This document shows positions 1 through 43,925 of a stretch of 43,925 nucleotides of DNA, one piece after another. The stretch is from a virus, in IMG/VR virus record IMGVR_UViG_3300044771_000011, positions 1 through 43,925 of that record; one strand, given 5' to 3'. Made by a program: the position numbers and the translations under genes. Positions within the stretch are counted from its first letter, which is position 1. Each line of letters opens with the position of its first letter. The notes below the pieces were generated by a model that saw only the letters and a list, made by a program, of their open reading frames with translations, was not told the origin of the DNA and did no database searches.

Positions 1-127
1 GCAATGAGCAAAGCCGGTAAATCTAAAAAGTAACAAGCAACTATCAAATGGTAGTTGCTTTTCTTATACCTATTTTTAAGGAGGAATGACATATGCCAGA
101 CGAAATAACCGAATCGACACAGGATAA
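1..127. repeat. Terminal direct repeat, copy 1 (identical to 43799-43925)
   Basis: Base-by-base comparison: gcaatgagcaaagccgg...cgacacaggataa occurs at both contig ends. Consistent with a circular assembly overlap or terminal redundancy. Confidence 0.95.
35..65 (+). terminator. Rho-independent terminator (duplicate of 43833-43863 inside the terminal repeat)
   Basis: AAGCAACTA, 8-nt loop, TAGTTGCTT, then TTTTCTT. Confidence 0.6.
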
Positions 128-656
128 CACCGAAGTCGTAGAGGTGACAACTACACCGGAAACAAGTATAGAAACAGAAAGTACTAATGACCAAGCAACA
201 GAACCAACAACAACCGAACAACTAGGTGCACCTGAACAATATACCGAATTCACTGTGCCAGAAAATTTCAGCGCACCTATTGACGATTTTAAAACGTGGG
301 CGAAAGAAAATAATATGACACAGGAAAAGGCGCAGTCTACAGTAGATTTCTACACAAATAAGATTGCACCGCAAATGCAAGCGCAGCATGAAGTTAAAGT
401 TGCAGAATGGGTAACAGAAAGCACAACGAAATATGGTAAAGATGGGATTGAAGCGGCCAACAAAGCGTTGAGCCGTTTTTCTACGCCTGAATTTACTGCA
501 TTTCTGCAAGAGACAGGATTAGGAAACTATCACGAGATGATTGGTATTTTCAAGAACATTAATTCAAAAATATCAGAATCAAGTTTCGTTGATTCAAAAA
601 CAACGGAGTCAAAACCAAAAACACTGGGACAAATTATGTACCCAGATATGAAATAG
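93..656 (+). CDS. Putative head scaffolding protein
   Basis: AAGGAGG lies 7 nt upstream of the ATG. Acidic T/E-rich N-terminus. Sits directly upstream of the major capsid gene, as T7 gp9 does. Assignment is positional only. Confidence 0.45.
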   Translation: MPDEITESTQDNTEVVEVTTTPETSIETESTNDQATEPTTTEQLGAPEQYTEFTVPENFSAPIDDFKTWAKENNMTQEKAQSTVDFYTNKIAPQMQAQHEVKVAEWVTESTTKYGKDGIEAANKALSRFSTPEFTAFLQETGLGNYHEMIGIFKNINSKISESSFVDSKTTESKPKTLGQIMYPDMK

Positions 657-670
657 GAGGAATATAAAAT

Positions 671-1672
671 ATGGCTACATTAGGTGGAGATAGAATTACA
701 TGGAAGGATTACGCTTCCCAACAAGACCCAGACGGCAAGGCTGCCAGAATCATTGATATTCTTGCAGAACAAAATGACATTTTAGATGATATGTATGTCG
801 TTGCTGGGAATAAAGAATATGGGTTACAAACAACTCAATTAGCTTCTGATCCTACCGTTACTATTCGTGGTATCAATCAAGGGGCAGTAGGAACAAAAGG
901 TTCATTCAAACAGTTAATTGCAAACGCAGCTTTATTTACTGCGCTAGGGCAAGTTGATAAAGAACTTGTTGAGGCAGCAGAAGATCAGGCAGGGTTTAGA
1001 GCAAATTCTAACAAGCCTTTTATTGGTGCAATGGGTAAAAAACTTGCTAGTGAATTATTTTTCGGAGCAAAGGCTGATAACGCACAATCTTTTGACGGAC
1101 TTACTTCTTTCTATAGTGCTACTACTAAGGCTGATTATGGTGATTATACTTTTAAAGCTGGTGGAACAGGAACCGACAATCGGTCTATTTGGTTAATTGA
1201 CTGGGGCGAAGATTCTGTTTGTGGTTTCTATCCTAAAAACACGGAAGTTGGTTTGACTCATAAAGACTATGGTGAGGAACTTGTTACTTTAGATGATGGA
1301 AGTTACTGGCCTGCATATCGTGATTTATGGGAATGGAGAGCAGGTATCGCAGTACGTAACTACAAGAAAGTTGTTCGTGTTGCAAATATTGACGCCTCAA
1401 CCTTGTTGACTATTGGTAGTGGTTCAGACACTTCCCCAGATTTGCTTGATCTTATGATTGATGCGATTGAAAGCGTACCAAACCTTTCACCACGTGCAAG
1501 ATTCTATTGTGGTAGAAACGTTCGTACTGCCTTTGTTAAGAAAGCTTTGAATAAATCAAATATGTTCTTGACTATGGACAAAATGGCTAACGAACGTGTT
1601 GTTCCTTCATTTCTTGGTGTTCCAATTCGCTTGTGCGAAGCTTTAGACGTAGACGAAGATTTAATTGTTTAA
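671..1672 (+). CDS. Major capsid protein (HK97-fold, podovirus type)
   Basis: 333 aa with a GGAGGA SD, following the scaffold gene. The ILAEQNDILDDM and ELFFG stretches resemble BPP-1/epsilon15-type capsid proteins, recalled from memory. Confidence 0.75.
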   Translation: MATLGGDRITWKDYASQQDPDGKAARIIDILAEQNDILDDMYVVAGNKEYGLQTTQLASDPTVTIRGINQGAVGTKGSFKQLIANAALFTALGQVDKELVEAAEDQAGFRANSNKPFIGAMGKKLASELFFGAKADNAQSFDGLTSFYSATTKADYGDYTFKAGGTGTDNRSIWLIDWGEDSVCGFYPKNTEVGLTHKDYGEELVTLDDGSYWPAYRDLWEWRAGIAVRNYKKVVRVANIDASTLLTIGSGSDTSPDLLDLMIDAIESVPNLSPRARFYCGRNVRTAFVKKALNKSNMFLTMDKMANERVVPSFLGVPIRLCEALDVDEDLIV

Positions 1673-1692
1673 TAAAGGGAGGATAAAAATAT

Positions 1693-2100
1693 ATGTATGA
1701 TGTTGAATTAAGTTTTACAAAACAAACTGATGGTACAGCAATGCAGGCGGTAACAGTTACCGTCGCTTCTACTAATATACTTAATCTTGGTTCTGCTGGT
1801 AATTTTTTCAGACCTGCTTATTTACACTTAAGGGTTACGGAAACATTTACCGCTGCTGGCGCTGGTACTCTTACAACTGTACTACAAAGTGATAGTGCTG
1901 CAACTTTTGGAAGTCCTGCAACATTAGAAACATTAATGACAACTGCAGCCTTGGCAACATTGGTTGACGGTTATCATCTTGTATTCCCATTGCATCATCA
2001 AAATATGGAACAGTTTTTACGGCTTTACTTTACTGTTGCTACTGGACCGATGACTGCTGGTAAGATTGTTGCCTATATTAATGATTCCCCTGAATTGTAA
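1693..2100 (+). CDS. Capsid decoration/cement protein candidate
   Basis: 135 aa, beta-rich and A/T/G-rich, immediately after the capsid gene with a GGGAGGA SD. Resembles the BPP-1 cement protein position. Tentative. Confidence 0.35.
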   Translation: MYDVELSFTKQTDGTAMQAVTVTVASTNILNLGSAGNFFRPAYLHLRVTETFTAAGAGTLTTVLQSDSAATFGSPATLETLMTTAALATLVDGYHLVFPLHHQNMEQFLRLYFTVATGPMTAGKIVAYINDSPEL

Positions 2101-2112
2101 GAGGTGTTTTAA

Positions 2113-2400
2113 ATGATCTATACCGAATATATGGCAAAAAAAAGAGCTTATATTAATGGTAAACTTTATATCCAGGGCGATGTATTAAAACATTACCCTG
2201 GGTTAGAAAAAAGAAAATCGTTTCGTGGTATTGGTGAACCATTGATCGCTGACGAAGAAATTGACAATGACGAAGAAGACACAAACGAAGACGAAATAAA
2301 ACGTGGTTTTCGCGGTAGTTGGAAACTTCCAAATGGTGATGTTTTTACAGGAAAACGAACAGAAGCAAAAGAGCATTGGAATAAAATAAAGAACAATTAA
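2113..2400 (+). CDS. Hypothetical virion-module protein with an acidic centre
   Basis: 95-aa ORF containing the DEEIDNDEEDTNEDE run. Followed by a strong hairpin terminator. Confidence 0.5.
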   Translation: MIYTEYMAKKRAYINGKLYIQGDVLKHYPGLEKRKSFRGIGEPLIADEEIDNDEEDTNEDEIKRGFRGSWKLPNGDVFTGKRTEAKEHWNKIKNN

Positions 2401-2404
2401 TAAT

Positions 2405-2430
2405 GGGGCGTTTAATTACGCCCCTATTTA
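2405..2430 (+). terminator. Rho-independent (probably partial) terminator after the capsid genes
   Basis: GGGGCG, 8-nt loop, CGCCCC, then TATTTAT. Confidence 0.6.
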
Positions 2431-2446
2431 TATGGAGGATATGAAA

Positions 2447-3037
2447 ATGTCAACATCAAAAACAGATATTTGCAATCTAGCCTTATCCCGTTTTGGTGGG
2501 GGCAAGATTAATTCCTTAGATGACGGAACGGAAACAGCTAGATTATTAGATTTAAATTATAATAATTGCCTTGAATCGGCATTAAGGGACTTCCCTTGGA
2601 ACTTTGCACGTAACATACGTGTGCTCGCCTTAACAGATGATACTGCCGTTGGATATGATTATGTATATCAGTATCCTGCTAACTGTGTCAATGTTTTGCG
2701 AGTTTATGCAGAAAACAATTCTCGTAAGAAAGAAAAAGACGAGTTTAAAATATTTACAAATGGAAACGAAAAATTTATCGCTACTGATGTTGAAAATGCT
2801 TATGTGGAATTTACATATAAAGTAATCGTTCCAGATATCTATGATGCTTTGTTTATTAAGGCATTTAGTTATCAATTGGCGGCAGAGATTGTTAATGCTA
2901 AAAATGGTAATTCTCAAAAGGCACAGGAGATGGCACAGAAGTACCAGATAGCTATTGCAGAAGCACAGCATATGGGAGCAGTAGAAACAAGCATACCTTT
3001 TGAATTACCTACGTCATATTTAAAAGGAAGGTCGTAA
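2447..3037 (+). CDS. Head-to-tail adaptor / tail tubular protein A-like (T7 gp11 position)
   Basis: The N-terminus DICNLALSRFGGGKINSLDD...FPWNFA is typical of podoviral adaptor proteins. GGAGGA lies 7 nt before ATG 2447. The track's earlier ATG 2432 lacks an SD. Confidence 0.5.
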   Translation: MSTSKTDICNLALSRFGGGKINSLDDGTETARLLDLNYNNCLESALRDFPWNFARNIRVLALTDDTAVGYDYVYQYPANCVNVLRVYAENNSRKKEKDEFKIFTNGNEKFIATDVENAYVEFTYKVIVPDIYDALFIKAFSYQLAAEIVNAKNGNSQKAQEMAQKYQIAIAEAQHMGAVETSIPFELPTSYLKGRS

Positions 3038-3038
3038 T

Positions 3039-5693
3039 ATGGCTAATATTTATACTAAACAATCTTCTTTTGCTAACGGTGAAGTTTCATATGACATGTG
3101 GGGGCGTGATGATTACGCCAAGTATTTTGTAAGTGCTAAGACGTTAGAAAACTTCATGCCATTGCCATATGGTGGAGCACAGAACAGACCAGGAACAAAG
3201 TTTATTGCAGAGGTAAAGGATTCATCAAAAAAGGTGAAACTTTTACCTTTTCAATTTAGTGTAGAACAGGCTTATATTATTGAGGCAGGAGAAAATTACT
3301 TCCGATATTATAAAGATGGTGGTCAGATCATTAATTCGACAGCTGATACCTGGGTAACTTCAACATCATATTCAATTGATGATTATGTAACTAATACTTT
3401 AATTTATCGTTGTATATTGGCGCATACATCGGGGGCAACAACTGAACCAGGAGTTGGAACATCGTGGGCAACATACTGGATTCAAAACGCAACAGTTGAA
3501 ACAACCACAACATATAATGAAGATTATTTATTTAATCTTAAAACAGCACAATCAGCCGATACTTTATATTTATGTAATTCTAATTACAAGCCTAAAACAT
3601 TGACTAGATCAAGTCATTACGACTGGACGTTAGCTGACTTTTCATACGAAAATGGACCATTCAGAGTTCAAAACATCACTTCTACTACCGTTACTCCTAG
3701 CGCTGTAACAGGAACAGGAATAACAGTAACAGCTTCATCTAGTATATTTACAACTAATCAAGTTGGATCTTTATTCCAAATTAGTCACGATGTAACAGGA
3801 CAAGCGTTAAATTTAACTCTTACTGCTACAACCACAAGTACTACAATAAAATGCAATGGTAATTGGGCATTAGTTACCCATGGATCATGGTCAGGAAAGA
3901 TAGAAGTACAATGGTCTAAAGATACAGGGGCAACGTGGCAAACAATACGTTCTTATACTTCCACTTCTGATATAAATATTAATGATTCTGGGAAAACAAG
4001 CGAATTGGTGTTACTAAGAATTAATTATACTCATATATCTGGTACCTGTTATGCTGATTTAAACGCCTATTCATTTGCTCATGATGGTGTTGTTGAGATA
4101 ACAGGGTATACCAGCGGAACGGTAGTAATCGGCAACGTATTAAAAGATATAGCTTTTCTTACTGCCACAAAAGATTGGGCAGAAGGATCATGGTCCACTA
4201 AAAACGGATACCCAAGTTGTGTTAAATTCTATCAGAATAGATTAGGATTTGCAGGAAGTACGAAGGATCCACTAACATTATGGTTATCACAAACAGGAGA
4301 CTATCCTAACTTTCTTGTTAATACCCCTACAGAGGATTCAGATTCTATAACAGCGCCACTTGTCAGTGAAGGAGTTAACTCCATTAGGTCAATGGTATCT
4401 ATCGGTAATATGATTGCATTTACAGCAGGTGGTACATGGAAAATAGGTACTGGTAGTGAAAGTTCTGCATTAACTCCTACTACTGTTAGAGCGTTACAAC
4501 AAGGATATATAGGGTCTTCAACACTTAACCCTATTATAGTTGGTAGTAGAATATTATATTGTCAAGAAATGGGTAGTACTGTACGAGATATTAGTTATCA
4601 ATTGGCTGATGATGTTTACAAGGGTGATGACATGACCATGTTGGCACGTCATTTGTTTAAAAATTATGATATTGTTGATTGGGCATTCCAGCAAGAACCT
4701 GACGGAATTGTATGGGCGGTAAGAAGTGATGGTATTCTACTTAGTTTCACTTATAACAAGGAACAAGATGTATACGCATGGGCTAGACACATAACTGACG
4801 GTGAATATGAGAGTGTCGTTGCTATACCAGGTAATGGTTATACAGAAATATACTTTGCTGTCAGAAGAGAAATAAACGGAGTATATAAAAGATACATTGA
4901 AAAGTTGGTCCCTAGAATGGTAACTACAGACCCTAGAGATCAGTTTTTTGTTGATTGTGGATTGACATTAGATAATCCAATTACAATAACAGGAGCAACG
5001 AAAACTAGTCCTGTTGTAATCACCGCCATTGCTCACGGGCTTACCAATGGAAATTTTGTTGACATATCAGACGTTAAAGGGATGACAGAATTAAACGGTA
5101 TGCGTTATAAGGTTGCTAATAAAACTACCGATACATTCCAATTAGTAAATATGGACACTGATATAAATATTGATGGTACAGGTTATACCACTTATAAATC
5201 AAGTGGATATGTACGAAAATGTGTTATTTCGGTATCTGGATTAAGCCATCTAGAAGGTGAAACAGTAACGATATTAGCTGATGGTAGTGTAAATAGCCCA
5301 CAGGTAGTAACCAGTGGAAGTGTAACACTTGATGATTATGCTAGTAGGGTGCATGTAGGACTGGGATATGAATGTAACTTAGAAACACTTAATATAGATT
5401 TCCCGATGAAAGACGGAACCATACAAGGACGTACAAAGGCAATTAGAAATGTTACTGTTAGGTTTGAAAATACTTATGGTGGTTTTGTTGGCATAAATGG
5501 TGATAATAACTTAGAAATAATTGAGCAAACATTATCGCCTATTATGGGTAAGCCAGGAGAATTAGTGACTGGTGATAAAAAAGTTTCACCTTACGCTGAA
5601 CTTGACACTAACGCAACTGTATATATTAGGCAATCAGATCCTTTGCCAATGACGGTACTTGCTATTATGTCGGAGATAGAAATCGGAGCGTGA
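3039..5693 (+). CDS. Tail tubular protein B / nozzle-like protein (T7 gp12 position)
   Basis: 884 aa. The N-terminus FANGEVSYDMWGRDDYAKY...ENF...GGAQNRPGT is characteristic of podoviral nozzle/stabilisation proteins. Contains a VITAIAHGLTNGNFVDISDVKGMTELNGMRYKV beta-domain motif. Confidence 0.55.
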   Translation: MANIYTKQSSFANGEVSYDMWGRDDYAKYFVSAKTLENFMPLPYGGAQNRPGTKFIAEVKDSSKKVKLLPFQFSVEQAYIIEAGENYFRYYKDGGQIINSTADTWVTSTSYSIDDYVTNTLIYRCILAHTSGATTEPGVGTSWATYWIQNATVETTTTYNEDYLFNLKTAQSADTLYLCNSNYKPKTLTRSSHYDWTLADFSYENGPFRVQNITSTTVTPSAVTGTGITVTASSSIFTTNQVGSLFQISHDVTGQALNLTLTATTTSTTIKCNGNWALVTHGSWSGKIEVQWSKDTGATWQTIRSYTSTSDININDSGKTSELVLLRINYTHISGTCYADLNAYSFAHDGVVEITGYTSGTVVIGNVLKDIAFLTATKDWAEGSWSTKNGYPSCVKFYQNRLGFAGSTKDPLTLWLSQTGDYPNFLVNTPTEDSDSITAPLVSEGVNSIRSMVSIGNMIAFTAGGTWKIGTGSESSALTPTTVRALQQGYIGSSTLNPIIVGSRILYCQEMGSTVRDISYQLADDVYKGDDMTMLARHLFKNYDIVDWAFQQEPDGIVWAVRSDGILLSFTYNKEQDVYAWARHITDGEYESVVAIPGNGYTEIYFAVRREINGVYKRYIEKLVPRMVTTDPRDQFFVDCGLTLDNPITITGATKTSPVVITAIAHGLTNGNFVDISDVKGMTELNGMRYKVANKTTDTFQLVNMDTDINIDGTGYTTYKSSGYVRKCVISVSGLSHLEGETVTILADGSVNSPQVVTSGSVTLDDYASRVHVGLGYECNLETLNIDFPMKDGTIQGRTKAIRNVTVRFENTYGGFVGINGDNNLEIIEQTLSPIMGKPGELVTGDKKVSPYAELDTNATVYIRQSDPLPMTVLAIMSEIEIGA

Positions 5694-5697
5694 TTAG

Positions 5698-6117
5698 ATG
5701 CTTAACTTAAGAGAAGCTACATTAGATGATTTTTCAAATTTTGAATTGCATCAAAAGAATATTGACGAATTAAAAGCTTATTTAACGGTTGAGATAGATG
5801 TAATTATGGCATTATTATGGGACAATTCGCAAGACAAGACAATAGTATTTATTGATGATAAGCCTGCTTGTTTGTTGGGTGTAATAAACTCAACAGAAGT
5901 ATGGCTTTTCTTTTCTAAAGATATTGATAAACTTCCTCTTAGCTTTTTCAAACTAGGAAAAAAATTTATTGCTAAATACGATTATTTGCAAGGACATATT
6001 TATTCAGAAAATACTTTCGCTTTGCAATGGGCAAAGTTCATGGGATTTACAATTGAAGAACCAAAACCATACGGAGAACAAGGTAAATTATTTCATAAAT
6101 TTTATAAATGGTGGTGA
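5698..6117 (+). CDS. Small virion-module protein (T7 gp13 position)
   Basis: 139 aa, lying directly between the nozzle gene and the internal virion protein genes. Function inferred from position only. Confidence 0.35.
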   Translation: MLNLREATLDDFSNFELHQKNIDELKAYLTVEIDVIMALLWDNSQDKTIVFIDDKPACLLGVINSTEVWLFFSKDIDKLPLSFFKLGKKFIAKYDYLQGHIYSENTFALQWAKFMGFTIEEPKPYGEQGKLFHKFYKWW

Positions 6118-6121
6118 TTAT

Positions 6122-6595
6122 ATGTGTGGACCAGGAGTGGGAATGATTGGTAATGTACTTGGTACTAGTATGCAAATGAATGCTGCAACAAATCAAGCAA
6201 ATTATCAAGCTGGTATTGCTAATCAGAATGCTTCGATAGCGCAGGCACAGGCAGTATCAACAGGGCAACAAGGAACTAATGAGCAAATACAGATCAGACA
6301 AAAAGCGACACAGGTTGCAGGATCTCAAAAGGCCGCACTTTCAGCAAGCGGATTAGACATTCAAGCAGGAACTCCACTATCAATATTGGCTGATACTGCT
6401 ACACAGAGCGAACAGGACGTACAGACGTCGCGTTATAATACAGCAATGCAGATGTGGGGATTAAATAATCAAGCGAATCAATATAAGGCAGAAGCATCAA
6501 ATGCAATACAGGCAGGAAAAAACGCTTCAAAGTCTGCTTTGCTTAGTGGTATTACTACCGCAGTAAAACAATATTCAGAATATAAAAAGAAATAA
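6122..6595 (+). CDS. Internal virion/ejection protein candidate (T7 gp14 position)
   Basis: GGTGGTGA SD lies 5 nt before ATG 6122. N-terminus MCGPGVGMIGNVLG is glycine-zipper-like; the rest is Q/A/N-rich. The track's longer ORF from 5969 overlaps the previous gene and has no SD. Confidence 0.4.
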   Translation: MCGPGVGMIGNVLGTSMQMNAATNQANYQAGIANQNASIAQAQAVSTGQQGTNEQIQIRQKATQVAGSQKAALSASGLDIQAGTPLSILADTATQSEQDVQTSRYNTAMQMWGLNNQANQYKAEASNAIQAGKNASKSALLSGITTAVKQYSEYKKK

Positions 6596-6611
6596 ATGGT
6601 GGTGAATTAAA

Positions 6612-8792
6612 TTGCCTACAGTTCCAATATATACTAATCAAGTACAACAACAGACGTTACCTAGTTTTAGAGTTCAATCTACCGCCCCTACAGAAGCGTT
6701 TGGTGGTGGATTAGGTCAAACAATCAGCAACATTGGTCAAGAAGCATTTAATATGCAACAGCAAGAACAGGCTAGACTTAATCAAATAGCAGTAGCAAAC
6801 GCAACTAGCAATACTCAAAAAGTATTAACTCCATTGCAAAATGATTTATTAACTAAAATGGGAACTAACGCATTAGGAACAGTAGAAACAAAAGATAATC
6901 CATCCACTCCAGCCATATCACAAGATTTTCAAAAGCAATCTGATAATATATATAAAACAACTTATGATTCTCTTTCTAACGAAACTCAAAAAACGCAATA
7001 TAAACAATGGTATGATTCTATTCATATAGGTATGTATCAATCAGTATTAAACCATGAAAAAAAACAAATAGAGGTCGCTCATACAGTTGCAAATGAATCA
7101 CAATTAAACTCCAATTCCGAGGCATTTACTTCGAATGTATTGATGGGTAATTACGCACAAGCAAATAATAGTTTGCGTTCTGGCATTGTTTTATCTGATT
7201 CTATGGGCAGCATTAATGGTGTTCCTAAAGAAACGCAAGATGAAAACCATAATAAATATATTTATGGAAACATTGGTAAGACTGTTGACATTTTGATTGC
7301 CAATAACAGGCCAGAAGATGCCAAGAAACTAATCGACTATTACGGTGATAAACTTCCAGAAGCGCAAAAGGCTATTAATATGTCAAAAATAAATCCTTCA
7401 TTAGAGAAAAATGAAACAGATACTTATGTTGAGTCACTAAAGAAAGATCCAACTATGATTAATCCTGATGGAACACCTAATGCAATAGCAATGAACGCAG
7501 CAGCAGAAGTTAAATATAGAAACAGAACAAGAACTGTAACTAAGCCTGGCACTCCTGGTGTTCCCGGTGCTGATAGTATGTATAATGCTGCGAAAATAGT
7601 TTCACAGCAAACAGGAATCCCAACAGATTTTATATATGGACAAATGTATCATGAGTCTGGTGGGTTTAATAGTCAGTTAGCAAGAGAAAATTTTAACTTT
7701 GCAGGACTTACACAAAACGAACCAAATGGCATAGAAAATAAACAGCCAGATGGTAGTAATTATTATAAACAATATAGTTCTGTCGAAGAATTTGCCAAAG
7801 ATTATGGAAAGTTTTTAAATAATTACAAAGGTTTATCTGGTGCAAAATCTCCTGCTGAATACGCAAAATTATTACATGATCAAGGATATTATGTAGAAGA
7901 CCCTAACCAAAAGACTCCCGAACAGGCTGTAAATGATTATACTGCTGGACTGAATAGCGGAATAAGTAATATAGGAACAGGGACAGGAGGAACGACAGGT
8001 ACACCAACAACCTATGAACAAGTACCATCACCAGATTTGATAGGATTACAATTAGCGAAGGCAAGAATAGCACAGGTTGTAGCCGAGGGTAATGCACAGC
8101 ATAAGCAAATGATAGATAATAATATGTATCAGTTCGATCAATGGCTTACGCAGACAAAGCCAACAACGGTATCGGCGATACAAGCACAGGCGCAGTCAAT
8201 GGGATTCCAAGGTCCTGACTTGATAAATGCCATTGCTAAAGGAAAACAATATGCTGGACTTCTTAAAGTAGAAGAAAATGAAAATAGTGCAGTATTGTTT
8301 GAAGAAGCATTAGGTAAAATGTATAACGGTGAAATAACTACCAAAGGAGAACTTGATTCACAATATGGCGGTTCTCTTCCATATAGCAAATTAATTACTC
8401 TTGGTAATTCATTAAAACGTGAAACTAAATGGGCAACTACCGAAAATTTAATGGCATTCAATGGCGTTATAAAAGACAAAGGAATTAAAAGCGGAACTGA
8501 AAAGACTAAAATATACGAAAAAATAAATCAACATGTAGCAGAAAATATGTCAAAAGGGATACCAATAACTTCACAAGATATAACTGATTGGGCGCAGGAA
8601 CAGACGCAAAAAGTAATATTAAGCAGAAATTATATTAGTAAAAACGAAACAATAGATACAGCGTTTATACCTAGTGTATGGAATATTACTTCTGAGGGAG
8701 TTTTCACCCCAGAAGGTATTCAAATTACCAAATCAAAAGACGGTAAATTCTATACTACTAAAAATGGTGTAGATATAGAAGTTCAACCATAA
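6612..8792 (+). CDS. Internal virion protein with a lysozyme-like (glucosaminidase/SLT superfamily) domain (T7 gp15 position)
   Basis: 726 aa with a TTG start after GGTGGTGA. The motif YGQMYHESGGFNSQLARENFNFAGLTQ matches the catalytic Glu-Ser region of FlgJ-type glucosaminidases and SLT enzymes. Confidence 0.65.
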   Translation: MPTVPIYTNQVQQQTLPSFRVQSTAPTEAFGGGLGQTISNIGQEAFNMQQQEQARLNQIAVANATSNTQKVLTPLQNDLLTKMGTNALGTVETKDNPSTPAISQDFQKQSDNIYKTTYDSLSNETQKTQYKQWYDSIHIGMYQSVLNHEKKQIEVAHTVANESQLNSNSEAFTSNVLMGNYAQANNSLRSGIVLSDSMGSINGVPKETQDENHNKYIYGNIGKTVDILIANNRPEDAKKLIDYYGDKLPEAQKAINMSKINPSLEKNETDTYVESLKKDPTMINPDGTPNAIAMNAAAEVKYRNRTRTVTKPGTPGVPGADSMYNAAKIVSQQTGIPTDFIYGQMYHESGGFNSQLARENFNFAGLTQNEPNGIENKQPDGSNYYKQYSSVEEFAKDYGKFLNNYKGLSGAKSPAEYAKLLHDQGYYVEDPNQKTPEQAVNDYTAGLNSGISNIGTGTGGTTGTPTTYEQVPSPDLIGLQLAKARIAQVVAEGNAQHKQMIDNNMYQFDQWLTQTKPTTVSAIQAQAQSMGFQGPDLINAIAKGKQYAGLLKVEENENSAVLFEEALGKMYNGEITTKGELDSQYGGSLPYSKLITLGNSLKRETKWATTENLMAFNGVIKDKGIKSGTEKTKIYEKINQHVAENMSKGIPITSQDITDWAQEQTQKVILSRNYISKNETIDTAFIPSVWNITSEGVFTPEGIQITKSKDGKFYTTKNGVDIEVQP

Positions 8793-8802
8793 GGGGGGCA
8801 TT

Positions 8803-11800
8803 ATGACAAAATACATTGGGCCTGATGGTTATAGTTATTCTGTGGAAGAACTTAATAGTTATCCTCAAAAATCAACAGTACAACAAATAAAAGAAACGGT
8901 ATCATCTGTTGGACAATCAATTGTAGATTTTGGTGGAAGGAATATAACTCCTAATTACGATAAAGCCAATGATTTAGCTAATGCTTATGATGTATTCGGG
9001 AAAAGGTCTGCCGATAATGCAGCACTTACAGCGGAAGCTGGCAAAGTTTTAAATCTTGATCCTAATACTTTCATTGCTGCAAAGTCAGAAATACAACAGG
9101 CAGCGCAACAAACATTAATGTTAAAAAAGAATTCTCCAGAAGATTGGAATCAATTTGTTGTTGACTATCCTAAGACAACAGATTATCTTTCAAATAAGAA
9201 TAACTTATCAGTGTCCCATGATGATATACATAACCTTAGTTATCAAGAGCAGATGGTAAGTGTAATGGGAGATTCTTATAAACTTAATGCTTTATCGCAA
9301 GAACGTGCTGATATTGGTAATAGGTTGCTTGGTGGTGTTTATGGTTTAGATGGACTTACTACAGAAGACAAAACCAAACTAGATGATCTTAACAATCAAA
9401 TAAAAACCTTACAAGAAAAGTTACCTAAAAGTACATGGAGTGTTCCTGGTGTTTTAGCCGGTATTGCTGGAATGGGACCAAGCGCAGAGACTGGACTTAA
9501 ATATGGTTTGGCTGGTGGTGTTACAGGTGCTGGTATTGGTGCATTAGTGGGTGGTGCTGGCGCTATCCCCGGTGCATTAGCTGGTCTAGGTGCAGGATTT
9601 AGAGTTGGATTCGCTAAAGATTTTGCATCTACTTCAATGGGTAATTTATATCTTGACGAAATATCAAAGGGAATTAACCCAACGGATGCAGCAAAAGGTG
9701 CAGCGGTAACAGGATTCGGAACAGCACTTCTAGGTACTGTACAAGTTGGTAAGTTTTTAAAACTTCCAGAAGCAAGTGGTGTAGGATTAAAAAGTTTAGG
9801 CCTTAATGTATTAGAACAAAGTGCAATAGGTGCAGGATTGACAGCAACAGACATTACAGGAAGAAAAGTTGCAGAAGGAAATACGTTCGATTGGGGCAAA
9901 CAAGACATTGAAGAAATAGCAATGGGTGGAATTAATATGGCACCTCTAGCACTTGCAATGGCTTTGCCTGGTCATGGATATGTAGCTTTGAAGAATCTTG
10001 GAGATATGGTTGATAAGTCTAAAACAGCACAACGTTCACCAGATTTAGTAGCAGATAAAATTAATGCAGAAGTTGCAGGAACTCCACTGGAAAATGTATC
10101 AATACCAGGAGTAGAATTATTTAATTATTTGCAAGGATTGGCAGGGATAGATCCTAAAGAAGCGCAGGGTATTATTGATCGTCTTGGTGTTGATCCAGTA
10201 GAAATAAAAGAAGCAATACAAACAGGTGGAGACATTTCAGTAAAACTGGGAAACTTTGAAGTACTACCAAAAGAACATAGAGAAGCATTGTTGGAAGATG
10301 TAAAAATAGGAGATCAACCAAACAAAAGAAACGTAGAAGATGTTTATACTGAGAGGGATAATCCTGTTGAAACTCCAATGAATCAAGAGATAGGTCTTGT
10401 AGAAAATAAGTTTTATTCTGATGCAACGGCAGAATCTAAAGCGCATTCTGAAACGGTATTTTCAAATAGACTTAAAGAAGAAAATAGTCCTGCATTCAAA
10501 AGCAAATTAGATAAACATCTTGAAGAAACTAAAAAAGTTATAGAAGCACAATTTGAAAGTGATCCAATGTACCAGGCATCTGATGCTCTATCCTTTGACT
10601 TACAAATGTTTGGTGGAAAAGTAAAGAATGTAAAAGAAGTTGCCACTAAATATATTGAAGGTAAACTTTCAGAAAAACAAATGACTTGGGTTGATACTGT
10701 TGCCGAACAACATGGATTTTCTAGTGGTAATGAGTTAGTAAAAAAGATTAAAAGTAACAAAATTAAAGATGAAGAAATACGTACTCGTCTTGATTATGCT
10801 GGCGAACAATTCAAAAAAGAAGAACTAGGTGATCGGTCTAACGTTGAAGCAGAGGCACAAGTAAGTGAAGCCAAAATAAAAGAATCTGCAATGGAAGCTA
10901 CTGCGCTTAATGAACTTGCACAAGGAAGCCACAGAACAGCCACTAGAGCAAAGAAAGAATCAGACCTAATATCTAGGTTCAAAGATGCTGAAACTAGTCT
11001 CCTGGTCGAAATACAGAAGGCTAAAGGCGATGCAAAGGCAGAAGAATTAAGGCAACAATTAAAGGAATTACAAAAATCACATGCAGAAGAAATAAAACAA
11101 CTTAATAATGATGCAAAGTACACCGCCAAATGGTATGAAGCAGAAGCAAAAACCAAAGAAGTAGGAATAAAAGAACAACAAAAGCAAGATAATGCAATGG
11201 CTAAAGAGTGGTTAAAATCTGAAACGGCAAGTCAAAAAATAGCTAGACAGTCTCAAATAGGCGTTAAGGCTGCGCTTGAATATGCTAAAAATACTTTAAT
11301 GGATAAACCTATTAATGATGCAATTGCATACAGCAAGTACATGAAACAGGCTAGAGAAGCAGCGAGAAAGTCAGAAAAAGAATATCGTGCTGGTAAATAC
11401 GAACAGGCTTCTACATGGAAGAATACTGAAATGATCAACCATGCAATGGCGTTAGAAGCGATGAAGTTAAATAAAGATTTTACAAAACAAGACAAGTACC
11501 TTAAAACAGTCACATCTAAAAAGAAAGAACTTTTCAAAACTGACGAAAACTTTAATCAAGTTGGTTCTATGCTTGAGCGTTTCGGATTAGGACGAAAAGA
11601 CTATATTCCTAACAGTAAAACTGAAACTTTAATTGATTGGTCAAAGCGTATGAATGATATGTTAGGATCAGTAAATATCGTTCAATGGATCGGTGATGAA
11701 TCTTTTAGAAAGCCTTACAAAGAACTTACAATGGCAGAATTAAAAGACGTTACAGATGCACTAAAGAACATTCAAAAGGTAGCTAATCAGGAAAAGAAAT

Positions 11801-13965
11801 CCGTTGGTGTGGCAAAAGGTGAATCATTAGACGAATTACGACTTGGCATGATTGAAGAAATGAATAAACTTAAAACTGCTTATAAACCAAAATTTGAAGA
11901 AAGCGCACTGGATAGGTTTAAAAGTGGCATTTCTAATTATTTATATGATTTGCAAACAATGTCAACGGTTATCAGTAAATTGCAAGGATGGAAAACATTC
12001 GGTTCATTAGAAAAGTTTTGGATTAACTCGGTATATGAAAGAGCTAATCTTGAGAGTAATCGCATTATACAATTCAAAACAGAGATAGAAAAAATGTGGA
12101 ATGAACATTCTACTATAAAAGAACGAAAAAAAATGACTAACAATAAAGTATATTATGAAGAACTTGGCACTTCATCAACTAAAAGGAAACTTATTAGAAT
12201 GGCATATAATCTTGGAAATGAGGGAAATAGAAATAAACTGTTTGGAAGTAGACCCGTAGGTATTGAAAGTGCAAAGCCTTGGAATGAAAAAGTAGTTATG
12301 GATTTGCTTACTAATAATCTAACTAAAAAGGATTGGGATCATGTGCAGAAAACATGGGATTTAATCGAATCGTTATGGCCTGACTTGTCAAAGTTTCATG
12401 CCGAAAGGACAGGTTTTGAACCTAAAAAGGTTGATCCTTCACCGTTTGATATAACTATTCCAGGTGGAGAAGTTATTAATATGAAGGGGGGTTATTATCC
12501 ATTAAAACAAGATAACAGATCGTCATTGTTGGTTGCTGCGAGAGATGGAGTAGAATCTCCTTTGCGTTCAGAAAAAAATGTTATATTTTCAACAACTAAA
12601 AATGGATTCACGAAACAACGCAATAATGCTAGTTATCCTATTGATCTAAGGGAAGATCTCATTAATTCCCACATTATCGATGTTATCCATGATTTACATT
12701 TTAGGGATATTGTTTCTGACTTTCAAAGAGTGTTAAATAATCCTGAATTTCAAGGAACTGTACAAGCCAAACTAGGACCAGAAGGTCTAAAACAATTTAA
12801 GTCATATATAGACAATATTGCTAATGGTGAATCTTACAGAGATGTTGGGTTGAAAGGTGTTGAAGGTTGGGTTGATTATGCTCGCAGGGCAGGTACAAAG
12901 GCAGCAATTACTTTTAGAGTTGGAGTAATTACACAGAATGCTGCAAACTTCATGTTATATCCTGGTGCTATTGAAGGTTTTGGAGTACGAGAAACAAGTA
13001 TGGCAATTCTAAAACATGGATTGCTTAATTATCTTCCTAAATCCGCTTTTAATTGGAAAGCAGCCAAACAAGTAAGAGAAGAAATATATGCTTTATCTCC
13101 TTACATGAGGGATAGAAGACAGACCCCTGATTATTCCTTACATGATATTCAAAGTGAAATGTTTGGAGAGAAAAATGCAGTATCCGAATTTGGTGTTGGT
13201 TTGTTATCTGCTTCTGATGATCTTACAGCAATTCCAATGTGGAAACAAGCATATGAAAAAAAGATGGGTGAAACTGGTGATTATAAACAATCTGCTTATT
13301 ATGCTGATTCACTAATCAAGGCGGTGAATGGTTCAGGCAGAAAATATGACGTTGCTCCTATCATGCGTACTAAAAGTGTACTAAATAAAGTATTTTCATC
13401 TTTCTATGGTTTTATGAACGTTGAATTTAATAGATGGGTTAAAGAATCTGGCATGGCAACGCAATATGGTATGTCTATTAAAGGAATTGAAAACTCTCCT
13501 AGATTTGTGGGGTTTGTTGCTAGTAGAATGATAGGTTTTGTTATTGCATCTGATTTCTTAGCAGGTAAAGGACCTAAAGAAGAAGATGATCCAGTTTCAT
13601 ATTATGCTAGTAAAATGATTAGTTATCCATTGCAATTATTGCCAGTAGTTAGAGATGCCGCGCCATTGATTATTGACAATGCTTTAGGGTTACATTCATA
13701 TGGATACCGTCCACCAGTGGCTTTTTCGGTGTATGATGCTCTAGAAAAACTAGGAACAAAAACACAATCATATGTAAAAGGAACAGGAAAAACTACTGGT
13801 CAAGATGTAGTAGAAGCTACAGCAAAAATAGCGTCATATGGCACTGGATATCCTGATCAGATGAACGCATGGTTCTTTAATGCCTATGATTATTTTGTTA
13901 ATGGTATGGATCCTGAGTTAACAGATATGATGAAGCGCAGACCAAAGAAAAAGAGAGACGAATAA
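8803..13965 (+). CDS. Giant internal virion / DNA-ejection protein (T7 gp16 position)
   Basis: 1720 aa. Glycine-zipper block GVLAGIAGMG...GAGIGALVGGAGAIPGALAGLGAGF (about 9440-9630). Long K/E-rich coiled-coil centre. Basic C-terminus KRRPKKKRDE. Confidence 0.55.
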   Translation: MTKYIGPDGYSYSVEELNSYPQKSTVQQIKETVSSVGQSIVDFGGRNITPNYDKANDLANAYDVFGKRSADNAALTAEAGKVLNLDPNTFIAAKSEIQQAAQQTLMLKKNSPEDWNQFVVDYPKTTDYLSNKNNLSVSHDDIHNLSYQEQMVSVMGDSYKLNALSQERADIGNRLLGGVYGLDGLTTEDKTKLDDLNNQIKTLQEKLPKSTWSVPGVLAGIAGMGPSAETGLKYGLAGGVTGAGIGALVGGAGAIPGALAGLGAGFRVGFAKDFASTSMGNLYLDEISKGINPTDAAKGAAVTGFGTALLGTVQVGKFLKLPEASGVGLKSLGLNVLEQSAIGAGLTATDITGRKVAEGNTFDWGKQDIEEIAMGGINMAPLALAMALPGHGYVALKNLGDMVDKSKTAQRSPDLVADKINAEVAGTPLENVSIPGVELFNYLQGLAGIDPKEAQGIIDRLGVDPVEIKEAIQTGGDISVKLGNFEVLPKEHREALLEDVKIGDQPNKRNVEDVYTERDNPVETPMNQEIGLVENKFYSDATAESKAHSETVFSNRLKEENSPAFKSKLDKHLEETKKVIEAQFESDPMYQASDALSFDLQMFGGKVKNVKEVATKYIEGKLSEKQMTWVDTVAEQHGFSSGNELVKKIKSNKIKDEEIRTRLDYAGEQFKKEELGDRSNVEAEAQVSEAKIKESAMEATALNELAQGSHRTATRAKKESDLISRFKDAETSLLVEIQKAKGDAKAEELRQQLKELQKSHAEEIKQLNNDAKYTAKWYEAEAKTKEVGIKEQQKQDNAMAKEWLKSETASQKIARQSQIGVKAALEYAKNTLMDKPINDAIAYSKYMKQAREAARKSEKEYRAGKYEQASTWKNTEMINHAMALEAMKLNKDFTKQDKYLKTVTSKKKELFKTDENFNQVGSMLERFGLGRKDYIPNSKTETLIDWSKRMNDMLGSVNIVQWIGDESFRKPYKELTMAELKDVTDALKNIQKVANQEKKSVGVAKGESLDELRLGMIEEMNKLKTAYKPKFEESALDRFKSGISNYLYDLQTMSTVISKLQGWKTFGSLEKFWINSVYERANLESNRIIQFKTEIEKMWNEHSTIKERKKMTNNKVYYEELGTSSTKRKLIRMAYNLGNEGNRNKLFGSRPVGIESAKPWNEKVVMDLLTNNLTKKDWDHVQKTWDLIESLWPDLSKFHAERTGFEPKKVDPSPFDITIPGGEVINMKGGYYPLKQDNRSSLLVAARDGVESPLRSEKNVIFSTTKNGFTKQRNNASYPIDLREDLINSHIIDVIHDLHFRDIVSDFQRVLNNPEFQGTVQAKLGPEGLKQFKSYIDNIANGESYRDVGLKGVEGWVDYARRAGTKAAITFRVGVITQNAANFMLYPGAIEGFGVRETSMAILKHGLLNYLPKSAFNWKAAKQVREEIYALSPYMRDRRQTPDYSLHDIQSEMFGEKNAVSEFGVGLLSASDDLTAIPMWKQAYEKKMGETGDYKQSAYYADSLIKAVNGSGRKYDVAPIMRTKSVLNKVFSSFYGFMNVEFNRWVKESGMATQYGMSIKGIENSPRFVGFVASRMIGFVIASDFLAGKGPKEEDDPVSYYASKMISYPLQLLPVVRDAAPLIIDNALGLHSYGYRPPVAFSVYDALEKLGTKTQSYVKGTGKTTGQDVVEATAKIASYGTGYPDQMNAWFFNAYDYFVNGMDPELTDMMKRRPKKKRDE

Positions 13966-13980
13966 TTATCGCCTCTCTTT
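13950..13980. terminator. Bidirectional hairpin spanning the abutting stop codons of two convergent genes
   Basis: AAAGAGAGACG, 9-nt loop, CGCCTCTCTTT (one mismatch). T-rich flank on the - strand and CTTATT on the + strand. Confidence 0.5.
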
Positions 13981-14238
13981 CTTATTAAAGTATGTATATT
14001 TAGTATCTCTATAAACGTATCTAAACCTATTTAATATTGACACTTCTAATTTACTACTACTAGGAGTACCGCCCCAGCCTAAGCATCCTCCATCCCAACC
14101 ATATTTTATTCCATAATCGTCAAGTTTATAATGTTCATCATGATAAATATTCATCCTAAATATACCTATAAAACCTACCAATATAAAGAAAACAGCAAAG
14201 AATAAAATTCTAAATAAAATATCAAGTAAAAATTCCAT
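13966..14238 (-). CDS. Small membrane protein on the opposite strand with its own promoter (moron-like)
   Basis: 90 aa. N-terminal TM segment LFRILFFAVFFILVGFIGIF followed by a GWDGGCLGWGG motif. GGAAGGTGA SD. It is the only - strand gene inside the virion operon. Confidence 0.6.
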   Translation of the reverse strand: MEFLLDILFRILFFAVFFILVGFIGIFRMNIYHDEHYKLDDYGIKYGWDGGCLGWGGTPSSSKLEVSILNRFRYVYRDTKYTYFNKKERR

Positions 14239-14263
14239 CTATATCACCTTCCGTTTTTCTTCC

Positions 14264-14292
14264 ATAATATCACTAATTAAACAGTGTATCAA
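14264..14292 (-). promoter_or_regulatory. Sigma-70/A-type promoter for the - strand membrane protein gene
   Basis: On the - strand: TTGATA, 17 nt, TATTAT, about 25 nt upstream of the ATG. Confidence 0.55.
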
Positions 14293-14339
14293 GAGATTGC
14301 AGAAATGCAGTCTCTATTTTAATTATAAGGAGGTAACAC

Positions 14340-15167
14340 ATGACAATATCGTCAAACCTAAATAAGAAAATATATATAGGAAATGGGTTAACTAAGATTT
14401 TTGACTATGATTTCGATGTCCTTGACGAAAATGATTTAGAAATTTATCTAGCAAATAGTAATACCGGAATAGTAACACAATTAACAACCAATTATAGTGT
14501 TTCTCCAACGGAAGGTAGTTTCCCATCAAGTTCAGGAACAGTAACATACCCATTGATTGGTGTTGCAATATCTAATACTTATATTTTTATAATCCTTAGA
14601 AGTATGGATATTGCACAACCTACAGTATACCCAAATAATACTTCTTTGAAACCAAAAGTAGTCGAAAAATCATTTGATCGAATTACAATGATTTCGCAAC
14701 AAATACAAGAACAGATAAATAGATGTGTTAAAACTAGCATAGCCGGATCCTCTGACATTGATTTAGATTTATTAGGACAATACGCAGATCAAGCAATTTT
14801 ATCGGCAAGTAAAGCATTAATATCAGAAATAAATGCCGAAGAATCAGAAGAACAATCTGCTTTATCGGCAGCATCAGCCGCAACATCAGCCGCTAATGCT
14901 TTTGCTTCAACTGCACCAGCTTGGTCAATAGGAACAACTTACAATTATCCAACAGTTGTTGCTTATACTGATGGCGATTCTTATAGATGTATTGGTACAA
15001 ATATCGTTGGAGAATATCCCGATGCTAGTATTAATTGGGTAAGGATTACAATAAATATGAGTGATTTCTTCGATATTGATGTAGATGGCGGTTTGATGCC
15101 TGCATTATCACCAACATATAGTTCATCTTTTGAATTAGATACAGATGGCGGAATAATGCCAAAATAA
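14340..15167 (+). CDS. Tail fibre protein (virion-attachment N-terminus, carbohydrate-binding-like C-terminal part)
   Basis: N-terminus KIYIGNGLTKIFDYDFDV is typical of podoviral fibre N-termini. The stretch WSIGTTYNYPTVVAYTDGDSYRCIGTNIVGEYPDASINW resembles a CBM5/12 motif. Confidence 0.55.
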   Translation: MTISSNLNKKIYIGNGLTKIFDYDFDVLDENDLEIYLANSNTGIVTQLTTNYSVSPTEGSFPSSSGTVTYPLIGVAISNTYIFIILRSMDIAQPTVYPNNTSLKPKVVEKSFDRITMISQQIQEQINRCVKTSIAGSSDIDLDLLGQYADQAILSASKALISEINAEESEEQSALSAASAATSAANAFASTAPAWSIGTTYNYPTVVAYTDGDSYRCIGTNIVGEYPDASINWVRITINMSDFFDIDVDGGLMPALSPTYSSSFELDTDGGIMPK

Positions 15168-15179
15168 AAGGAGGTAATT

Positions 15180-16331
15180 ATGACAACAAGATCAATTCAC
15201 CCAAGAACAGATGGAGAAGGAAGTATAGGAACTTCTGATAAAAAATTTGGTAACGGTTATTTTGATAATATTAATATTGAAACTATAGGTATTACAGGAA
15301 CATTAAATGAACACTTAGGCGCAAACGTAGCATCTGCAAGCACTATAAACCTTACAACCGCCACAGGAAATTTTCTGCACATTACAGGGACAACCGCTAT
15401 AACAGCCGTAACATTGGGTGCTGGTATGAGGCGAGAATTAATTTTTGATGGAATATTAACATTAACCCATCATGCAACTAATAATAACCTACCCGGTGTT
15501 GCCAATATCACTACGGCGGTAGGAGATAGGGCTAGTTATTATTCAGACGGTACAACGGTTTATTGTACTAAGTACGTGAAGGCAGATGGAACGCCAATTG
15601 CTTTACAGATTAGTAGCGGGGGAGAGATACTACAGTTAAAAATATTTAATAATGTTACTACACCAAACACCAAAATGGACATAACCGCAAATAATGTACC
15701 TTTATATGATACTAGTTATAATCAAAAGAAGTCTGGCGTAATTAGTTTAACCGCTGATTTAGGTGCAAGTGGCGCGAATGGACTTGATACTGGTAGTAAA
15801 GCAAATAGTACAGCTTACTTCCTATACGTAATCGGCAAAACCGATGGTACTATGGCAAGTTTATGGTCTCTATCAGCAACCGCCCCAACCATGCCAACAG
15901 ATTATATTTATAAAAGGCGTGTAAGTTGGAATAAGACAGACAGTAGCGGGAATTTAAATAGGATATTTCAGTATGGGCGCAAAGTTCAGTATGTTAATAT
16001 CGGTAGTGGATTACCACTAATATGTTCTGGATCTACGAGTAATGTAATTACGGCAACATCTATATCTAATTTTATACCTACCGCTACAGCAAGTAATATT
16101 GATTTACTGATAAGTGCTGCGCAACTTAATAATTATACTACGGTATCACCTAACAGTAGTTATGGTTCGTATGTTTCATATACAAACCCTCCTGCATTCA
16201 GTGTATGGAACACGAGTAGTGGACAAGCAGCATTAAAACTAAATTTCGTTATAGAATCTACTAATATTTACTATTCAGCAAATAGTGCAAACAGTTATGT
16301 TTTTTGTATGGGATGGGAGGAGAATTTATAG
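15180..16331 (+). CDS. Tail fibre / receptor-binding protein candidate
   Basis: 383 aa, S/T/N/G-rich and beta-rich. N-terminus HPRTDGEGSIGTSDKKFGNGYF is typical of fibre/spike proteins. Follows the first fibre gene. Confidence 0.5.
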   Translation: MTTRSIHPRTDGEGSIGTSDKKFGNGYFDNINIETIGITGTLNEHLGANVASASTINLTTATGNFLHITGTTAITAVTLGAGMRRELIFDGILTLTHHATNNNLPGVANITTAVGDRASYYSDGTTVYCTKYVKADGTPIALQISSGGEILQLKIFNNVTTPNTKMDITANNVPLYDTSYNQKKSGVISLTADLGASGANGLDTGSKANSTAYFLYVIGKTDGTMASLWSLSATAPTMPTDYIYKRRVSWNKTDSSGNLNRIFQYGRKVQYVNIGSGLPLICSGSTSNVITATSISNFIPTATASNIDLLISAAQLNNYTTVSPNSSYGSYVSYTNPPAFSVWNTSSGQAALKLNFVIESTNIYYSANSANSYVFCMGWEENL

Positions 16332-16673
16332 ATGTTTTGTTATTCAAATAATGGATATTCGATGAGAGCCGTAGATAATGATTATATTGCACAAACTGGA
16401 GAAGTATTATTTGCTGATTATGCTACTACTGAGCAAAAAAATACTGCCTTCCCTCTTTATAATAGTGGTATCCCAATTTTAACGAAAATGCAAAAAATAA
16501 CAGCATTGAATGCCGAATACAAAATTCTATTTGAAGCAGAAGCATTGAAAGAACCTTTATCATATCTTGCAGATGGTACAACAATAGAATCTAAAAGATT
16601 ATCATTACAGACAAATTATTTAACCTTACTTACTGAAAAAAATACAAAAAGGAGCGTGATTTTAAATGCCTAG
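16332..16673 (+). CDS. Hypothetical protein (possible fibre-associated or assembly protein)
   Basis: 113-aa ORF abutting the fibre stop codon, with GGAGGAG upstream. No motif recognised. Confidence 0.45.
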   Translation: MFCYSNNGYSMRAVDNDYIAQTGEVLFADYATTEQKNTAFPLYNSGIPILTKMQKITALNAEYKILFEAEALKEPLSYLADGTTIESKRLSLQTNYLTLLTEKNTKRSVILNA

Positions 16674-16824
16674 TGCTTATAGGTGCCCTGATTGCCAATA
16701 TTATCCCATGACTTGGGATTCAGATGGAAGTATTTCAGGATTGGGAGAACCTTGTTGGGTTTGCCTCGAAACGCAATGCGGGAATATAATCCCAGTTGAT
16801 GAAAATTATCAACCACCAACATAG
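16666..16824 (+). CDS. Small Cys-rich (CxxC...CxxC...C) zinc-ribbon-like protein
   Basis: 52-aa ORF MPSAYRCPDCQYYP...CWVCLETQCG. It is below the track cutoff and overlaps the previous stop codon by 8 nt. Confidence 0.35.
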   Translation: MPSAYRCPDCQYYPMTWDSDGSISGLGEPCWVCLETQCGNIIPVDENYQPPT

Positions 16825-16844
16825 TATTTATTTTACAAAAATCA

Positions 16845-16856
16845 TGATATTATAAT
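16845..16856 (+). promoter_or_regulatory. Candidate extended -10 promoter upstream of the lysis cassette
   Basis: TGATATTATAAT contains both TGnTATTAT and TATAAT. No good -35 element. Confidence 0.3.
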
Positions 16857-16950
16857 AAAGCACATAGATAGTTAAAGTTAGCTACTTTAATAAAAAGAAG
16901 GTTTCCAGCTTCTTCTATGTGCATTATACTGGAAATATTATTGATGGAAT

Positions 16951-16986
16951 AGGCATAACACCTGCAAAGGTGTATTTTTTATGCCT
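16951..16986 (+). terminator. Intrinsic terminator immediately before the lysis-cassette RBS
   Basis: Inner stem CACCT-GCAA-AGGTG, outer stem AGGCATAA/TTATGCCT, and a TATTTTTT run. AAAAGGAGG follows. Confidence 0.55.
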
Positions 16987-17000
16987 AAAAGGAGGTACCC

Positions 17001-17243
17001 ATGGAACATGTTTCAGAACTAATTAATCTATCATCAGAGATGATTAGTAAGACAGACAAAATCAATCAAAGACTCGTCAATGCCGTGATAGTATTATCCA
17101 TATCTTTTTCGTTATGTTTTACTATTACGGTAGTTGGTATTAGTTATTTTTATTTTACAACTGATTACGGCTTTGGAAGTGTGATCCAAAACCAAACAAA
17201 TACAGAAAATAGTAATCAAAATATTAATAAAGGAGATAAATAA
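17001..17243 (+). CDS. Small single-pass membrane protein (first gene of the lysis cassette)
   Basis: 80 aa. TM segment AVIVLSISFSLCFTITVVGISYFYF. AAAGGAGG SD. Confidence 0.5.
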   Translation: MEHVSELINLSSEMISKTDKINQRLVNAVIVLSISFSLCFTITVVGISYFYFTTDYGFGSVIQNQTNTENSNQNINKGDK

Positions 17244-17245
17244 CA

Positions 17246-17302
17246 ATGGCAAAACCAATTAAACCAGTAAAACCAACTAAACCAGGCAAAGGTGGCAATT
17301 AA
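17246..17302 (+). CDS. Micro-ORF encoding an 18-aa Lys/Pro-rich peptide (MAKPIKPVKPTKPGKGGN)
   Basis: AAAGGAGA lies 9 nt upstream. The ORF is built from four tandem 9-bp AAACCANNN units. Coding status is uncertain. Confidence 0.25.
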   Translation: MAKPIKPVKPTKPGKGGN

Positions 17303-17303
17303 T

Positions 17304-17588
17304 ATGGAAACATATCAATTACACACTGAAATAATAAAAAGAGTAGAAAAATGTGAAACAGACATTCGAGAATTGCAAAATAAAGATAATAAACTAACAA
17401 TACAGCAAGCTCAAGTAGATATAAAGTTAGATTACATTAAATCAGCTATAGAAAAATTAGGTGTAGAAGTTAGTAAAATAGCTGAACAACCAGCGAAACG
17501 GTGGGATACATTAATTAATGCAGCAATAGCCGGGGCAATATCATTAATTTTGTCTGGCAGTATCACTTTTGCATTGACTAAGCATTAG
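17304..17588 (+). CDS. XhlA-like lysis-associated protein (N-terminal coiled coil, C-terminal TM)
   Basis: 94 aa. Heptad-rich N-terminal half, then KRWDTLINAAIAGAISLILSGSITFAL. This architecture matches PBSX XhlA-family proteins. The ATG at 17304 follows AAAGGTGG. Confidence 0.5.
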   Translation: METYQLHTEIIKRVEKCETDIRELQNKDNKLTIQQAQVDIKLDYIKSAIEKLGVEVSKIAEQPAKRWDTLINAAIAGAISLILSGSITFALTKH

Positions 17589-17597
17589 GAGAAAAAT

Positions 17598-17819
17598 ATG
17601 ATTGAAAAAATAAAACAATTCATTTTACAGGACGTCCATATAACGGACGTCCTTTTTAGTTGCATATGGTTATTTGGCTGGTTTAATAATGCGGATCAAG
17701 CAGTAAAGTACGACCTTAATTCTCTGACCGTTTTTTATGGTGCGATACGGGTTTATATATTGGCTGGAAGGGTTAATGAGTCAGTAAATAACTCTAATAA
17801 AGGAGAGAAACCACAATGA
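17598..17819 (+). CDS. Holin candidate (two hydrophobic segments, charged C-terminus)
   Basis: 73 aa. Segments ITDVLFSCIWLFGWF and LTVFYGAIRVYILAG, with a polar/charged tail. Immediately upstream of and overlapping the endolysin gene. Confidence 0.45.
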   Translation: MIEKIKQFILQDVHITDVLFSCIWLFGWFNNADQAVKYDLNSLTVFYGAIRVYILAGRVNESVNNSNKGEKPQ

Positions 17820-18187
17820 GTAAATTCTTTAAAGGAACTGAATTTGCCTGCAATGGCCCAGAATGTGAAGGATTAATCAACGTAGGCAACGGTATTAGTC
17901 CTCGCTTAATGAATGTTCTGGACGCCATTAGAGAGCGTATAGGACAACCTATCTATATCAACTCTGGTTACAGATGCCCTGTGCATAATAAAGAAGTTGG
18001 AGGAGTTACTAATTCCCAACATGTTGACGGTACTGCAGCTGATTTAAATTATGACGGTATAGATGTTGATTACCTTGCGCAAGTAGCAGAAGAATGTGGT
18101 GCTGATGGTATAGGTAAATATTGGTCGCAAGGATTCGTGCATGTTGACGTGAGGGGTTATGCTGCAAGGTGGAGTGAAAATGATTAG
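17816..18187 (+). CDS. Endolysin, peptidase M15 family (single catalytic domain, no wall-binding domain)
   Basis: SGYRCPVHNKEVGGVTNSQHVDGTAADL and FVHVDVR match the zinc-binding H/D/H motifs of M15A/M15C D-Ala-D-Ala and L-Ala-D-Glu peptidases. 123 aa. Confidence 0.8.
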   Translation: MSKFFKGTEFACNGPECEGLINVGNGISPRLMNVLDAIRERIGQPIYINSGYRCPVHNKEVGGVTNSQHVDGTAADLNYDGIDVDYLAQVAEECGADGIGKYWSQGFVHVDVRGYAARWSEND

Positions 18188-18557
18188 TGAAGTGAGGGAA
18201 TATATAAATGCAAATAAGAAGAACATTATCATTATTTGTGTGTTGCTTATTGTTATTGTCGTTGCCTGGGATGTGTTCGGCAGCAAGTTATCAAATACAG
18301 GATCAGGAGCTGATACAGCTAGACAACAACTTAACACTGTTATCAATCAACAATCAGAATCTATTAATACAATTAAAACAGTCGAAACAGGACTTGGGAA
18401 TAGCATCAAGTCAGTTGGAACAATTGAAAGCACAGTTGATCACGCTACAGTTACAAACTCAAACAGCATTGCAACAGCAACAGACAGCGCAAGCATCATT
18501 GCAGACTGCCAACGCATCCTTAAATCAGTACGAGAAAGAGACAAAAGCAAAAATTAG
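18180..18557 (+). CDS. Type II membrane protein downstream of the endolysin (i-spanin-like candidate)
   Basis: AAGGTGGAG SD lies 5 nt before ATG 18180, and the ORF overlaps the endolysin stop. N-terminal TM segment NIIIICVLLIVIVVAWDVF. Third-position GC is about 26% by hand count, typical for this genome. Confidence 0.5.
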   Translation: MISEVREYINANKKNIIIICVLLIVIVVAWDVFGSKLSNTGSGADTARQQLNTVINQQSESINTIKTVETGLGNSIKSVGTIESTVDHATVTNSNSIATATDSASIIADCQRILKSVRERDKSKN

Positions 18558-18621
18558 ATCAGTTGCTTTGCAACGAGATATTGCTATTGTGGGAATAGTT
18601 GCAATGTTCTTTAGGAAATAA
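18208..18621 (+). CDS. Overprinted ORF in the +1 frame: signal-like N-terminus, coiled coil, C-terminal TM (spanin-like candidate)
   Basis: 137 codons open in an AT-rich genome. GAGGGA lies 9 nt upstream. N-terminus MQIRRTLSLFVCCLLLLSLPGMCSAAS, heptad Q/L-rich core, C-terminus IAIVGIVAMFFRK. Extends 64 nt beyond the overlapping ORF. Confidence 0.4.
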   Translation: MQIRRTLSLFVCCLLLLSLPGMCSAASYQIQDQELIQLDNNLTLLSINNQNLLIQLKQSKQDLGIASSQLEQLKAQLITLQLQTQTALQQQQTAQASLQTANASLNQYEKETKAKIRSVALQRDIAIVGIVAMFFRK

Positions 18622-18733
18622 TTTTTAAACCTCTCGAATTCGACGGGTTTAGATTTGCCACCGACATCAATGTCGGCGACAACCATCCGGGAATATAGGA
18701 CAGTTCAACCGTTCAGTTTTATTTAATAGTTCA

Positions 18734-18773
18734 AAAGCCGTCTGCCTTTAATTAGGTTGACGGCTTTTTTGTT
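18734..18773 (+). terminator. Rho-independent terminator closing the late (virion plus lysis) operon
   Basis: AAAGCCGTC, 16-nt loop, GACGGCTTT, then TTTTGTTT. Confidence 0.7.
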
Positions 18774-18831
18774 TAACTACTTAGTATATGCAATTAACTG
18801 ACAAATTATACTATCGTTTTAAAAATAATTA

Positions 18832-18976
18832 TGTTATAATAAATAAAACACCTAACAACTCTAGTAAAGTCGTTAGGCAAGTTTACCCTCGGTCAGGAGG
18901 GCTAGGTAATTAAGTTACCCGTATTGTAACATACAACCTCCTGCCGAGTCAATAATTTGGTAGGAGGTTTTTTATA
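18832..18976 (+). promoter_or_regulatory. Extended -10 promoter plus a roughly 130-nt structured leader with mutually exclusive terminator and antiterminator helices
   Basis: Promoter TGTTATAAT at 18832-18840. Hairpins at 18851-18877, 18886-18901 and 18905-18919. Terminator pairs 18935-18948 with 18956-18969, followed by a T-run. Alternative helix pairs 18888-18900 with 18937-18948. Confidence 0.5.
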
Positions 18977-19396
18977 TTGAAAGAAGTAAATGTATTTAAA
19001 AACAAGACTATGGTTGATACTAGGGATGATTTAAGGATAATTTATTTTTTAATCAAGAAAGATAAGGTTGTATATGTTGGTCAATCAAACGTTGGATTAT
19101 CTAGGATTTATCAACATGTGGTTGCAAATAAAAAGGATTTTGATTCGTTTAGTTATATTAAAGTTAATAATGATGAAGACTTAGACCTATTAGAAGCTGA
19201 TTACATTATAAAGTTTGACCCTATTTATAACCTTAAAATACACAGTAATAAATATTATAAATCATTAGATTCAATAAAGAAAATATTAAACATTGGCAAA
19301 AATGATTTAAATAAAATTATCAGACACAAAGAAATAAAGCCTGTGTTTTCTGGGGTATATGATATAAGAGATTTTCCTTGTGAGGTTGAATTATGA
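18977..19396 (+). CDS. GIY-YIG domain protein with a C-terminal HTH-like tail
   Basis: RIIYFLIKKDKVVYVGQSNVGLSRIYQH...LLEADYIIKFDPIYN keeps the Y, Y-x-G, R, E and N positions of GIY-YIG nucleases. TTG start lies 8 nt after AGGAGG. Confidence 0.5.
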   Translation: MKEVNVFKNKTMVDTRDDLRIIYFLIKKDKVVYVGQSNVGLSRIYQHVVANKKDFDSFSYIKVNNDEDLDLLEADYIIKFDPIYNLKIHSNKYYKSLDSIKKILNIGKNDLNKIIRHKEIKPVFSGVYDIRDFPCEVEL

Positions 19397-20199
19397 TTAA
19401 ACAAGGAAGTAAATTATTGTTAGACGAACAGCCATTAGTAGTATTGCCACAATTAGCAAAATTAATAGGGTTAAACGAAGCTATAATTGTTCAGCAAATT
19501 CATTATTGGAATGAAATAAATAAAAAAAATAACAATAATTTTAGAGATGGATATCATTGGACTTTTAATTCTTATCAACAATGGATAGAACAATTTCCTT
19601 TTTGGTCAGAAAAAACAATTAAAAGAACAATAACCGGATTAGAGAACATTGGAATAATAGTAAGTGGTAATTATAACAAGATGAAAATAGACAGAACAAA
19701 ATGGTATAGAATTGATGAGAAAATGCTTGAAAAGCTATGTAAAACACCAAAAGGTCAAAATGACCCGATCATAAGGTCAAGTTGTCCCGATCATAAGGTC
19801 AAGTTGTCCCCGCCAATACCAGAGACTAATTCAAAGATTAATTCAAAGAATAATATTAATGCGTCATCGCCAACGAATGACGGTTGTGGATATGTGGATA
19901 ACTTTACGGAGGATGGACAAATAGTATACGACTACTTTATTGGAAAATATTTTCTGACAATGGGAAGTCAACACCCATCTGTTAATCAAAGTACCGTTAA
20001 CAGCATTAACAAAATAATGGAAGATGAATATATAACCGATCCAGAATTTGATAATGAACTATCAATTGATATTAATGCAATGATAGATATGATTGATTGG
20101 TATTTTGATAGTAATAATCCTTTGTACGGTGACAGAAGAATATACCACTTTCTAAGTCCAATGATATTGAAGAATCTGTATAATAAAGTTGCACGTTGA
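19393..20199 (+). CDS. Replication initiator / replisome-organiser-like winged-helix protein carrying its own iterons
   Basis: The N-terminus LVVLPQLAKLIGLNEAIIVQQIHYW...FPFWSEKTIKRTITGLENIGII...RTKWYRID is typical of Firmicute phage/plasmid initiators. Tandem 22-bp repeats lie inside the gene. Confidence 0.5.
   Translation: MIKQGSKLLLDEQPLVVLPQLAKLIGLNEAIIVQQIHYWNEINKKNNNNFRDGYHWTFNSYQQWIEQFPFWSEKTIKRTITGLENIGIIVSGNYNKMKIDRTKWYRIDEKMLEKLCKTPKGQNDPIIRSSCPDHKVKLSPPIPETNSKINSKNNINASSPTNDGCGYVDNFTEDGQIVYDYFIGKYFLTMGSQHPSVNQSTVNSINKIMEDEYITDPEFDNELSIDINAMIDMIDWYFDSNNPLYGDRRIYHFLSPMILKNLYNKVAR
19764..19807 (+). repeat. Two perfect tandem 22-bp direct repeats (iterons, candidate origin), plus a degenerate copy at 19742-19763
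   Basis: CCCGATCATAAGGTCAAGTTGT occurs twice in tandem. The 22-bp period is not a multiple of 3, so the same DNA is read in two frames (DPIIRSS / PDHKVKL). Confidence 0.8.
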
Positions 20200-20299
20200 C
20201 AACAACAATCCAACAATATAAAGGGGTACTAAAAAAGGGTTCTATGATTAAGACGCACCATTCTTGCGTAATATTATTACTAATAAGGAGAGTTGTACC

Positions 20300-20602
20300 A
20301 TGAAAAAATATTACGGACTAAGCCAATCAGCAAAACAGAAGGCGTTAGATTTTATTGATTTGTTACAAGAAAAATTTCCAAGAACATTTCCGAAAAAACC
20401 AGACTCAAAAGTACCATTGATGATTGGAATTCATGAACAATTATTGCTAATTAAAGACGAATTAGGCGTTGAAGAAAAGACAATTATAAATGCTATGAAG
20501 TTATGGTGTAAAGGTGCTAGATATTATACTGTTTTATCTGTTGCGGGTGTTCCAAGGTTAAATTTAAATGGGGAACAGGTAGGTTTAGTTACAGAAAAAT
20601 AA
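20300..20602 (+). CDS. ProQ/FinO-domain RNA-binding protein
   Basis: LQEKFPRTFP...PLMIGIHEQL...AMKLWCKGARYYTVL...GVPRLNLNGEQVGLVTE aligns by eye with the E. coli ProQ N-terminal FinO domain (ERFPHCF...PLKIGIFQDL...ALRLYTSSWRYL...RVDLDGNPCGEL). AAGGAG SD. Confidence 0.65.
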   Translation: MKKYYGLSQSAKQKALDFIDLLQEKFPRTFPKKPDSKVPLMIGIHEQLLLIKDELGVEEKTIINAMKLWCKGARYYTVLSVAGVPRLNLNGEQVGLVTEK

Positions 20603-20806
20603 ACGATTGGACATAGATTAAAATATTCACTACCAATAATTGATAGAAAAATAGAAGATTTATATTTATCCGTTAGAGCCTACAATCTTTTGAAGCGTGA
20701 AGGGATTAAATTTGAGTCAGACATTAAAAATAGAATTGACTCTCTTGGTGGTATTATGGGCATGGGAAAGAAAAGTCTAGAAGAAATAAAATCAGCATTA
20801 AAATAA
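20603..20806 (+). other. RNA polymerase alpha-subunit C-terminal-domain-like (helix-hairpin-helix) coding segment, in frame behind the TAA of the ProQ/FinO gene, with no start codon or SD of its own
   Basis: Translation IEDLYLSVRAYNLLKREGIKFESDIKNRIDSLGGIMGMGKKSLEEIKSALK compares with E. coli alpha-CTD [51 protein letters not shown]. The first in-frame canonical start is TTG 20690, inside the domain. Confidence 0.6.
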
Positions 20807-20811
20807 CTTTC

Positions 20812-20840
20812 TCCTGCTCACCCCGAGCAGGATTTTTTTT
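20812..20840 (+). terminator. Rho-independent terminator
   Basis: TCCTGCTC, 5-nt loop, GAGCAGGA, then T8. Confidence 0.75.
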
Positions 20841-20890
20841 ATTTCTGTCCAATATAACAACAACGACAACAATTAAAAAAGGATGATATT

Positions 20891-21334
20891 ATGAAATCAT
20901 TACCTAAAATCGCTGCCGAATTGTCAGTACCTATAGCAACGCTCAGATATCGCCTACAAGCGTTCAATGAGTTTATTACATACTCTGTTAACGGAAAGAA
21001 CGGAAAAGAGTACAGTGAGGATGTAGAGTGCATTATAAAGGAAATCAATTCGTACTGTGACCAGAAGAAATCTACAGAAGAGATAATATCATTATTAGCA
21101 ACAAAATATGCCCGTGATATAGAAATTATAGAGGACACAACAGAAACAACAACAATACAACAACATGATTCTACTGAACTAATAAGATTGAATAACAACT
21201 TAGAAAAGATGATTGAACGACTTGATCGGCAACAAGAACTTCAACAACAGATTAATGAGATGAGACTGGCAATATCAGAAATAAGTAGAGTTGGCAGGCA
21301 TAAGAAGAACTGGTTTAGCTGGTTGTGGGGATAG
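20891..21334 (+). CDS. HTH (MerR-like) DNA-binding protein with a C-terminal coiled coil
   Basis: N-terminus LPKIAAELSVPIATLRYRLQAF, then the heptad-rich LIRLNNNLEKMIERLDRQQELQQQINEM. Confidence 0.45.
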   Translation: MKSLPKIAAELSVPIATLRYRLQAFNEFITYSVNGKNGKEYSEDVECIIKEINSYCDQKKSTEEIISLLATKYARDIEIIEDTTETTTIQQHDSTELIRLNNNLEKMIERLDRQQELQQQINEMRLAISEISRVGRHKKNWFSWLWG

Positions 21335-21353
21335 TTGTCCCCCTTTATTTTTT
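21327..21353 (+). terminator. Rho-independent terminator overlapping the stop codon of the previous gene
   Basis: GGGGA, 6-nt loop, TCCCC, then CTTTATTTTTT. Confidence 0.55.
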
Positions 21354-21355
21354 AC

Positions 21356-21385
21356 TTGACCGTCATGACTGGGTCATGATACAAT
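21356..21385 (+). promoter_or_regulatory. Promoter with a perfect inverted-repeat operator in its spacer
   Basis: TTGACC, 18 nt, TACAAT. The spacer contains TCATGAC-tgg-GTCATGA (21363-21379). The downstream gene encodes an RHH protein. Confidence 0.6.
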
Positions 21386-21404
21386 ACAAATAAGGGGTGA
21401 TACT

Positions 21405-21560
21405 ATGGAAGAAAAAGATACGGACATTGTCCCTATCCAAATTAAGTTAGAACGTAGATTAAGGAAAAAATTTAAGGACAAATGTAAGGACAAAGATATT
21501 CATTATGCTCAATGGGTTAGGGGTAAAATTAAAGAATATGTGGAGGATGATAAACAATGA
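21405..21560 (+). CDS. Ribbon-helix-helix (CopG/Arc-like) regulator
   Basis: 51 aa. VPIQIKLERRLRKKFKDKCKDKDIHYAQWVRGKIKEYV fits a beta-strand plus two helices. AAGGGGTGA SD. Confidence 0.55.
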   Translation: MEEKDTDIVPIQIKLERRLRKKFKDKCKDKDIHYAQWVRGKIKEYVEDDKQ

Positions 21561-21736
21561 ATCCTCATAATAGCGTAACTACTGCAATTAGGAATGGAGA
21601 ATTAATTAAACATAACGAATGTTTTAGATGTGGATTAGAAACAGATAAATTAGAAGCACACCACAACGACTACAATAAACCATTAGAAGTTGAATGGTTA
21701 TGCAAGAACAAAGCGATAATAAAAGAAGTAATATAA
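21557..21736 (+). CDS. HNH-motif fragment (N-terminal part only, lacks the distal CxxH)
   Basis: ECFRCGLETDKLEAHHNDYNKPLEVEWLC, then premature divergence (KNKAIIKEVI, stop). ATGA overlap with the RHH gene. Confidence 0.4.
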   Translation: MNPHNSVTTAIRNGELIKHNECFRCGLETDKLEAHHNDYNKPLEVEWLCKNKAIIKEVI

Positions 21737-21870
21737 ATATAACTTACAAAGGAGAAACCGAAAATTTAAAACAATGGTCAAAAAAACTTGGGGTAAATTA
21801 TAATAGTTTATATGCTAGGATATTTAAATATAAATGGGATATTCAAAAAACATTTACCGTTAATAATTAA
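21694..21870 (+). CDS. C-terminal fragment paralogous to the 3-prime end of the gene at 27467-27880
   Basis: RSNINITYKGETENLKQWSKKLGVNYNSLYARIFKYKW compares with RSNINITYNGKTQTITQWSNELGININTLRYRLFYSKW. The DNA also aligns (AGAAG-AATATAAATATAAC). Overlaps the previous ORF in another frame. Confidence 0.4.
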   Translation: MVMQEQSDNKRSNINITYKGETENLKQWSKKLGVNYNSLYARIFKYKWDIQKTFTVNN

Positions 21871-21900
21871 ATATAAATTTTTAAGGGAGGATGAAAAATA

Positions 21901-22095
21901 ATGGAAAGATCGTATATTACATACACAGTAGCCGAATTGATTGAAAATAACCTATTCGAAAAAGCTTGTATAATTAAAAACATTAATTCTGATGGTATGA
22001 AAGAAGCAATGCCAAACGACATATTAGATTTTACACAAGAAGAATATTTAAAACTTACAGAAGGGTTTAGGAATACTGATTTTGAAAATGCGTAA
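21901..22095 (+). CDS. Hypothetical early protein
   Basis: 64-aa ORF with a GGGAGGATGA SD. Confidence 0.5.
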   Translation: MERSYITYTVAELIENNLFEKACIIKNINSDGMKEAMPNDILDFTQEEYLKLTEGFRNTDFENA

Positions 22096-22136
22096 CAATG
22101 AGACAGATTAACAATTGAGAAGGGGATGGGGAGTAG

Positions 22137-22328
22137 ATGAAAGACAGTTTAATTGTTTGCTTTGAAAAAGGTTTAACGCTATTATTTTCAGACAGTGATA
22201 ATGTTAACGGTTTACAAACTTGGTTTCAATTTAATAACGAATCTAAAACTATTAATATTGTAGAAAATGATAACGAATATATCATAAATAGAGAAAAAAT
22301 ATGTTATATGGTATTGTGTGCACGATAA
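22137..22328 (+). CDS. Hypothetical early protein
   Basis: 63-aa ORF with GAGAAGGGGATGGGGAG upstream. Confidence 0.45.
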   Translation: MKDSLIVCFEKGLTLLFSDSDNVNGLQTWFQFNNESKTINIVENDNEYIINREKICYMVLCAR

Positions 22329-22369
22329 CCAGGCAATCCAAACATAAAACGGAAAGGGATGAAAAGTAG

Positions 22370-22552
22370 ATGAAGATGAATTTTTTTGAGTGTGAAATAT
22401 ATATGTTTGGTACCACTCATACAATAATTGTACAAACTGAACATACGTTAAAAGAAATCAAGAGTGATCGGAATTTACACGAAAAATTAGTTAAAGATGC
22501 AATGTTAAAAGGAAAGATACATGTCCAGTCTTACATAGAACAAATTGATTAA
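22370..22552 (+). CDS. Hypothetical early protein
   Basis: 60-aa ORF with GGAAAGGGATGA upstream. Confidence 0.4.
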   Translation: MKMNFFECEIYMFGTTHTIIVQTEHTLKEIKSDRNLHEKLVKDAMLKGKIHVQSYIEQID

Positions 22553-22580
22553 ATATGATGAATGAGGGGGAGGCAGAGAG

Positions 22581-22865
22581 ATGAACAATCCAGAGGCATA
22601 CATTGACCATTTAGAGAAGCGAATGGAGGCATATGCAAAAGAAAATACCAAACTAAAAGCAGAGTTGCAGACGATACGGAAACGGCTGAAAGAGATTGAA
22701 TGGGTAGAAAAATATGATACCAATTTTGTTATATTAACATTCTGCCCTGCTTGTGGCGTAGATAAACGGCATTATGATTTTGAGACTAAAACATGGTTAG
22801 ATAACCAACACGAAGAAGGATGTTGGCTTAAAGCTGAGATTGATAAATTGGAGGATGTAGAGTAG
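22581..22865 (+). CDS. Hypothetical protein with a coiled coil and a CxxC motif
   Basis: 94 aa with GAGGGGGAGG upstream. Contains FCPACGV...EEGCW. Confidence 0.5.
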   Translation: MNNPEAYIDHLEKRMEAYAKENTKLKAELQTIRKRLKEIEWVEKYDTNFVILTFCPACGVDKRHYDFETKTWLDNQHEEGCWLKAEIDKLEDVE

Positions 22866-23192
22866 ATGGATGCTAAAATAATAGCTAAACTGTTAAAAAC
22901 ATTGCCAACATGCGAACATAATATAGAATTAACTCGACCAGAAAACGAAAACGTACATTTAAATTATGGATGGGCAAATTCGATTGCAGACTACATAGAA
23001 CAGCAAGACAAGAGAATAAAGGAATTAGAAAAATATGCTGAGTTGGGGCGGTTGGCGGTAGAAGGTGCGGACGAATGCCATTGCAAATTCGAACGCAACG
23101 TAAAAACAGGTGAATGTGATAATTGTTGTTTTGAATCATTCTGCCAACTACGCGCCGAATTACTGACTGAGGAGGAAAATAAGAATGCGTGA
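22866..23192 (+). CDS. Hypothetical Cys-rich protein
   Basis: 108 aa. Contains DECHCKFERNVKTGECDNCCFESFC. Starts right after the previous stop codon. Confidence 0.5.
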   Translation: MDAKIIAKLLKTLPTCEHNIELTRPENENVHLNYGWANSIADYIEQQDKRIKELEKYAELGRLAVEGADECHCKFERNVKTGECDNCCFESFCQLRAELLTEEENKNA

Positions 23193-23649
23193 GATAAAGT
23201 TTCGTGTATTTGATAATGATTTGAAAAATTTGCCCGGGATGTGTATGCATGTTTGCGGTGAGGACGAGCACGATTCAATTGTTTTTTTTGACAATATAGT
23301 GACTTATTACAACCTACAAAATGGATGCGGAAGTTTAAAGGATGATGATGGTAATAGTACATATGTATTAATGCAATACACAGGCTTAAAAGATAAAAAC
23401 GGTGTGGGGATTTATGAGGGCGATATAGTTAAACTATGGATGTTTGATTATGATGTTTGCCCCGATAATCCTCCAGCAACATATAGGGGTAACTATGAAG
23501 TTTATTTTGATAAAAACGAAAGTATGTACACTGTTAGAAATAGCAATGAAGATTTTTCGCCCAATCAAATAGGATGTTTTAAGTTGGAAGTAATCGGAAA
23601 CATCCACCAAAATTCAGAATTACTGGATGAGGGGAAGGAGCATGATTAA
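23185..23649 (+). CDS. YopX-family protein
   Basis: MREIKFRVFD...LMQYTGLKDKNGVGIYEGDIV matches the conserved YopX N-terminal and central motifs. Confidence 0.65.
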   Translation: MREIKFRVFDNDLKNLPGMCMHVCGEDEHDSIVFFDNIVTYYNLQNGCGSLKDDDGNSTYVLMQYTGLKDKNGVGIYEGDIVKLWMFDYDVCPDNPPATYRGNYEVYFDKNESMYTVRNSNEDFSPNQIGCFKLEVIGNIHQNSELLDEGKEHD

Positions 23650-24007
23650 AAAAGCATGGATAGTAACTGATAATAGTGAAGAGTTTGATGTTGTTGTTTT
23701 TGAAGAAACCAGAGGACAAGCAAAGCAAACAGGAATTATTGACTTGGAAAATTCATGTGGTGTTACTGATAACTTTATTGGTATTAAGGCGAGACGCGCC
23801 AAAAAATATGATATTTATACTGATAAAGGTGAAGTCCCTACAGATGTATTGATTAGTGATGGATGGCATCTTACTTGTCATGGTGAAAACTGCGGAATGA
23901 CAATTAGTAGTAGCTTGATAGAAAATTGCGGTGCTGGCGTAATTAATGGTCATCCTTATTGTGGTAAATGCATTGATAAAAGTGGAGGTGTGACTCATGC
24001 AAGATAG
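23642..24007 (+). CDS. Hypothetical Cys-rich protein
   Basis: ORF MIKKAWIVTDN...CHGENCG...CGKC. An alternative upstream ATG lies at 23627. Confidence 0.45.
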   Translation: MIKKAWIVTDNSEEFDVVVFEETRGQAKQTGIIDLENSCGVTDNFIGIKARRAKKYDIYTDKGEVPTDVLISDGWHLTCHGENCGMTISSSLIENCGAGVINGHPYCGKCIDKSGGVTHAR

Positions 24008-24494
24008 GATTAAAGAGATAAGGTATAGGGCGGAGAAGGCTACTCCTGCGCCGTGGGATATTGGTGATGGTGGTGAATTGTCGCTCTATGGAGGAGAAAA
24101 CAGCGTAGTCAAGAAAGGTGGGAGAGTTATTGTAAGTCGTGCTATATATGGTAGTGATTTTGATAAGCAAACCTATATTGATGTTGATTTTATCGCCAAC
24201 TCACCAGCAGACATTAACTACCTACTGGCAGCACTCGAAGAGGCACAGGATACAAATGAAAAACTAAAGAAGGATTTTAATAAAGAAGCGGAGTCGTATA
24301 TTAAAAAAATATGGGAATTAGAGTCAAGAGAGCGAGTTTTGCGGGAGGCGTTGGAATTCCATGCTATCAAGGATAACTATCAAGAACAATTAGTATCTAA
24401 TGAGGATGATGGTTGGGATATATATCGTAAACCAACTATTGTTTTAGATAATGGCAAAATTGCCAGGGAAGCACTTGGGCAGGAGGGGAAATAG
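23997..24494 (+). CDS. Ead/Ea22-like protein (paralogue 1)
   Basis: RAEKATPAPWDIG...DVDFIANSPADINYLLAALEEAQ is typical of Ead/Ea22-like phage proteins. Shares three sequence blocks with the next gene. Confidence 0.5.
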   Translation: MQDRIKEIRYRAEKATPAPWDIGDGGELSLYGGENSVVKKGGRVIVSRAIYGSDFDKQTYIDVDFIANSPADINYLLAALEEAQDTNEKLKKDFNKEAESYIKKIWELESRERVLREALEFHAIKDNYQEQLVSNEDDGWDIYRKPTIVLDNGKIAREALGQEGK

Positions 24495-24881
24495 ATGGAT
24501 GAATTAAAAGAGATAAGGGATAGAAACAATAATGCTTTTTATCGTGATGATGAAGAAATAGACTATCTACTGGATGCACTCGAAGAGGCGCAAACTAAAA
24601 TAAAAGAGTTAGAATTAAAAGTTAACTGGCAATATGATGCTGAATCAAATTTGCATTACTGCCCTGTGTGTAATCTTACTAGAAATAAAAGTATTGTTGT
24701 TCAGGTTCAAGAAGGATTAGACAGGGAGCGAGTTTTGCGGGAGGCGTTACAAGAATTCTGCACTAGAGTTGAAAAAGGAGAGATTCGCAGTAGAAAAACC
24801 TATAGCCAATTTATGCAAATATTAAGAGGAGATAAGTCTGAATGTATTGCTAGAGAAGCACTTGGGCAGGAGGGGAAATAG
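24495..24881 (+). CDS. Ea22-like C-terminal paralogue (paralogue 2) with a CxxC insert
   Basis: Shares IDYLLDALEEAQ, RERVLREAL and the identical C-terminus AREALGQEGK with the previous gene. Confidence 0.5.
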   Translation: MDELKEIRDRNNNAFYRDDEEIDYLLDALEEAQTKIKELELKVNWQYDAESNLHYCPVCNLTRNKSIVVQVQEGLDRERVLREALQEFCTRVEKGEIRSRKTYSQFMQILRGDKSECIAREALGQEGK

Positions 24882-25115
24882 ATGATAGATGAAAGATTGG
24901 ACAAGTTAGAAAAAGAATCATTAGACTTTTTTTGGGGATCAACAGATTTAGCCATATTCGAATTAATCGCAGAACTACGCGCAGAACTTAGTCATTCTAG
25001 ATTAGGAGAACATAAAAGGTATATTACAGAGTTAGAAATAAGCTTAAAAGAAGAACGGAAGAAGGTTGCTGAGTTACAAGAAATTATTGATTCATATTCT
25101 GAATACGGATACTAA
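24882..25115 (+). CDS. Hypothetical coiled-coil protein
   Basis: 77-aa ORF with GCAGGAGGGGAAA upstream. Confidence 0.5.
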   Translation: MIDERLDKLEKESLDFFWGSTDLAIFELIAELRAELSHSRLGEHKRYITELEISLKEERKKVAELQEIIDSYSEYGY

Positions 25116-25146
25116 AGGGTGGTTAAATGACCACCCTTTCTTTTTG
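25114..25146 (+). terminator. Rho-independent terminator ending the early leftward block
   Basis: AAAGGGTGG, 8-nt loop, CCACCCTTT, then CTTTTT. Confidence 0.7.
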
Positions 25147-25452
25147 GGGGCTCACCAGCAAAACGCGCAAAACGTACGTTAAGGATTAATCTCTTCTTAA
25201 CGTGCTATAATTTCCGAATTCTATCGTGACCCCTAATAGGACAATTGTCTAATTATTCGCAATTAAGCAGGAATATGTTTACATTACGACTAAATAGTCA
25301 GTATATGTTACGTATCGGAGGGTGATTCTATTGCAGGTTTAATTTTTATGCCCGTTTTTAAAGGGGTTTTTATTTTTGCCTTTAATCGTTGTTGCAAATG
25401 TGATATAATAAACCAAACATATGTTCGATAAAAATACATAAGGGGATGCAAA

Positions 25453-25578
25453 ATGGTAGATATTAGTTATGAGATAGTTGATTTCAAGGGCGAAGTGGAA
25501 TGGGTGGAACTTGATAATGAAAGTTATGCGGTTGACCTGCTATATGTAGACGAATTTTTAAATTCGTTTGGATGTTGA
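25453..25578 (+). CDS. Small acidic ORF (41 aa) in the noncoding island
   Basis: AAGGGGA lies 6 nt before the ATG. Preceded by TGATATAAT at about 25401-25409. Coding status is uncertain. Confidence 0.3.
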   Translation: MVDISYEIVDFKGEVEWVELDNESYAVDLLYVDEFLNSFGC

Positions 25579-25580
25579 CA

Positions 25581-25609
25581 TTTACAATTTGAATAATATT
25601 AGTTATAAT
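25581..25609 (+). promoter_or_regulatory. Near-consensus promoter with no ORF downstream
   Basis: TTTACA, 17 nt, TATAAT. A TTGACA also lies 6 nt further upstream. Confidence 0.6.
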
Positions 25610-25615
25610 GGGCAT

Positions 25616-25858
25616 ATAAATAAATAACCGCTCCTGTTACTAGCAGGAACGGTCATAAGTGAATACTAGAGGTTTTTGGCTACTTCATGGATGATCTTGT
25701 AAATAACCCACAAAGCAACACTTGAAACTGTTAGTCTGAAGCGGTTGGTTTCAAAGTGCAATTGCGTTCACCTCCTGTATTCAGTTTGAGAGAGATCATA
25801 CCTCTCCCAAACGCTATTATAGCAGAAGCCGTTAGATAATTCTAACGGCTTTTTGTTT
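25616..25858 (+). ncRNA. Candidate ~240-nt structured noncoding RNA (promoter-to-terminator unit)
   Basis: No ORF longer than 12 codons. Hairpins ACCGCTCCTG/CAGGAACGGT, CACTTGAAAC/GTTTCAAAGTG and GAGAG/CTCTC. Exposed CACCTCCTG (anti-SD-like). Terminator AAGCCGTTAG/CTAACGGCTT followed by TTTTGTTTT. Confidence 0.45.
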
Positions 25859-25882
25859 TGTATATAATGATAACAAAGATGA

Positions 25883-25910
25883 AGACCAGCTAAACTGCTG
25901 GTCTTTTTTA
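25883..25910. terminator. Hairpin terminator shared by convergent transcription (the T-run overlaps the repressor stop codon)
   Basis: AGACCAGC, 6-nt loop, GCTGGTCT, then TTTTTTATTTTTT. Confidence 0.6.
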
Positions 25911-26264
25911 TTTTTTAGTATATAAATCTATTAGTTTTTCTAATGTTTCTGGAGAAATCCCGCTTTTTCTTGCCTTTTCACTTAAAAGTATATACGGATC
26001 ACCGCTAGGATTAAAATTAGTTTCTTTGATTTTACCGTCTGCATCTCTAACATCTTCCGCAAAGTATGTTTTTGCTAGTAACGATTCTGTTGTGACATTG
26101 AAATAATCAGATATTTTTTTCAATGTATTAGCGCGAGGGATGGAACCATTCTTCCAATACGTTGCATTTGAACAGCTTAAGCCAATATCTGAAATAAGTT
26201 TAGTTATTGAGATCCCTTTGTTTTGGCATAATTTTTCTACTTGCTTAAAAAACATAAATATCAT
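25908..26264 (-). CDS. CI-like repressor, XRE-family HTH, without a peptidase S24 domain
   Basis: KLCQNKGISITKLISDIGLSCSNATYWKNGSIPRANTLKKISDYFNVTTESLL is a typical HTH_3 sequence. Divergent from a Cro-like gene. Only 118 aa. An alternative start lies at 26255. Confidence 0.75.
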   Translation of the reverse strand: MIFMFFKQVEKLCQNKGISITKLISDIGLSCSNATYWKNGSIPRANTLKKISDYFNVTTESLLAKTYFAEDVRDADGKIKETNFNPSGDPYILLSEKARKSGISPETLEKLIDLYTKK

Positions 26265-26275
26265 CCTTTTATTTT

Positions 26276-26304
26276 TATATAAACTGAATAAAACTCATTG
26301 ACAA
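26276..26304 (-). promoter_or_regulatory. Promoter for the repressor gene
   Basis: On the - strand: TTGTCA, 17 nt, TATATA. Its -35 overlaps the -35 of the opposing promoter. Confidence 0.5.
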
Positions 26305-26326
26305 ACTGAAGGCAACCGAATATAAT
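26298..26326 (+). promoter_or_regulatory. Consensus early rightward promoter
   Basis: TTGACA, 17 nt, TATAAT (a perfect consensus), followed by a ~175-nt leader that ends in the palindrome TTTTCATAA-aaaa-TTATGAAAA (26469-26490) abutting the SD. Confidence 0.75.
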
Positions 26327-26502
26327 ACAAGTATACCAAGTTAAAGGGTATAAGAAATACGCACTCCTGCGAAATATTTTTTCACGGAGTAGAAAGGTTC
26401 GGTATACACGTTATTATTATTCCATCAACAAGAAAGATAATATCACGTAACCGAACTAAACACAACTATTTTCATAAAAAATTATGAAAAAGGAGGATTA
26501 AA

Positions 26503-26685
26503 ATGGAAAAATATTTTACTTGTGATGATGTTGCATCAAAATATGGAGTAAAAAAAATTACTGTATGGTCTTGGATTAGGGAAAAGAAACTTAACGCCAT
26601 TCAGACAGGTAGAAATTATTGTATTCGCCCAGAAGATTTGAAAGAGTTTGAAAATAATAGAACAACAATTAAAAAGGAAGTGTAA
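26503..26685 (+). CDS. Cro-position regulator, excisionase/MerR-type HTH (HTH_17-like)
   Basis: YFTCDDVASKYGVKKITVWSWIREKKLNAIQTGRNYCIRPEDL. AAAGGAGGA SD. First gene of the rightward operon. Confidence 0.6.
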   Translation: MEKYFTCDDVASKYGVKKITVWSWIREKKLNAIQTGRNYCIRPEDLKEFENNRTTIKKEV

Positions 26686-26687
26686 AA

Positions 26688-27467
26688 ATGAGTAATTTAT
26701 CAACAATCAAAAATACAAGATGCTTTATTGATGACAATGGAACGGCACAACTTAATTTAGAAGATGTTGCTAGAGGATTAGGATTTACTGAAATAGCGGG
26801 GAGCGGTAACGAAACAGTTAGATGGAGAACAATCAAAGGATATTTAGAAGGGTTTGGATTCATCGCAACAAGTTGCGATACGTATTCTCCACAAGTGGGG
26901 AAAGAAACATTCATCCCAGAAAACATCTTCTACCGTCTAGCTATGAAAGCCAAAAATGAAACGGCTGAAAAGTTCCAAGCAATTGTAGCTGATGAAATTC
27001 TTCCAGCAATCAGAAAAACAGGTACATATTCAGCATCTCCGCAAATACCACAAACATTACCAGAAGCCCTAAGAGCCTACGCAAATGAAGTTGAAAATCA
27101 CATCAAGGCAAAGGCGCTGATTGAAGAAAATAAACCATTAGTATTATTCGCTAATTCTGTTGCTGGTAGTGATAATTTAAGCTCTGTAAATCAATTATCT
27201 AAAATACTGAATCAAAATGGTGTTGATATAGGAGAAAAACGGTTATTTGTATGGCTGCGTGAACATGGTTACTTGTGTAAATGTGGTGATGATTATAACC
27301 TACCAACTCAAAGATCAATGGACTTAAACATAATGGAGATTAAAAAATCATCAATCATTACAGGCAAAGGCGACACATTAGTAACTCGCACGACAAAAAT
27401 TACAGGTAAAGGGTGTATCTACTTCGTTAATAAATTCCTAAACGTTGGGAAATTGGAGGTTGTCTAG
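26688..27467 (+). CDS. Antirepressor (Bro-N domain plus KilAC/ANT C-terminal domain)
   Basis: N-terminus VARGLGFTE...ENIFYRLAMKAKNETAEKFQAIVADEILPAIRKTGTY. C-terminal part ALRAYANEVENH...NQLSKILNQNGVDIGEKRLFVWLREHGYL. Confidence 0.8.
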   Translation: MSNLSTIKNTRCFIDDNGTAQLNLEDVARGLGFTEIAGSGNETVRWRTIKGYLEGFGFIATSCDTYSPQVGKETFIPENIFYRLAMKAKNETAEKFQAIVADEILPAIRKTGTYSASPQIPQTLPEALRAYANEVENHIKAKALIEENKPLVLFANSVAGSDNLSSVNQLSKILNQNGVDIGEKRLFVWLREHGYLCKCGDDYNLPTQRSMDLNIMEIKKSSIITGKGDTLVTRTTKITGKGCIYFVNKFLNVGKLEVV

Positions 27468-27880
27468 TGGGAGTAATTCAAACTCCAACATACAAAACAT
27501 GGGCAGGGATGATTCAACGTTGTACAAATAAAAATAGAAAAAATTATAAGTATTATGGCGGTAGAGGAATAAATGTTTGTGATAAATGGCTAACATTCGA
27601 AGGGTTTTATGATGATATGAATGATAGACCAGAAGGGATGACAATTGATCGCATAGATAATAACGGTAATTATTGCAAAGAAAATTGCAAATGGTCTACA
27701 AATACTGATCAACACAACAATACAAGAAGCAATATAAATATAACATATAATGGTAAAACACAAACTATAACACAGTGGTCAAATGAATTAGGTATCAACA
27801 TTAATACACTAAGATATAGGTTATTTTATAGTAAATGGAGCATGGAGAAATCATTTACAACTATATTTAAGGAGGGTTAA
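27467..27880 (+). CDS. Homing-endonuclease-associated DNA-binding protein family (often annotated HNH endonuclease)
   Basis: TPTYKTWAGMIQRC...YKYYGGRGINVCDKW...MTIDRIDNNGNYCKENCKWST..Q..N is a widespread phage family. GTG start lies 7 nt after GGAGG. Confidence 0.55.
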   Translation: MGVIQTPTYKTWAGMIQRCTNKNRKNYKYYGGRGINVCDKWLTFEGFYDDMNDRPEGMTIDRIDNNGNYCKENCKWSTNTDQHNNTRSNINITYNGKTQTITQWSNELGININTLRYRLFYSKWSMEKSFTTIFKEG

Positions 27881-27881
27881 C

Positions 27882-28025
27882 GTGTGCGATGAAAATGAAA
27901 ACAAGTATTGCACAGATAAATGTATGGACTGTCATAAAAGCAATACATGCAAGGAACCTAAAGATTCGGAATATGTTGAGTGGCGATTATTTAGGACCGG
28001 GGAAAAGGAGGAAACAAAATGTTAA
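27882..28025 (+). CDS. Small Cys-rich protein (47 aa)
   Basis: GTG start 5 nt after AAGGAGGG. Contains CDENENKYCTDKCMDCHKSNTC. Confidence 0.35.
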   Translation: MCDENENKYCTDKCMDCHKSNTCKEPKDSEYVEWRLFRTGEKEETKC

Positions 28026-28174
28026 CTACTCACAGAGTATCAAGCATAGTGCAACGTCAACGTTTTAACATACAAGTCCTTCAAACAGTACTAATGTCAC
28101 TAGGATATGTAGGTTTAATGATGTTAATACTAGCGTTTATTCCAATAGTAATTGCAATGCCTGGGAAATGGTAA
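28019..28174 (+). CDS. Small hydrophobic membrane protein (51 aa)
   Basis: AAAAGGAGGAAA SD. TM segment VLMSLGYVGLMMLILAFIPIVIAM. Confidence 0.45.
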   Translation: MLTTHRVSSIVQRQRFNIQVLQTVLMSLGYVGLMMLILAFIPIVIAMPGKW

Positions 28175-28233
28175 TAAAAAAAGCACTCTTTACGAGAGAG
28201 TGCCCTTACGAAATCAGATGAGGTGATTATACA

Positions 28234-28488
28234 ATGTTGCCAGATATAAGTCAATATTATGGATCAAGCAACGAAGACAACAACAATCAGCCAACAGAGT
28301 TTTTGCGCTATGGATATAGACCAAAACGGACTGATGAGGTTGAAATTGTAGAAATTGCGAGATGCGAATTATGCGGTTCGATTATGACCGAAACAGAAGA
28401 AGTTGTTACTGATGGATTTGGAACTACATTTTGTGGCGAGCCTCACATGATCGAATATGACAAAATGGTGGAGGATGGGGAGTTATGA
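28234..28488 (+). CDS. Hypothetical protein with CxxC...C motifs
   Basis: 84 aa with a GAGGTGA SD. Confidence 0.5.
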   Translation: MLPDISQYYGSSNEDNNNQPTEFLRYGYRPKRTDEVEIVEIARCELCGSIMTETEEVVTDGFGTTFCGEPHMIEYDKMVEDGEL

Positions 28489-28637
28489 ATACATATGTAT
28501 ACTGCGTACATTTTATTAAGCCAAATATAAAAACATATATTCCTGCTGTACTGGGTGAAATAGCAGTAACAAAAGCAGAAAAGTTATTTATGGGAATTGA
28601 TCTTGGGAATAAAGTAAATGTCTGGAGAGTGGAATAA
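28485..28637 (+). CDS. Hypothetical small protein (50 aa)
   Basis: ATGA start/stop overlap with the previous gene. Ends 1 nt before the next ATG. Confidence 0.4.
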   Translation: MNTYVYCVHFIKPNIKTYIPAVLGEIAVTKAEKLFMGIDLGNKVNVWRVE

Positions 28638-29132
28638 ATGCCAAAGTTATATGAACTTACTGATAACTATAATCAAGTATGGGACATGCTCAATAGCGAC
28701 GATACAAATTTACAAATGGTTGAAGATACCTTGCAGTCTATAGAAGCTAATATCGAATTGAAGGCTGAGAACAGCGTGTATTTAGTTAAAAATCTCGAAG
28801 CCTATAGCGATGGTATAGAAAACGAAATAATACGCTTAAAAGGAAAGTTAGAGGCAGTAGATAAAAAAATAGATTCAATTAAAAATTATATGTTTGGACA
28901 GTTAGAAATTGCCGGATTGAGTGAAGTTAAAACAAGTATTGCGACAATCAAACAACAAATTAATCCACCTGCCGTATGCGTAGAAAATGAAAAACTAGTA
29001 CCAATCAAATATTTAACCATGGTGCCTGCAAGTTTTATTGTACGTAAATCCGACATTGCAAGGGATTTGAAAGCTGGCGTTGAAGTTGCTGGTTGCAAAT
29101 TAACGCAGACACAAAGGTGGAAAATATCATGA
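28638..29132 (+). CDS. Siphovirus Gp157-like protein (recombination-module partner)
   Basis: MPKLYELTDNYNQVWDML... is typical of the Gp157 family. It precedes the annealase gene, as it does in Firmicute phages. Confidence 0.6.
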   Translation: MPKLYELTDNYNQVWDMLNSDDTNLQMVEDTLQSIEANIELKAENSVYLVKNLEAYSDGIENEIIRLKGKLEAVDKKIDSIKNYMFGQLEIAGLSEVKTSIATIKQQINPPAVCVENEKLVPIKYLTMVPASFIVRKSDIARDLKAGVEVAGCKLTQTQRWKIS

Positions 29133-29896
29133 CAACTATGAAACATTATAACAATTTAAAAACCGTACCGAGAGACGCTCTTAAAGAAATATCATTTGGG
29201 AAACTAAAAGGAAAATCAGACATAAACCCACAGTACAGATATGAGGCGATGACACAAGAATTTGGGATGTGTGGTATTGGTTGGAGATACGAAATCGTTA
29301 AAACGTGGACACAAGAAGCTAACAACAACCAATTAATGTTATTTGTAGAAATAAACTTATACATTAAAGATGGTGAAAATTGGAGTTATCCAATACCTGC
29401 AATTGGTGGAGATTTCGTGTTGGAATCTGACAAGAATGGTCTACATGGCAATGATGAGGCTTATAAGATGGCTATAACTGATGCATTAGGATATGCAATG
29501 AAATATTTAGGAGTTGCTGCTGATGTCTACAGAGGTTTGGCAAACGACAGTAAGTATGGAAGAGAAAAACAACAACCTCAACAATTGACTCCTAAACCAA
29601 CTAACAATCAAATCAATACAAACATACCAACAGCGCAACAAAAATCCAACACAACGCAACCAACGAAGTCACAGGAGCAATCTGATAAAGTAACAGAGGG
29701 TCAAGCCAAATCGCTATATATAAAATGTACAAAAGAAGGATTAACGCAAGATGATGTCCACCAATTAATGAAGTGGAGATTTGGCGCTGAATCTGCTAAA
29801 GATTTAACGGTATCCCAATTTGTCATTATCGCGAACAATACCAGTAAATTATGGGCTGAATATGTAGCAGATCAAAGTAAAAAGGATGGTATTTAA
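29129..29896 (+). CDS. Rad52/Sak-like single-strand annealing protein
   Basis: INPQYRYEAMTQEFGMCGIGW and NDEAYKMAITDALGYAMKYLGVAADVY resemble conserved Rad52/22-family blocks. ATGA overlap with the previous gene. AAGGTGGA SD. Confidence 0.6.
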   Translation: MTTMKHYNNLKTVPRDALKEISFGKLKGKSDINPQYRYEAMTQEFGMCGIGWRYEIVKTWTQEANNNQLMLFVEINLYIKDGENWSYPIPAIGGDFVLESDKNGLHGNDEAYKMAITDALGYAMKYLGVAADVYRGLANDSKYGREKQQPQQLTPKPTNNQINTNIPTAQQKSNTTQPTKSQEQSDKVTEGQAKSLYIKCTKEGLTQDDVHQLMKWRFGAESAKDLTVSQFVIIANNTSKLWAEYVADQSKKDGI

Positions 29897-29897
29897 T

Positions 29898-30302
29898 ATG
29901 AATAAAGTAATAATTGTCGGTCGTTTGACGCGTGATCCAGAAGTTAGATATACACAAGCAGGGAAAGCAGTTGCCTCTTTTAGCGTTGCAGTAGATAGCG
30001 GGTTTGGTGAGAATAAGAAAGCTGATTTTATTCCAGTTGTAGTCTGGGAAAAACTCGCGGAGATTTGCGGGAACAATCTTAGCAAAGGGCGCAGGGTGCT
30101 GGTAGAGGGCAGATTACAAATTAAAGACTACGAGAAGGATGGACAGAAGCGCAGACAGGCTGATGTAGTAGCGCAGAATGTTGAGTTTCTTGACGGTAAG
30201 AAAGAACAAGGTAGACAGGAAATGGGAACTCACATGGCTGGTGGATATGATGTTAGTTCATTTGGCACAGAAGTCTTACCCGAAGAGGAAATTCTTTTTT
30301 AA
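29898..30302 (+). CDS. ssb: Single-stranded DNA-binding protein
   Basis: MNKVIIVGRLTRDPEVRYTQAGKAVASFSVAV...VVVWEKLAE forms the OB fold. Acidic C-terminal tail PEEEILF. Confidence 0.85.
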   Translation: MNKVIIVGRLTRDPEVRYTQAGKAVASFSVAVDSGFGENKKADFIPVVVWEKLAEICGNNLSKGRRVLVEGRLQIKDYEKDGQKRRQADVVAQNVEFLDGKKEQGRQEMGTHMAGGYDVSSFGTEVLPEEEILF

Positions 30303-30380
30303 TGTAATATTGGGGGTTAACTCCCCCTTCTATTTTGAATAGTATGCGCGGATTATTAAAATTTATGCGAGGTGAGATAC

Positions 30381-30545
30381 TTGGCATCTAAACATCAACA
30401 ATATTGCGGAACCTGCAAAAACATTGACCGAGAAGCATATCGAGGTGCGAAAGTGGCGGTGTGCTATAGAATTACTGACGGTAAGGTAGCCAGAACAGTT
30501 ACAGACAAGACAGTGGCGTGTGGTAATTACAAGGCGGTGAAATGA
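30381..30545 (+). CDS. Small Cys-containing protein (54 aa, TTG start)
   Basis: GAGGTGA lies 5 nt before the TTG. Contains YCGTCKN...CGNY. Abuts the next gene. Confidence 0.35.
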   Translation: MASKHQQYCGTCKNIDREAYRGAKVAVCYRITDGKVARTVTDKTVACGNYKAVK

Positions 30546-31361
30546 TTGGCGGAAATTAAATGGATAAAAATAACCACGGATGTGTTCGATGACGAAAAGA
30601 TTGATTTTATCAGTAGTTTACCAGAAGGTGATTCTCTAATTGTAGTATGGGTTAGGTTGCTTACAATGGCTGGTAAAAATAATGCTGGTGGCTTCATCTT
30701 TCTGACTGAGAACATTCCATACAGTGAAGATATGCTATCTCATAAATTTAAAAAGCCATTGAATGTAATAAAGTTAGCCCTCAAAACATTCAAAGAACTT
30801 AACATGATTGAGTTTGATGAATGTGGAAGATTGATTATAGCTAATTGGGAAAAACACCAAAATGTTGATGCTCTTGAAAAAATAAGGGAGAAAACAAGGG
30901 TGAGAGTAGCTAAATATCGTGAGTCGAAATTGTTACAATGTAACGTTACAGTAACAGACGATGTAACGCCAAGTAACGCACTAGATAAAGATATAGATAA
31001 AGATAAAGAGAAAGAACTTTCTAGTCATAAATTGAAATTTACTGACGAGCATATAAAACTAGCTAACTATCTCAAGGAATTAATCTTATTGAATAATACA
31101 GATGCAAGAGTTCCTGTCAATATTAATAAGTGGGCAAATGATATACGGCTAATGTGCGAAATTGATAAACGTTATCCTGACAATATTGAAATAATTATTG
31201 AATGGTGTCAAAAAGATAGTTTTTGGAAAACAAATATTTTAAGCACAGACAAACTTCGCAAACAATTTGACCAATTAACTTTAAAAATGAAACAAGCAGA
31301 CCAGCAGATTAAACTATTTAATAGCAAACAACCCATAAGGGAGGAATACCCCGAACTATGA
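30546..31361 (+). CDS. Phage replisome organiser (N-terminal organiser domain plus DnaD-like C-terminal domain)
   Basis: EIKWIKITTDVFDDEKIDFISSLPEGDSLIVVWVRLLTMAGKNN matches the replisome-organiser N-terminal domain. TTG start. Upstream of the helicase gene. Confidence 0.7.
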   Translation: MAEIKWIKITTDVFDDEKIDFISSLPEGDSLIVVWVRLLTMAGKNNAGGFIFLTENIPYSEDMLSHKFKKPLNVIKLALKTFKELNMIEFDECGRLIIANWEKHQNVDALEKIREKTRVRVAKYRESKLLQCNVTVTDDVTPSNALDKDIDKDKEKELSSHKLKFTDEHIKLANYLKELILLNNTDARVPVNINKWANDIRLMCEIDKRYPDNIEIIIEWCQKDSFWKTNILSTDKLRKQFDQLTLKMKQADQQIKLFNSKQPIREEYPEL

Positions 31362-32647
31362 TTGACTTGAATATGGAATCTCAAACTATAGCAGGAATGC
31401 TGAATAATCAAGAATGTCTAGATATTGGAGTTGCTGATTTAAAAGAAGAATGGATATTTGACTCTTTCTATCGGCAAGTGTTTAAAACTATTAAGGGGAT
31501 GTATTTAGACAGTAAGCCAGTAACGGCAAGTAGCGTTTATAAAGAAATGGGAGAGATTACGAAACAACGTGGTACAAGTTGGCTACTACTGAAAGAAGCT
31601 TTCTTTAGGAAATCAGATTTAGAATATAATATCCAAAAATTAAATGAGTTATACAAAACTAGAGAACTTGTTAAACTGTCTGAAAACATCATTCGTAGGG
31701 CTGATCAAAAAGAAAATGTTAGCGAACTACTAAAAGATATGGAGAATAGCCTTTATTCTCTCACAGTTAGCGCAGGACAAGAGAAAATAATTAGTCCTAA
31801 AGAATGTGCTAATCGGATGTTAAACACACTAGAAAAGCGAATGGAGAAAAAACAAGATAAGGCAATCAGTACCTCTTATGAAATGTTGAATTATGCAATT
31901 AACGGCGGTTTTAGACCGGAGCAAGGTCAGTTAGTGATAATTGCCGCTAAGACAGGCAAGGGGAAAACTGCTTATGCTATGAACTTGATGAGGGATATAG
32001 CAGTAGTGCAAAAACAAGAATCATTATATATAAACACTGAAATGTCAGATGAGCAAATGGATTGCAGATGGATGACGATAGCAACTCCTGATATTGATAT
32101 TACACATAGTAAAATTGCAACAGGTGAATTAACGGATGCAGAACAAACAAAAGTAATGGGTTCGATGGAAAAAATATATCAATCTGGGTTTAACTGCATT
32201 AATGTGCCTGACCTTAATATGACGAAATTAATATCTATTGCTAAACGGTTTAAATCCCAAAATAAAATGAAGGTTATGGTTGTTGACTACATAGGACGAA
32301 TGGATACAACAGATGCAAAAATGCCTGAACATTTAGTATTAAAGAACATAGCTAAAAAAATGAAAACTCTTGCACAGGAATTGAAAATAACAATTATAAT
32401 GCTGGCACAATTAAACGATGACGAAAAGTTAGAGGGTGCTAAAGCAATGAAAAATGAAACTGATTTATTCGCATACTTGAGAGAGGCGCAAGGCAATGAA
32501 CTACTAGATATTGCGCCATATAATTACTTTTTAATAATTGATAAAAATAGAGATGGTAAAAGCATGAAATTAAGATTAAAGTTCGTTGGTGACAAATTAA
32601 CATTTGTTGGTGAGAAATATTCAGAAGTAGTAGCGAGGAGGAATTAA
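31358..32647 (+). CDS. Replicative DNA helicase, DnaB type
   Basis: Walker A IIAAKTGKGKTAYAMN and Walker B MVVDYIGRM. 429 aa. ATGA overlap with the organiser gene. Confidence 0.8.
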   Translation: MIDLNMESQTIAGMLNNQECLDIGVADLKEEWIFDSFYRQVFKTIKGMYLDSKPVTASSVYKEMGEITKQRGTSWLLLKEAFFRKSDLEYNIQKLNELYKTRELVKLSENIIRRADQKENVSELLKDMENSLYSLTVSAGQEKIISPKECANRMLNTLEKRMEKKQDKAISTSYEMLNYAINGGFRPEQGQLVIIAAKTGKGKTAYAMNLMRDIAVVQKQESLYINTEMSDEQMDCRWMTIATPDIDITHSKIATGELTDAEQTKVMGSMEKIYQSGFNCINVPDLNMTKLISIAKRFKSQNKMKVMVVDYIGRMDTTDAKMPEHLVLKNIAKKMKTLAQELKITIIMLAQLNDDEKLEGAKAMKNETDLFAYLREAQGNELLDIAPYNYFLIIDKNRDGKSMKLRLKFVGDKLTFVGEKYSEVVARRN

Positions 32648-32648
32648 A

Positions 32649-32819
32649 GTGGACTGGCTAACTGACAATAAGAACCGTAGAGAGTTAGAGAAATTACAAG
32701 AAAAGCGTGCAACATTGATTATTGACGTAACCATAAATAATAAATACAGAAATACATACAAAGGCAAATTAAACAGAATTAATCAGGAAATTGAAACACT
32801 TTACAATGCAGGGGTGTAA
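32649..32819 (+). CDS. Hypothetical small protein (56 aa, GTG start)
   Basis: GAGGAGG lies 7 nt before the GTG. Confidence 0.35.
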   Translation: MDWLTDNKNRRELEKLQEKRATLIIDVTINNKYRNTYKGKLNRINQEIETLYNAGV

Positions 32820-32820
32820 C

Positions 32821-33114
32821 ATGGGACAACCTTTAAAGAAAAAGAAACAAACATCATATTTAAATAGTGAGTTTTTCCGTGATGGCGGATATAAACCAAC
32901 AGGAAGGCAATTTCCAGAACGTTATTATTCAGAATGTAAGACGATAGCAACAGACAAGGAGATGGCAGAAAACTTATTAGTTAGAGATGCAAGTAAAATA
33001 TATCCAATCAGGTGCAAGTTATCAGAAAGACCAAGCGTATTTTCTCTTAAAAAATCAATATTGGGGAGCCAAAATATGAGGATACAAGAAGTTAATTGGA
33101 TAATGAATTTCTAA
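32821..33114 (+). CDS. Hypothetical basic protein
   Basis: 97-aa ORF from ATG 32821, directly after the previous stop codon. The track's longer version starts inside the previous ORF. Confidence 0.4.
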   Translation: MGQPLKKKKQTSYLNSEFFRDGGYKPTGRQFPERYYSECKTIATDKEMAENLLVRDASKIYPIRCKLSERPSVFSLKKSILGSQNMRIQEVNWIMNF

Positions 33115-33125
33115 GGAGGTAAATC

Positions 33126-33314
33126 ATGCTTGATTGTGTAGTATTTGCAATTCTGGTCACAATCATAGTGTTCCTTGTGTTGATAATAGTCGTTATGAAC
33201 GCCATAGAGGTGGCTCTAAGACGAGAAATGGATCGAAGGTATACTGACATATGCAAAAGGATTTCCGAAGCGGGAAACGGGAAGAGAGGGGCGGTAAAAG
33301 AATGGAAGATATGA
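33126..33314 (+). CDS. Small membrane protein with a basic C-terminus
   Basis: TM segment VVFAILVTIIVFLVLIIVVM. AAGGAGG SD. Confidence 0.5.
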   Translation: MLDCVVFAILVTIIVFLVLIIVVMNAIEVALRREMDRRYTDICKRISEAGNGKRGAVKEWKI

Positions 33315-33490
33315 AAATTGCAGACTTTAATTTAGAGAAATCTAAAGAGATAGCTAATAAGTTTTCAGATGAGTATGGAAATCCTTACGTGGTGCTGAAA
33401 AATAATGGGTATCAAGTATGGTCGAAGTTTATGGCTGATAAATGCGGGCGTGACTATATTTGGAGTACGGAGGATGAAGACAATGTTTAA
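33302..33490 (+). CDS. Hypothetical protein
   Basis: ORF MEDMKIADFNLEK.... The start is uncertain (33251, 33302 or 33311). Confidence 0.4.
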   Translation: MEDMKIADFNLEKSKEIANKFSDEYGNPYVVLKNNGYQVWSKFMADKCGRDYIWSTEDEDNV

Positions 33491-33698
33491 AGGGTTTGTA
33501 TTTATCGTAAAAAGAAAAAAGATTTTACATTGCGGGTTCAAGGTAAGAATGGGAGACGGTATTAAAATAATTAGCGTTTGCAATAAAATTTGGCATATAG
33601 ATGATGAAACTTATGAAGATATGGCGGAACGAGTTACCTGTAAGCGTTGTTTGAAAATATTAGAAAAAGCTGATGAAAACGGAAAAATTAATTTGTGA
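33483..33698 (+). CDS. Hypothetical protein with Cys/His pairs
   Basis: GGAGGATGA SD before ATG 33483. Contains HCG...C...CKRC. Confidence 0.45.
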   Translation: MFKGFVFIVKRKKILHCGFKVRMGDGIKIISVCNKIWHIDDETYEDMAERVTCKRCLKILEKADENGKINL

Positions 33699-33709
33699 GG
33701 TGTAAGATA

Positions 33710-33856
33710 ATGGATAAATTAGATTTAGTAAAATTCTTACTAGCAGAAATAGATAAAGAGCAACATCCTAGTAAGGCAAGAATAAAAAGCAATATTTCAA
33801 AATGCAGACAATTGCTATTAGAGATAAGTAAGGAGGTTGCTCAACAAAATGCCTAG
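33710..33856 (+). CDS. Hypothetical small protein (48 aa)
   Basis: GTGAGGTG upstream. Below the track cutoff. Confidence 0.35.
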   Translation: MDKLDLVKFLLAEIDKEQHPSKARIKSNISKCRQLLLEISKEVAQQNA

Positions 33857-34037
33857 AGATGGAAATATATTACTAGATAAAATGAAACGCGAAGAAACCG
33901 AAGAAAGATTATCAAGCCTGACAGGCATAGAATTGATAATGCTACAAAATATGATAGTCCAATACATAGAAAAATCGGAAAGCATTGTTACAAAGTCTCG
34001 TTGGAATGAAATATTGTACAAGGTAGGTGGTGAATAG
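33849..34037 (+). CDS. Hypothetical protein
   Basis: 62-aa ORF. The SD AAGGAGG lies 13 nt upstream, which is long spacing. Confidence 0.4.
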   Translation: MPRDGNILLDKMKREETEERLSSLTGIELIMLQNMIVQYIEKSESIVTKSRWNEILYKVGGE

Positions 34038-34517
34038 ATGATATTGGCAATAGATCCTGGGAATGTTGAAAGTGCGTACGTAGTACTTGACCATGAATTA
34101 AGACCAATAGAGTTTGGTAAATGGAAAAATGAATTGCTTAATGAAAGTATGTTAGATATTGTTTATAGCCATAGAGTAAAGCATGTAGTGATTGAATGTA
34201 TCGCAAGTTACGGAATGGCAGTGGGACAAACTGTATTTGACACTTGTATATGGATAGGAAGATTCACGGAAACGGCATATAGTCATATAAACATTAAAAA
34301 AGTTACCTACATATACCGCAAGGATGAAAAGATTAATCTATGCGGCAGTATGAAGGCTAAGGACGGAAATATAAGACAAGCATTAATAGATCGGTTTGGT
34401 GTGGTAGGGACAAAGAAATCGCCAGGGTGGTTTCATGGAGTAAGTAAAGATGTGTGGAGCGCAATCGCCGTTGGAATAACATATCACGACATGTATTTAA
34501 ATAAAGAGGTGGTGTGA
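34038..34517 (+). CDS. RuvC-like Holliday-junction resolvase
   Basis: MILAIDPGNVESAYVVL...HVVIECIASYG...DVWSAIAV fits the catalytic D/E pattern of phage RuvC-fold resolvases. Confidence 0.6.
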   Translation: MILAIDPGNVESAYVVLDHELRPIEFGKWKNELLNESMLDIVYSHRVKHVVIECIASYGMAVGQTVFDTCIWIGRFTETAYSHINIKKVTYIYRKDEKINLCGSMKAKDGNIRQALIDRFGVVGTKKSPGWFHGVSKDVWSAIAVGITYHDMYLNKEVV

Positions 34518-34519
34518 TA

Positions 34520-34897
34520 ATGGATATTAAAAGAGCAATATTTTTACTGGACAATAGTAATTTGACAGACGAAAGTTTTAGAGATATTAAAGGGTTGTTG
34601 ACGGAATTGGGACAGCGCAGAGAATCGGATCTCAGACCGGCAAATAAGTTTTTAAGGAATAGTAAACTTGGACAATTTGCACATATGGCGAACGAATTAA
34701 TAGAAATCAACGATGAGTTATTTAATAATAGTAATATTGATATAGAAAAAGTAACAGAAGAGATTGTAGACTTACAAATGTCGTGCGAAACAATGCTTGC
34801 AATTTTTGGATTAGACGAACAACAGCGAATGTCGGCAAGGCGTAAGGTGGTCGAGAAAAATGAAAAAAGAGGATATTATGAGGACGGTGGTAAGTAA
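34520..34897 (+). CDS. Hypothetical protein (possible all-alpha MazG-like NTP pyrophosphohydrolase)
   Basis: AAAGAGGTGGTG SD before ATG 34520. Weak resemblance through EEIVDLQMSCETMLAIFGLD...KNEKRGYY. Confidence 0.3.
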   Translation: MDIKRAIFLLDNSNLTDESFRDIKGLLTELGQRRESDLRPANKFLRNSKLGQFAHMANELIEINDELFNNSNIDIEKVTEEIVDLQMSCETMLAIFGLDEQQRMSARRKVVEKNEKRGYYEDGGK

Positions 34898-35052
34898 TGG
34901 CTAAATGCGACAGTTGTAGTCTACTTAATAAGAGAGTTAATGGCAGGAACATAATGTGTAAGGATCGCGGTATGGCGCATCAGCGGAGAGAAATTTGTAA
35001 TAAGTATAAATGTAAGGATAAGACTTGGGATGAATTGTCGTGGTGTGACTAG
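34897..35052 (+). CDS. Small Cys-rich protein (51 aa)
   Basis: TAATG overlap with the previous gene. Contains CDSC...C...C..YKC...WC. Confidence 0.35.
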   Translation: MAKCDSCSLLNKRVNGRNIMCKDRGMAHQRREICNKYKCKDKTWDELSWCD

Positions 35053-35143
35053 TGGTTAAATTTATAGGTTACGTTGTTTTTTTTATATCTCTAACGGTGA
35101 TAATCGGAATTAGCAAGTAACTAATAGAAAGGGTGTGTGAAGT

Positions 35144-35320
35144 GTGAAGGCTAAAAGATTAGTTATGATCTCTAAATATGGCAATGATTTTAATAAAAAA
35201 TATAAAAGAAATTATAACAATGCAGTTAAAACAAAAAGAAGTATACAAAAAGATAGAGCATATGAATTAACATTTGATTATTACTGTAGAGAGATGATTG
35301 ATTTTTGGGACGCATTATAA
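35144..35320 (+). CDS. Small basic protein (58 aa, GTG start)
   Basis: AAAGGGTG upstream. K/R/N-rich. Confidence 0.3.
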   Translation: MKAKRLVMISKYGNDFNKKYKRNYNNAVKTKRSIQKDRAYELTFDYYCREMIDFWDAL

Positions 35321-35361
35321 GCATCCCCAGCAAGTAATTATTTAATACATAGGAGGTAACT

Positions 35362-35715
35362 ATGGGACAATCTTATGATGGTATGGTTCATGAAAGCATT
35401 ATCCATATAAAAGACAAGCAAGGAACAATAACTAAATCATTAACGTTGCAAGTTGATGTTAATTTATTAAAAGCAAAAATGTTTCCACAAGAGTTTATGG
35501 AAAAAGAAACAGAAAAAATACTGCAAAAAGAAACAGAAGTTATATTTCAAGAAGGTAATGAACATAAGTATAACTTTAAATTTAATAATGACAATACATT
35601 TAAAATAGGTGTAGTTTCAATGCTTGTGTCTATAAGTAAAGGTGAGAAACCTATAATACCTATGATTGTAAGTGATTACATAATCGAAGATCACGGATTT
35701 ATCAAAACAGTATAA
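35362..35715 (+). CDS. Hypothetical protein
   Basis: 117 aa with an ATAGGAGGTAACT SD context. Confidence 0.55.
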   Translation: MGQSYDGMVHESIIHIKDKQGTITKSLTLQVDVNLLKAKMFPQEFMEKETEKILQKETEVIFQEGNEHKYNFKFNNDNTFKIGVVSMLVSISKGEKPIIPMIVSDYIIEDHGFIKTV

Positions 35716-35727
35716 TAGGAGGTAGCT

Positions 35728-35946
35728 ATGTTCAGTTGGTTTAAAAGACCTATAAAAAATATTATTAATATTGGAGATAAGGTGCTATTCAACGAAATGA
35801 CGACAAGAGATTGCAACAATATGTCGTACGATAATTTATATAAAGGCGTAGTTATTAGTAAAAAGAGTGGTAGATATGCAATTAAACGCGATAATGGAAG
35901 CATGGTCATGAAAAACAGTTATGATGTATTCAAGGATAATGAATAA
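35728..35946 (+). CDS. Hypothetical protein
   Basis: 72 aa with a nearly identical ATAGGAGGTAGCT SD context. Confidence 0.55.
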   Translation: MFSWFKRPIKNIINIGDKVLFNEMTTRDCNNMSYDNLYKGVVISKKSGRYAIKRDNGSMVMKNSYDVFKDNE

Positions 35947-35957
35947 GGAGGTAGTGT

Positions 35958-36395
35958 ATGACTAAATTATATACTGATAACGAGGTCGAAATTATCCTCA
36001 GATCTTATCCACGCTTAAAGTCACAGGCAAGCATAGAAGAAGAACAACTATTCGGATTATTTCCGTCAATGACGGCTAGTTATGAAGGTATGCCCCACGG
36101 ATCAGGCATTAGCAACCAAACTGCGAATCTGGGTGTTAAACGTGCGAGCATACCGCAAACTAGTAGGCAAGTTAGAGCCATAGAGTTAGCATATAATGCA
36201 TTGACAAGTGAATGCAAGGAATTAGTTGATTTGTTTTATTACCAACGATTAAAAAAATATGAAGTGCAAAGTAAAATGTCGATTAGTGATGAGCAATTTA
36301 GGTTTAGAAAGAGAGATTCGCTCAATTCTATTAATGAAATACTGTCAACAACAAAACAACAACAAAACAACAGTATTTTAACAAATGTTGGCTAA
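35958..36395 (+). CDS. arpU: ArpU-family late transcription regulator (sigma region-4-like)
   Basis: The last early gene before packaging. ILRSYPRLK...GMPHGSGISNQT...RAIELAYNALTSECKELVDLFY matches the ArpU/RinA-type layout. Confidence 0.55.
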   Translation: MTKLYTDNEVEIILRSYPRLKSQASIEEEQLFGLFPSMTASYEGMPHGSGISNQTANLGVKRASIPQTSRQVRAIELAYNALTSECKELVDLFYYQRLKKYEVQSKMSISDEQFRFRKRDSLNSINEILSTTKQQQNNSILTNVG

Positions 36396-36507
36396 ATAAA
36401 GGGTTATACTAATATCGTAGAGAGTGTTCCCCACTCAAATGCATTGTTTAATAAAACCTTGCGGTGTATAGGAAAACCGTTTACGAGGGAAACCTCGGAA
36501 TATTATG

Positions 36508-36536
36508 GCAGGCTCTTAGTGAGTCTGCTTTTCTTT
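36508..36536 (+). terminator. Rho-independent terminator after the ArpU-like gene
   Basis: GCAGGCTC, 5-nt loop, GAGTCTGC (one G-U pair), then TTTTCTTT. Preceded by a CGAGG-GAAA-CCTCG hairpin. Confidence 0.6.
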
Positions 36537-36540
36537 ATAT

Positions 36541-36569
36541 AAAAAAAGAACCGCCACTTAAGGCGATTC
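36541..36569 (-). terminator. Terminator of the - strand micro-operon
   Basis: On the - strand: GAATCGCC...GGCGGTTC stem followed by T7. Confidence 0.5.
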
Positions 36570-36643
36570 CGTATATGCTATATTATTTTATTTGTCGTAA
36601 TTGCACATCATTGAAATTTACTCTTAGCGTTAACCTTTCAAGA

Positions 36644-36724
36644 TTATTTTCTATGGTCTGCAATTGACTGTTTTATTTCAGCCTGTCCTTCTAGTATTTG
36701 TTTTAATAATTCTTCCACGTTCAT
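36644..36724 (-). CDS. Micro-ORF (26 aa), translationally coupled
   Basis: ATGA overlap with the upstream RHH gene. Peptide MNVEELLKQILEGQAEIKQSIADHRK. Confidence 0.25.
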   Translation of the reverse strand: MNVEELLKQILEGQAEIKQSIADHRK

Positions 36725-36981
36725 TCCCCCTGTTGATTTATTATAGTATTATTTAATTTAATATCTTTAGTCAGCAAAGTTAAATACCTTCTCGTCTCGT
36801 GTGATGGGTCAGTACCATTTTCAGCGCACCATATTTCAAACTTTTCTTTCAGTTCTGGTGATATGCGGATGTTTAGGCGTGTTTCTTTTTGCGTTATGGG
36901 ATTATTATTACAATCTTTATTATAGTTGACTAATGAGCATGTCGAACAGTTTTCGTTATTTTGGGTGCAGTATAGTTTCAT
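36721..36981 (-). CDS. Cys-rich N-terminus plus a ribbon-helix-helix DNA-binding protein
   Basis: CTQNNENCSTCS...C, then TRLNIRISPELKEKFEIWCAENGTDPSHETRRYLTLL (RHH pattern). Starts at ATG 36981. Confidence 0.55.
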   Translation of the reverse strand: MKLYCTQNNENCSTCSLVNYNKDCNNNPITQKETRLNIRISPELKEKFEIWCAENGTDPSHETRRYLTLLTKDIKLNNTIINQQGE

Positions 36982-36982
36982 A

Positions 36983-37126
36983 TTAAAATACTTCCTCTTG
37001 ATTAACTGCAAAACTTTCTGTATTTTCTTTTGCTTTTTTAATTCTAACTTCTGATTCTTTAGTATCTTGATTTTTTATTTCTTCCCATGCTTCAATTGTA
37101 AATAATTGTTCAAATTCATTTTTCAT
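36983..37126 (-). CDS. Small acidic protein (47 aa), first gene of the - strand micro-operon
   Basis: AAGGAG lies 8 nt upstream. Its stop codon lies 1 nt before the next ATG. Confidence 0.4.
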   Translation of the reverse strand: MKNEFEQLFTIEAWEEIKNQDTKESEVRIKKAKENTESFAVNQEEVF

Positions 37127-37182
37127 TTTAAACGCTCCTTTTGGTTAGTTGCTATTTTGCAACTGCAACCTTGATTAATCTT

Positions 37183-37211
37183 ATTGTACACCCATTGGGA
37201 TGACGTGTCAA
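37183..37211 (-). promoter_or_regulatory. Near-consensus promoter of the - strand micro-operon
   Basis: On the - strand: TTGACA, 17 nt, TACAAT. The 5-prime UTR carries an imperfect palindrome GGTTAGTTGC...GCAACTGCAACC. Confidence 0.65.
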
Positions 37212-37493
37212 GAGTTTATTTAATATATTTTAAATTTGTTTTTAAATGCTGAAAACAGGCAATTACTGCGCGCTAACTGATGTATTTCAGAGTAGTTGTT
37301 TGTTTTGGGTGTTTAATAATTAATAGATAGGATGATTGTTATAGAGTTTATTATTTGTATGTGTTTAATAGTAGGGTTAAATTGGTTGGCTTATAAATGG
37401 GGATAGGATAGTATAGACAAGGTAAATTAAAACGCTTATACGCGAAGTATGGACGTTGTATTTGATTATAATAATATGAAATGAGGTGATTAT

Positions 37494-37898
37494 ATGGATA
37501 AGAGTACCAAAAGACCTGATATGATAGGTAATAAGTTTGGAGTAGGGAATAAAGGTGGAAGACCTAGGAAATTTCAAGATCCTGCTGCTTTCGATAGAAT
37601 GGTTGATGAGTTCTTTAATATGTGCGAAGAAACAGGGAAGAAGCCTACAATTGAACATTTAGCTGTTTATATGGGTACTAATGATGAGACGTTACATGAT
37701 TACTCTGAAATAAAGGAGTATTCTGGATCTTATAAGAAAGCAAAAGAGAGATGCTTGAACTGGCTCATATCAAATGGTCTAGAAGCACGTAACCCTGCAA
37801 TGCACATATTCCTAGCAAAGAATAACTACGGCTATAAAGATAAACATGAAATTGATAATAATCTATCCGGAGGCGTTACTATCAAATGGGAAGAATAG
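37494..37898 (+). CDS. terS: Terminase small subunit (gp3-type DNA-packaging protein)
   Basis: NKGGRPRKFQDPAAFDRMVDEFFNMCEETGKKPTIEHLAVYMG...ETLHDY is typical of the small-terminase HTH family. GAGGTGA SD. Confidence 0.65.
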   Translation: MDKSTKRPDMIGNKFGVGNKGGRPRKFQDPAAFDRMVDEFFNMCEETGKKPTIEHLAVYMGTNDETLHDYSEIKEYSGSYKKAKERCLNWLISNGLEARNPAMHIFLAKNNYGYKDKHEIDNNLSGGVTIKWEE

Positions 37899-37927
37899 TT
37901 GATAAATATACAGCAATCATGTATAAA
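37899..37927 (+). promoter_or_regulatory. Candidate promoter directly after terS
   Basis: TTGATA, 17 nt, TATAAA. It is followed by about 400 nt without a convincing ORF. Confidence 0.4.
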
Positions 37928-38331
37928 CATATCAAATATAGCTGAATATGATGGATAATTTACATAGTTCGTACGTGTAAACCTGCAAAGGTGCGCAAAT
38001 GCTCGATTGTCTAGTTTACAGAAGAAAGGTTATCGGACTCAAACATGTGTTTGGTTATGAATATTACGGTGTGGATAGCGACACACACTATGACTTATGG
38101 TCATCAATGATGGGTTGATAGATGGTTGCCTTGGTAGACTACTATTCCTGTCAGCATTCATAATAAACAAGGGGTGGTGGTGGGGGCATACCCCAAACTT
38201 TTGTGTCGTGTCATGTCATGGTACCAACACACAAATTTTTTAACAAAAAAGCGACTCAATCCATAATCATTATTAATTACAATATCTATCCTAAAATTTA
38301 ATTTTTTATTATAAAAAGCGATGTTGATAAT

Positions 38332-38502
38332 ATGGCAATAAACCATATTTGTGAAGAATTAAAACTTCTTATTAAATCAGGAGATATAGAAGAGATTATA
38401 AAACATAGTGATGAATGGCAAGTTTCATTTTTTGGTTGTGAAGGTTATGAATCATTAAGAGTAACGCATTGCCCATATTGTGGAGTAAAATCAACGGATT
38501 AA
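38332..38502 (+). CDS. Small zinc-ribbon-like protein (56 aa)
   Basis: ICEELK...FFGCEGYESLRVTHCPYCG. Weak SD. Confidence 0.3.
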   Translation: MAINHICEELKLLIKSGDIEEIIKHSDEWQVSFFGCEGYESLRVTHCPYCGVKSTD

Positions 38503-38576
38503 GACTAAGAGGGACAACTTCCCCAAAAAACACCTTTGAATCCTTATGTAGCATGGGTTAGAGGGGTGTCAGTGCG

Positions 38577-38629
38577 AGTACGCCCGGCGTACTTTCAACC
38601 CCCTTATAAGTACGCCCCACGTACTTTCA
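38577..38629 (+). repeat. Two 21-bp repeats, each itself an inverted repeat, 32 bp apart, upstream of the RepL-like gene
   Basis: AGTACGCCCGGCGTACTTTCA (38577-38597) and AGTACGCCCCACGTACTTTCA (38609-38629). The core is AGTACG-N5-CGTACT. Confidence 0.8.
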
Positions 38630-38650
38630 TTTAGCAAAAGAGGTGATTTG

Positions 38651-39151
38651 TTGAGTAAAACTGGTCGTATTGTTGATGATGATGGTGTTATTATTGGTTC
38701 AATTAATGAAGGTGATAAGATTATTCGTAAAGCCAGTATTGAGTATTTACAAGATACCGAGATATGGAAGATTGAGCATTTTTATAAAGGGAATATAAGC
38801 GAGATAAGAAAACAACTTGAAGACCTCTCTATATATGAGAAGTCTTTTTTATTTTGCATTGCTACTTATGTTGGTTACGAGGATTGCTGTATTAAACATG
38901 ATAATGGTGTTTGTTTTGGGTTTGATGATCTTGTTAAACTAACGCGTATGAGTAGGGAAAAGACACTTAATACAATTAATAGTCTTATTAGATCAGATGT
39001 TATTTACAAAGGTAAGAATAGCAAAGGATTACAGTATTTCGTTAATCCTTGGTTATTTTGTAAAGGTAATAGAATTAATACAGTATTGAAAACGATGTTT
39101 AAAAACTACCGTATAAAGGTTAAAAACGAAATGAAATGGAGCGAATTATAA
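38651..39151 (+). CDS. RepL-like (Firmicute plasmid replication protein family) winged-helix protein
   Basis: The layout and motifs IVDDDGVIIG..., LSIYEKSFLFCIATYV, TRMSREKTLNTINSLIRSDVIYK and YFVNPWLFCKGN resemble pSN2/pE194-type RepL. TTG start 5 nt after AGAGGTGA. Confidence 0.45.
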   Translation: MSKTGRIVDDDGVIIGSINEGDKIIRKASIEYLQDTEIWKIEHFYKGNISEIRKQLEDLSIYEKSFLFCIATYVGYEDCCIKHDNGVCFGFDDLVKLTRMSREKTLNTINSLIRSDVIYKGKNSKGLQYFVNPWLFCKGNRINTVLKTMFKNYRIKVKNEMKWSEL

Positions 39152-39152
39152 A

Positions 39153-39524
39153 ATGAAAACAAATAAATATAAAGAAATTGCCCAATTATTATCTAGTCAT
39201 AAACAAAGGAAAAGAGGCAAAACAACTGCTATCTGTTATGGAGCAAAGGCGATAGATGCTACGGTTATTTGCGACAACAATTATCAATCTAGAATAATTA
39301 GTGACAAGTTTAATGTTGCAACGGTAAGAATTAATGATTTGGATAGTTTAAGAGGTAGTAATAAACCATTTTTATTAGAACATTATGTTATTGAAACTCT
39401 TCTTAATGAAGCTGGTAATAGAATTATTGAACTAGAAAAGGAAATAGAAGATTTAAAGAAAGATAAAACTGAAAATGTGGCGGAATTACCAAACGGTATA
39501 ATTATTAGTTTTTCAACATTCTAA
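39153..39524 (+). CDS. Hypothetical protein with a P-loop-like RGKTTA motif and a C-terminal coiled coil
   Basis: 123-aa ORF abutting the RepL-like gene. No family recognised. Confidence 0.45.
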   Translation: MKTNKYKEIAQLLSSHKQRKRGKTTAICYGAKAIDATVICDNNYQSRIISDKFNVATVRINDLDSLRGSNKPFLLEHYVIETLLNEAGNRIIELEKEIEDLKKDKTENVAELPNGIIISFSTF

Positions 39525-39536
39525 GGATGTGTAATA

Positions 39537-40928
39537 ATGGCAACAACAACAGTGCTAACAATCCCCTACAAGCCACGATTCCCCATGACAGACATACATG
39601 AGCAACTAGAATCGCACAGGTTCAACGTATTAGTAGCACATAGACGTATGGGTAAGTCAGTAGGAACTATTAATCATGCAATAAAGATGTCCCTTAAAAA
39701 CAAACTATGGCAACCTAGATATGCTTATATAGCACCCTATAGGAATCAGGCTAAATTGATTATCTGGGATTACCTAAAGAAGTATACAGGCGGCATACCA
39801 AAGGTTAAGTTCAATGAGTCTGAGTTGTATGCTGAATTCCTTGATAGAAGGATTTATTTGTTTGGTGCTGACAATCCTGATGCCATTCGTGGTGCTTACT
39901 GGGACGGTGTTGTACTTGATGAATACGCGCAGATTAAACCGGAAGTATGGGGCGAGATTATAATGCCTGCTTTGCTTGATAGACAGGGGTGGGCTGTGTT
40001 CAGTGGTACTCCAAAAGGACAGAATCACTTCTATGATGCAACACTTACAGCGCAGAAGTTAATGAGTGAGGGAGATCCTAATTGGTGGTGTGGGATATAC
40101 CGAGCTGATGAAACCGGTGTTATGTCTGATACTGATCTAGAATTGGCAAGGAAAATAACTTCTGAAAATCAATATCGACAAGAGTTCTTATGCGATTTCA
40201 CCGCTTCTTCTGAAAATATATTAATTACTATTGATCTTGTTACTGATGCTGCTAGAAAAGAAATGAGACCAGAACAAATCTTAGGAGCTCCTAGGGTATT
40301 AGGAATTGATGTTGCTAGGTACGGAGGAGATAAATCAGTAATCTTTAGACGACAAGGATTGCAAGCTTTCAACCCTAAGATATTTGATAAAATTGACAAC
40401 ATGACATTTGCTGGGCGTATTGCTAATGAAATACAAGAATTTAAACCTGATGCTGTGTTTATTGACGCTGGTCGTGGCGAGGGTGTTATTGATAGATTAA
40501 GACAACTAGGATACAGTGTAACAGAGGTAAACTTTGGTGGTACTGCCTTAAATCATAACCACTACGAGAATAGGCGTTCTGAGATGTGGGATCTTCTAAA
40601 ACAATGGCTAGAGTCTGGTGGATGTATACCTAACGAATCACAACTTAAAAGCGAGTTGGTAACACCTTCGTATTCTTTAAATAAAAGAGATAAATTTCAG
40701 TTAGAGTCAAAAGATGATATTAAGAAAAGGTTAGGAAATTCGCCAGATTTAGCGGATGCCCTAGCCTTAACTTTTGCCATGCCAGTTGCATCTAGTGCAG
40801 ATGTTGGTAGTTATTCAAACAAACTGCACTTTGCTAATGCGGGATATAACCCCATTCAAAGAAACAATAATTCAAGACATTTTGCCAATTCTTCATACAA
40901 CCCAATTCAAAGTAAAAGGAGGAGATAA
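39537..40928 (+). CDS. terL: Terminase large subunit
   Basis: Walker A VAHRRMGKSVGT and Walker B VVLDEYAQ. C-terminal nuclease-region acidic residues IDVARYGGD and FIDAGRGEG. 463 aa. Confidence 0.85.
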   Translation: MATTTVLTIPYKPRFPMTDIHEQLESHRFNVLVAHRRMGKSVGTINHAIKMSLKNKLWQPRYAYIAPYRNQAKLIIWDYLKKYTGGIPKVKFNESELYAEFLDRRIYLFGADNPDAIRGAYWDGVVLDEYAQIKPEVWGEIIMPALLDRQGWAVFSGTPKGQNHFYDATLTAQKLMSEGDPNWWCGIYRADETGVMSDTDLELARKITSENQYRQEFLCDFTASSENILITIDLVTDAARKEMRPEQILGAPRVLGIDVARYGGDKSVIFRRQGLQAFNPKIFDKIDNMTFAGRIANEIQEFKPDAVFIDAGRGEGVIDRLRQLGYSVTEVNFGGTALNHNHYENRRSEMWDLLKQWLESGGCIPNESQLKSELVTPSYSLNKRDKFQLESKDDIKKRLGNSPDLADALALTFAMPVASSADVGSYSNKLHFANAGYNPIQRNNNSRHFANSSYNPIQSKRRR

Positions 40929-40929
40929 C

Positions 40930-41178
40930 ATGTGTGGAATAATCGGAACTTTACTAGGTGGTCTTTTAGGACAAAAATCAACTAATGTATCAACACCTAC
41001 AATAACAGCACCACCGACATCTGTTGACGTTACAAGCGGAACAGAATCATTAGAAGCTGGTAAATCTGCAAAACAGAAAGCGGCATCGGCTACAGGATAT
41101 CAATCAACGGTGAAAACATCTTCTAGTGGTGATACCTCAACAGCAACAACTAACAAGAAAGCGCTATTGGGTGGTTAA
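40930..41178 (+). CDS. Small S/T-rich protein with a glycine-zipper N-terminus
   Basis: AAAGGAGGAGA SD. N-terminus MCGIIGTLLGGLLGQ. 82 aa. The track's longer ORF overlaps terL without an SD. Confidence 0.45.
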   Translation: MCGIIGTLLGGLLGQKSTNVSTPTITAPPTSVDVTSGTESLEAGKSAKQKAASATGYQSTVKTSSSGDTSTATTNKKALLGG

Positions 41179-41180
41179 TT

Positions 41181-42866
41181 ATGGATGAAATAAAAAAAAC
41201 AGAAAACGTAAACAGACAACATAAATGTTTATTCGATGAATTTGAAAAGTGGAAACCTTTATTTATGGACGTAAGGGACTTCATTAACCCTTATATTGGA
41301 TACTTTGATGGGGAAGAAGTTAACAGTGGATTAAGAAATGATGAAGAAATGCTTCGCACTATGCCAATTAAATACAGTCACGTCTTGGCTGCGGGTCTTC
41401 AATGGGGTATTACCTCACCTACAAGACCTTGGGTGAAGTTTGCTTTTAAGAATGCTAAAGTAATGCAAAGTTCGGCTGTTCTTACCTGGTTAAATGATGT
41501 TAGTAATACCTGCCTTGACATTTTGTTTAAAGGTGGATTTTATCCTGAGAATCATCAATTTTACTTAGAATTAGGGGTGTTTAATACTGCTGCAATGCTG
41601 ATCGAAGAAGATGACGAGACGGTTATCAACTGTAGAACATTTACAATAGGTGAGTTTGCTATTGGACTTGATAGTAAAAAACGTCCTAATCAATTTGCAA
41701 GAAATATTGAGATGACACCTTTCCAGATTGTAGAAAAATTTGGTATTGATAATGTTCCCGATAATGTTAAGCGTTGTTATGAAGACAAAAATTACAACAA
41801 AACGATATGTGTAAAGCATTTAATTTGTCCTAATTCGTACTATGATGAACAAAAAATAGACAACGATTCAATGAAATTTAGTGATTATTACTGGATGGCA
41901 GGACAAAAACCTGGTGAGTTTCTTAAAAAAGGTGGATTTAATGAATTCCCTGTAATGGTAGAACGATATCAGACAAAGGGTGCTGATGTTTATGGAACTG
42001 GTCCTGGTATATGGTCCCTAGGTGATGCAAAACAAATACAGTTGATGTGGCGTGATATATGTACAGCAGCAGAATTAAGTGTTAAACCTGCTATACAAGC
42101 ACCATCCGACATTATGAAAAATGGTGGAATTAATATGTTGCCTGCGGGGGCTAACTACTATAATCCTACTGGCGGTTCTGATGGTAAAATAACTACCGTA
42201 TTTCAGCCTACGTTAGATATGCGTGCTGCTTCCGAAATTCAAACAGCTATTGAAGAATGTATAAAAGAGCATTTTAATACTAAGGTATTCCAACTATTGT
42301 CTGATATGGAAAAAGGAACAAGAACAGCAAGAGAAGTTATCGAATTATCTTCTGAAAAAATGTCACAAATGGGTCCATTACTTGAAAGGTTACAAACTGG
42401 ATACCTACCGCAAGTCATTAATAGGGTAATCGCAATAGGTTTTAGAGCGGGAGTATTTCCACCACCACCCCCTGAAATTGAAGGAATGGAAATGGATATA
42501 GAATATGTGTCTATCCTCTCGCAAGCGCAGAAACAGTATGTAATTACTCCAATTATGGATACTGTGAATCAGGTTATTGACATGGCATTAAAAACTCAAT
42601 TACCTGAAATATTGGATAAAGTTAACTTTGATGAAGTTACAGATCAACTTGGTGGTTTGAATGGTGTTCCTCCGTCAATTTTATTCTCTGATGAATATGT
42701 TGAATCGGTAAGGAAAGCGCGAGCCCAACAGCAGGCACAAATCAACGCAGTACAACAAGGAATGACCGCAGCGCAGGGAGCTAAAACGTTAGCAGGGGCA
42801 GACACTTCAGGGAATAACGCATTAACCGCCCTTCTTGGTGGTCCGTCAGGTGGTTTACAACAATGA
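41181..42866 (+). CDS. Portal (head-to-tail connector) protein, podovirus type
   Basis: 561 aa, placed after terL. The size and the Q/A-rich C-terminal tail are typical of T7 gp8-like connectors. Confidence 0.75.
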   Translation: MDEIKKTENVNRQHKCLFDEFEKWKPLFMDVRDFINPYIGYFDGEEVNSGLRNDEEMLRTMPIKYSHVLAAGLQWGITSPTRPWVKFAFKNAKVMQSSAVLTWLNDVSNTCLDILFKGGFYPENHQFYLELGVFNTAAMLIEEDDETVINCRTFTIGEFAIGLDSKKRPNQFARNIEMTPFQIVEKFGIDNVPDNVKRCYEDKNYNKTICVKHLICPNSYYDEQKIDNDSMKFSDYYWMAGQKPGEFLKKGGFNEFPVMVERYQTKGADVYGTGPGIWSLGDAKQIQLMWRDICTAAELSVKPAIQAPSDIMKNGGINMLPAGANYYNPTGGSDGKITTVFQPTLDMRAASEIQTAIEECIKEHFNTKVFQLLSDMEKGTRTAREVIELSSEKMSQMGPLLERLQTGYLPQVINRVIAIGFRAGVFPPPPPEIEGMEMDIEYVSILSQAQKQYVITPIMDTVNQVIDMALKTQLPEILDKVNFDEVTDQLGGLNGVPPSILFSDEYVESVRKARAQQQAQINAVQQGMTAAQGAKTLAGADTSGNNALTALLGGPSGGLQQ

Positions 42867-43222
42867 TAAAACAAGAAGAACCAATATTAAATCTAAAAGA
42901 AAAAATGAGAGAGAAACTTGACGAACAAAATTTAATTGATTTAAAAGCCATTATGAATACTGAACACGGAAGACGAGTATTTAGTTACCTTATTCAGAAT
43001 TGCGGTTATAAAGATTCGCAACCTTTAGGAAATAGTAAAGACTTCTTTAATTCAGGGCGTAGGAGTGTTGCAGTAGAATTAATAGCTGCATGTGATGCCT
43101 TGGGTATGTATGGACCAGATCGCATGATAGGGGTTGATTTAAGACTTCAAGCAGAGAGAGAGTATATAGTTCACCAATGGAATGTAATGCAAAATATTAT
43201 AAAGGGTGGTGAAAAGAAATAG
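42863..43222 (+). CDS. Hypothetical head-module protein (Bbp19-like?)
   Basis: ATGA overlap with the portal gene. TEHGRRVFSYLIQNCGY...NSGRRSVAVELI resembles a small conserved protein found after the portal in BPP-1-like phages. Recalled from memory, tentative. Confidence 0.4.
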   Translation: MIKQEEPILNLKEKMREKLDEQNLIDLKAIMNTEHGRRVFSYLIQNCGYKDSQPLGNSKDFFNSGRRSVAVELIAACDALGMYGPDRMIGVDLRLQAEREYIVHQWNVMQNIIKGGEKK

Positions 43223-43227
43223 ATACA

Positions 43228-43635
43228 TTGAATGTATATAATCCCACATTGAAATCAGTAGAGTCGGTAATTAGTGAAGAAAAGAGCATAAATGATTATG
43301 TATCTTATCCAATGTCGGCAGTTTCGGTAAATGTGGAAACTACTTTAACGCAAGCAGGAGTAGAAGGGAAAAGTTGGTATATTTCTTATGCTAATTGGCG
43401 TGTTAGCGGAACCGCGGTTGTTGGTGCAACAAATTTAGCTATTACAATTAGTGACGGTGCTACAGTAATTTATAGGAGTGCAATCCCTAATGGATCTATA
43501 AATGGTACAAATTTGCACGTGTCTTGGGCACATCCAATAAAAATAACTGCTGGTAATAGTATTACATATACAATCGCAAGTCCCAATAATGCTGGTTGTG
43601 TTATATATGCGAATATGGGTCTATTACAAAAGTAA
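43228..43635 (+). CDS. Hypothetical beta-rich head-module protein
   Basis: 135-aa ORF. TTG start with poor SD spacing, so the start is uncertain. Confidence 0.4.
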   Translation: MNVYNPTLKSVESVISEEKSINDYVSYPMSAVSVNVETTLTQAGVEGKSWYISYANWRVSGTAVVGATNLAITISDGATVIYRSAIPNGSINGTNLHVSWAHPIKITAGNSITYTIASPNNAGCVIYANMGLLQK

Positions 43636-43702
43636 GGGGGTGATTGCATGGGAAACCATGCGCAATGATAAATGGATATATTAAATAAAGGAAGGTGAGT
43701 AT

Positions 43703-43831
43703 ATGCCATTAAAATCAGGTTCAAGTAAATCTGTAATAGCTTCTAATATCAAAAAGGAAATGCACTCTGGTAAAAGCCAAGCACAAAGTGTAGCAATCGC
43801 AATGAGCAAAGCCGGTAAATCTAAAAAGTAA
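43703..43831 (+). CDS. Small basic protein (42 aa) with a QSVAIAMSKAG motif
   Basis: GGAAGGTGAG SD. Peptide MPLKSGSSKSVIASNIKKEMHSGKSQAQSVAIAMSKAGKSKK. Its 3-prime end lies in the terminal repeat. Confidence 0.5.
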   Translation: MPLKSGSSKSVIASNIKKEMHSGKSQAQSVAIAMSKAGKSKK

Positions 43832-43925
43832 CAAGCAACTATCAAATGGTAGTTGCTTTTCTTATACCTATTTTTAAGGAGGAATGACATATGCCAGACG
43901 AAATAACCGAATCGACACAGGATAA
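43799..43925. repeat. Terminal direct repeat, copy 2 (identical to 1-127)
   Basis: Exact 127-nt match to the start of the window. Confidence 0.95.
43833..43863 (+). terminator. Rho-independent terminator before the scaffold/capsid genes
   Basis: AAGCAACTA, 8-nt loop, TAGTTGCTT, then TTTTCTT. Confidence 0.6.

Follow-up and report, generated by a model that had tools for sequence, protein, structure and literature searches.

Can two membrane proteins be encoded on almost the same stretch of DNA at the end of a phage lysis cassette, and if so, what would such a pair do? The question is raised by a viral DNA of 43,925 nucleotides (IMG/VR record IMGVR_UViG_3300044771_000011, analysed over its whole length and called the window here), in which two open reading frames lie directly behind an endolysin gene and share most of their length. 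Gene A (18180..18557; 125 aa, ATG at 18180, stop at 18555-18557) and gene B (18208..18621; 137 aa, ATG at 18208, stop at 18619-18621), the latter in the +1 frame of the former, overlap over 350 nt (18208..18557); these and all other features given here are on the plus strand. An earlier note on this DNA had described both frames exactly as they stand, and the peptide features it quoted from them are correct. Its third-position GC of about 26% for A and 44% for B was in error, the values being 31.7% and 38.4%, respectively, with a genome mean of 27.3% (sd 4.4).

The cassette in which the pair resides begins with an 80-aa small membrane protein carrying a hydrophobic segment (17001..17243), which gave no family match and is 70% identical to an ORF of the related locus L002. 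It is followed by an XhlA-like coiled-coil protein with a C-terminal membrane segment (17304..17588; phrog_937, 'hemolysin', E=2.6e-8), 60% identical to L002 4783-5067, similarly built coiled-coil proteins of 90-91 aa with a C-terminal TM segment being present in the cassettes of L001 and L002. Next come a 73-aa holin-like small membrane protein (17598..17819; weak match to phrog_5871, holin/antiholin, E=0.15), 63% identical to the ORF before the endolysin in L003, and the endolysin itself, a single-domain Peptidase_M15_3 protein of 123 aa (17816..18187; PF08291, E=7e-25; phrog_894, endolysin, E=2e-36). Downstream of A and B, a terminator-like hairpin and T-run (18733..18774; stem AAAAGCCGUC...GACGGCUUUU, then U's) close the lysis transcription unit, and the RNA fold of 18622-18785 has a z of -4.26. 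The placement of the pair downstream of the endolysin, as the last element of the lysis cassette, holds in the window and in 15 of 15 related loci, where A and B follow the endolysin directly and the neighbourhoods otherwise vary. The endolysins themselves are of several types (M15, GH25, glucosaminidase, Amidase_2, Amidase_3 and one unassigned), and cassettes can carry a separate holin, for example Phage_holin_4_1 in L010. A lysis-cassette gene with an embedded, overlapped or adjacent partner, as is required of an i-spanin, is thus found in all 15.

Each frame in the window is preceded by a Shine-Dalgarno-like sequence, as read from the DNA: GGTGGAG (18168..18174) with a 5-nt spacer to the ATG of A, and GAGGGA (18194..18199) with an 8-nt spacer to the ATG of B. 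The start of A overlaps the stop codon of the endolysin gene, which suggests that the two are translationally coupled. The A and B starts share one ribosome-binding region linked to the upstream lysis gene and lie out of frame, with offsets of -10, -4 and +2 nt in 11 of the 15 loci. Such an arrangement recalls holin/antiholin dual-start motifs such as that of lambda S105/S107, where two products also arise from starts a few bases apart within a shared ribosome-binding region; however, the S105/S107 starts are in frame and give near-identical proteins, whereas those of A and B are out of frame and give unrelated ones.

It is in the related loci, which range from 34 to 51% in GC and fall to about 25-30% in protein identity, that the coding status of both frames can be judged. 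The overlap is present with both frames open in all 15 examined, so that the stop codons in frame B of relatives, sought as evidence against the pair, are absent; it spans about 85-92% of both genes, with the +1 gene the longer. The third frame is broken in all related loci examined, with open runs of just 6-22 codons when measured mid-overlap in seven distant loci. Within the window, the longest alternative-frame open run in other long ORFs is 82 codons, against about 116 here. When each protein was recoded by sampling synonymous codons at random according to genome usage, a null tested both ways (the openness of each frame given the protein of the other), the other frame was open with a probability of <=0.0005 in each of 8 loci. 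A more conservative null, which permutes only each gene's own synonymous codons, gave per-locus probabilities of 0.0003-0.13 for an open A and 0.0003-0.40 for an open B across the 15 loci; permuting B's own codons leads to 1.7-4.7 expected stops in A, which is open in 15 of 15. An open frame arising from composition alone is rejected under three nulls.

Selection on the two proteins points the same way. The fraction of synonymous differences at identical residues is 0.02-0.27 for A and 0.18-0.55 for B, compared with 0.3-0.65 for most flanking genes of the same locus pairs; synonymous sites of A, whose lack of constraint the earlier note would have counted against its proposal, are strongly suppressed. 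Further, in a shadow test that sets protein similarity against that expected from the other frame's protein with shuffled synonymous codons, the sequence conservation of A is about twice the B-shadow prediction (76 distant pairs), and BLOSUM z has a median of 5.1 (A) and 4.8 (B) and exceeds 2 in every pair. Given the synonymous-codon nulls, the suppressed synonymous change and the conservation beyond the shadow, both frames are under purifying selection, and dual coding is strongly supported. No tRNA or Rfam elements were found in the overlap. As for the relation between the frames, A had been taken as primary and B as overprinted, and this is ruled out by codon-position variability, which points the opposite way: the third position of A (the second of B) is the least variable and the third position of B the most, so that, by this measure, B is the more tightly constrained frame, and the pattern of A is atypical for a gene.

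Protein A belongs to a family of 249 representative clusters. In the window it carries a 19-residue hydrophobic stretch (residues 15-33) preceded by KK, and AlphaFold2 places a TM helix at residues 13-34 and a second helix at 41-123 (pLDDT 77.5). An N-terminal TM segment is retained in 147 of 152 family members and K/R before it in 143 of 152, and the C-terminus carries a conserved motif, LIA[DE][CGS]Q.IL..VR.RG. A is thus predicted to be a type II (N-in) inner-membrane protein with one long periplasmic helix, in the layout of an Rz-type i-spanin: the expected single N-terminal TM domain, N-in and C-out, is found by prediction, as is an alpha-helical or coiled-coil periplasmic domain, corresponding to the modelled helix 41-123.

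Protein B, with 260 family matches of 130-161 aa, appears to be exported by a signal peptide (residues 1-25, 18208..18282) whose DNA also encodes the TM segment of A. The signal has a basic n-region, a 13-aa h-region (13-18 aa in the family), a Pro, and Cys and Ala at -3 and -1, its last residues reading LPGMCSA before AS. The mature protein of about 112 aa is predicted as one helix, AlphaFold2 giving a continuous helix from 32 to 136 (pLDDT 90.7), and has a conserved N-terminus, TYxITExELTQLExNL. It is this signal that decides against a lipoprotein. All 115 family members have small residues at -3 and -1, as in signal peptidase I sites, and none of the 115 has a canonical lipobox (LPGM-C in the window). 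The cysteine near the signal end, in the N-terminus for which the earlier note mentioned cysteines, is not a conserved feature, occurring in 55 members and missing from 60; the lipoprotein reading is ruled out by these family-wide statistics. Both o-spanins and u-spanins are defined by the lipobox [LVI][ASTVI][GAS]C (Kongari 2018), and B therefore falls outside that definition: it has neither the outer-membrane lipoprotein signal of an o-spanin nor the N-terminal one of a u-spanin, and in place of a short, unstructured, Pro-rich mature domain it has a coiled-coil part in which Pro occurs in 1 of 115 members.

At its other end, B carries a short hydrophobic segment (18580..18612; IAIVGIVAMFF, then RK). 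The C-terminal TM segment reported for B corresponds to a hydrophobic stretch of only 11 residues in the window. Across the family this segment is always present, Ala/Gly-rich, and 11-16 aa long (median 15), and it is preceded by a polybasic stretch with a median of 6 K/R in 14 aa. The basic flank is predicted to lie on the periplasmic side, and positive charge this heavy on that side would be unusual for a stop-transfer anchor.

Homology searches add little that is specific. The closest real family match of A is phrog_18860, of unknown function, and no other significant family was found for A or B in Pfam, NCBIfam or PHROG, further matches such as SMC, tropomyosin, ATG16 and ATP synthase b being coiled-coil noise; nor was there any homology to a characterised spanin. 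Members of both families show weak matches mostly to Rz-like spanin PHROGs; those of the A family to i-spanin families are scattered over six Rz-like PHROGs at E of about 1e-4, and B members align to such profiles over the N-terminal hydrophobic segment and the first coiled coil. These matches (E about 1e-4 to 1e-5) may reflect only a shared composition of TM segment and coiled coil. Profile searches of PDB sequences returned nothing but coiled coils for either protein; a chemoreceptor match for A (2.8e-8) reflects small-residue coiled-coil composition. A Foldseek comparison with BFVD produced no usable match, which is to be expected of single long helices. In 50,697 phage records, neither the region (blastn) nor proteins of the A and B types (tblastn) retrieved any relative, and a scan of metagenome contigs with the A profile gave no confirmed locus. 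Curated annotation is absent from both families, each of about 250 database proteins.

The portal and endolysin give only a distant placement of the phage, among podoviruses of Proteobacteria. Two Negativicutes carry related loci, Pelosinus propionicus DSM 13327 and Succiniclasticum ruminis; a host enclosed by an outer membrane, as the earlier note had foreseen, fits these, the only named hosts, and from these relatives we infer that the host of the window is itself an outer-membrane-bearing Firmicute. Negativicutes possess an LPS outer membrane and no LolA/LolB (PMC5007114), and a canonical o-spanin would consequently have no known route to their outer membrane. The literature searched does not address how phages pass the Negativicute LPS outer membrane and yielded no relevant paper linking the two topics; a survey of Negativicute prophages does not mention spanins.

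The best reading of these observations, to which we assign a probability of about 55%, is that A and B form a lipoprotein-independent, spanin-like disruptor of the outer membrane encoded by two almost fully overlapping genes, acting as a terminal lysis-cassette component of phages that infect Negativicutes. Both proteins would be translated from closely spaced, out-of-frame starts in one initiation region. A would be anchored N-in in the cytoplasmic membrane, with a helix of 83 residues (about 12 nm) extending into the periplasm, and B would be exported by a Sec signal peptide, presumably cleaved by signal peptidase I, forming in the periplasm a helix about 100 residues and about 15 nm long. 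The polybasic stretch and Ala/Gly-rich hydrophobic tail of B could then hold it on a membrane. The two helices may associate into a coiled-coil complex crossing the periplasm, in which the C-terminal motif of A would meet the mature N-terminus of B. Once the endolysin has removed the peptidoglycan, the complex might disrupt or fuse the outer membrane, doing the work of Rz/Rz1 without an outer-membrane lipoprotein. Because the hosts lack LolA/LolB, a pair free of lipoprotein fits them. On the geometry, a helix pair of 12-15 nm may not reach the outer membrane if both proteins are anchored in the inner membrane.

Comparison with known systems shows how far the spanin reading of the earlier note, which named Rz/Rz1 and T1 gp11, can be carried: it stands for the i-spanin layout of A and falls for B, which is neither an o- nor a u-spanin. 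Like lambda Rz/Rz1, A and B stand at the end of the lysis cassette, B being read in the +1 frame of A; A is predicted to be an inner-membrane protein, N-in and C-out, whose periplasmic domain is helical and coiled-coil, the host has an outer membrane, and there are weak profile matches to Rz-like PHROGs. Unlike Rz1, B is no short Pro-rich outer-membrane lipoprotein; it is all-helical and 130-160 aa long, with a signal of the signal peptidase I type at one end and a hydrophobic tail at the other. Moreover, the overlap covers nearly all of both genes with the +1 gene the longer, the conserved blocks of A and B coincide on the DNA whereas those of Rz and Rz1 are reported to alternate (Kongari 2018), and the hosts are Firmicutes without LolA/LolB. 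With T1 gp11, B shares an N-terminal export signal, a C-terminal hydrophobic segment and a place after the endolysin, but it has no lipobox in any of the 115 members, is one long alpha-helix where gp11 is mainly beta, has a C-terminal segment of just 11-16 residues behind a polybasic stretch, and in every case has gene A overlapping it. The 'disruptin' gp28 of phiKT, of a kind that serves phages lacking spanins, likewise offers a route to outer-membrane disruption without a lipoprotein, and the strongly cationic segment of B adjoins its hydrophobic tail; however, gp28 is described as a cationic antimicrobial peptide from a single gene, whereas A and B are two genes with membrane-targeting segments and helices of roughly 80-100 residues, and there is no sequence relationship.

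Other functions can be weighed against this reading. It is unlikely that A and B are lysis-cassette membrane proteins that regulate timing or the activity of endolysin or holin (as antiholin, holin accessory, or membrane tether or releasing factor) and do not break the outer membrane, given that holin candidates already lie upstream, that the bulk of both proteins is predicted as long periplasmic helices and not as a compact multi-TM or cytoplasmic-tail layout, and that spanin genes likewise follow the endolysin and overlap in the +1 frame. What speaks for it is that both are small membrane proteins inside lysis cassettes which also hold an XhlA-like membrane protein, and that the short Ala/Gly-rich segment of B, in our view, resembles weakly hydrophobic, releasable anchors. 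Alternatively, B alone could be the effector, a lipid-free unimolecular spanin analogue of reversed polarity with one end in the inner membrane and its basic hydrophobic tail in the outer membrane, A being an accessory or regulator. B is hydrophobic at either end and helical without a break over the roughly 105 residues in the middle, which, with the tighter constraint on frame B and the alignment of B members to Rz-like profiles, is consistent with such a layout; it is nevertheless quite unlikely, as the helix, at about 15 nm, is short for the whole periplasm, the N-terminal segment has the look of a cleavable signal, with an h-region of 13-18 aa, a Pro and, in all 115 members, an A-x-A-type site, and A, present wherever B is, is itself under purifying selection. 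A moron-type function at the late-operon end, such as superinfection exclusion or envelope modification, is very unlikely: one weak match of A to a superinfection-exclusion PHROG (E=0.067), and the fact that genes here adjoining lysogeny or plasmid-partition modules are sometimes morons, are set against a tight linkage to the endolysin, and not to the variable genes that follow the pair, in all 15 loci, and against starts translationally coupled to the upstream lysis gene. That only B encodes a protein, with A open as a by-product of B's Q/L/T/A-rich composition, is scarcely credible, for although codon-position variability would suit it and gene callers choose one frame per locus, A is open and conserved well beyond what B predicts, and its N-terminal TM segment, basic N-flank and C-terminal motif are kept in 147 of 152.

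Overall, the pair is probably a new, lipoprotein-free means of breaking the outer membrane of the host. Somewhat short of even odds, in our estimate, is the further claim that A and B found a lipoprotein-independent spanin class specific to diderm Firmicutes, in which two antiparallel, membrane-anchored coiled-coil proteins bridge or fuse the membranes with no lipid anchor sorted by Lol. If this is true, the overlap would rank among the longest dual-coding regions known in phages, and among those with the deepest conservation. It is an unusually clean natural case of near-total dual coding over about 115 codons, with hundreds of family members and constraint demonstrable on both frames, and it could be leveraged to study the coevolution of two coiled-coil proteins on one DNA sequence. 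It also exposes a blind spot of gene callers, which annotate one of the two frames. A conserved, endolysin-linked, non-lipoprotein pair provides a concrete candidate for the missing outer-membrane step in the lysis of these hosts.

The lysis cassette of this phage genome (about 44 kb, about 35% GC, every gene on the + strand, a portal sharing about 33% identity with portals from podoviruses of Proteobacteria) spans 17001-18621 on the + strand and was delimited from ORFs and family matches. It encodes an 80-aa membrane protein, an XhlA-like protein (phrog_937, 2.6e-8), a 73-aa holin-like protein, a 123-aa Peptidase_M15_3 endolysin (17816-18187; PF08291, 7e-25) and two almost fully overlapping frames. 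Frame A (18180-18557, 125 aa) has its ATG overlapping the stop of the endolysin gene and preceded by GGTGGAG; frame B (18208-18621, 137 aa) lies +1 relative to A, is preceded by GAGGGA and shares 350 nt with it. The earlier note had described these ORFs accurately save for third-position GC, which it put at about 26% and 44% and which is 31.7% in A and 38.4% in B (genome mean 27.3%). A terminator-like hairpin (17629-17653; 9-bp stem with six GC pairs, then a T-run) lies within the 5' part of the holin-like gene. The JGI call for protein A (P0001) places its start at 18159, within the endolysin gene, and not at the ATG at 18180, and the automatic names of this protein and its relatives ('negative regulator of RcsB-dependent stress response', 'septal ring factor EnvC', 'chromosome segregation ATPase') contradict one another and have no backing from any family match here.

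Protein searches turned up homologues of A (P0002, P0003) and, in separate hits, of B (P0004); which frame had been annotated differed between pipelines. In the DNA, both frames are open in all 15 loci, which include the relatives L001-L003, two Pelosinus propionicus contigs (L004, L005), an IMG/VR contig (L006) and a distant contig whose A is only about 30% identical (L008). A profile of B retrieved 260 proteins of 130-161 aa, and all seven distant loci of this family with retrievable DNA (L009-L015, GC up to 51%) keep the phase of A open for 123-161 codons with recognisable A features; at mid-overlap, open runs in the third phase are just 6-22 codons long. An independent search with an A profile gave 249 representative clusters of 105-160 aa, mostly aligned over most of their length. 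The 3.6-kb contig of L003 (GCA_040384185.1, JAWVGY010018572.1) carries after its lysis genes, at about 1575-1900, an N run and GC-rich sequence of different character, and may be chimeric or scaffolded.

When synonymous codons were drawn at random from genome usage with the protein of the other frame held fixed, neither frame stayed open (P <= 0.0005 in each of eight loci, in both directions). A deliberately conservative null, in which each gene's own synonymous codons were permuted among sites of the same amino acid, predicts per locus 1.7-4.7 stops in A (probability of remaining open 0.0003-0.13) and 0.75-3.7 in B (0.0003-0.40), against none observed in either frame in any of the 15 loci. 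In the seven closer sequences, pairwise differences average 0.173, 0.170 and 0.268 at the first, second and third codon positions of B; the least variable position is thus the third of A (the second of B), which rules out coding by A only. Synonymous differences at identical residues amount to fractions of 0.02-0.27 in A and 0.18-0.55 in B, compared with mostly 0.3-0.65 in neighbouring genes of similar protein identity from the same pairs of loci. The synonymous sites of B are moderately suppressed in most locus pairs, not in all. Across 76 distant pairs (B identity 25-50%), identity in the A frame over the mature region is about twice that expected from the B protein with permuted synonymous codons (median BLOSUM z 5.1), and the converse comparison for B yields a median of 4.8, with z above 2 in every pair in both tests; as the pairs are phylogenetically non-independent, these values are not exact probabilities, though their direction is uniform. 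We conclude that purifying selection acts on both frames, with B the more tightly constrained, and put the probability that both are genes at roughly 95%.

The two starts are clustered across the 15 loci, out of frame with each other and usually with a single recognisable Shine-Dalgarno-like motif abutting the start of A, which itself often touches or overlaps the preceding gene's stop codon. Six loci have the A ATG followed 10 nt on by a B TTG (ATG-N7-TTG), three have ATGxATG and two ATGTG (examples are L002 5995-6013, L008 4950-4956 and L011 4001-4005), and in the remaining four, including the window, the starts lie 25-40 nt apart. This arrangement suggests that the choice between start codons at one ribosome-binding site determines the A:B ratio.

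Protein A has a basic N-flank followed by a hydrophobic stretch of about 19 residues, the latter present in 147 of 152 family members, and its AlphaFold2 model (pLDDT 77.5) consists of a transmembrane helix (13-34) and a single long helix (41-123). Its conserved blocks lie directly after the transmembrane segment (SDNG.G.D..R..L), in the middle (QQ.AI..L..IE.GL) and at the C-terminus (LIA[DE][CGS]Q.IL..VR.RG); a periplasmic cysteine occurs in only about half of the family. Protein B carries a predicted cleavable signal of typical build (basic n-region, h-region of 13-18 residues, Pro, small residues at -3/-1), with small -3/-1 residues in 115/115 members. The N-terminal part of the mature protein is conserved (TYxITExELTQLExNL) and is followed, in this order, by a predicted continuous helix (residues 32-136, pLDDT 90.7), a further conserved block, L..AN.S...EEKRTRLRIKAQRN, and a short uncharged tail (median 15 residues, range 11-16) ending in K or HR. 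The same T-rich DNA encodes the transmembrane segment of A and the signal peptide of B, whose codons in the window begin with T where those of A have T at position 2; hence the richness of the signal in Leu, Phe, Ser and Cys.

The pair always follows the endolysin, and the endolysin type is freely swapped, at least five unrelated catalytic types being found: M15 in the window, GH25 in L001 (5140-5709), glucosaminidase-type in L002-L006 (L002 5294-5716) and Amidase_2 or Amidase_3 in L009-L015, while L008 has at this position a 146-aa protein without an assigned type. Evidently the A/B module and the endolysin recombine independently of each other. Recognisable holins exist besides the pair, such as Phage_holin_4_1 in L010. 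The only named sources, Pelosinus propionicus DSM 13327 (Selenomonadales) and Succiniclasticum ruminis or Succiniclasticum sp. (Acidaminococcales), both belong to the class Negativicutes. Since the A/B pairs of the window and the Pelosinus prophages are about 60% identical, and L003 shares its holin-like gene with the window (63%) and its endolysin with Pelosinus (82%), the host of the window is likely a Negativicute.

Downstream of B, a 355-nt non-coding stretch (18622-18976) is strongly structured (z = -4.26 for 18622-18785), with several hairpins preceding a terminator-like stem (18733-18768, + strand) and its T-run. Another terminator-like hairpin lies at 18935-18969, and a match to the Rfam sRNA family tsr25 at 18616-18768 is sub-threshold (25 bits against a gathering score of 63, E = 0.0045). 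The window and L002 share 88% identity in the 139-aa ORF that follows (18977-19396; L002 6859-7278), far more than in the adjacent genes (52-70%). ParA/CbiA partition genes occur nearby in both L001 and L002, hinting at a plasmid-prophage lifestyle. In L001, the gene directly downstream of the pair (6517-7248) encodes a GDSL-family lipase or esterase of 243 aa that has a hydrophobic segment near its N-terminus. This could be a further enzyme acting on the envelope, in lysis or in receptor modification.

In the classical pair, the class II inner-membrane protein Rz has periplasmic domains of coiled-coil type, and Rz1 is encoded in the +1 frame of Rz. Kongari et al. (2018, PMC6139136) base their definition of two-component and unimolecular spanins on membrane signals, an outer-membrane lipoprotein signal being needed in either type. 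Protein A has the architecture of an Rz-like i-spanin, although weak matches of the A and B families to several Rz-like PHROGs only hint at sequence homology. B is neither short and Pro-rich as Rz1-like o-spanins are, nor mainly beta as the unimolecular u-spanins are, and it lacks the lipoprotein signal of both: a canonical lipobox was found in 0 of 115 members, and a cysteine near the signal site in only 55 of 115. The earlier proposal of a spanin-like pair in a host with an outer membrane holds in part, for position, topology, +1 overlap and a diderm host, but for want of a lipoprotein signal the pair falls outside the known spanin classes. Antunes et al. (2016, PMC5007114) detected neither LolA nor LolB in any Negativicute genome. 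No route is therefore known by which an o-spanin sorted by Lol could reach the outer membrane of these hosts, and a solution that dispenses with a lipoprotein is plausible in their phages. Our literature search found no description of spanins or outer-membrane disruption in these phages.

A and B would be produced together from a single initiation region, the helix of A pointing, N to C, away from the inner membrane and mature B exposing its conserved N-terminus while held by its basic, hydrophobic C-terminal tail. In one possible geometry, the inner membrane would anchor both A and B, and the two would form an antiparallel pair of about 13-15 nm, whose tip, made up of the C-terminus of A and the N-terminus of B, would attack the outer membrane. 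Alternatively, the tail of B could sit in the inner leaflet of the outer membrane, with A in the inner membrane and the same two conserved motifs linking the proteins end to end (about 12 + 15 nm). In both arrangements the peptidoglycan meshwork would restrain the complex until the endolysin has acted, as proposed for Rz/Rz1; the short Ala/Gly-rich tail of B may also be a releasable anchor. That the pair disrupts the outer membrane is a reading towards which we lean only slightly. Overall, the overlap of A and B is real and significant, and we rate the pair as a lipoprotein-independent, almost fully dual-coded spanin-like module.

Follow-up and report, generated by a model that had tools for sequence, protein, structure and literature searches.

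The 43,925-nucleotide stretch analysed here in its full length (the window; IMG/VR record IMGVR_UViG_3300044771_000011) represents the complete circular 43.8-kb genome of a temperate tailed phage, an epsilon15/BPP-1-like podovirus, which is probably a phage-plasmid: the region between 18.73 and 20.84 kb has the make-up of a plasmid-maintenance replicon, and the prophage would be kept extrachromosomally. A first-pass annotation of the same DNA had proposed that a plasmid-type replicon stands in place of an integration module and that the phage has a phage-plasmid lifestyle; this core reading is supported, the extrachromosomal state being what we infer from it. Persistence as a free plasmid appears most likely because no integrase was found and because a self-contained, plasmid-style replicon occupies the integration site of relatives. 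Taken as a whole, the earlier observation stood in its terminator-bounded unit, its temperate switch, its lack of recombinases and its att/int position; it failed in its RepL assignment and its count of three initiators, and its MerR-like and GIY-YIG proteins proved weakly founded. The features discussed are collected in Table 1.

Table 1. Coordinates of the features of the replicon unit and of the switch and replication genes in the window.
Feature	Coordinates	Strand	Basis and remarks
Intrinsic terminator of lysis operon, left unit boundary	18733–18778	+	Hairpin 18733–18768 plus U-run; −20.9 kcal/mol, z −6.4
Predicted extended −10 element of rep operon, TGTTATAAT	18832–18840	+	TGnTATAAT invariant in five of five aligned leaders
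Predicted antisense (counter-transcript) RNA, ~78 nt, two stem-loops	18839–18916	−	Folding −25.8 kcal/mol, z −5.0
Structured rep-operon leader	18847–18976	+	SL1 18851–18877, SL2 18886–18901, SL3 18905–18919; folding z −4.9
Predicted antisense-RNA promoter	18923–18952	−	TTGACT, 18-nt spacer, TG-n-TACAAT; 10/12 with TG
Attenuator / SD-sequestering stem, 15-bp terminator-like hairpin, then U-run	18935–18969	+	Compensatory changes
139-aa ORF, weakly GIY-YIG-like	18977–19396	+	TTG start; overlaps rep start as ATGA
Rep, replication initiator, 268 aa	19393–20199	+	PHROG profiles, structure model
Three 22-bp iterons, core GGTCAAAATGACC, predicted origin	19748–19813		Direct repeats in linker-coding centre of rep
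A+T-rich tandem TAATTCAAAGA x2 beside iterons, possible unwinding element	19827–19849		Read from sequence
ProQ/FinO-domain protein	20300–20602	+	PF04352, E=2e-18, 66.8 bits vs cutoff 27
RNAP alpha-CTD-like domain, 67 codons	20603–20806	+	PF03118, E=3.4e-14, 52.7 bits vs 23.8
Intrinsic terminator ending rep-proQ operon, internal to unit	20812–20840	+	Hairpin 20812–20832
147-aa protein, putative N-terminal HTH plus coiled coil	20891–21334	+	Homologues in L167 (34%) and L004 (24%)
Terminator, right unit boundary	21327–21353	+	Hairpin 21327–21342 plus T-run
XRE-family repressor (temperate switch)	25908–26264	−	Pfam/PHROG scans
Perfect consensus promoter TTGACA-17-TATAAT, early rightward operon	26298–26326	+	Sequence
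Cro/Xis-like HTH_17 gene	26503–26685		Early rightward operon; Pfam/PHROG scans
Bro-N+ANT antirepressor	26688–27467		Early rightward operon; Pfam/PHROG scans
Phage-type replication module: replisome organiser (Phage_rep_org_N) plus DnaB helicase	30546–32647	+	Pfam/PHROG

The temperate nature of the phage was indicated by Pfam and/or PHROG scans, which covered all ORFs of the window of about 45 aa or more and recovered the three elements of the switch that had been claimed, namely the XRE repressor, divergent from the consensus early promoter, the HTH_17 Cro/Xis-like gene and the Bro-N+ANT antirepressor. The same scans bore out the claim that no recombinase, transposase or protelomerase is present among the ORFs. 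In addition, tblastn with the epsilon15 integrase, a Bacillus tyrosine recombinase and three ParA proteins yielded no significant match in the six frames of the window, and no dif-like site above chance was found in it. Profile scans (and tblastn for ParA) revealed no ParA, ParB, ParM or toxin-antitoxin genes in the window. Such genes are present in most low-copy phage-plasmids, and their absence speaks against the phage-plasmid reading. The organiser and DnaB genes placed at 30.5–32.6 kb were likewise recovered by the scans. The ORF at 38648–39151, described as RepL-like, had no relevant Pfam (RepL, PF05732) or PHROG match and sits between TerS (37494–37898, GP3_package) and TerL; for these reasons two initiator-type genes, and not three, are counted.

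The unit between the lysis genes and the early region, said to be bounded by terminators, is real at 18.73–21.35 kb, both flanking terminators having been found. Hairpins equivalent to the left one follow the lysis genes in three related elements (L003, L004 and L167). The notion that this is the usual att/int position was checked against epsilon15, in which attP and int come directly after Rz/Rz1, that is, in the place of the window's unit.

The unit was also thought to have its own promoter and regulatory leader; an extended −10 element and a structured leader are indeed predicted, and both are kept in five elements. The first ORF has its GGAGG Shine-Dalgarno inside the terminator-like hairpin at the end of the leader, 7 nt separate this hairpin from its TTG start, and folding indicated that segment 18888–18900 can pair alternatively with 18937–18948, forming an antiterminator. 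Convergent with the leader lies the gene for the predicted antisense RNA, whose second stem-loop would be its intrinsic terminator (minus-strand 18879–18849) and whose promoter has its −35 within the loop that caps the attenuator hairpin. The antisense −35 and −10 are kept in L003, L004, L167 and L317 (the sense and antisense promoters are both kept in five of five elements), and antisense equivalents of 74–78 nt are predicted in L003, L004 and L167. Covariation was assessed on five sequences, from one of which the structure was derived. The terminator conformation was paired in 81.7% of cells, compared with 32–56% for slid controls, with compensatory change in nine pairs, a level of support reached by 0 of 500 shuffles; the antiterminator helix was paired in 80.4%, compared with 36–62% for controls, with three compensatory pairs, and truncated leaders folded into the antiterminator in all five elements. 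What is predicted, then, is that the rep leader houses an antisense gene complete with promoter and terminator, together with mutually exclusive antiterminator and terminator folds, the terminator lying just upstream of the start codon. Leader and convergent antisense RNA would thus form a pT181/pSK41-type attenuator, conserved with compensatory changes across five elements. Because L167 carries the same leader before a different Rep (phrog_9432), the leader can be regarded as a portable control cassette.

The initiator with internal iterons was confirmed by profile and repeat searches. Rep matched phrog_6493 (2e-50, residues 6–156, covering the N-terminal domain only), phrog_11233 and phrog_428 ('replication initiation protein'), all of them phage 'DnaD-like helicase loader / replication initiation' proteins, and it had no match to RepA_N (PF06970) nor to any Pfam family at E≤0.01. 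The AF2 model consists of two folded domains, an N-terminal winged helix (about aa 10–118) and a C-terminal helical domain (170–268), joined by a disordered linker (120–166) with pLDDT below 50. Its best Foldseek matches are the N-terminal domains of RepA_N plasmid initiators (4pql, 5kbj, 4pt7), which are weak (E 0.03–0.2; TM 0.46–0.51, normalised by target length) and which resemble many generic wHTH regulators in score. The nearest relatives of Rep are found in Bacillaceae: the closest full-length named one is located on a Bacillus plasmid, and a 16.4-kb Bacillus weihaiensis plasmid has a full-length relative as its sole initiator candidate. The N-domain is also ~50% identical to initiators from Staphylococcus and Bacillus siphoviruses of the ordinary, integrating kind, and an origin inside the initiator gene is a lambda/SPP1 trait as well; Rep alone is therefore not diagnostic of a plasmid. 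The three 22-bp repeats are read in different frames, which identifies them as DNA-level iterons, and they lie inside the central linker-coding part of rep, where RepA_N-type origins are placed and where origin function is predicted here. Repeats sharing the TCAAAATG core occupy the same position of rep in L003, L004 and L318. The plasmid-type character of the replication functions would accordingly reside in their organization (Rep, iterons and antisense cassette), Rep having no match to a curated plasmid Rep family of Pfam.

The 139-aa ORF had been presented as a GIY-YIG protein. A weak resemblance was retained (PF01541, E=0.003, 18.2 bits, residues 22–62 only; phrog_1111 endonuclease, 1e-4), the Pfam score lying below the cutoff of 22.6. 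The gene is absent from L004 and 88% identical to its L003 copy, while the two Reps share 48% identity, and it has probably entered the space between leader and rep as a mobile insertion. The ProQ/FinO chaperone, in turn, scored above the gathering threshold. Its gene starts at an ATG with an AAGGAG RBS (100 aa) or at an upstream TTG at 20264 (112 aa); the protein shares 51% identity with its ProQ counterparts in L004 and L167 and has its nearest relatives in Burkholderiaceae megaplasmids, and tblastn detected no similar protein among deposited phages. The alpha-CTD-like segment was correctly recognized as a domain, and it has no start codon of its own: it is in frame with proQ behind the TAA at 20600–20602, with no ATG, GTG or TTG upstream of the domain. 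Unbroken ProQ-alphaCTD fusions exist (P0284, P0282), and the segment is the second half of such a fusion cut by the in-frame TAA, the window proQ being a truncated form. As to the 147-aa protein, its description as MerR-like was not borne out: it has only a marginal PriC match (24.9 bits) and the weak MerR_1 match belongs to its L004 homologue (about 24% identical); its gene, extending to 21.35 kb, may belong to the maintenance replicon.

These elements can be integrated into a model in which Rep would bind the three iterons in the centre of its own gene and open the A+T-rich repeats next to them, its C-terminal domain recruiting host replication proteins, an arrangement that would resemble pSK41-type RepA_N theta replicons and lambda O. 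The ~78-nt antisense RNA would set the amount of Rep and, through it, the copy number. When this RNA is absent, the nascent leader would form the antiterminator; when it pairs with SL1/SL2, the arm would be freed and the 15-bp hairpin would form, which is proposed to terminate transcription and/or to mask the RBS of the first ORF, given the U-run that follows it and the Shine-Dalgarno inside it. The ProQ/FinO protein would probably bind the antisense terminator hairpin or a leader stem-loop, stabilizing the antisense RNA or speeding up pairing, and would so provide negative feedback, a part played on plasmids by FopA, FinO and PcnR. The organiser-DnaB module would serve lytic replication, in a P1-like division of labour.

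Comparison with characterized systems supports several parts of this model. In pSK41/pT181, the ori is inside rep, an antisense RNA of 83–87 nt is made and an RBS-containing, terminator-like stem comes just before the start; in the pSK41-type initiator, the central linker is dispensable and is encoded by the DNA that holds the Rep boxes and acts as origin, and the C-terminal domain meets the host (PMC5703833). The window shares with these RepA_N theta replicons of Bacillota the three-part initiator with an N-terminal domain, here modelled as a winged helix, the repeats in linker DNA, the predicted two-stem-loop antisense RNA of roughly 80 nt against the leader and the RBS-containing stem. It differs in that Rep has phage 'DnaD-like helicase loader' relatives and no Pfam RepA_N match, in its three 22-bp iterons instead of four Rep boxes, and in the U-run of its hairpin, whereas pSK41 RNAI acts on translation only. 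Mutually exclusive folds, with an antisense RNA whose complement is the 5' arm of the antiterminator, are also those of pT181 and pIP501/pAMbeta1 attenuation, and the terminator stem immediately before the start, with the SD inside, is of pT181 type (PMC5703833); unlike in pT181/pIP501, the initiator belongs to neither Rep_trans nor PriCT_1, a CopR-like repressor was not found, and the system is phage-borne and known from sequence.

ProQ/FinO proteins set plasmid copy number via antisense or leader RNAs in the FopA/Inc-repZ (IncI1), PcnR/repR (IncI2) and FinO/RepX systems, where a structured leader and a cis-antisense RNA bearing an intrinsic terminator govern the initiator (PMC9977716, PMC8053102, PMC8136791); such proteins are reported to bind intrinsic terminator hairpins (PMC9674577, PMC12001967). 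As in these systems and in FinO/FinP, the window encodes a small FinO-domain protein beside its replicon. They belong, however, to proteobacterial conjugative plasmids and use translational coupling or pseudoknot control, whereas attenuation is predicted here, and the window proQ lies inside the rep operon itself as a truncated form of a ProQ-alphaCTD fusion. With lambda O, SPP1 G38P and lambda-dv plasmids, the window shares iterons in the linker-coding part, an adjoining A+T-rich region and, in the case of the phage initiators, a homologous N-domain; unlike them, its rep operon has no helicase loader or helicase partner, antisense copy control is predicted, and the unit is insulated by terminators in the int position. 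As for phage-plasmids (P1, N15, SSU5; the groups of Pfeifer et al. 2021, PMC7969092; the metagenomic candidates of Bellas et al. 2015, PMC4490671), common traits are a complete temperate genome, plasmid-type replication instead of an integrase and partition functions, here in relatives. The epsilon15/BPP-1-like podoviral virion module and the lack of par or toxin-antitoxin genes set the window apart from typical members. P1 likewise has separate maintenance and lytic replication modules; its copy control is iteron handcuffing, unlike the antisense attenuation with a ProQ/FinO protein predicted here.

The contents of the site in relatives bear on what the unit is for. These are the same Rep with ParA (ParA adjoins the orthologous Rep in L003 and L317), a different Rep with ProQ, or ParA alone, as at the same site in L287; among phages with portals 84–92% identical, the post-lysis unit is exchanged for another Rep or for ParA and a small ORF. 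It is unlikely that the unit supplies lytic or switch-phase replication with a second origin and initiator, early or alternative, the antisense RNA merely timing Rep synthesis during infection. The siphovirus-type N-domain of Rep, the intragenic origin, classical for lambda O, the co-orientation of all unit genes with the lytic genes and the absence of par and toxin-antitoxin genes from the window would fit such a role; however, a complete organiser-DnaB module is already there and is retained in the relatives while the post-lysis unit is swapped, ParA beside the orthologous Rep is of no use in lytic replication, counter-transcript attenuators serve to set copy number, and the unit is terminator-insulated at the epsilon15 attP/int place. 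Distinctly unlikely, too, is the view of the unit as selfish cargo, a replicon cassette of small-plasmid or satellite type that entered, by insertion or recombination, a phage whose lifestyle it does not define and which would be effectively virulent, pseudolysogenic or integrating by an unrecognised route. The mosaic site, with its unequally conserved 139-aa gene and Rep and its exchanged Rep types, the Burkholderiaceae kin of ProQ as against the Bacillaceae kin of Rep and the stop codon in ProQ-alphaCTD speak for it, but the position, leader and flanking terminators are conserved in at least five elements, a repressor/antirepressor switch without integrase is hard to explain unless the prophage is inherited otherwise, no recombinase-like ORF was seen in the parts of the relatives that were covered, and the window has no dif-like site.

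That the integrase was lost by mis-assembly or chimerism, the genome being incomplete and the circle spurious, is highly improbable. The contig is metagenomic, and its circularity is indicated only by a 127-bp terminal repeat. Nevertheless, the 43.8-kb circle recurs in an independent Logan assembly of SRR35361782, with no difference over the 20.8 kb that were compared (the samples may coincide), gene order is collinear with that of 40–44-kb relatives, and the gene map has no gap. The virion and packaging set is full (TerS, TerL, portal, protease/scaffold, GP7 capsid, tail tubular A and B, internal virion proteins and tail-fibre adaptor, with an endolysin and a spanin-like pair for lysis), and its module is epsilon15/BPP-1-like (T7-type portal PF12236, GP7 capsid, Bbp16/Bbp19). 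As to a separate circle versus chromosomal flanks, a circle without host flanks was seen in two data sets, the element being known from circular metagenomic assemblies, and no isolate genome carrying it was found. A circle speaks only in part for a plasmid state, since virion DNA that is terminally redundant or has cos ends would assemble into one just as readily. No DNA near-identical to the 18–22 kb stretch was found among 50,697 deposited phage genomes.

Beyond the phage-plasmid reading, it is possible, though doubtful, that an uncultured epsilon15/BPP-1-like podovirus lineage swapped attP and int for a modular 'maintenance slot', made of an antisense-attenuator cassette, two unrelated Rep types and ParA or ProQ/FinO, with ProQ representing an undescribed ProQ-alphaCTD fusion family. 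If so, this would be the first phage replicon with copy number set by a FinO-domain protein on a counter-transcript, and the fusion may anchor the RNA chaperone on DNA or on the polymerase during transcription. A point against the phage-plasmid reading is that relatives with more divergent portals (40–52% identity) sit in contigs of 250–470 kb, which implies that integration exists in the wider lineage.

In the annotated genome of epsilon15, the attP sites and the integrase are found directly after Rz/Rz1, that is, at the exact position occupied in the window by the segment spanning from 18.73 to 21.35 kb, which lies between two terminators and carries rep and proQ. For this reason, the positional argument of the first-pass annotation, which placed a plasmid-type replicon at the usual att/int position, holds. 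The best explanation is fairly probably that of a phage-plasmid bearing a maintenance replicon in the attP/int position of epsilon15. The exact 127-bp direct repeat present at both ends (1-127 and 43799-43925) indicates that the window is a circular assembly of 43,798 bp, and an independent assembly of run SRR35361782 (Logan) yielded the same circle as a 43,828-bp contig (unit length plus the k-1 overlap), identical across the 20.8 kb compared. The gene set is that of a complete tailed phage, as summarized in the table.

Features of the window, in genome order where coordinates are available
Feature	Position	Strand	Remarks
Lysis genes			M15 endolysin and spanin-like pair
Strong terminator	18733-18768		with U-run; end of lysis operon
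Extended -10 element	18832-18840		TGTTATAAT
Leader			~130 nt, between extended -10 and 139-aa ORF
Antisense promoter	18952 to 18923	minus	TTGACT, 18 nt, TG-n-TACAAT; 10/12 matches; -10 at 18923-18928
Intrinsic terminator of predicted antisense RNA	18879-18849	minus	
139-aa ORF	18977-19396		
rep	19393-20199		start overlaps stop of 139-aa ORF as ATGA
Three 22-bp direct repeats (iterons)	19748-19813		CAAAAGGTCAAAATGACCCGAT, CATAAGGTCAAGTTGTCCCGAT, CATAAGGTCAAGTTGTCCCCGC; linker-coding part of rep
A+T-rich tandem	19827-19849		TAATTCAAAGA x2; immediately downstream of repeats
proQ	20300-20602		
In-frame TAA, then RNAP alpha-CTD domain	20600-20602, to 20806		67 codons after TAA
Terminator	20812-20840		after alpha-CTD segment
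147-aa gene	20891-21334		own terminator 21327-21353
Strong promoter and palindromic operator	21356-21385		TTGACC-18-TACAAT; past the unit
XRE repressor	25908-26264	minus	temperate switch
Promoter faced by XRE repressor			TTGACA-17-TATAAT, perfect consensus; then HTH_17 Cro/Xis-like gene and Bro-N/ANT antirepressor
Sipho_Gp157, exonuclease, SSB			farther along, past antirepressor
Replisome organiser and DnaB helicase	30.5-32.6 kb		
Small terminase	37494-37898		GP3_package
Large terminase	39537-40928		
Portal			T7-type, PF12236
Other virion genes			protease/scaffold, GP7 capsid, Bbp16, Bbp19, T7 gp14-like and further internal virion proteins, tail-fibre adaptor
Tail tubular proteins A and B			B: 33% identity to epsilon15, phiV10, SPN1S

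The claim that the window encodes no integrase was borne out by scans against Pfam and/or PHROGs and by tblastn, all without a recombinase. Every ORF of at least 170 aa received a non-recombinase assignment or no match, the sole unassigned large one (15180-16331, 383 aa, downstream of the tail-fibre adaptor) matching only phrog_17105, a family of unknown function. The HMM scan for recombinases and partition proteins that had been suggested as a check was extended to ORFs of ~45 aa, and it found neither: a pooled Pfam scan of the other 64 ORFs, on both strands, matched 13 families, with no recombinase, transposase, protelomerase, ParA/ParB or toxin-antitoxin among them, and no partition or addiction gene was found in the window itself. 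Searches by tblastn in all frames with the epsilon15 integrase, a Bacillus tyrosine recombinase and three ParA proteins gave nothing significant, and dif-like sites, sought with consensus sequences, were not above the shuffled background. In the retrieved parts of relatives' genomes, whose novel ORFs were partly scanned, no ORF of at least 150 aa resembled a recombinase. Contigs of 250-470 kb contain more distant relatives (portal identity 40-52%); integration therefore does occur in the wider group.

Portal searches brought to light an uncultured lineage of some size, many of whose contigs measure 39-46 kb, and the contents of the site downstream of the lysis genes and terminator were compared among its members. 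The related contig L003 (42.5 kb) carries the leader, the same 139-aa gene, a Rep (48% identity), a ParA (AAA_31, 1e-35) and a 98-aa ORF; L317 has the leader, Rep, ParA and a 106-aa ORF; in L004 and L005 (portal identity 92%), the leader is followed directly by Rep and then by ProQ; and L167 (41.7 kb) combines the same leader with an unrelated 350-aa Rep (phrog_9432 'replication protein', 1.4e-33) and ProQ. In L287 (43.5 kb, portal 84%), an ORF-free stretch precedes a ParA (218 aa) and a 102-aa ORF; the site yielded no Rep protein, the stretch has no Rfam match, and it could represent an RNA-based or unrecognised replicon. From these arrangements, the post-lysis site behaves like a slot into which plasmid-maintenance functions are placed. 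Rep-anchored scans of IMG/VR and the JGI metagenomes returned mostly N-domain-only matches from Bacillota phages, which are not members of the lineage, and the contigs of further lysis-protein homologues end just past the lysis genes. As to the architecture of the L287 site (15700-16830), it has a promoter and a hairpin, GGGACATAACGTTAAACGTTAATGTCC then TTTTTATATTG, and ~500 nt without ORFs separate the hairpin from ParA; a hairpin of the same type precedes Rep in another relative, L318.

The PHROG matches of the 268-aa Rep are confined to residues 6-170; they are to phrog_6493 ('DnaD-like helicase loader', 2e-50), and to phrog_11233 and phrog_428 ('replication initiation protein'). This N-domain is, taken alone, of phage type, since its identity with the initiators found in ordinary siphoviruses of Staphylococcus and Bacillus, which integrate, is ~50%. 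Relatives that match along the full length (44-53% identity) group into a coherent family with two domains, one member of which is a protein (UniRef name 'Replication protein') from a 16.4-kb circular plasmid of Bacillus weihaiensis, in which no second initiator candidate was found. In the AlphaFold model of Rep, the N-domain is folded and the C-domain is helical and confidently predicted, with a disordered linker in between (residues 120-166, pLDDT ~30). The model's best Foldseek matches in the PDB were the N-terminal domains of RepA_N plasmid initiators (4pql, 5kbj and 4pt7), with entry titles such as 'Structure of initiator' and 'Rep-DNA complex', at weak E values (0.03-0.2), with generic winged-helix regulators at a comparable level; the Pfam RepA_N model did not match Rep, and a sequence search of the PDB with the Rep profile gave nothing significant.

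As 22 is not divisible by three, the copies of the repeat within rep fall in different reading frames, so they repeat at the level of DNA and not of peptide. At the corresponding place in the orthologous rep genes of L003, L004 and L318 there are two or three repeats, spaced 22, 33 or 44 bp apart, which share the core TCAAAATG, flanked by dyad arms, with those of the window. Repeats are likewise found inside the rep gene of pSK41 (PMC5703833) and inside the initiator gene O of lambda, and the initiator of the proposed maintenance replicon would be pSK41/lambda-O-like, with a predicted internal origin. A gene at 38648-39151, previously labelled RepL-like and counted as one of three initiators, has no Pfam or PHROG match and lies in the packaging region, between the small and large terminase genes.

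The rep-operon leader folds at -45.9 kcal/mol (z -4.9 relative to shuffled sequence) into three small stem-loops (SL1 to SL3), followed by a 15-bp hairpin (18935-18969) that precedes a U-run, encloses a GGAGG Shine-Dalgarno and ends 7 nt before a TTG start. The loop of this hairpin holds the -35 of the antisense promoter which, together with the terminator on the same strand, defines a predicted antisense RNA of ~78 nt (18916 to 18839) with two stem-loops (-25.8 kcal/mol, z -5.0). The arrangement is also found upstream of rep in L003, L004, L167 and L317, whose flanks have diverged, yet the sense TGnTATAAT and the antisense -35/-10 are retained. From the alignment, RNAalifold recovered SL1, SL2 and the terminal hairpin; it also proposed a long-range pairing between the two -10 boxes, which was rejected as an artefact because the sense -10 is not transcribed. 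Across only five sequences, from one of which the structure was derived, the terminator conformation was paired in 81.7% of cells, compared to 32-56% with slid partners, and showed nine pairs changed on both sides, which 0 of 500 shuffles reached. In the same alignment, an alternative helix between the SL2 region (SL2, 18886-18901) and the 5' arm of the hairpin, in which 18888-18900 would pair with 18937-18948, was paired in 80.4% (compared to 36-62%), with three compensatory pairs, such as CGG/CCG to CAG/CTG in L004. When the 3' arm was omitted, as in a nascent transcript, five of the five leaders folded into the antiterminator.

This is the same logic as that of the countertranscript-driven attenuation of pT181 and pIP501. 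There is a likeness, too, between the hairpin and the stem that sequesters the RBS in pSK41, a plasmid with antisense RNAs of 83-87 nt, compared to ~78 nt here (PMC5703833). In L167, no start codon follows the hairpin, and the different rep gene begins ~140 nt further on. Because the hairpin of this relative is not directly before a start codon, the comparison favours termination, in preference to pure RBS masking, as the conserved output.

The assignment of the ProQ/FinO protein is solid (PF04352, 66.8 bits). Orthologues with 51% identity follow rep in L004 and L167, the nearest plasmid relatives (43-51%) belong to Burkholderiaceae megaplasmids, and a tblastn search found no ProQ among 50,697 deposited phage genomes. 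FinO-domain proteins bind the hairpins of intrinsic terminators (PMC9674577, PMC12001967), and on plasmids they govern copy number by way of antisense or leader RNAs. Examples are FopA, which makes Inc more stable and favours its pairing with repZ, PcnR, which binds a stem-loop in the repR leader, and FinO, which acts on RepX (PMC9977716, PMC8053102, PMC8136791). Since the predicted antisense RNA ends in a hairpin of this kind, a terminator of 13 bp, it is reasonable to propose, by analogy, that ProQ may act here on the antisense or leader RNA.

The segment that follows proQ in frame is a full alpha-CTD domain (PF03118, 3.4e-14), and no ATG, GTG or TTG upstream of it could provide a start of its own. 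A search of 1.84 billion representative proteins retrieved uninterrupted ProQ-alphaCTD proteins of 171-173 aa (P0284 and P0282), which align end to end with the 'ProQ-stop-alphaCTD' product at 53% and 50% identity; from this alignment, we infer that the gene at 20300-20806 is a ProQ-alphaCTD fusion cut by a single TAA. The stop codon is either a read-through site or a nonsense mutation of recent date, the latter in keeping with the ProQ-only versions of L004 and L167. We know of no description of this domain combination.

In the phage-plasmid proposed here, the prophage state is predicted to be extrachromosomal, and the replicon would be controlled by a pT181-like antisense attenuator, through the predicted transcript, with the FinO-domain protein probably assisting. 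Taken singly, phage-plasmids, antisense-controlled replicons and FinO-assisted copy control have precedents; the novelty lies in bringing the three together in a podoviral lineage, in the exchangeable-cassette architecture of the post-lysis site and in the ProQ-alphaCTD fusion. Phage-plasmids are increasingly seen as bridges between phages and plasmids, and the known groups have been drawn for the most part from cultured Enterobacteria and a few Bacillota. If correct, the proposal would enlarge this set by an uncultured lineage of podoviruses whose integration module has given way to a plug-in maintenance slot, a clean natural case of a lifestyle change by module swap at one site. It also predicts a compact, testable RNA circuit (the leader, the 78-nt antisense RNA and the ProQ/FinO protein) that would carry FinO-domain biology beyond conjugative plasmids and into phages, and it points to a family of ProQ-alphaCTD fusions.

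Two labels of the first-pass annotation within the unit found little backing. The GIY-YIG call for the 139-aa gene relied on a sub-threshold match, and the MerR-like label of the 147-aa protein lacked support in the window; a PriC match of the latter was discounted as coiled-coil noise. The 139-aa gene is 88% identical to its L003 counterpart (9585-10004), compared to 48% for the adjoining Rep, and it is absent from L004, where rep directly follows the leader; on these grounds, it resembles a mobile insertion of the homing type that has entered between leader and rep and seems to borrow the leader's Shine-Dalgarno and TTG start. Past the unit, the promoter at 21356-21385, whose spacer is itself palindromic (GTCATGAC..GTCATGA), drives an RHH-like 51-aa gene and then a string of small genes (region 21356-21560). 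The product of the former may be a CopG/omega-type regulator. RHH-like small ORFs also occur after the maintenance genes in L287 (17944-18135) and in L003 (46 aa, with a weak NikA-like match).

The clues regarding the host conflict. Strong AGGAGG Shine-Dalgarno sites, TTG starts, TGn extended -10 promoters and the Bacillaceae relatives of Rep point to Bacillota, whereas endolysins without a wall-binding domain and the spanin-like pair suggest a diderm, and the nearest ProQ relatives belong to Burkholderiaceae. Among GTDB genomes, the lysis-protein anchor found nothing, and the portal profile gave only distant matches, in an Oscillospiraceae MAG (47%), a Bacillota MAG (40%) and Desulfovibrio and others (~30%). 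A megablast search with the 18-22 kb region gave no match among deposited phages.

Several minor features complete the description. Two ORFs of ~135 aa (18159-18557 and 18208-18621) overlap almost completely in different frames, and both are open in L003, L004, L167 and L287; of their products, one carries a TM segment at its N-terminus and the other a signal-peptide-like start. Together they form the spanin-like pair, unusual in that its members are of equal size. In relatives, pentapeptide-repeat proteins are found right after the antirepressor, and L004 carries a Gad2-family gene; these genes (L003, 16108-16791; L004, 16037-16663 and 19908-20447), which the window lacks, may be anti-defence or defence cargo. 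A tRNA scan of the window found none, and no Rfam family was detected anywhere in it, including the ORF-poor 0.8 kb (25116-25907) between the leftward-converging early genes and the repressor. Terminator-like hairpins, five in number and lying on both strands, occur in this stretch together with a near-consensus promoter (25581-25609, 11/12) and a 41-aa ORF (25453-25578) conserved in L003, and the stretch may be a source of small RNAs.

Follow-up and report, generated by a model that had tools for sequence, protein, structure and literature searches.

The window, the whole stretch of 43,925 nucleotides of viral DNA analysed here, carries a replicon module that begins behind a hairpin at the end of the lysis operon (Table 1). 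This hairpin is predicted to insulate the module from late transcription and thus to form a context boundary. Beyond it lie a promoter and its leader, a short gene with a TTG start, a replication initiator gene (rep) and a gene for a ProQ/FinO-domain protein. Elsewhere the complete genome encodes a CI-like repressor, an antirepressor and a separate replisome-organizer/DnaB module. No match to a tyrosine or serine recombinase (PF00589, PF00239) was found in the complete genome, and no integrase (PF00589, PF00239) was found in two related near-complete genomes that bear the same kind of leader. By its gene content the host element is an integrase-less temperate phage with a plasmid-type replicon, that is, a predicted phage-plasmid. 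The original prediction had overlooked the plasmid-type nature of the regulated replicon, together with the antisense promoter and antisense terminator described below.

In PHROGs the initiator (Rep) was matched at E 2e-50 to a family named DnaD-like helicase loader and at E 4e-33 to one named replication initiation protein. Its homologues are named "replication protein" at source in Bacillus and Sporosarcina, and a full-length homologue, 44% identical, is found on a 16.4-kb Bacillus plasmid. A 22-bp iteron, present in 2.7 copies, lies inside rep at 19751-19810. At E <= 0.01 Pfam found no domain in Rep (no Rep_trans, PriCT_1 or RepA_N), and neither a PDB profile search nor NCBIfam gave anything informative. 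Five other distinct homologous leaders were found on related phage contigs and short metagenome contigs, and the genes that follow them vary. The 139-aa gene stands between leader and rep only in the window and in L002. ProQ/FinO is encoded beside rep only in the window and in L003 (two of the six leader-bearing loci), the others having ParA or Rha instead; ParA is beside rep in L002, L010 and L127 and is absent from the window.

Table 1. Features of the replicon leader and the operon behind it (positions in the window)
Feature	Position	Strand	Basis
Hairpin with A-runs before and T-runs after, ending the lysis operon	18733..18768	.	Inverted repeat I2, 15-nt arms, 87% complementary
Sense (rep-operon) promoter, extended -10 TGTTATAAT	18832..18840	+	Sequence; TGnTATAAT in 6/6 homologous leaders
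Predicted countertranscript, ~75 nt: 5' tail, P2-complementary stem-loop, terminator stem-loop, U-rich tail	18842..18916	-	
Hairpin P1 of the sense leader; minus-strand intrinsic terminator of the predicted antisense RNA	18849..18879	.	
Hairpin P2, CCCTC-GGTCAG-GAGGG, holding the pre-emptor	18886..18901	+	MFE fold
Pre-emptor (antiterminator 5' strand), pairing with 18937-18948	18888..18900	+	Truncated-transcript MFE in 6/6 leaders
Hairpin P3, inside the antiterminator helix; 3' half holds the predicted antisense start, ~18916	18905..18919	+	
Antisense promoter, extended -10 TGT-TACAAT	18923..18931	-	Scan match TTGACT-18-TACAAT, 10/12, TG present
Intrinsic terminator/attenuator, 15-bp stem and U-run to 18973, SD in 3' arm	18935..18973	+	
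Antisense promoter -35 TTGACT, in the loop and distal stem of the sense terminator	18947..18952	-	
First operon gene, TTG start, 139 aa, weak GIY-YIG/endonuclease similarity	18977..19396	+	
Replication initiator (Rep), start overlapping the upstream stop	19393..20199	+	PHROGs, homologues, iterons
ProQ/FinO-domain protein	20264..20602	+	PF04352, E 2e-18

Transcription from the sense promoter, whose extended -10 was found in the sequence at the position originally given, is predicted to start near 18847. The original prediction held that the leader can fold in two mutually exclusive ways, one hiding the SD in a terminator and the other forming an antiterminator helix. This was borne out, and both folds recur with compensatory changes in relatives. 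The small hairpin CCCTC/GAGGG (P2), the hairpin at 18905-18919 (P3) and the AGGAGG at 18962-18967, within the terminator 3' arm and ahead of the TTG start at 18977, were all located where they had been placed, and the alternative helix between 18888-18900 and 18937-18948 is present with 12 bp and a bulged U18893. The terminator stem, given originally as 14 bp, comprises 15 bp including G-U pairs (18935-18949 with 18955-18969) before the T-run.

Folding of the leader gave -45.6 kcal/mol (z = -4.3), and none of 200 shuffles was as good. The sense terminator was also called independently by a pattern scan (2 sites in 1 kb against 0.5 expected). When the window transcript is cut before the terminator 3' arm, the antiterminator helix is its MFE fold, with an advantage of 11.9 kcal/mol over a fold that leaves the terminator 5' arm unpaired; in transcripts lacking the 3' arm it is the MFE fold for all six leaders, by 4.6-11.9 kcal/mol over a free 5' arm. 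With the full-length leader the terminator fold wins in five of the six, the exception being L127, whose full-length MFE retains the antiterminator. Blocking of the 5' ~68 nt, mimicking a bound antisense RNA, resulted in formation of the terminator in 6/6 leaders. Every member has 5-7 U directly after the terminator hairpin (six in the window), and in 6/6 loci the SD AGGAGG lies within the terminator 3' arm, with the start of the next gene 8-9 nt downstream. By its predicted folds the leader is a real terminator/antiterminator switch.

The position of the SD also bears on whether the unit is a leader at all. A strong promoter followed by a strong terminator, with no ORF between them, would be expected of a ~125-nt trans-acting small RNA (~18847-18973) for which read-through into rep is incidental, and an SD-like strand resembling the pre-emptor does occur before two genes, at 24475-24486 and 24862-24873. 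However, 3% of shuffles also gave three matches in that strand search, and the anti-SD strand would be buried in the terminated form. Since the terminator 3' arm is itself the SD of the next gene in all six loci, at that distance from the start, the unit is built as a leader, and we consider a trans-acting role very improbable.

All five homologous leaders keep both exclusive helices. Alignment of the raw leaders with MAFFT/RNAalifold misplaced the terminator and returned a wrong long-range consensus, which a CM-fitted alignment did not repair, and the leaders were therefore aligned by hand as three strands, padded with N. On this alignment the antiterminator helix had 82.7% of cells paired and two-sided changes at 7 of its 13 pairs (0/500 shuffles as high). 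The terminator had 95.9% of cells paired across the six leaders and two-sided changes at 3 pairs. These counts are biased towards the structure, since the alignment was made by hand to fit the helices, and they come from only six distinct leaders in perhaps three or four lineages. Sliding the antiterminator partner by 1-3 columns reduced the pairing to 38-65%. P1, the hairpin that would terminate the antisense RNA, showed 6 of 9 pairs changed on both sides, again with 0/500 shuffles as high. The covariation that the original prediction had named as a check is thus present in both of its helices. The hairpin equivalent to P2 differs in sequence among the relatives (CCAUC/GAUGG, GCGC/GCGC), and P3 varies in both length and sequence between subgroups.

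The leader family is small. A blastn search with 18700-19400 gave no match in phage and plasmid collections, and no related locus was found among viral contigs via the 139-aa protein. Of the DNA patterns searched in viral contigs, that for the P3 region found L010, those for the SD/T-run and for the loop/SD found only L007 (a duplicate of L003), the former with noise besides, and that for the terminator found nothing new; a DNA pattern scan of metagenomes gave 0 hits. Among Rep-based loci (80 each from genomes, metagenomes and viral contigs), neither nhmmer nor covariance model R1 detected a further leader, the sole exception being a weak 21-bit match in L126, and the family is for this reason taken to be confined to one small clade. 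In L126, which has a more distant Rep relative, the leader sequence is mostly unrelated and the layout of convergent promoters and minus-strand terminator is the same.

The minus strand of the leader carries a predicted, near-consensus promoter between the pre-emptor and the terminator, with its -10 hexamer at 18923-18928, a linker that is unpaired in the sense RNA. Promoter-like hexamers are common in AT-rich DNA (a generic scan gave 5 in 1 kb against 4.9 expected), and since a single hexamer match therefore means little, the case for this promoter rests on its conservation. TTGAC[T/A] followed by a 17-18-nt spacer and TACAAT, TATACT or TATAAT is present on the minus strand in 6/6 leaders, with an extended TG in four. 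GTCAA is invariant in all six terminator loops though the stems vary, and T-12, A-11 and T-7 of the antisense -10 are invariant while the flanks diverge. The generic scan independently found the antisense promoter in the window, L130 and L003 (10-11 of 12 matches), and the density of comparably scoring sites in this genome is only 0.17 per kb per strand.

On the same strand a terminator was called by scan at 18879..18849, with 14 pairs and the tail TTTTATTTAT (18848..18839). The predicted antisense RNAs are 74-79 nt in length and consist of two stem-loops and a U-rich tail in 6/6 leaders. The generic scan did not call the terminators of L130 and L003, which was due to their bulged stems. A YUNR U-turn motif in the antisense loop was considered and dropped, as it was seen by eye in only four of the six. 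The conserved minus-strand promoter and terminator suggest that the switch is flipped by an antisense RNA of ~75 nt and not by a metabolite, and P2 is likely to be the target loop for this predicted RNA.

The term riboswitch, under which the leader was originally described, does not fit these data well. The original prediction recognised no known riboswitch class in the leader, and none was matched: Rfam returned no credible family for the region on either strand at E <= 10, whether a ctRNA, riboswitch or other model. The best + strand match over the leader, L10_leader, scored 22.3 bits where the gathering score is 44, and across the whole genome no family reached its gathering score. The lack of an Rfam match could still mean a new class, in which this structured leader with its expression platform responds to a metabolite or ion by stabilising P2 or the antiterminator. 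The conserved unpaired nucleotides, however, coincide exactly with the -35 and -10 of the opposite-strand promoter, which accounts for them without a ligand pocket. There is also no conserved multi-helix junction, P3 is variable, the element is limited to one small clade, and the regulated gene encodes a replication initiator and not a metabolic or transport protein. We regard a ligand-binding function as scarcely credible.

Of the other triggers that the original prediction allowed, an antisense RNA is the one we favour, while ProQ/FinO as an obligatory trigger is not sustained, since its gene accompanies only two of the six leaders. More generally, the folds could be real and the trigger a protein, be it Rep acting in autoregulation, ProQ/FinO or a host factor, with the minus-strand promoter silent or effective only through transcriptional interference. 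The ProQ/FinO gene after rep in the window and L003 would fit this, and mutual interference is conceivable between the convergent promoters, which lie ~85 nt apart. ProQ/FinO is missing from beside rep in four of the six loci that bear the leader, though, which leaves Rep or a host protein as candidates, and the leaders show no conserved single-stranded protein-binding repeat. Without a discrete antisense RNA, furthermore, neither the minus-strand terminator nor its covariation would serve a purpose. A protein trigger thus appears improbable.

From the computed sequence elements and the two competing helices, with their conservation and covariation, we infer production of the antisense RNA, its binding to the leader and termination as a result of that binding. 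We propose that countertranscript-driven transcription attenuation, backed by occlusion of the SD as a second layer, probably sets the copy number of the phage-plasmid. The mRNA of the rep operon would start at the sense promoter, and in the nascent leader the pre-emptor would pair with the terminator 5' arm. Since the pre-emptor then occupies this arm, the terminator would be blocked, RNA polymerase would read through and the SD would be free. [quoted passage not shown] When copies of the phage-plasmid are many, the level of this RNA would be high, and it would bind the nascent leader, probably starting from the P2 loop, and sequester the pre-emptor. The 15-bp terminator could then form, and transcription would stop at the U-run just before the TTG start, while any transcripts that escaped would have their SD buried. 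The outcome would be less Rep and fewer initiations of replication.

It could be asked whether the antisense RNA acts mainly at the second of these layers, on translation, with the hairpin at 18935-18969 burying the SD in the manner of pSK41 RNAI and termination being minor. Control of the pSK41 type does work in this way, with an origin inside rep (PMC5703833) such as the iterons suggest here, and the AGGAGG at 18962-18967 has its counterpart in the 3' arm of all six leaders. However, the U-run that follows the hairpin in every member, and with which it was scored as an intrinsic terminator, would be superfluous for SD occlusion. Effects on translation and on transcription are in any case compatible and not exclusive, and we think there is only a small chance that the former predominate.

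At the level of sequence the locus has what countertranscript attenuation calls for, namely a terminator in the leader before the start, a pre-emptor, an opposite-strand promoter, a discrete terminated RNA (predicted) and an initiator gene. As predicted, the design matches the published pT181/pIP501 mechanism point for point (PMC5703833), while the element belongs to neither family. In pT181, for which countertranscript-driven attenuation was described by Novick et al. in 1989, RNAI of 87 nt is countertranscribed within the rep leader (PMC5703833). The likeness extends to the short antisense RNA from the rep leader (~75 nt predicted here), to a pre-emptor that pairs with the 5' arm of a terminator-like stem-loop until antisense binding frees that arm to form the terminator, and to an RBS-containing stem-loop immediately before the start codon. 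In contrast to pT181, the element shows no sequence or Rfam match on either strand and no Rep_trans, lies in a tailed phage genome and not on a small rolling-circle plasmid, has its antisense -35 in the terminator loop and is predicted from sequence.

The inc18 plasmids (pIP501/pAMbeta1/pSM19035), theta-type replicons of Gram-positive bacteria in which repR is controlled by RNAIII attenuation and CopR, share the antisense-induced terminator, the initiator leader and the convergent promoters. RNAIII of pIP501 is ~136 nt in length, compared with ~75 nt predicted here. The pIP501 leader is also longer, ~320 nt (PMC5703833) against ~125 nt. Unlike pIP501, which has a cop gene upstream, the phage element has a lysis cassette and terminator upstream and no cop gene, and unlike the inc18 initiators its Rep has no PriCT_1 or other Pfam domain. 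RNAI of the RepA_N plasmids pSK41 and pSK1 is likewise an antisense RNA of ~83 nt with two stem-loops, the induced stem-loop sequesters the RBS and rep contains the origin, which the iterons suggest for the phage element too, but no RepA_N domain was found in the Rep of the phage. Among phages, the P4 CI RNA, the N15 CA RNA and the c4 RNA of P1/P7 are small RNAs that pair with a nascent transcript to cause termination or block expression. These arise by processing of the sense transcript and act on immunity or antirepressor genes, and are not rep countertranscripts.

FinO-family proteins that serve antisense RNAs of replication control include FopA, acting with Inc and repZ, PcnR of IncI plasmids, and FinO with RepX (PMC7491321, PMC8053102, PMC8136791, PMC9977716). 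As in those systems, a FinO-domain gene and an initiator-controlling antisense RNA would here be present on one mobile element, and FinO domains recognise terminator hairpins with 3' tails, as the predicted antisense RNA has. The known systems, however, come from Proteobacteria and work at the level of translation or of a pseudoknot and not through attenuation, and they differ also in that the gene here accompanies only two of six leaders. It is possible that the ProQ/FinO protein is a non-obligatory chaperone of the predicted antisense RNA. That it is a dedicated countertranscript chaperone, which would bind the terminator hairpin and speed pairing with the nascent leader as FopA does for Inc RNA, we consider unlikely. 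If true, it would be a FinO-antisense pair acting via transcription attenuation, in a phage-plasmid with a Bacillota-type replicon. Published members of the FinO/ProQ family are spread over four classes of Proteobacteria (PMC9977716). With the adjacent gene one could examine whether chaperones of the FinO type have a part in antisense control in phages with such a replicon.

Beyond P1, N15 and elements like them, little has been described of the means by which copy number is set in phage-plasmids, and a full-text literature search for antisense or countertranscript replication control in phage-plasmids or plasmid prophages found no paper describing it. RNA attenuators have been engineered from pT181 (PMC3753616), and the six natural variants, with their co-varied sets of pre-emptor, terminator and antisense RNA, could be orthogonal RNA attenuators. 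For the phage-plasmids themselves, an element of 130 nt with a convergent promoter pair should suffice for feedback on copy number and probably for incompatibility between related prophages. If the ProQ/FinO protein is indeed a dedicated countertranscript chaperone, specificities of incompatibility or superinfection among these phage-plasmids would be set by the loops, whose sequences have diverged between the six leaders.

The leader of the replication initiator gene (rep) can adopt two competing folds, and the elements of this arrangement given in the original prediction were correct in all details when followed by sequence, folding and pattern scan (see table). The 15-bp stem was scored as an intrinsic terminator by the pattern scan, and the leader has a minimum free energy (MFE) of -45.6 kcal/mol (z = -4.3 relative to dinucleotide shuffles). 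In the alternative helix of 12 bp, the pre-emptor (18888-18900) pairs with 18937-18948, leaving U18893 bulged, and this antiterminator becomes the MFE fold of the window leader when the 3' arm of the terminator is removed. About 25 nt 5' of the sense -10, at 18798-18812, lies CTGACAAATTATACT, which recurs in L010, L002 and L127 and less clearly in L003 and L130, five loci with homologous leaders. Its reverse complement includes TATAAT, and the element may function as a promoter (a second or a divergent one) or as the operator of a Cop-like repressor.

Features of the leader, its predicted antisense gene and related loci (window coordinates except for L126)
Feature	Sequence or pairing	Position	Strand	Basis
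Hairpin closing the lysis cassette, flanked by A and T runs		18733-18768		
Sense promoter, extended -10	TGTTATAAT	18832-18840	+	sequence
Hairpin P1, 5' side of leader		18851-18877		sequence
Small hairpin P2	CCCTC-GGTCAG-GAGGG	18886-18901		sequence
Hairpin P3		18905-18919		sequence
15-bp terminator stem, then T-run		18935-18949 with 18955-18969	+	sequence
SD within terminator 3' arm	AGGAGG	18962-18967		sequence
Start codon downstream of SD	TTG	18977	+	sequence
Predicted antisense promoter with TG, window	TTGACT-18-TACAAT		minus	generic scan
Predicted antisense terminator	then TTTTATTTAT	18879..18849	minus	generic scan
Antiterminator pairing, window	CUCGG-U-CAGGAGG x CCUCCUG-CCGAG			
Antiterminator pairing, L003	ACAGCAGGA x UCCUGCUGU			
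Antiterminator pairing, L127	ACUGGUGA-GAG x CUC-U-UUACCAGU			
Antiterminator pairing, L130	UGGU-U-GAGAG x CUCUC-ACCA			
L126 (315-490), promoter		315-343	+	
L126, convergent promoter		459..431	minus	
L126, terminator adjoining sense start		390..354	minus	

The competition is common to all six leaders. If the transcript ends before the 3' arm, every one of them has the antiterminator as its MFE fold, which betters a free 5' arm by 4.6-11.9 kcal/mol. The terminator fold is the MFE of the full-length leader in five of the six, and it forms in all of them when the first ~68 nt are made unavailable. On a hand-made three-strand alignment of just these six mutually related leaders, itself fitted to the helices, 82.7% of antiterminator cells are paired and both sides have changed in 7 of 13 pairs (0/500 shuffles as high), with pairing dropping to 38-65% in slid registers; for the terminator, 95.9% of cells are paired, with 3 double changes. 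A change in the common 5' arm is answered by Watson-Crick compensation in the pre-emptor, and the 3' arm follows such changes mostly via G-U/A-U switches. It is highly unlikely that the unit is a trans-acting sense sRNA, since at every locus the arm of the terminator doubles as the SD for the gene that follows. A sequence resembling the pre-emptor strand, TTGGGCAGGAGG, occurs twice in the window (24475-24486 and 24862-24873), each time around the SD of one of two consecutive genes, which start at 24495 and 24882. As many matches were obtained in 3% of shuffles, and the copies probably represent shared SD context and not a target.

The minus strand of the leader carries a predicted antisense gene, whose promoter and terminator are both kept in all six leaders. 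The promoter consists of a -35 TTGAC[T/A], a 17-18-nt spacer and a -10 of TACAAT, TATACT or TATAAT, with an extended TG in four of six, and it is the top match of the scan in L130 and L003; the window genome has 0.17 promoter-like sites of such quality per kb and strand. Its -35 coincides with the loop of the sense terminator, GTCAA; this loop never varies, while the surrounding stems differ. In the linker from P3 to the sense terminator, the invariant bases coincide exactly with T-12, A-11 and T-7 of the antisense -10. The antisense terminator corresponds to the complement of P1, a hairpin that covaries, with both sides changed in 6/9 pairs (0/500 shuffles). The predicted RNA, 74-79 nt long, would begin with a short 5' tail, followed by a stem-loop with complementarity to P2 and the pre-emptor; a second stem-loop, the terminator, would precede a tail rich in U. 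The label of riboswitch, as originally attached to the leader, is barely credible, since Rfam gives no match, no junction is conserved, the predicted antisense promoter accounts for the conserved unpaired bases and the gene under control is a replication initiator. In L126, a locus with a Rep homologue of 51% identity, the leader is mostly unrelated in sequence and gives only a 21-bit covariance-model match. Its layout is nevertheless that of the six, with convergent promoters and a terminator on the minus strand (see table), so that the antisense-controlled design may extend past the leader sequence family.

In the pT181/pIP501 scheme, the countertranscript has complementarity to the rep leader. 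Just 5' of the start codon stands a terminator-like stem-loop that holds the RBS, and its 5' arm is paired by the pre-emptor; once the countertranscript binds, this arm is freed and the terminator forms (PMC5703833). The parts of the present leader match this scheme, and we therefore propose countertranscript-driven attenuation. By this analogy, attenuation of the rep operon, with SD occlusion by the terminator as a second layer of rep control, would probably set the copy number of the prophage-plasmid by feedback. We infer from the sequences that the antisense RNA would be expressed, bind the leader and exert this effect. A variant of the same antisense model in which control is mainly translational, as in pSK41, seems unlikely. 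The ProQ/FinO protein, initially named as a possible trigger, is ruled out as an obligatory one, since four of the six loci lack its gene next to rep. By analogy with FopA-Inc or PcnR, it may act as a helper (PMC7491321, PMC8053102, PMC9977716).

A DNA search of phage and plasmid collections found nothing similar. Two phage-sized contigs (42-43 kb), reached through Rep homologues, share the gene order of the window and have homologous leaders; a DNA pattern led to a third phage genome (L010), and two more diverged leaders are on the short contigs L127 and L130. A covariance model of the six leaders found no more members among 240 further loci with Rep, drawn from genomes, metagenomes and viral contigs, and the element is confined to a single small clade. 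The leader directly adjoins rep in four loci, where rep begins from the same SD and TTG (ATG in L127); only in the window (18977-19396) and L002 (3585-4004) are the two separated by a 139-aa gene, which has weak similarity to GIY-YIG. This gene resembles a mobile insertion of the endonuclease type that captured the start site of the leader. The rep ATG (19393) overlaps its stop codon, which suggests translational coupling. The slot 3' of rep holds a ProQ/FinO gene (window, L003), ParA (L002, L010 and L127, the last with small ORFs in between) or a Rha-family regulator (L130).

The window, a virus record of 43,925 bp, is complete and has direct repeats at its termini; almost all its long ORFs lie on the + strand. 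Upstream of the leader is a lysis cassette that includes a Peptidase_M15 endolysin, and the leader is followed by the 139-aa gene, the 268-aa Rep and the ProQ/FinO-domain protein. The PHROG families matched by Rep bear the names DnaD-like helicase loader (E 2e-50) and replication initiation protein (E 4e-33), and homologues in Bacillus and Sporosarcina go by the name of replication protein. A 22-bp unit is present in 2.7 tandem copies within rep (19751-19810); these repeats look like iterons and suggest an origin within rep, as in pSK41. A full-length homologue (44% identity) is encoded by a circular plasmid of 16.4 kb from Bacillus weihaiensis (L291, NZ_CP016021.1). Since Rep has both internal repeats and a plasmid-borne homologue, we regard it as a plasmid-type initiator. 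On the B. weihaiensis plasmid this initiator subfamily is controlled differently: the region before the homologue (1267-1510) has no attenuator but a consensus promoter together with a small HTH gene. The window also encodes a CI-like repressor (minus strand), an Ant antirepressor and a second, phage-type replication module (Gam, exonuclease, SSB, replisome organizer and DnaB); the complete genome has no tyrosine or serine recombinase, and ParA, absent here, adjoins rep in relatives. Together these gene contents are evidence for a phage-plasmid lifestyle, so that the leader controls a plasmid-type replicon sited at the usual place of the integration module. The portal (41181-42866) is ~33% identical to head-tail connectors of podoviruses of Gram-negative hosts (e.g. 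Pseudomonas phage AF), whereas the replicon is of Bacillota type.

The leader would work like those of pT181, pIP501 and pAMbeta1 yet lies outside the pT181 and inc18-type families, since neither strand has an Rfam ctRNA match, Rep has no Pfam domain at all (and thus no Rep_trans, PriCT_1 or RepA_N match) and there is no cop gene upstream. A full-text literature search found no paper describing antisense or countertranscript replication control in phage-plasmids or plasmid prophages. The leader is a small, clean and testable module that bears on phage-plasmid copy-number control and incompatibility, the six leaders could serve as natural orthogonal attenuator variants, and there may be a link to FinO-type chaperones.

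Follow-up and report, generated by a model that had tools for sequence, protein, structure and literature searches.

Background

Hairpins followed by a 3' tail, for example intrinsic terminators, are the structures clamped by FinO domains. In the RNA polymerase subunit RpoA, the alpha-CTD binds the minor groove of A/T-rich DNA and docks transcription regulators. FinO/ProQ family members have been described from four proteobacterial classes, and it is their accessory domains that decide what is regulated (PMC9977716). The FinO domain alone binds and stabilises RNA, its extensions, which were gained independently in different lineages, being needed for regulation (PMC9977716). The rigid RNA-binding unit is the core, which consists of helices alpha2-alpha4 together with the beta-sheet, and helix alpha5 is described as flexible (PMC9977716).

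Here, we analysed a phage genome sequence of 43,925 nucleotides (IMG/VR record IMGVR_UViG_3300044771_000011; this whole stretch of DNA is called the window below). An initial annotation had pointed out, at 20300-20806, a FinO domain and an alpha-CTD-like domain lying in one reading frame and separated by a TAA codon, for which it offered four explanations, i.e. stop-codon readthrough, termination-reinitiation, a recent nonsense mutation and a sequencing error. We favour, with a probability of roughly 70 %, a recent nonsense mutation that truncated a rare and undescribed FinO-alpha-CTD fusion gene, leaving a short FinO protein and silent alpha-CTD codons.

Organization of the locus

The reading-frame layout first described was recovered, i.e. 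an ORF running to the TAA at 20600-20602 followed by 67 open codons up to the TAA at 20804-20806. The features of the locus are given below, where P0002 and P0003 are two intact homologues presented in a later section.

20196..20246, plus strand: putative promoter and non-coding motif (TTGACA at 20196-20201, TATAAA at 20217-20222, 15-nt spacer; motif at 20218-20246)
20285..20290, plus strand: Shine-Dalgarno AAGGAG, seen in the sequence 9 nt before ATG 20300
20300..20602, plus strand: truncated ORF of 100 aa, ProQ/FinO domain without its last helix (Pfam PF04352, solved structures, homologue P0002)
20600..20602, plus strand: premature ochre stop TAA (codon alignment: Glu codon GAA for P0002, Asp codon GAC for P0003)
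20603..20803, plus strand: in-frame remnant of 67 codons, in which the final part of the last FinO helix and a short linker precede an intact helix-hairpin-helix of alpha-CTD type (Pfam PF03118)
20804..20806, plus strand: TAA that was probably the original stop when the fusion gene was full-length (P0002 and P0003 have their C-terminal ends at the aligned position)
20812..20840, plus strand: intrinsic terminator with an 8-bp stem (five G-C pairs), a 5-nt loop and a T8 tail, hairpin at 20812-20832 (terminator scan)

The promoter (20196-20222) was called by visual inspection of the sequence and is absent from the output of the sequence scanner run on the window. The motif ATAAAGGGGTRCTAAAAAAGGnnTCTAT (20218-20246) is kept at the same relative place upstream of the intact fusion gene on contig L003, which encodes P0002 (copy at about 607-635). 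In both phages it lies about 55-80 nt 5' of the fusion-gene ATG, within intergenic DNA that has otherwise diverged between the two, and it could be a 5' leader or an operator. The terminator comes directly after the second TAA and closes the transcription unit 3' of the alpha-CTD codons; on contig L007, which encodes P0003, a hairpin and T-run likewise lie directly downstream of the intact fusion gene, which suggests a transcription unit built for the full-length gene. With its candidate promoter and its terminator, the gene has the appearance of a moron-like unit that is transcribed on its own.

Within the 67 post-stop codons, the first ATG, GTG or TTG is the TTG at 20690, about 87-88 nt past the stop and inside helix 1, and no Shine-Dalgarno-like purine run was seen upstream of any candidate start in 20603-20803. 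The observation that the second domain has neither a usable start before TTG 20690 nor a Shine-Dalgarno sequence was thus borne out by the sequence. A recognisable Shine-Dalgarno precedes most genes of the window. The split-domain case is unique in this genome, all other long in-frame post-stop extensions corresponding to the next gene with its own ATG and Shine-Dalgarno.

Domain content and position of the stop

The ProQ/FinO assignment, originally made by eye, held in a profile HMM search: Pfam PF04352 matched residues 17-100 with an E-value of 1.4e-18 and 67.3 bits (cutoff 27). Among solved structures, the ProQ chains 6s10_A and 5nb9_A were closest to the FinO part of the window protein, 6s10_A being the best sequence match. 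In the alignment to 5nb9_A, window residues Y75 and R86 correspond to E. coli ProQ Y70 and R80, which we take, following the RocC-RocR work, to be the Tyr and Arg of the RNA 3'-end pocket; both are invariant across the three fusion proteins. Compared with the N-terminal part of P0002, an intact fusion, the FinO part shows 54 % identity.

The product of 20300-20602 covers positions 6-87 of the 109 positions of the PF04352 profile. The match to the profile extends to 98-105 in the intact fusions P0002 and P0003 and in the stand-alone proteins P0006 and P0010, to 95 in P0153 and to 91 in P0004. Compared with the 98-105 of the intact relatives, an end at 87 points to the loss of the last FinO helix. 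The TAA therefore falls within the FinO domain and not in a neutral interdomain spacer: it aligns with residue 101 of P0002, inside helix 99-106 of the AlphaFold model of that protein, in which residues 108-111 form a low-confidence linker ahead of the alpha-CTD. A complete domain with its C-terminal helix alpha5 is not encoded by the window ORF, and the 100-aa product is predicted from this model to be a FinO core without its last helix. It may be impaired, as the missing helix is present in most stand-alone relatives, which makes its persistence less obvious.

The alpha-CTD assignment was equally well supported, Pfam RNA_pol_A_CTD (PF03118) matching post-stop residues 11-67 over profile positions 9-66 of 67 (E-value 3.4e-14, 52.7 bits, cutoff 23.8). 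The best solved-structure matches were the B. subtilis chains 3ihq_B, 1z3e_B and 3gfk_B (E-value about 2e-8). The window segments LSVRAYNLLK and GMGKKSLEEIK align with LSVRSYNCLK and NLGRKSLEEVK of B. subtilis, the R-x-Y-N and G-K-K-S motifs being kept. The positions equivalent to the E. coli DNA-contact residues R265, N268, G296, K298 and S299 are retained too, as is a Tyr at the place of B. subtilis Y263, the roles of these residues being established knowledge. Identity between this part and the C-terminal halves of the two intact fusions, P0002 and P0003, is 52-54 %. As neither PF01000 nor PF01193 (alpha N-terminal domain) matched the window translation, P0002 or P0003, we consider it an alpha-CTD-type module and not an RNA polymerase subunit (RpoA).

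Intact homologues and the stop codon column

When used as query against 5.8 billion protein clusters, the joined translation retrieved P0002, a protein of 171 aa encoded by a single ORF, carrying both Pfam domains and 53 % identical over 99 % of the joined window translation. Its gene lies on a 1.4-kb Logan contig (L003), where the upstream gene is 75 % identical to the DnaD-like replication-initiator gene of the window (19393-20199), i.e. synteny is conserved. Running HMMER exhaustively against 1.84 billion cluster representatives yielded a second intact fusion, P0003 (173 aa, contig L007). No further two-domain protein came up when a profile of the three sequences served as query, so that P0002 and P0003 are the sole intact ones obtained from searches among 5.8 billion protein clusters. 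All three examples occur in low-GC sequence, and both fusion genes whose flanks are known adjoin a phage DnaD-like replication-initiator gene.

For both domains, folds were compared using the intact homologue P0002, through its AlphaFold model, instead of the window protein. The model (mean pLDDT 83) contains two separately folded domains connected by a low-confidence linker, and most 10-residue blocks of its FinO part have a mean pLDDT of at least 87. With Foldseek, this part matched RocC (7rgt/7rgu) with a TMt of about 0.82 and an E-value of 6e-6, and NMB1681 (3mw6) with a TMt of 0.6-0.8, consistent in the homologue with a FinO fold, in which a helical core is combined with a beta-hairpin. 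The alpha-CTD part matched 9dvt_A (TMt 0.84, rmsd 1.2), 7vpd_S (0.87, 1.0) and 1z3e_B (0.73, 2.1), i.e. overall TMt 0.7-0.87 and rmsd 1-2 Å, as expected for an alpha-CTD fold with its compact double helix-hairpin-helix.

Other searches were negative. Megablast of 19400-21400 against INPHARED gave no match, and no INPHARED record matched the window FinO domain. The exact sequence pattern around the stop was absent from metagenome and IMG/VR contigs, a degenerate pattern for MGMGKKSLEEI from genomes and IMG/VR, and protein-guided scans of IMG/VR, GTDB genomes and JGI metagenomes returned no relatives of the fusion. Two sets of alpha-CTD matches were discarded: those in IMG/VR (L001/L002, which are also contigs L004/L005) correspond to an unrelated high-GC phage protein with an N-terminal alpha-CTD, and those obtained by tblastn in INPHARED reach only about 40 % identity and, where annotated, are bacterial rpoA in records filed as phage. 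In the literature searched, no paper on a FinO-alpha-CTD fusion was found, in line with the initial statement that none is known; this statement has to be amended for the databases, which contain the two intact singletons.

The codon column at the window stop reads TAA in the window, GAA in P0002 and GAC in P0003. The codon at 20600-20602 is thus sense in both homologues, where the two parts are fused and do not form independent genes, and a single G>T change of a Glu codon suffices to explain the stop. It is on this evidence that a recent nonsense mutation splitting a fusion gene was preferred among the four explanations initially listed.

Preservation of the alpha-CTD codons

The alpha-CTD remnant shows no decay. 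Its PF03118 score (52.7 bits) exceeds those of the intact fusions (43.5 and 42.5 bits). Pairwise dN in this domain was 0.42 between the window and P0002, 0.39 between the window and P0003 and 0.53 between P0002 and P0003. The three-taxon branch lengths that we derived from these values by hand are about 0.14 for the window, the shortest, and 0.28 and 0.25 for the other two. The FinO branch of the window (about 0.21) is longer than its alpha-CTD branch. Across the family, an alpha-CTD dN/dS of about 0.2-0.36, with dS saturated, indicates that the domain is under purifying selection.

An undecayed domain under purifying selection implies either a very recent stop or continuing expression of the domain. 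The stop, known from one genotype, looks recent, given that the alpha-CTD codons remain entirely intact. A perfectly preserved remnant of 201 nt is also what continued expression would produce, and in this respect it counts against a nonsense mutation.

Authenticity of the TAA

According to one alternative, the TAA is not true phage sequence, and an intact fusion gene has been masked by a read-level or consensus error or by a minority allele fixed by the assembler. The flawless alpha-CTD codons, which outscore those of the intact homologues, would fit such an error, as would the fact that changing one base gives back the Glu codon present in P0002. Positions 1-127 of the window are identical to 43799-43925, and this exact terminal direct repeat of 127 bp indicates a circularly closed contig with a true length of 43,798 bp. 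The Logan assembly of run SRR35361782 holds a contig of 43,828 bp (L006) that represents the same genome and the same circle and is 100 % identical over 20200-20900 (701 bases), TAA included. As a second assembly with an identical sequence makes an artefact of the assembler improbable, an assembler error is unlikely, the evidence being at consensus level. Both assemblies may stem from the same reads, but they were produced by two different assemblers, and closure of the circle in both implies good coverage, at which consensus substitution errors are very rare. We consider this alternative unlikely, and we infer that the dominant genotype truly carries the mutation.

Decoding of the stop

Another alternative is that the stop is leaky or bypassed, through ochre readthrough or through reinitiation, e.g. 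at ATT 20606, so that both the short FinO protein and an alpha-CTD product would be made and be functional. A frame that stays open for 67 codons, a fully conserved domain without excess amino-acid change on the window branch and a terminator placed after the second stop are all in agreement with it. Both homologues compared nevertheless lack the stop (GAA, GAC), which is a UAA followed by A: TAA ends 30 of the 57 genes, TAAA is the commonest four-base stop context in this genome, and UAA is the least leaky bacterial stop. Such usage also rules out a reassignment of TAA. ARAGORN found no tRNA gene in the phage, which disposes of a phage-encoded suppressor tRNA; no Rfam family was found in the window, which disposes of a known RNA element; and the RNA fold of 20590-20700 is no better than that of shuffled sequence (z = -0.33), which disposes of a readthrough-stimulating structure. 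Frameshifting or hopping was dropped, the two parts sharing one frame and the A-run before the stop counting only five bases. As for reinitiation, only the near-cognate ATT 20606 is close to the stop, and a start at TTG 20690, in addition to lacking a Shine-Dalgarno, would give a fragment of only 38 aa without helix 1, hence without the Arg equivalent to R265. Neither readthrough nor termination-reinitiation received positive support from these results, and a leaky or bypassed stop seems improbable to us.

A broader hypothesis would have the fusion be a functional, selected and undescribed class of mobile-element protein occurring outside Proteobacteria, which couples a clamp for terminator-hairpin RNA to an alpha-CTD mimic (acting as a decoy for alpha-CTD-binding regulators or as a tether to A/T-rich, UP-like DNA), the UAA being leaky or bypassed to yield short and long isoforms; we find it quite improbable in this full form. 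Lastly, an evolved split into two genes, with the alpha-CTD protein made separately from an unrecognised signal, can be set aside as very improbable: stand-alone FinO proteins of 105-122 aa are normal genes in relatives and stand-alone phage alpha-CTD proteins exist, but the stand-alone FinO relatives have their own tails and mostly keep the last helix, whereas the stop here lies inside the domain, the second part lacks the start and the Shine-Dalgarno that most genes of this genome display, and the nearest homologues are fused.

Proposed mechanism and implications

Starting from a recent nonsense mutation, we propose the following scenario. The region 20300-20806 would be one gene, encoding an N-terminal ProQ/FinO RNA-binding domain and a C-terminal alpha-CTD-type domain. 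Where the last FinO helix begins, a single G>T transversion would have replaced a GAA codon for Glu by TAA. Translation would then end after residue 100 and yield a shortened stand-alone FinO-domain protein, the 67 downstream codons becoming untranslated 3' sequence up to the terminator at 20812-20840, read at most at the trace level of ordinary UAA misreading. The truncated protein would presumably still bind RNA, minus whatever the alpha-CTD module added. As to the intact fusion, we infer its function entirely: the FinO domain would clamp a hairpin-plus-U-tail (terminator) RNA, and the alpha-CTD would anchor this RNA either on A/T-rich DNA or on a partner whose usual docking site is the host alpha-CTD.

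What the fusion represents is a new domain architecture of a known family, the stop itself being an ordinary nonsense mutation. The interest of the locus lies in this architecture rather than in the stop, which would have been caught soon after it arose. An alpha-CTD as accessory domain suggests a direct link between the binding of 3'-end or terminator RNA and the transcription machinery or promoter-proximal DNA, and only three examples were found among billions of predicted proteins. Moreover, the truncated allele offers a ready-made FinO-only version for comparison with the full-length protein.

Genomic context and host

The phage had been described as Firmicute-like, which proved true for part of the genome. 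Its early genes (antirepressor and DnaD-like; 19393-20199 and 26688-27467) are nearest to those of Bacillus, Geobacillus, Staphylococcus and Brochothrix phages. Identities to Bacillota phages, the closest ones, are 43-67 % for the antirepressor and the N-terminus of the DnaD-like protein, and the alpha-CTD is Bacillota-like as well. The portal, terminase and FinO sequences do not follow this pattern, the named relatives nearest to them being from Proteobacteria or from phages or plasmids of these bacteria. The T7-like portal comes closest to phages of Proteobacteria (about 33 % identity) and the terminase to uncultured freshwater phages (up to 47 %), and the nearest named relatives of the FinO domain are Burkholderiaceae plasmid and chromid proteins (40-51 % identity). 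The genome appears as a mosaic when the portal/terminase region (39537-42866) is set against the early genes at 19393-20199 and 26688-27467. A FinO domain in a Firmicute phage is plausible, the host signals being mixed; if the host belongs to Bacillota, this would be a FinO-domain protein in a lineage from which the family is thought to be absent.

The endolysin (region 17816-18621) is a 123-aa single-domain Peptidase_M15_3 without a wall-binding domain. It is followed by two overlapping ORFs in different frames, one (18159-18557) with an N-terminal transmembrane segment and the other (18208-18621) with a signal-peptide-like N-terminus and a C-terminal transmembrane segment. The pair may encode spanin-like proteins, in which case an outer membrane would be suggested for the host.

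Two replication-initiation modules were noted. A DnaD-like initiator gene (19393-20199) lies directly upstream of the FinO gene, and a second module, made of a replisome-organizer/DnaD-like gene and a DnaB-like helicase, is found 10 kb away (30546-32647). Just past the terminator, 20891-21334 gave a marginal Pfam match to PriC (24.9 bits, cutoff 23.3) and no PHROG match.

Comparison with known systems

In size, and in fold as modelled for P0002, the window protein matches the minimal FinO proteins, i.e. N. meningitidis ProQ/NMB1681 (3mw6), L. pneumophila RocC (7rgt/7rgu) and Lpp1668 (6s10). It differs from them in that the ORF stops at position 87 of 109 of the profile, without the last helix, in that the gene comes from a low-GC phage and not from a proteobacterial chromosome, and in that the ancestral gene would have carried an alpha-CTD. 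As judged from the model, the full-length architecture appears to follow the logic of E. coli and Salmonella ProQ, with an N-terminal FinO domain, a flexible linker and a small, independently folded C-terminal domain. The C-terminal module is an alpha-CTD helix-hairpin-helix here whereas it is Tudor-like in ProQ, the linker has about 10-20 residues as against about 60, and the second module of the window is cut off by the stop.

The structure closest to the alpha-CTD part is the RpoA CTD of B. subtilis, solved in complexes with Spx (1z3e/3gfk/3ihq), with SVRAYNLLKR...GMGKKSLEEIK in the window facing SVRSYNCLKR...NLGRKSLEEVK. Unlike that domain, the one studied here is joined to a FinO domain and not to an alpha N-terminal domain, and is presumably untranslated in the window. 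Among phage proteins of BFVD, FinO/ProQ-only proteins occur in Aeromonas phage 4_4572, Sinorhizobium phage phiM9 and Salmonella phage 7-11, and alpha-CTD-only proteins in uncultured Caudovirales and Rhodococcus phage Finch; none of the BFVD proteins spans the two together. An unrelated protein of 124 aa with an N-terminal alpha-CTD (ELTVRAHNCLK...GMGKKSLEEIK) is encoded at 3974-4348 of contig L004 (IMG/VR UViG_3300035670_000328), from a high-GC phage. Four non-RpoA proteins (P0152, P0157, P0160 and P0161) have two tandem alpha-CTD-like domains, some with a Cys-rich N-terminal region, and the first repeat of P0161 (SVRSYNLLKRAGF) is strikingly near the window sequence (SVRAYNLLKREGI). As a source of the phage domain, such tandem proteins may lie closer than rpoA.

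The FinO-family regulators of plasmids (FinO, FopA, PcnR) are also carried by mobile elements, where they lie beside replication or transfer genes. They differ from the present case in their antisense RNA partner, none being identified in the window, where Rfam finds nothing. The named plasmid homologues nearest to the window FinO domain are those of Burkholderiaceae (40-51 % identity, as above), and close FinO-only relatives of the window gene are stand-alone genes beside ParA, integrase or resolvase genes. The position of the window gene, directly downstream of a DnaD-like replication-initiator gene, echoes that of plasmid FopA and PcnR.
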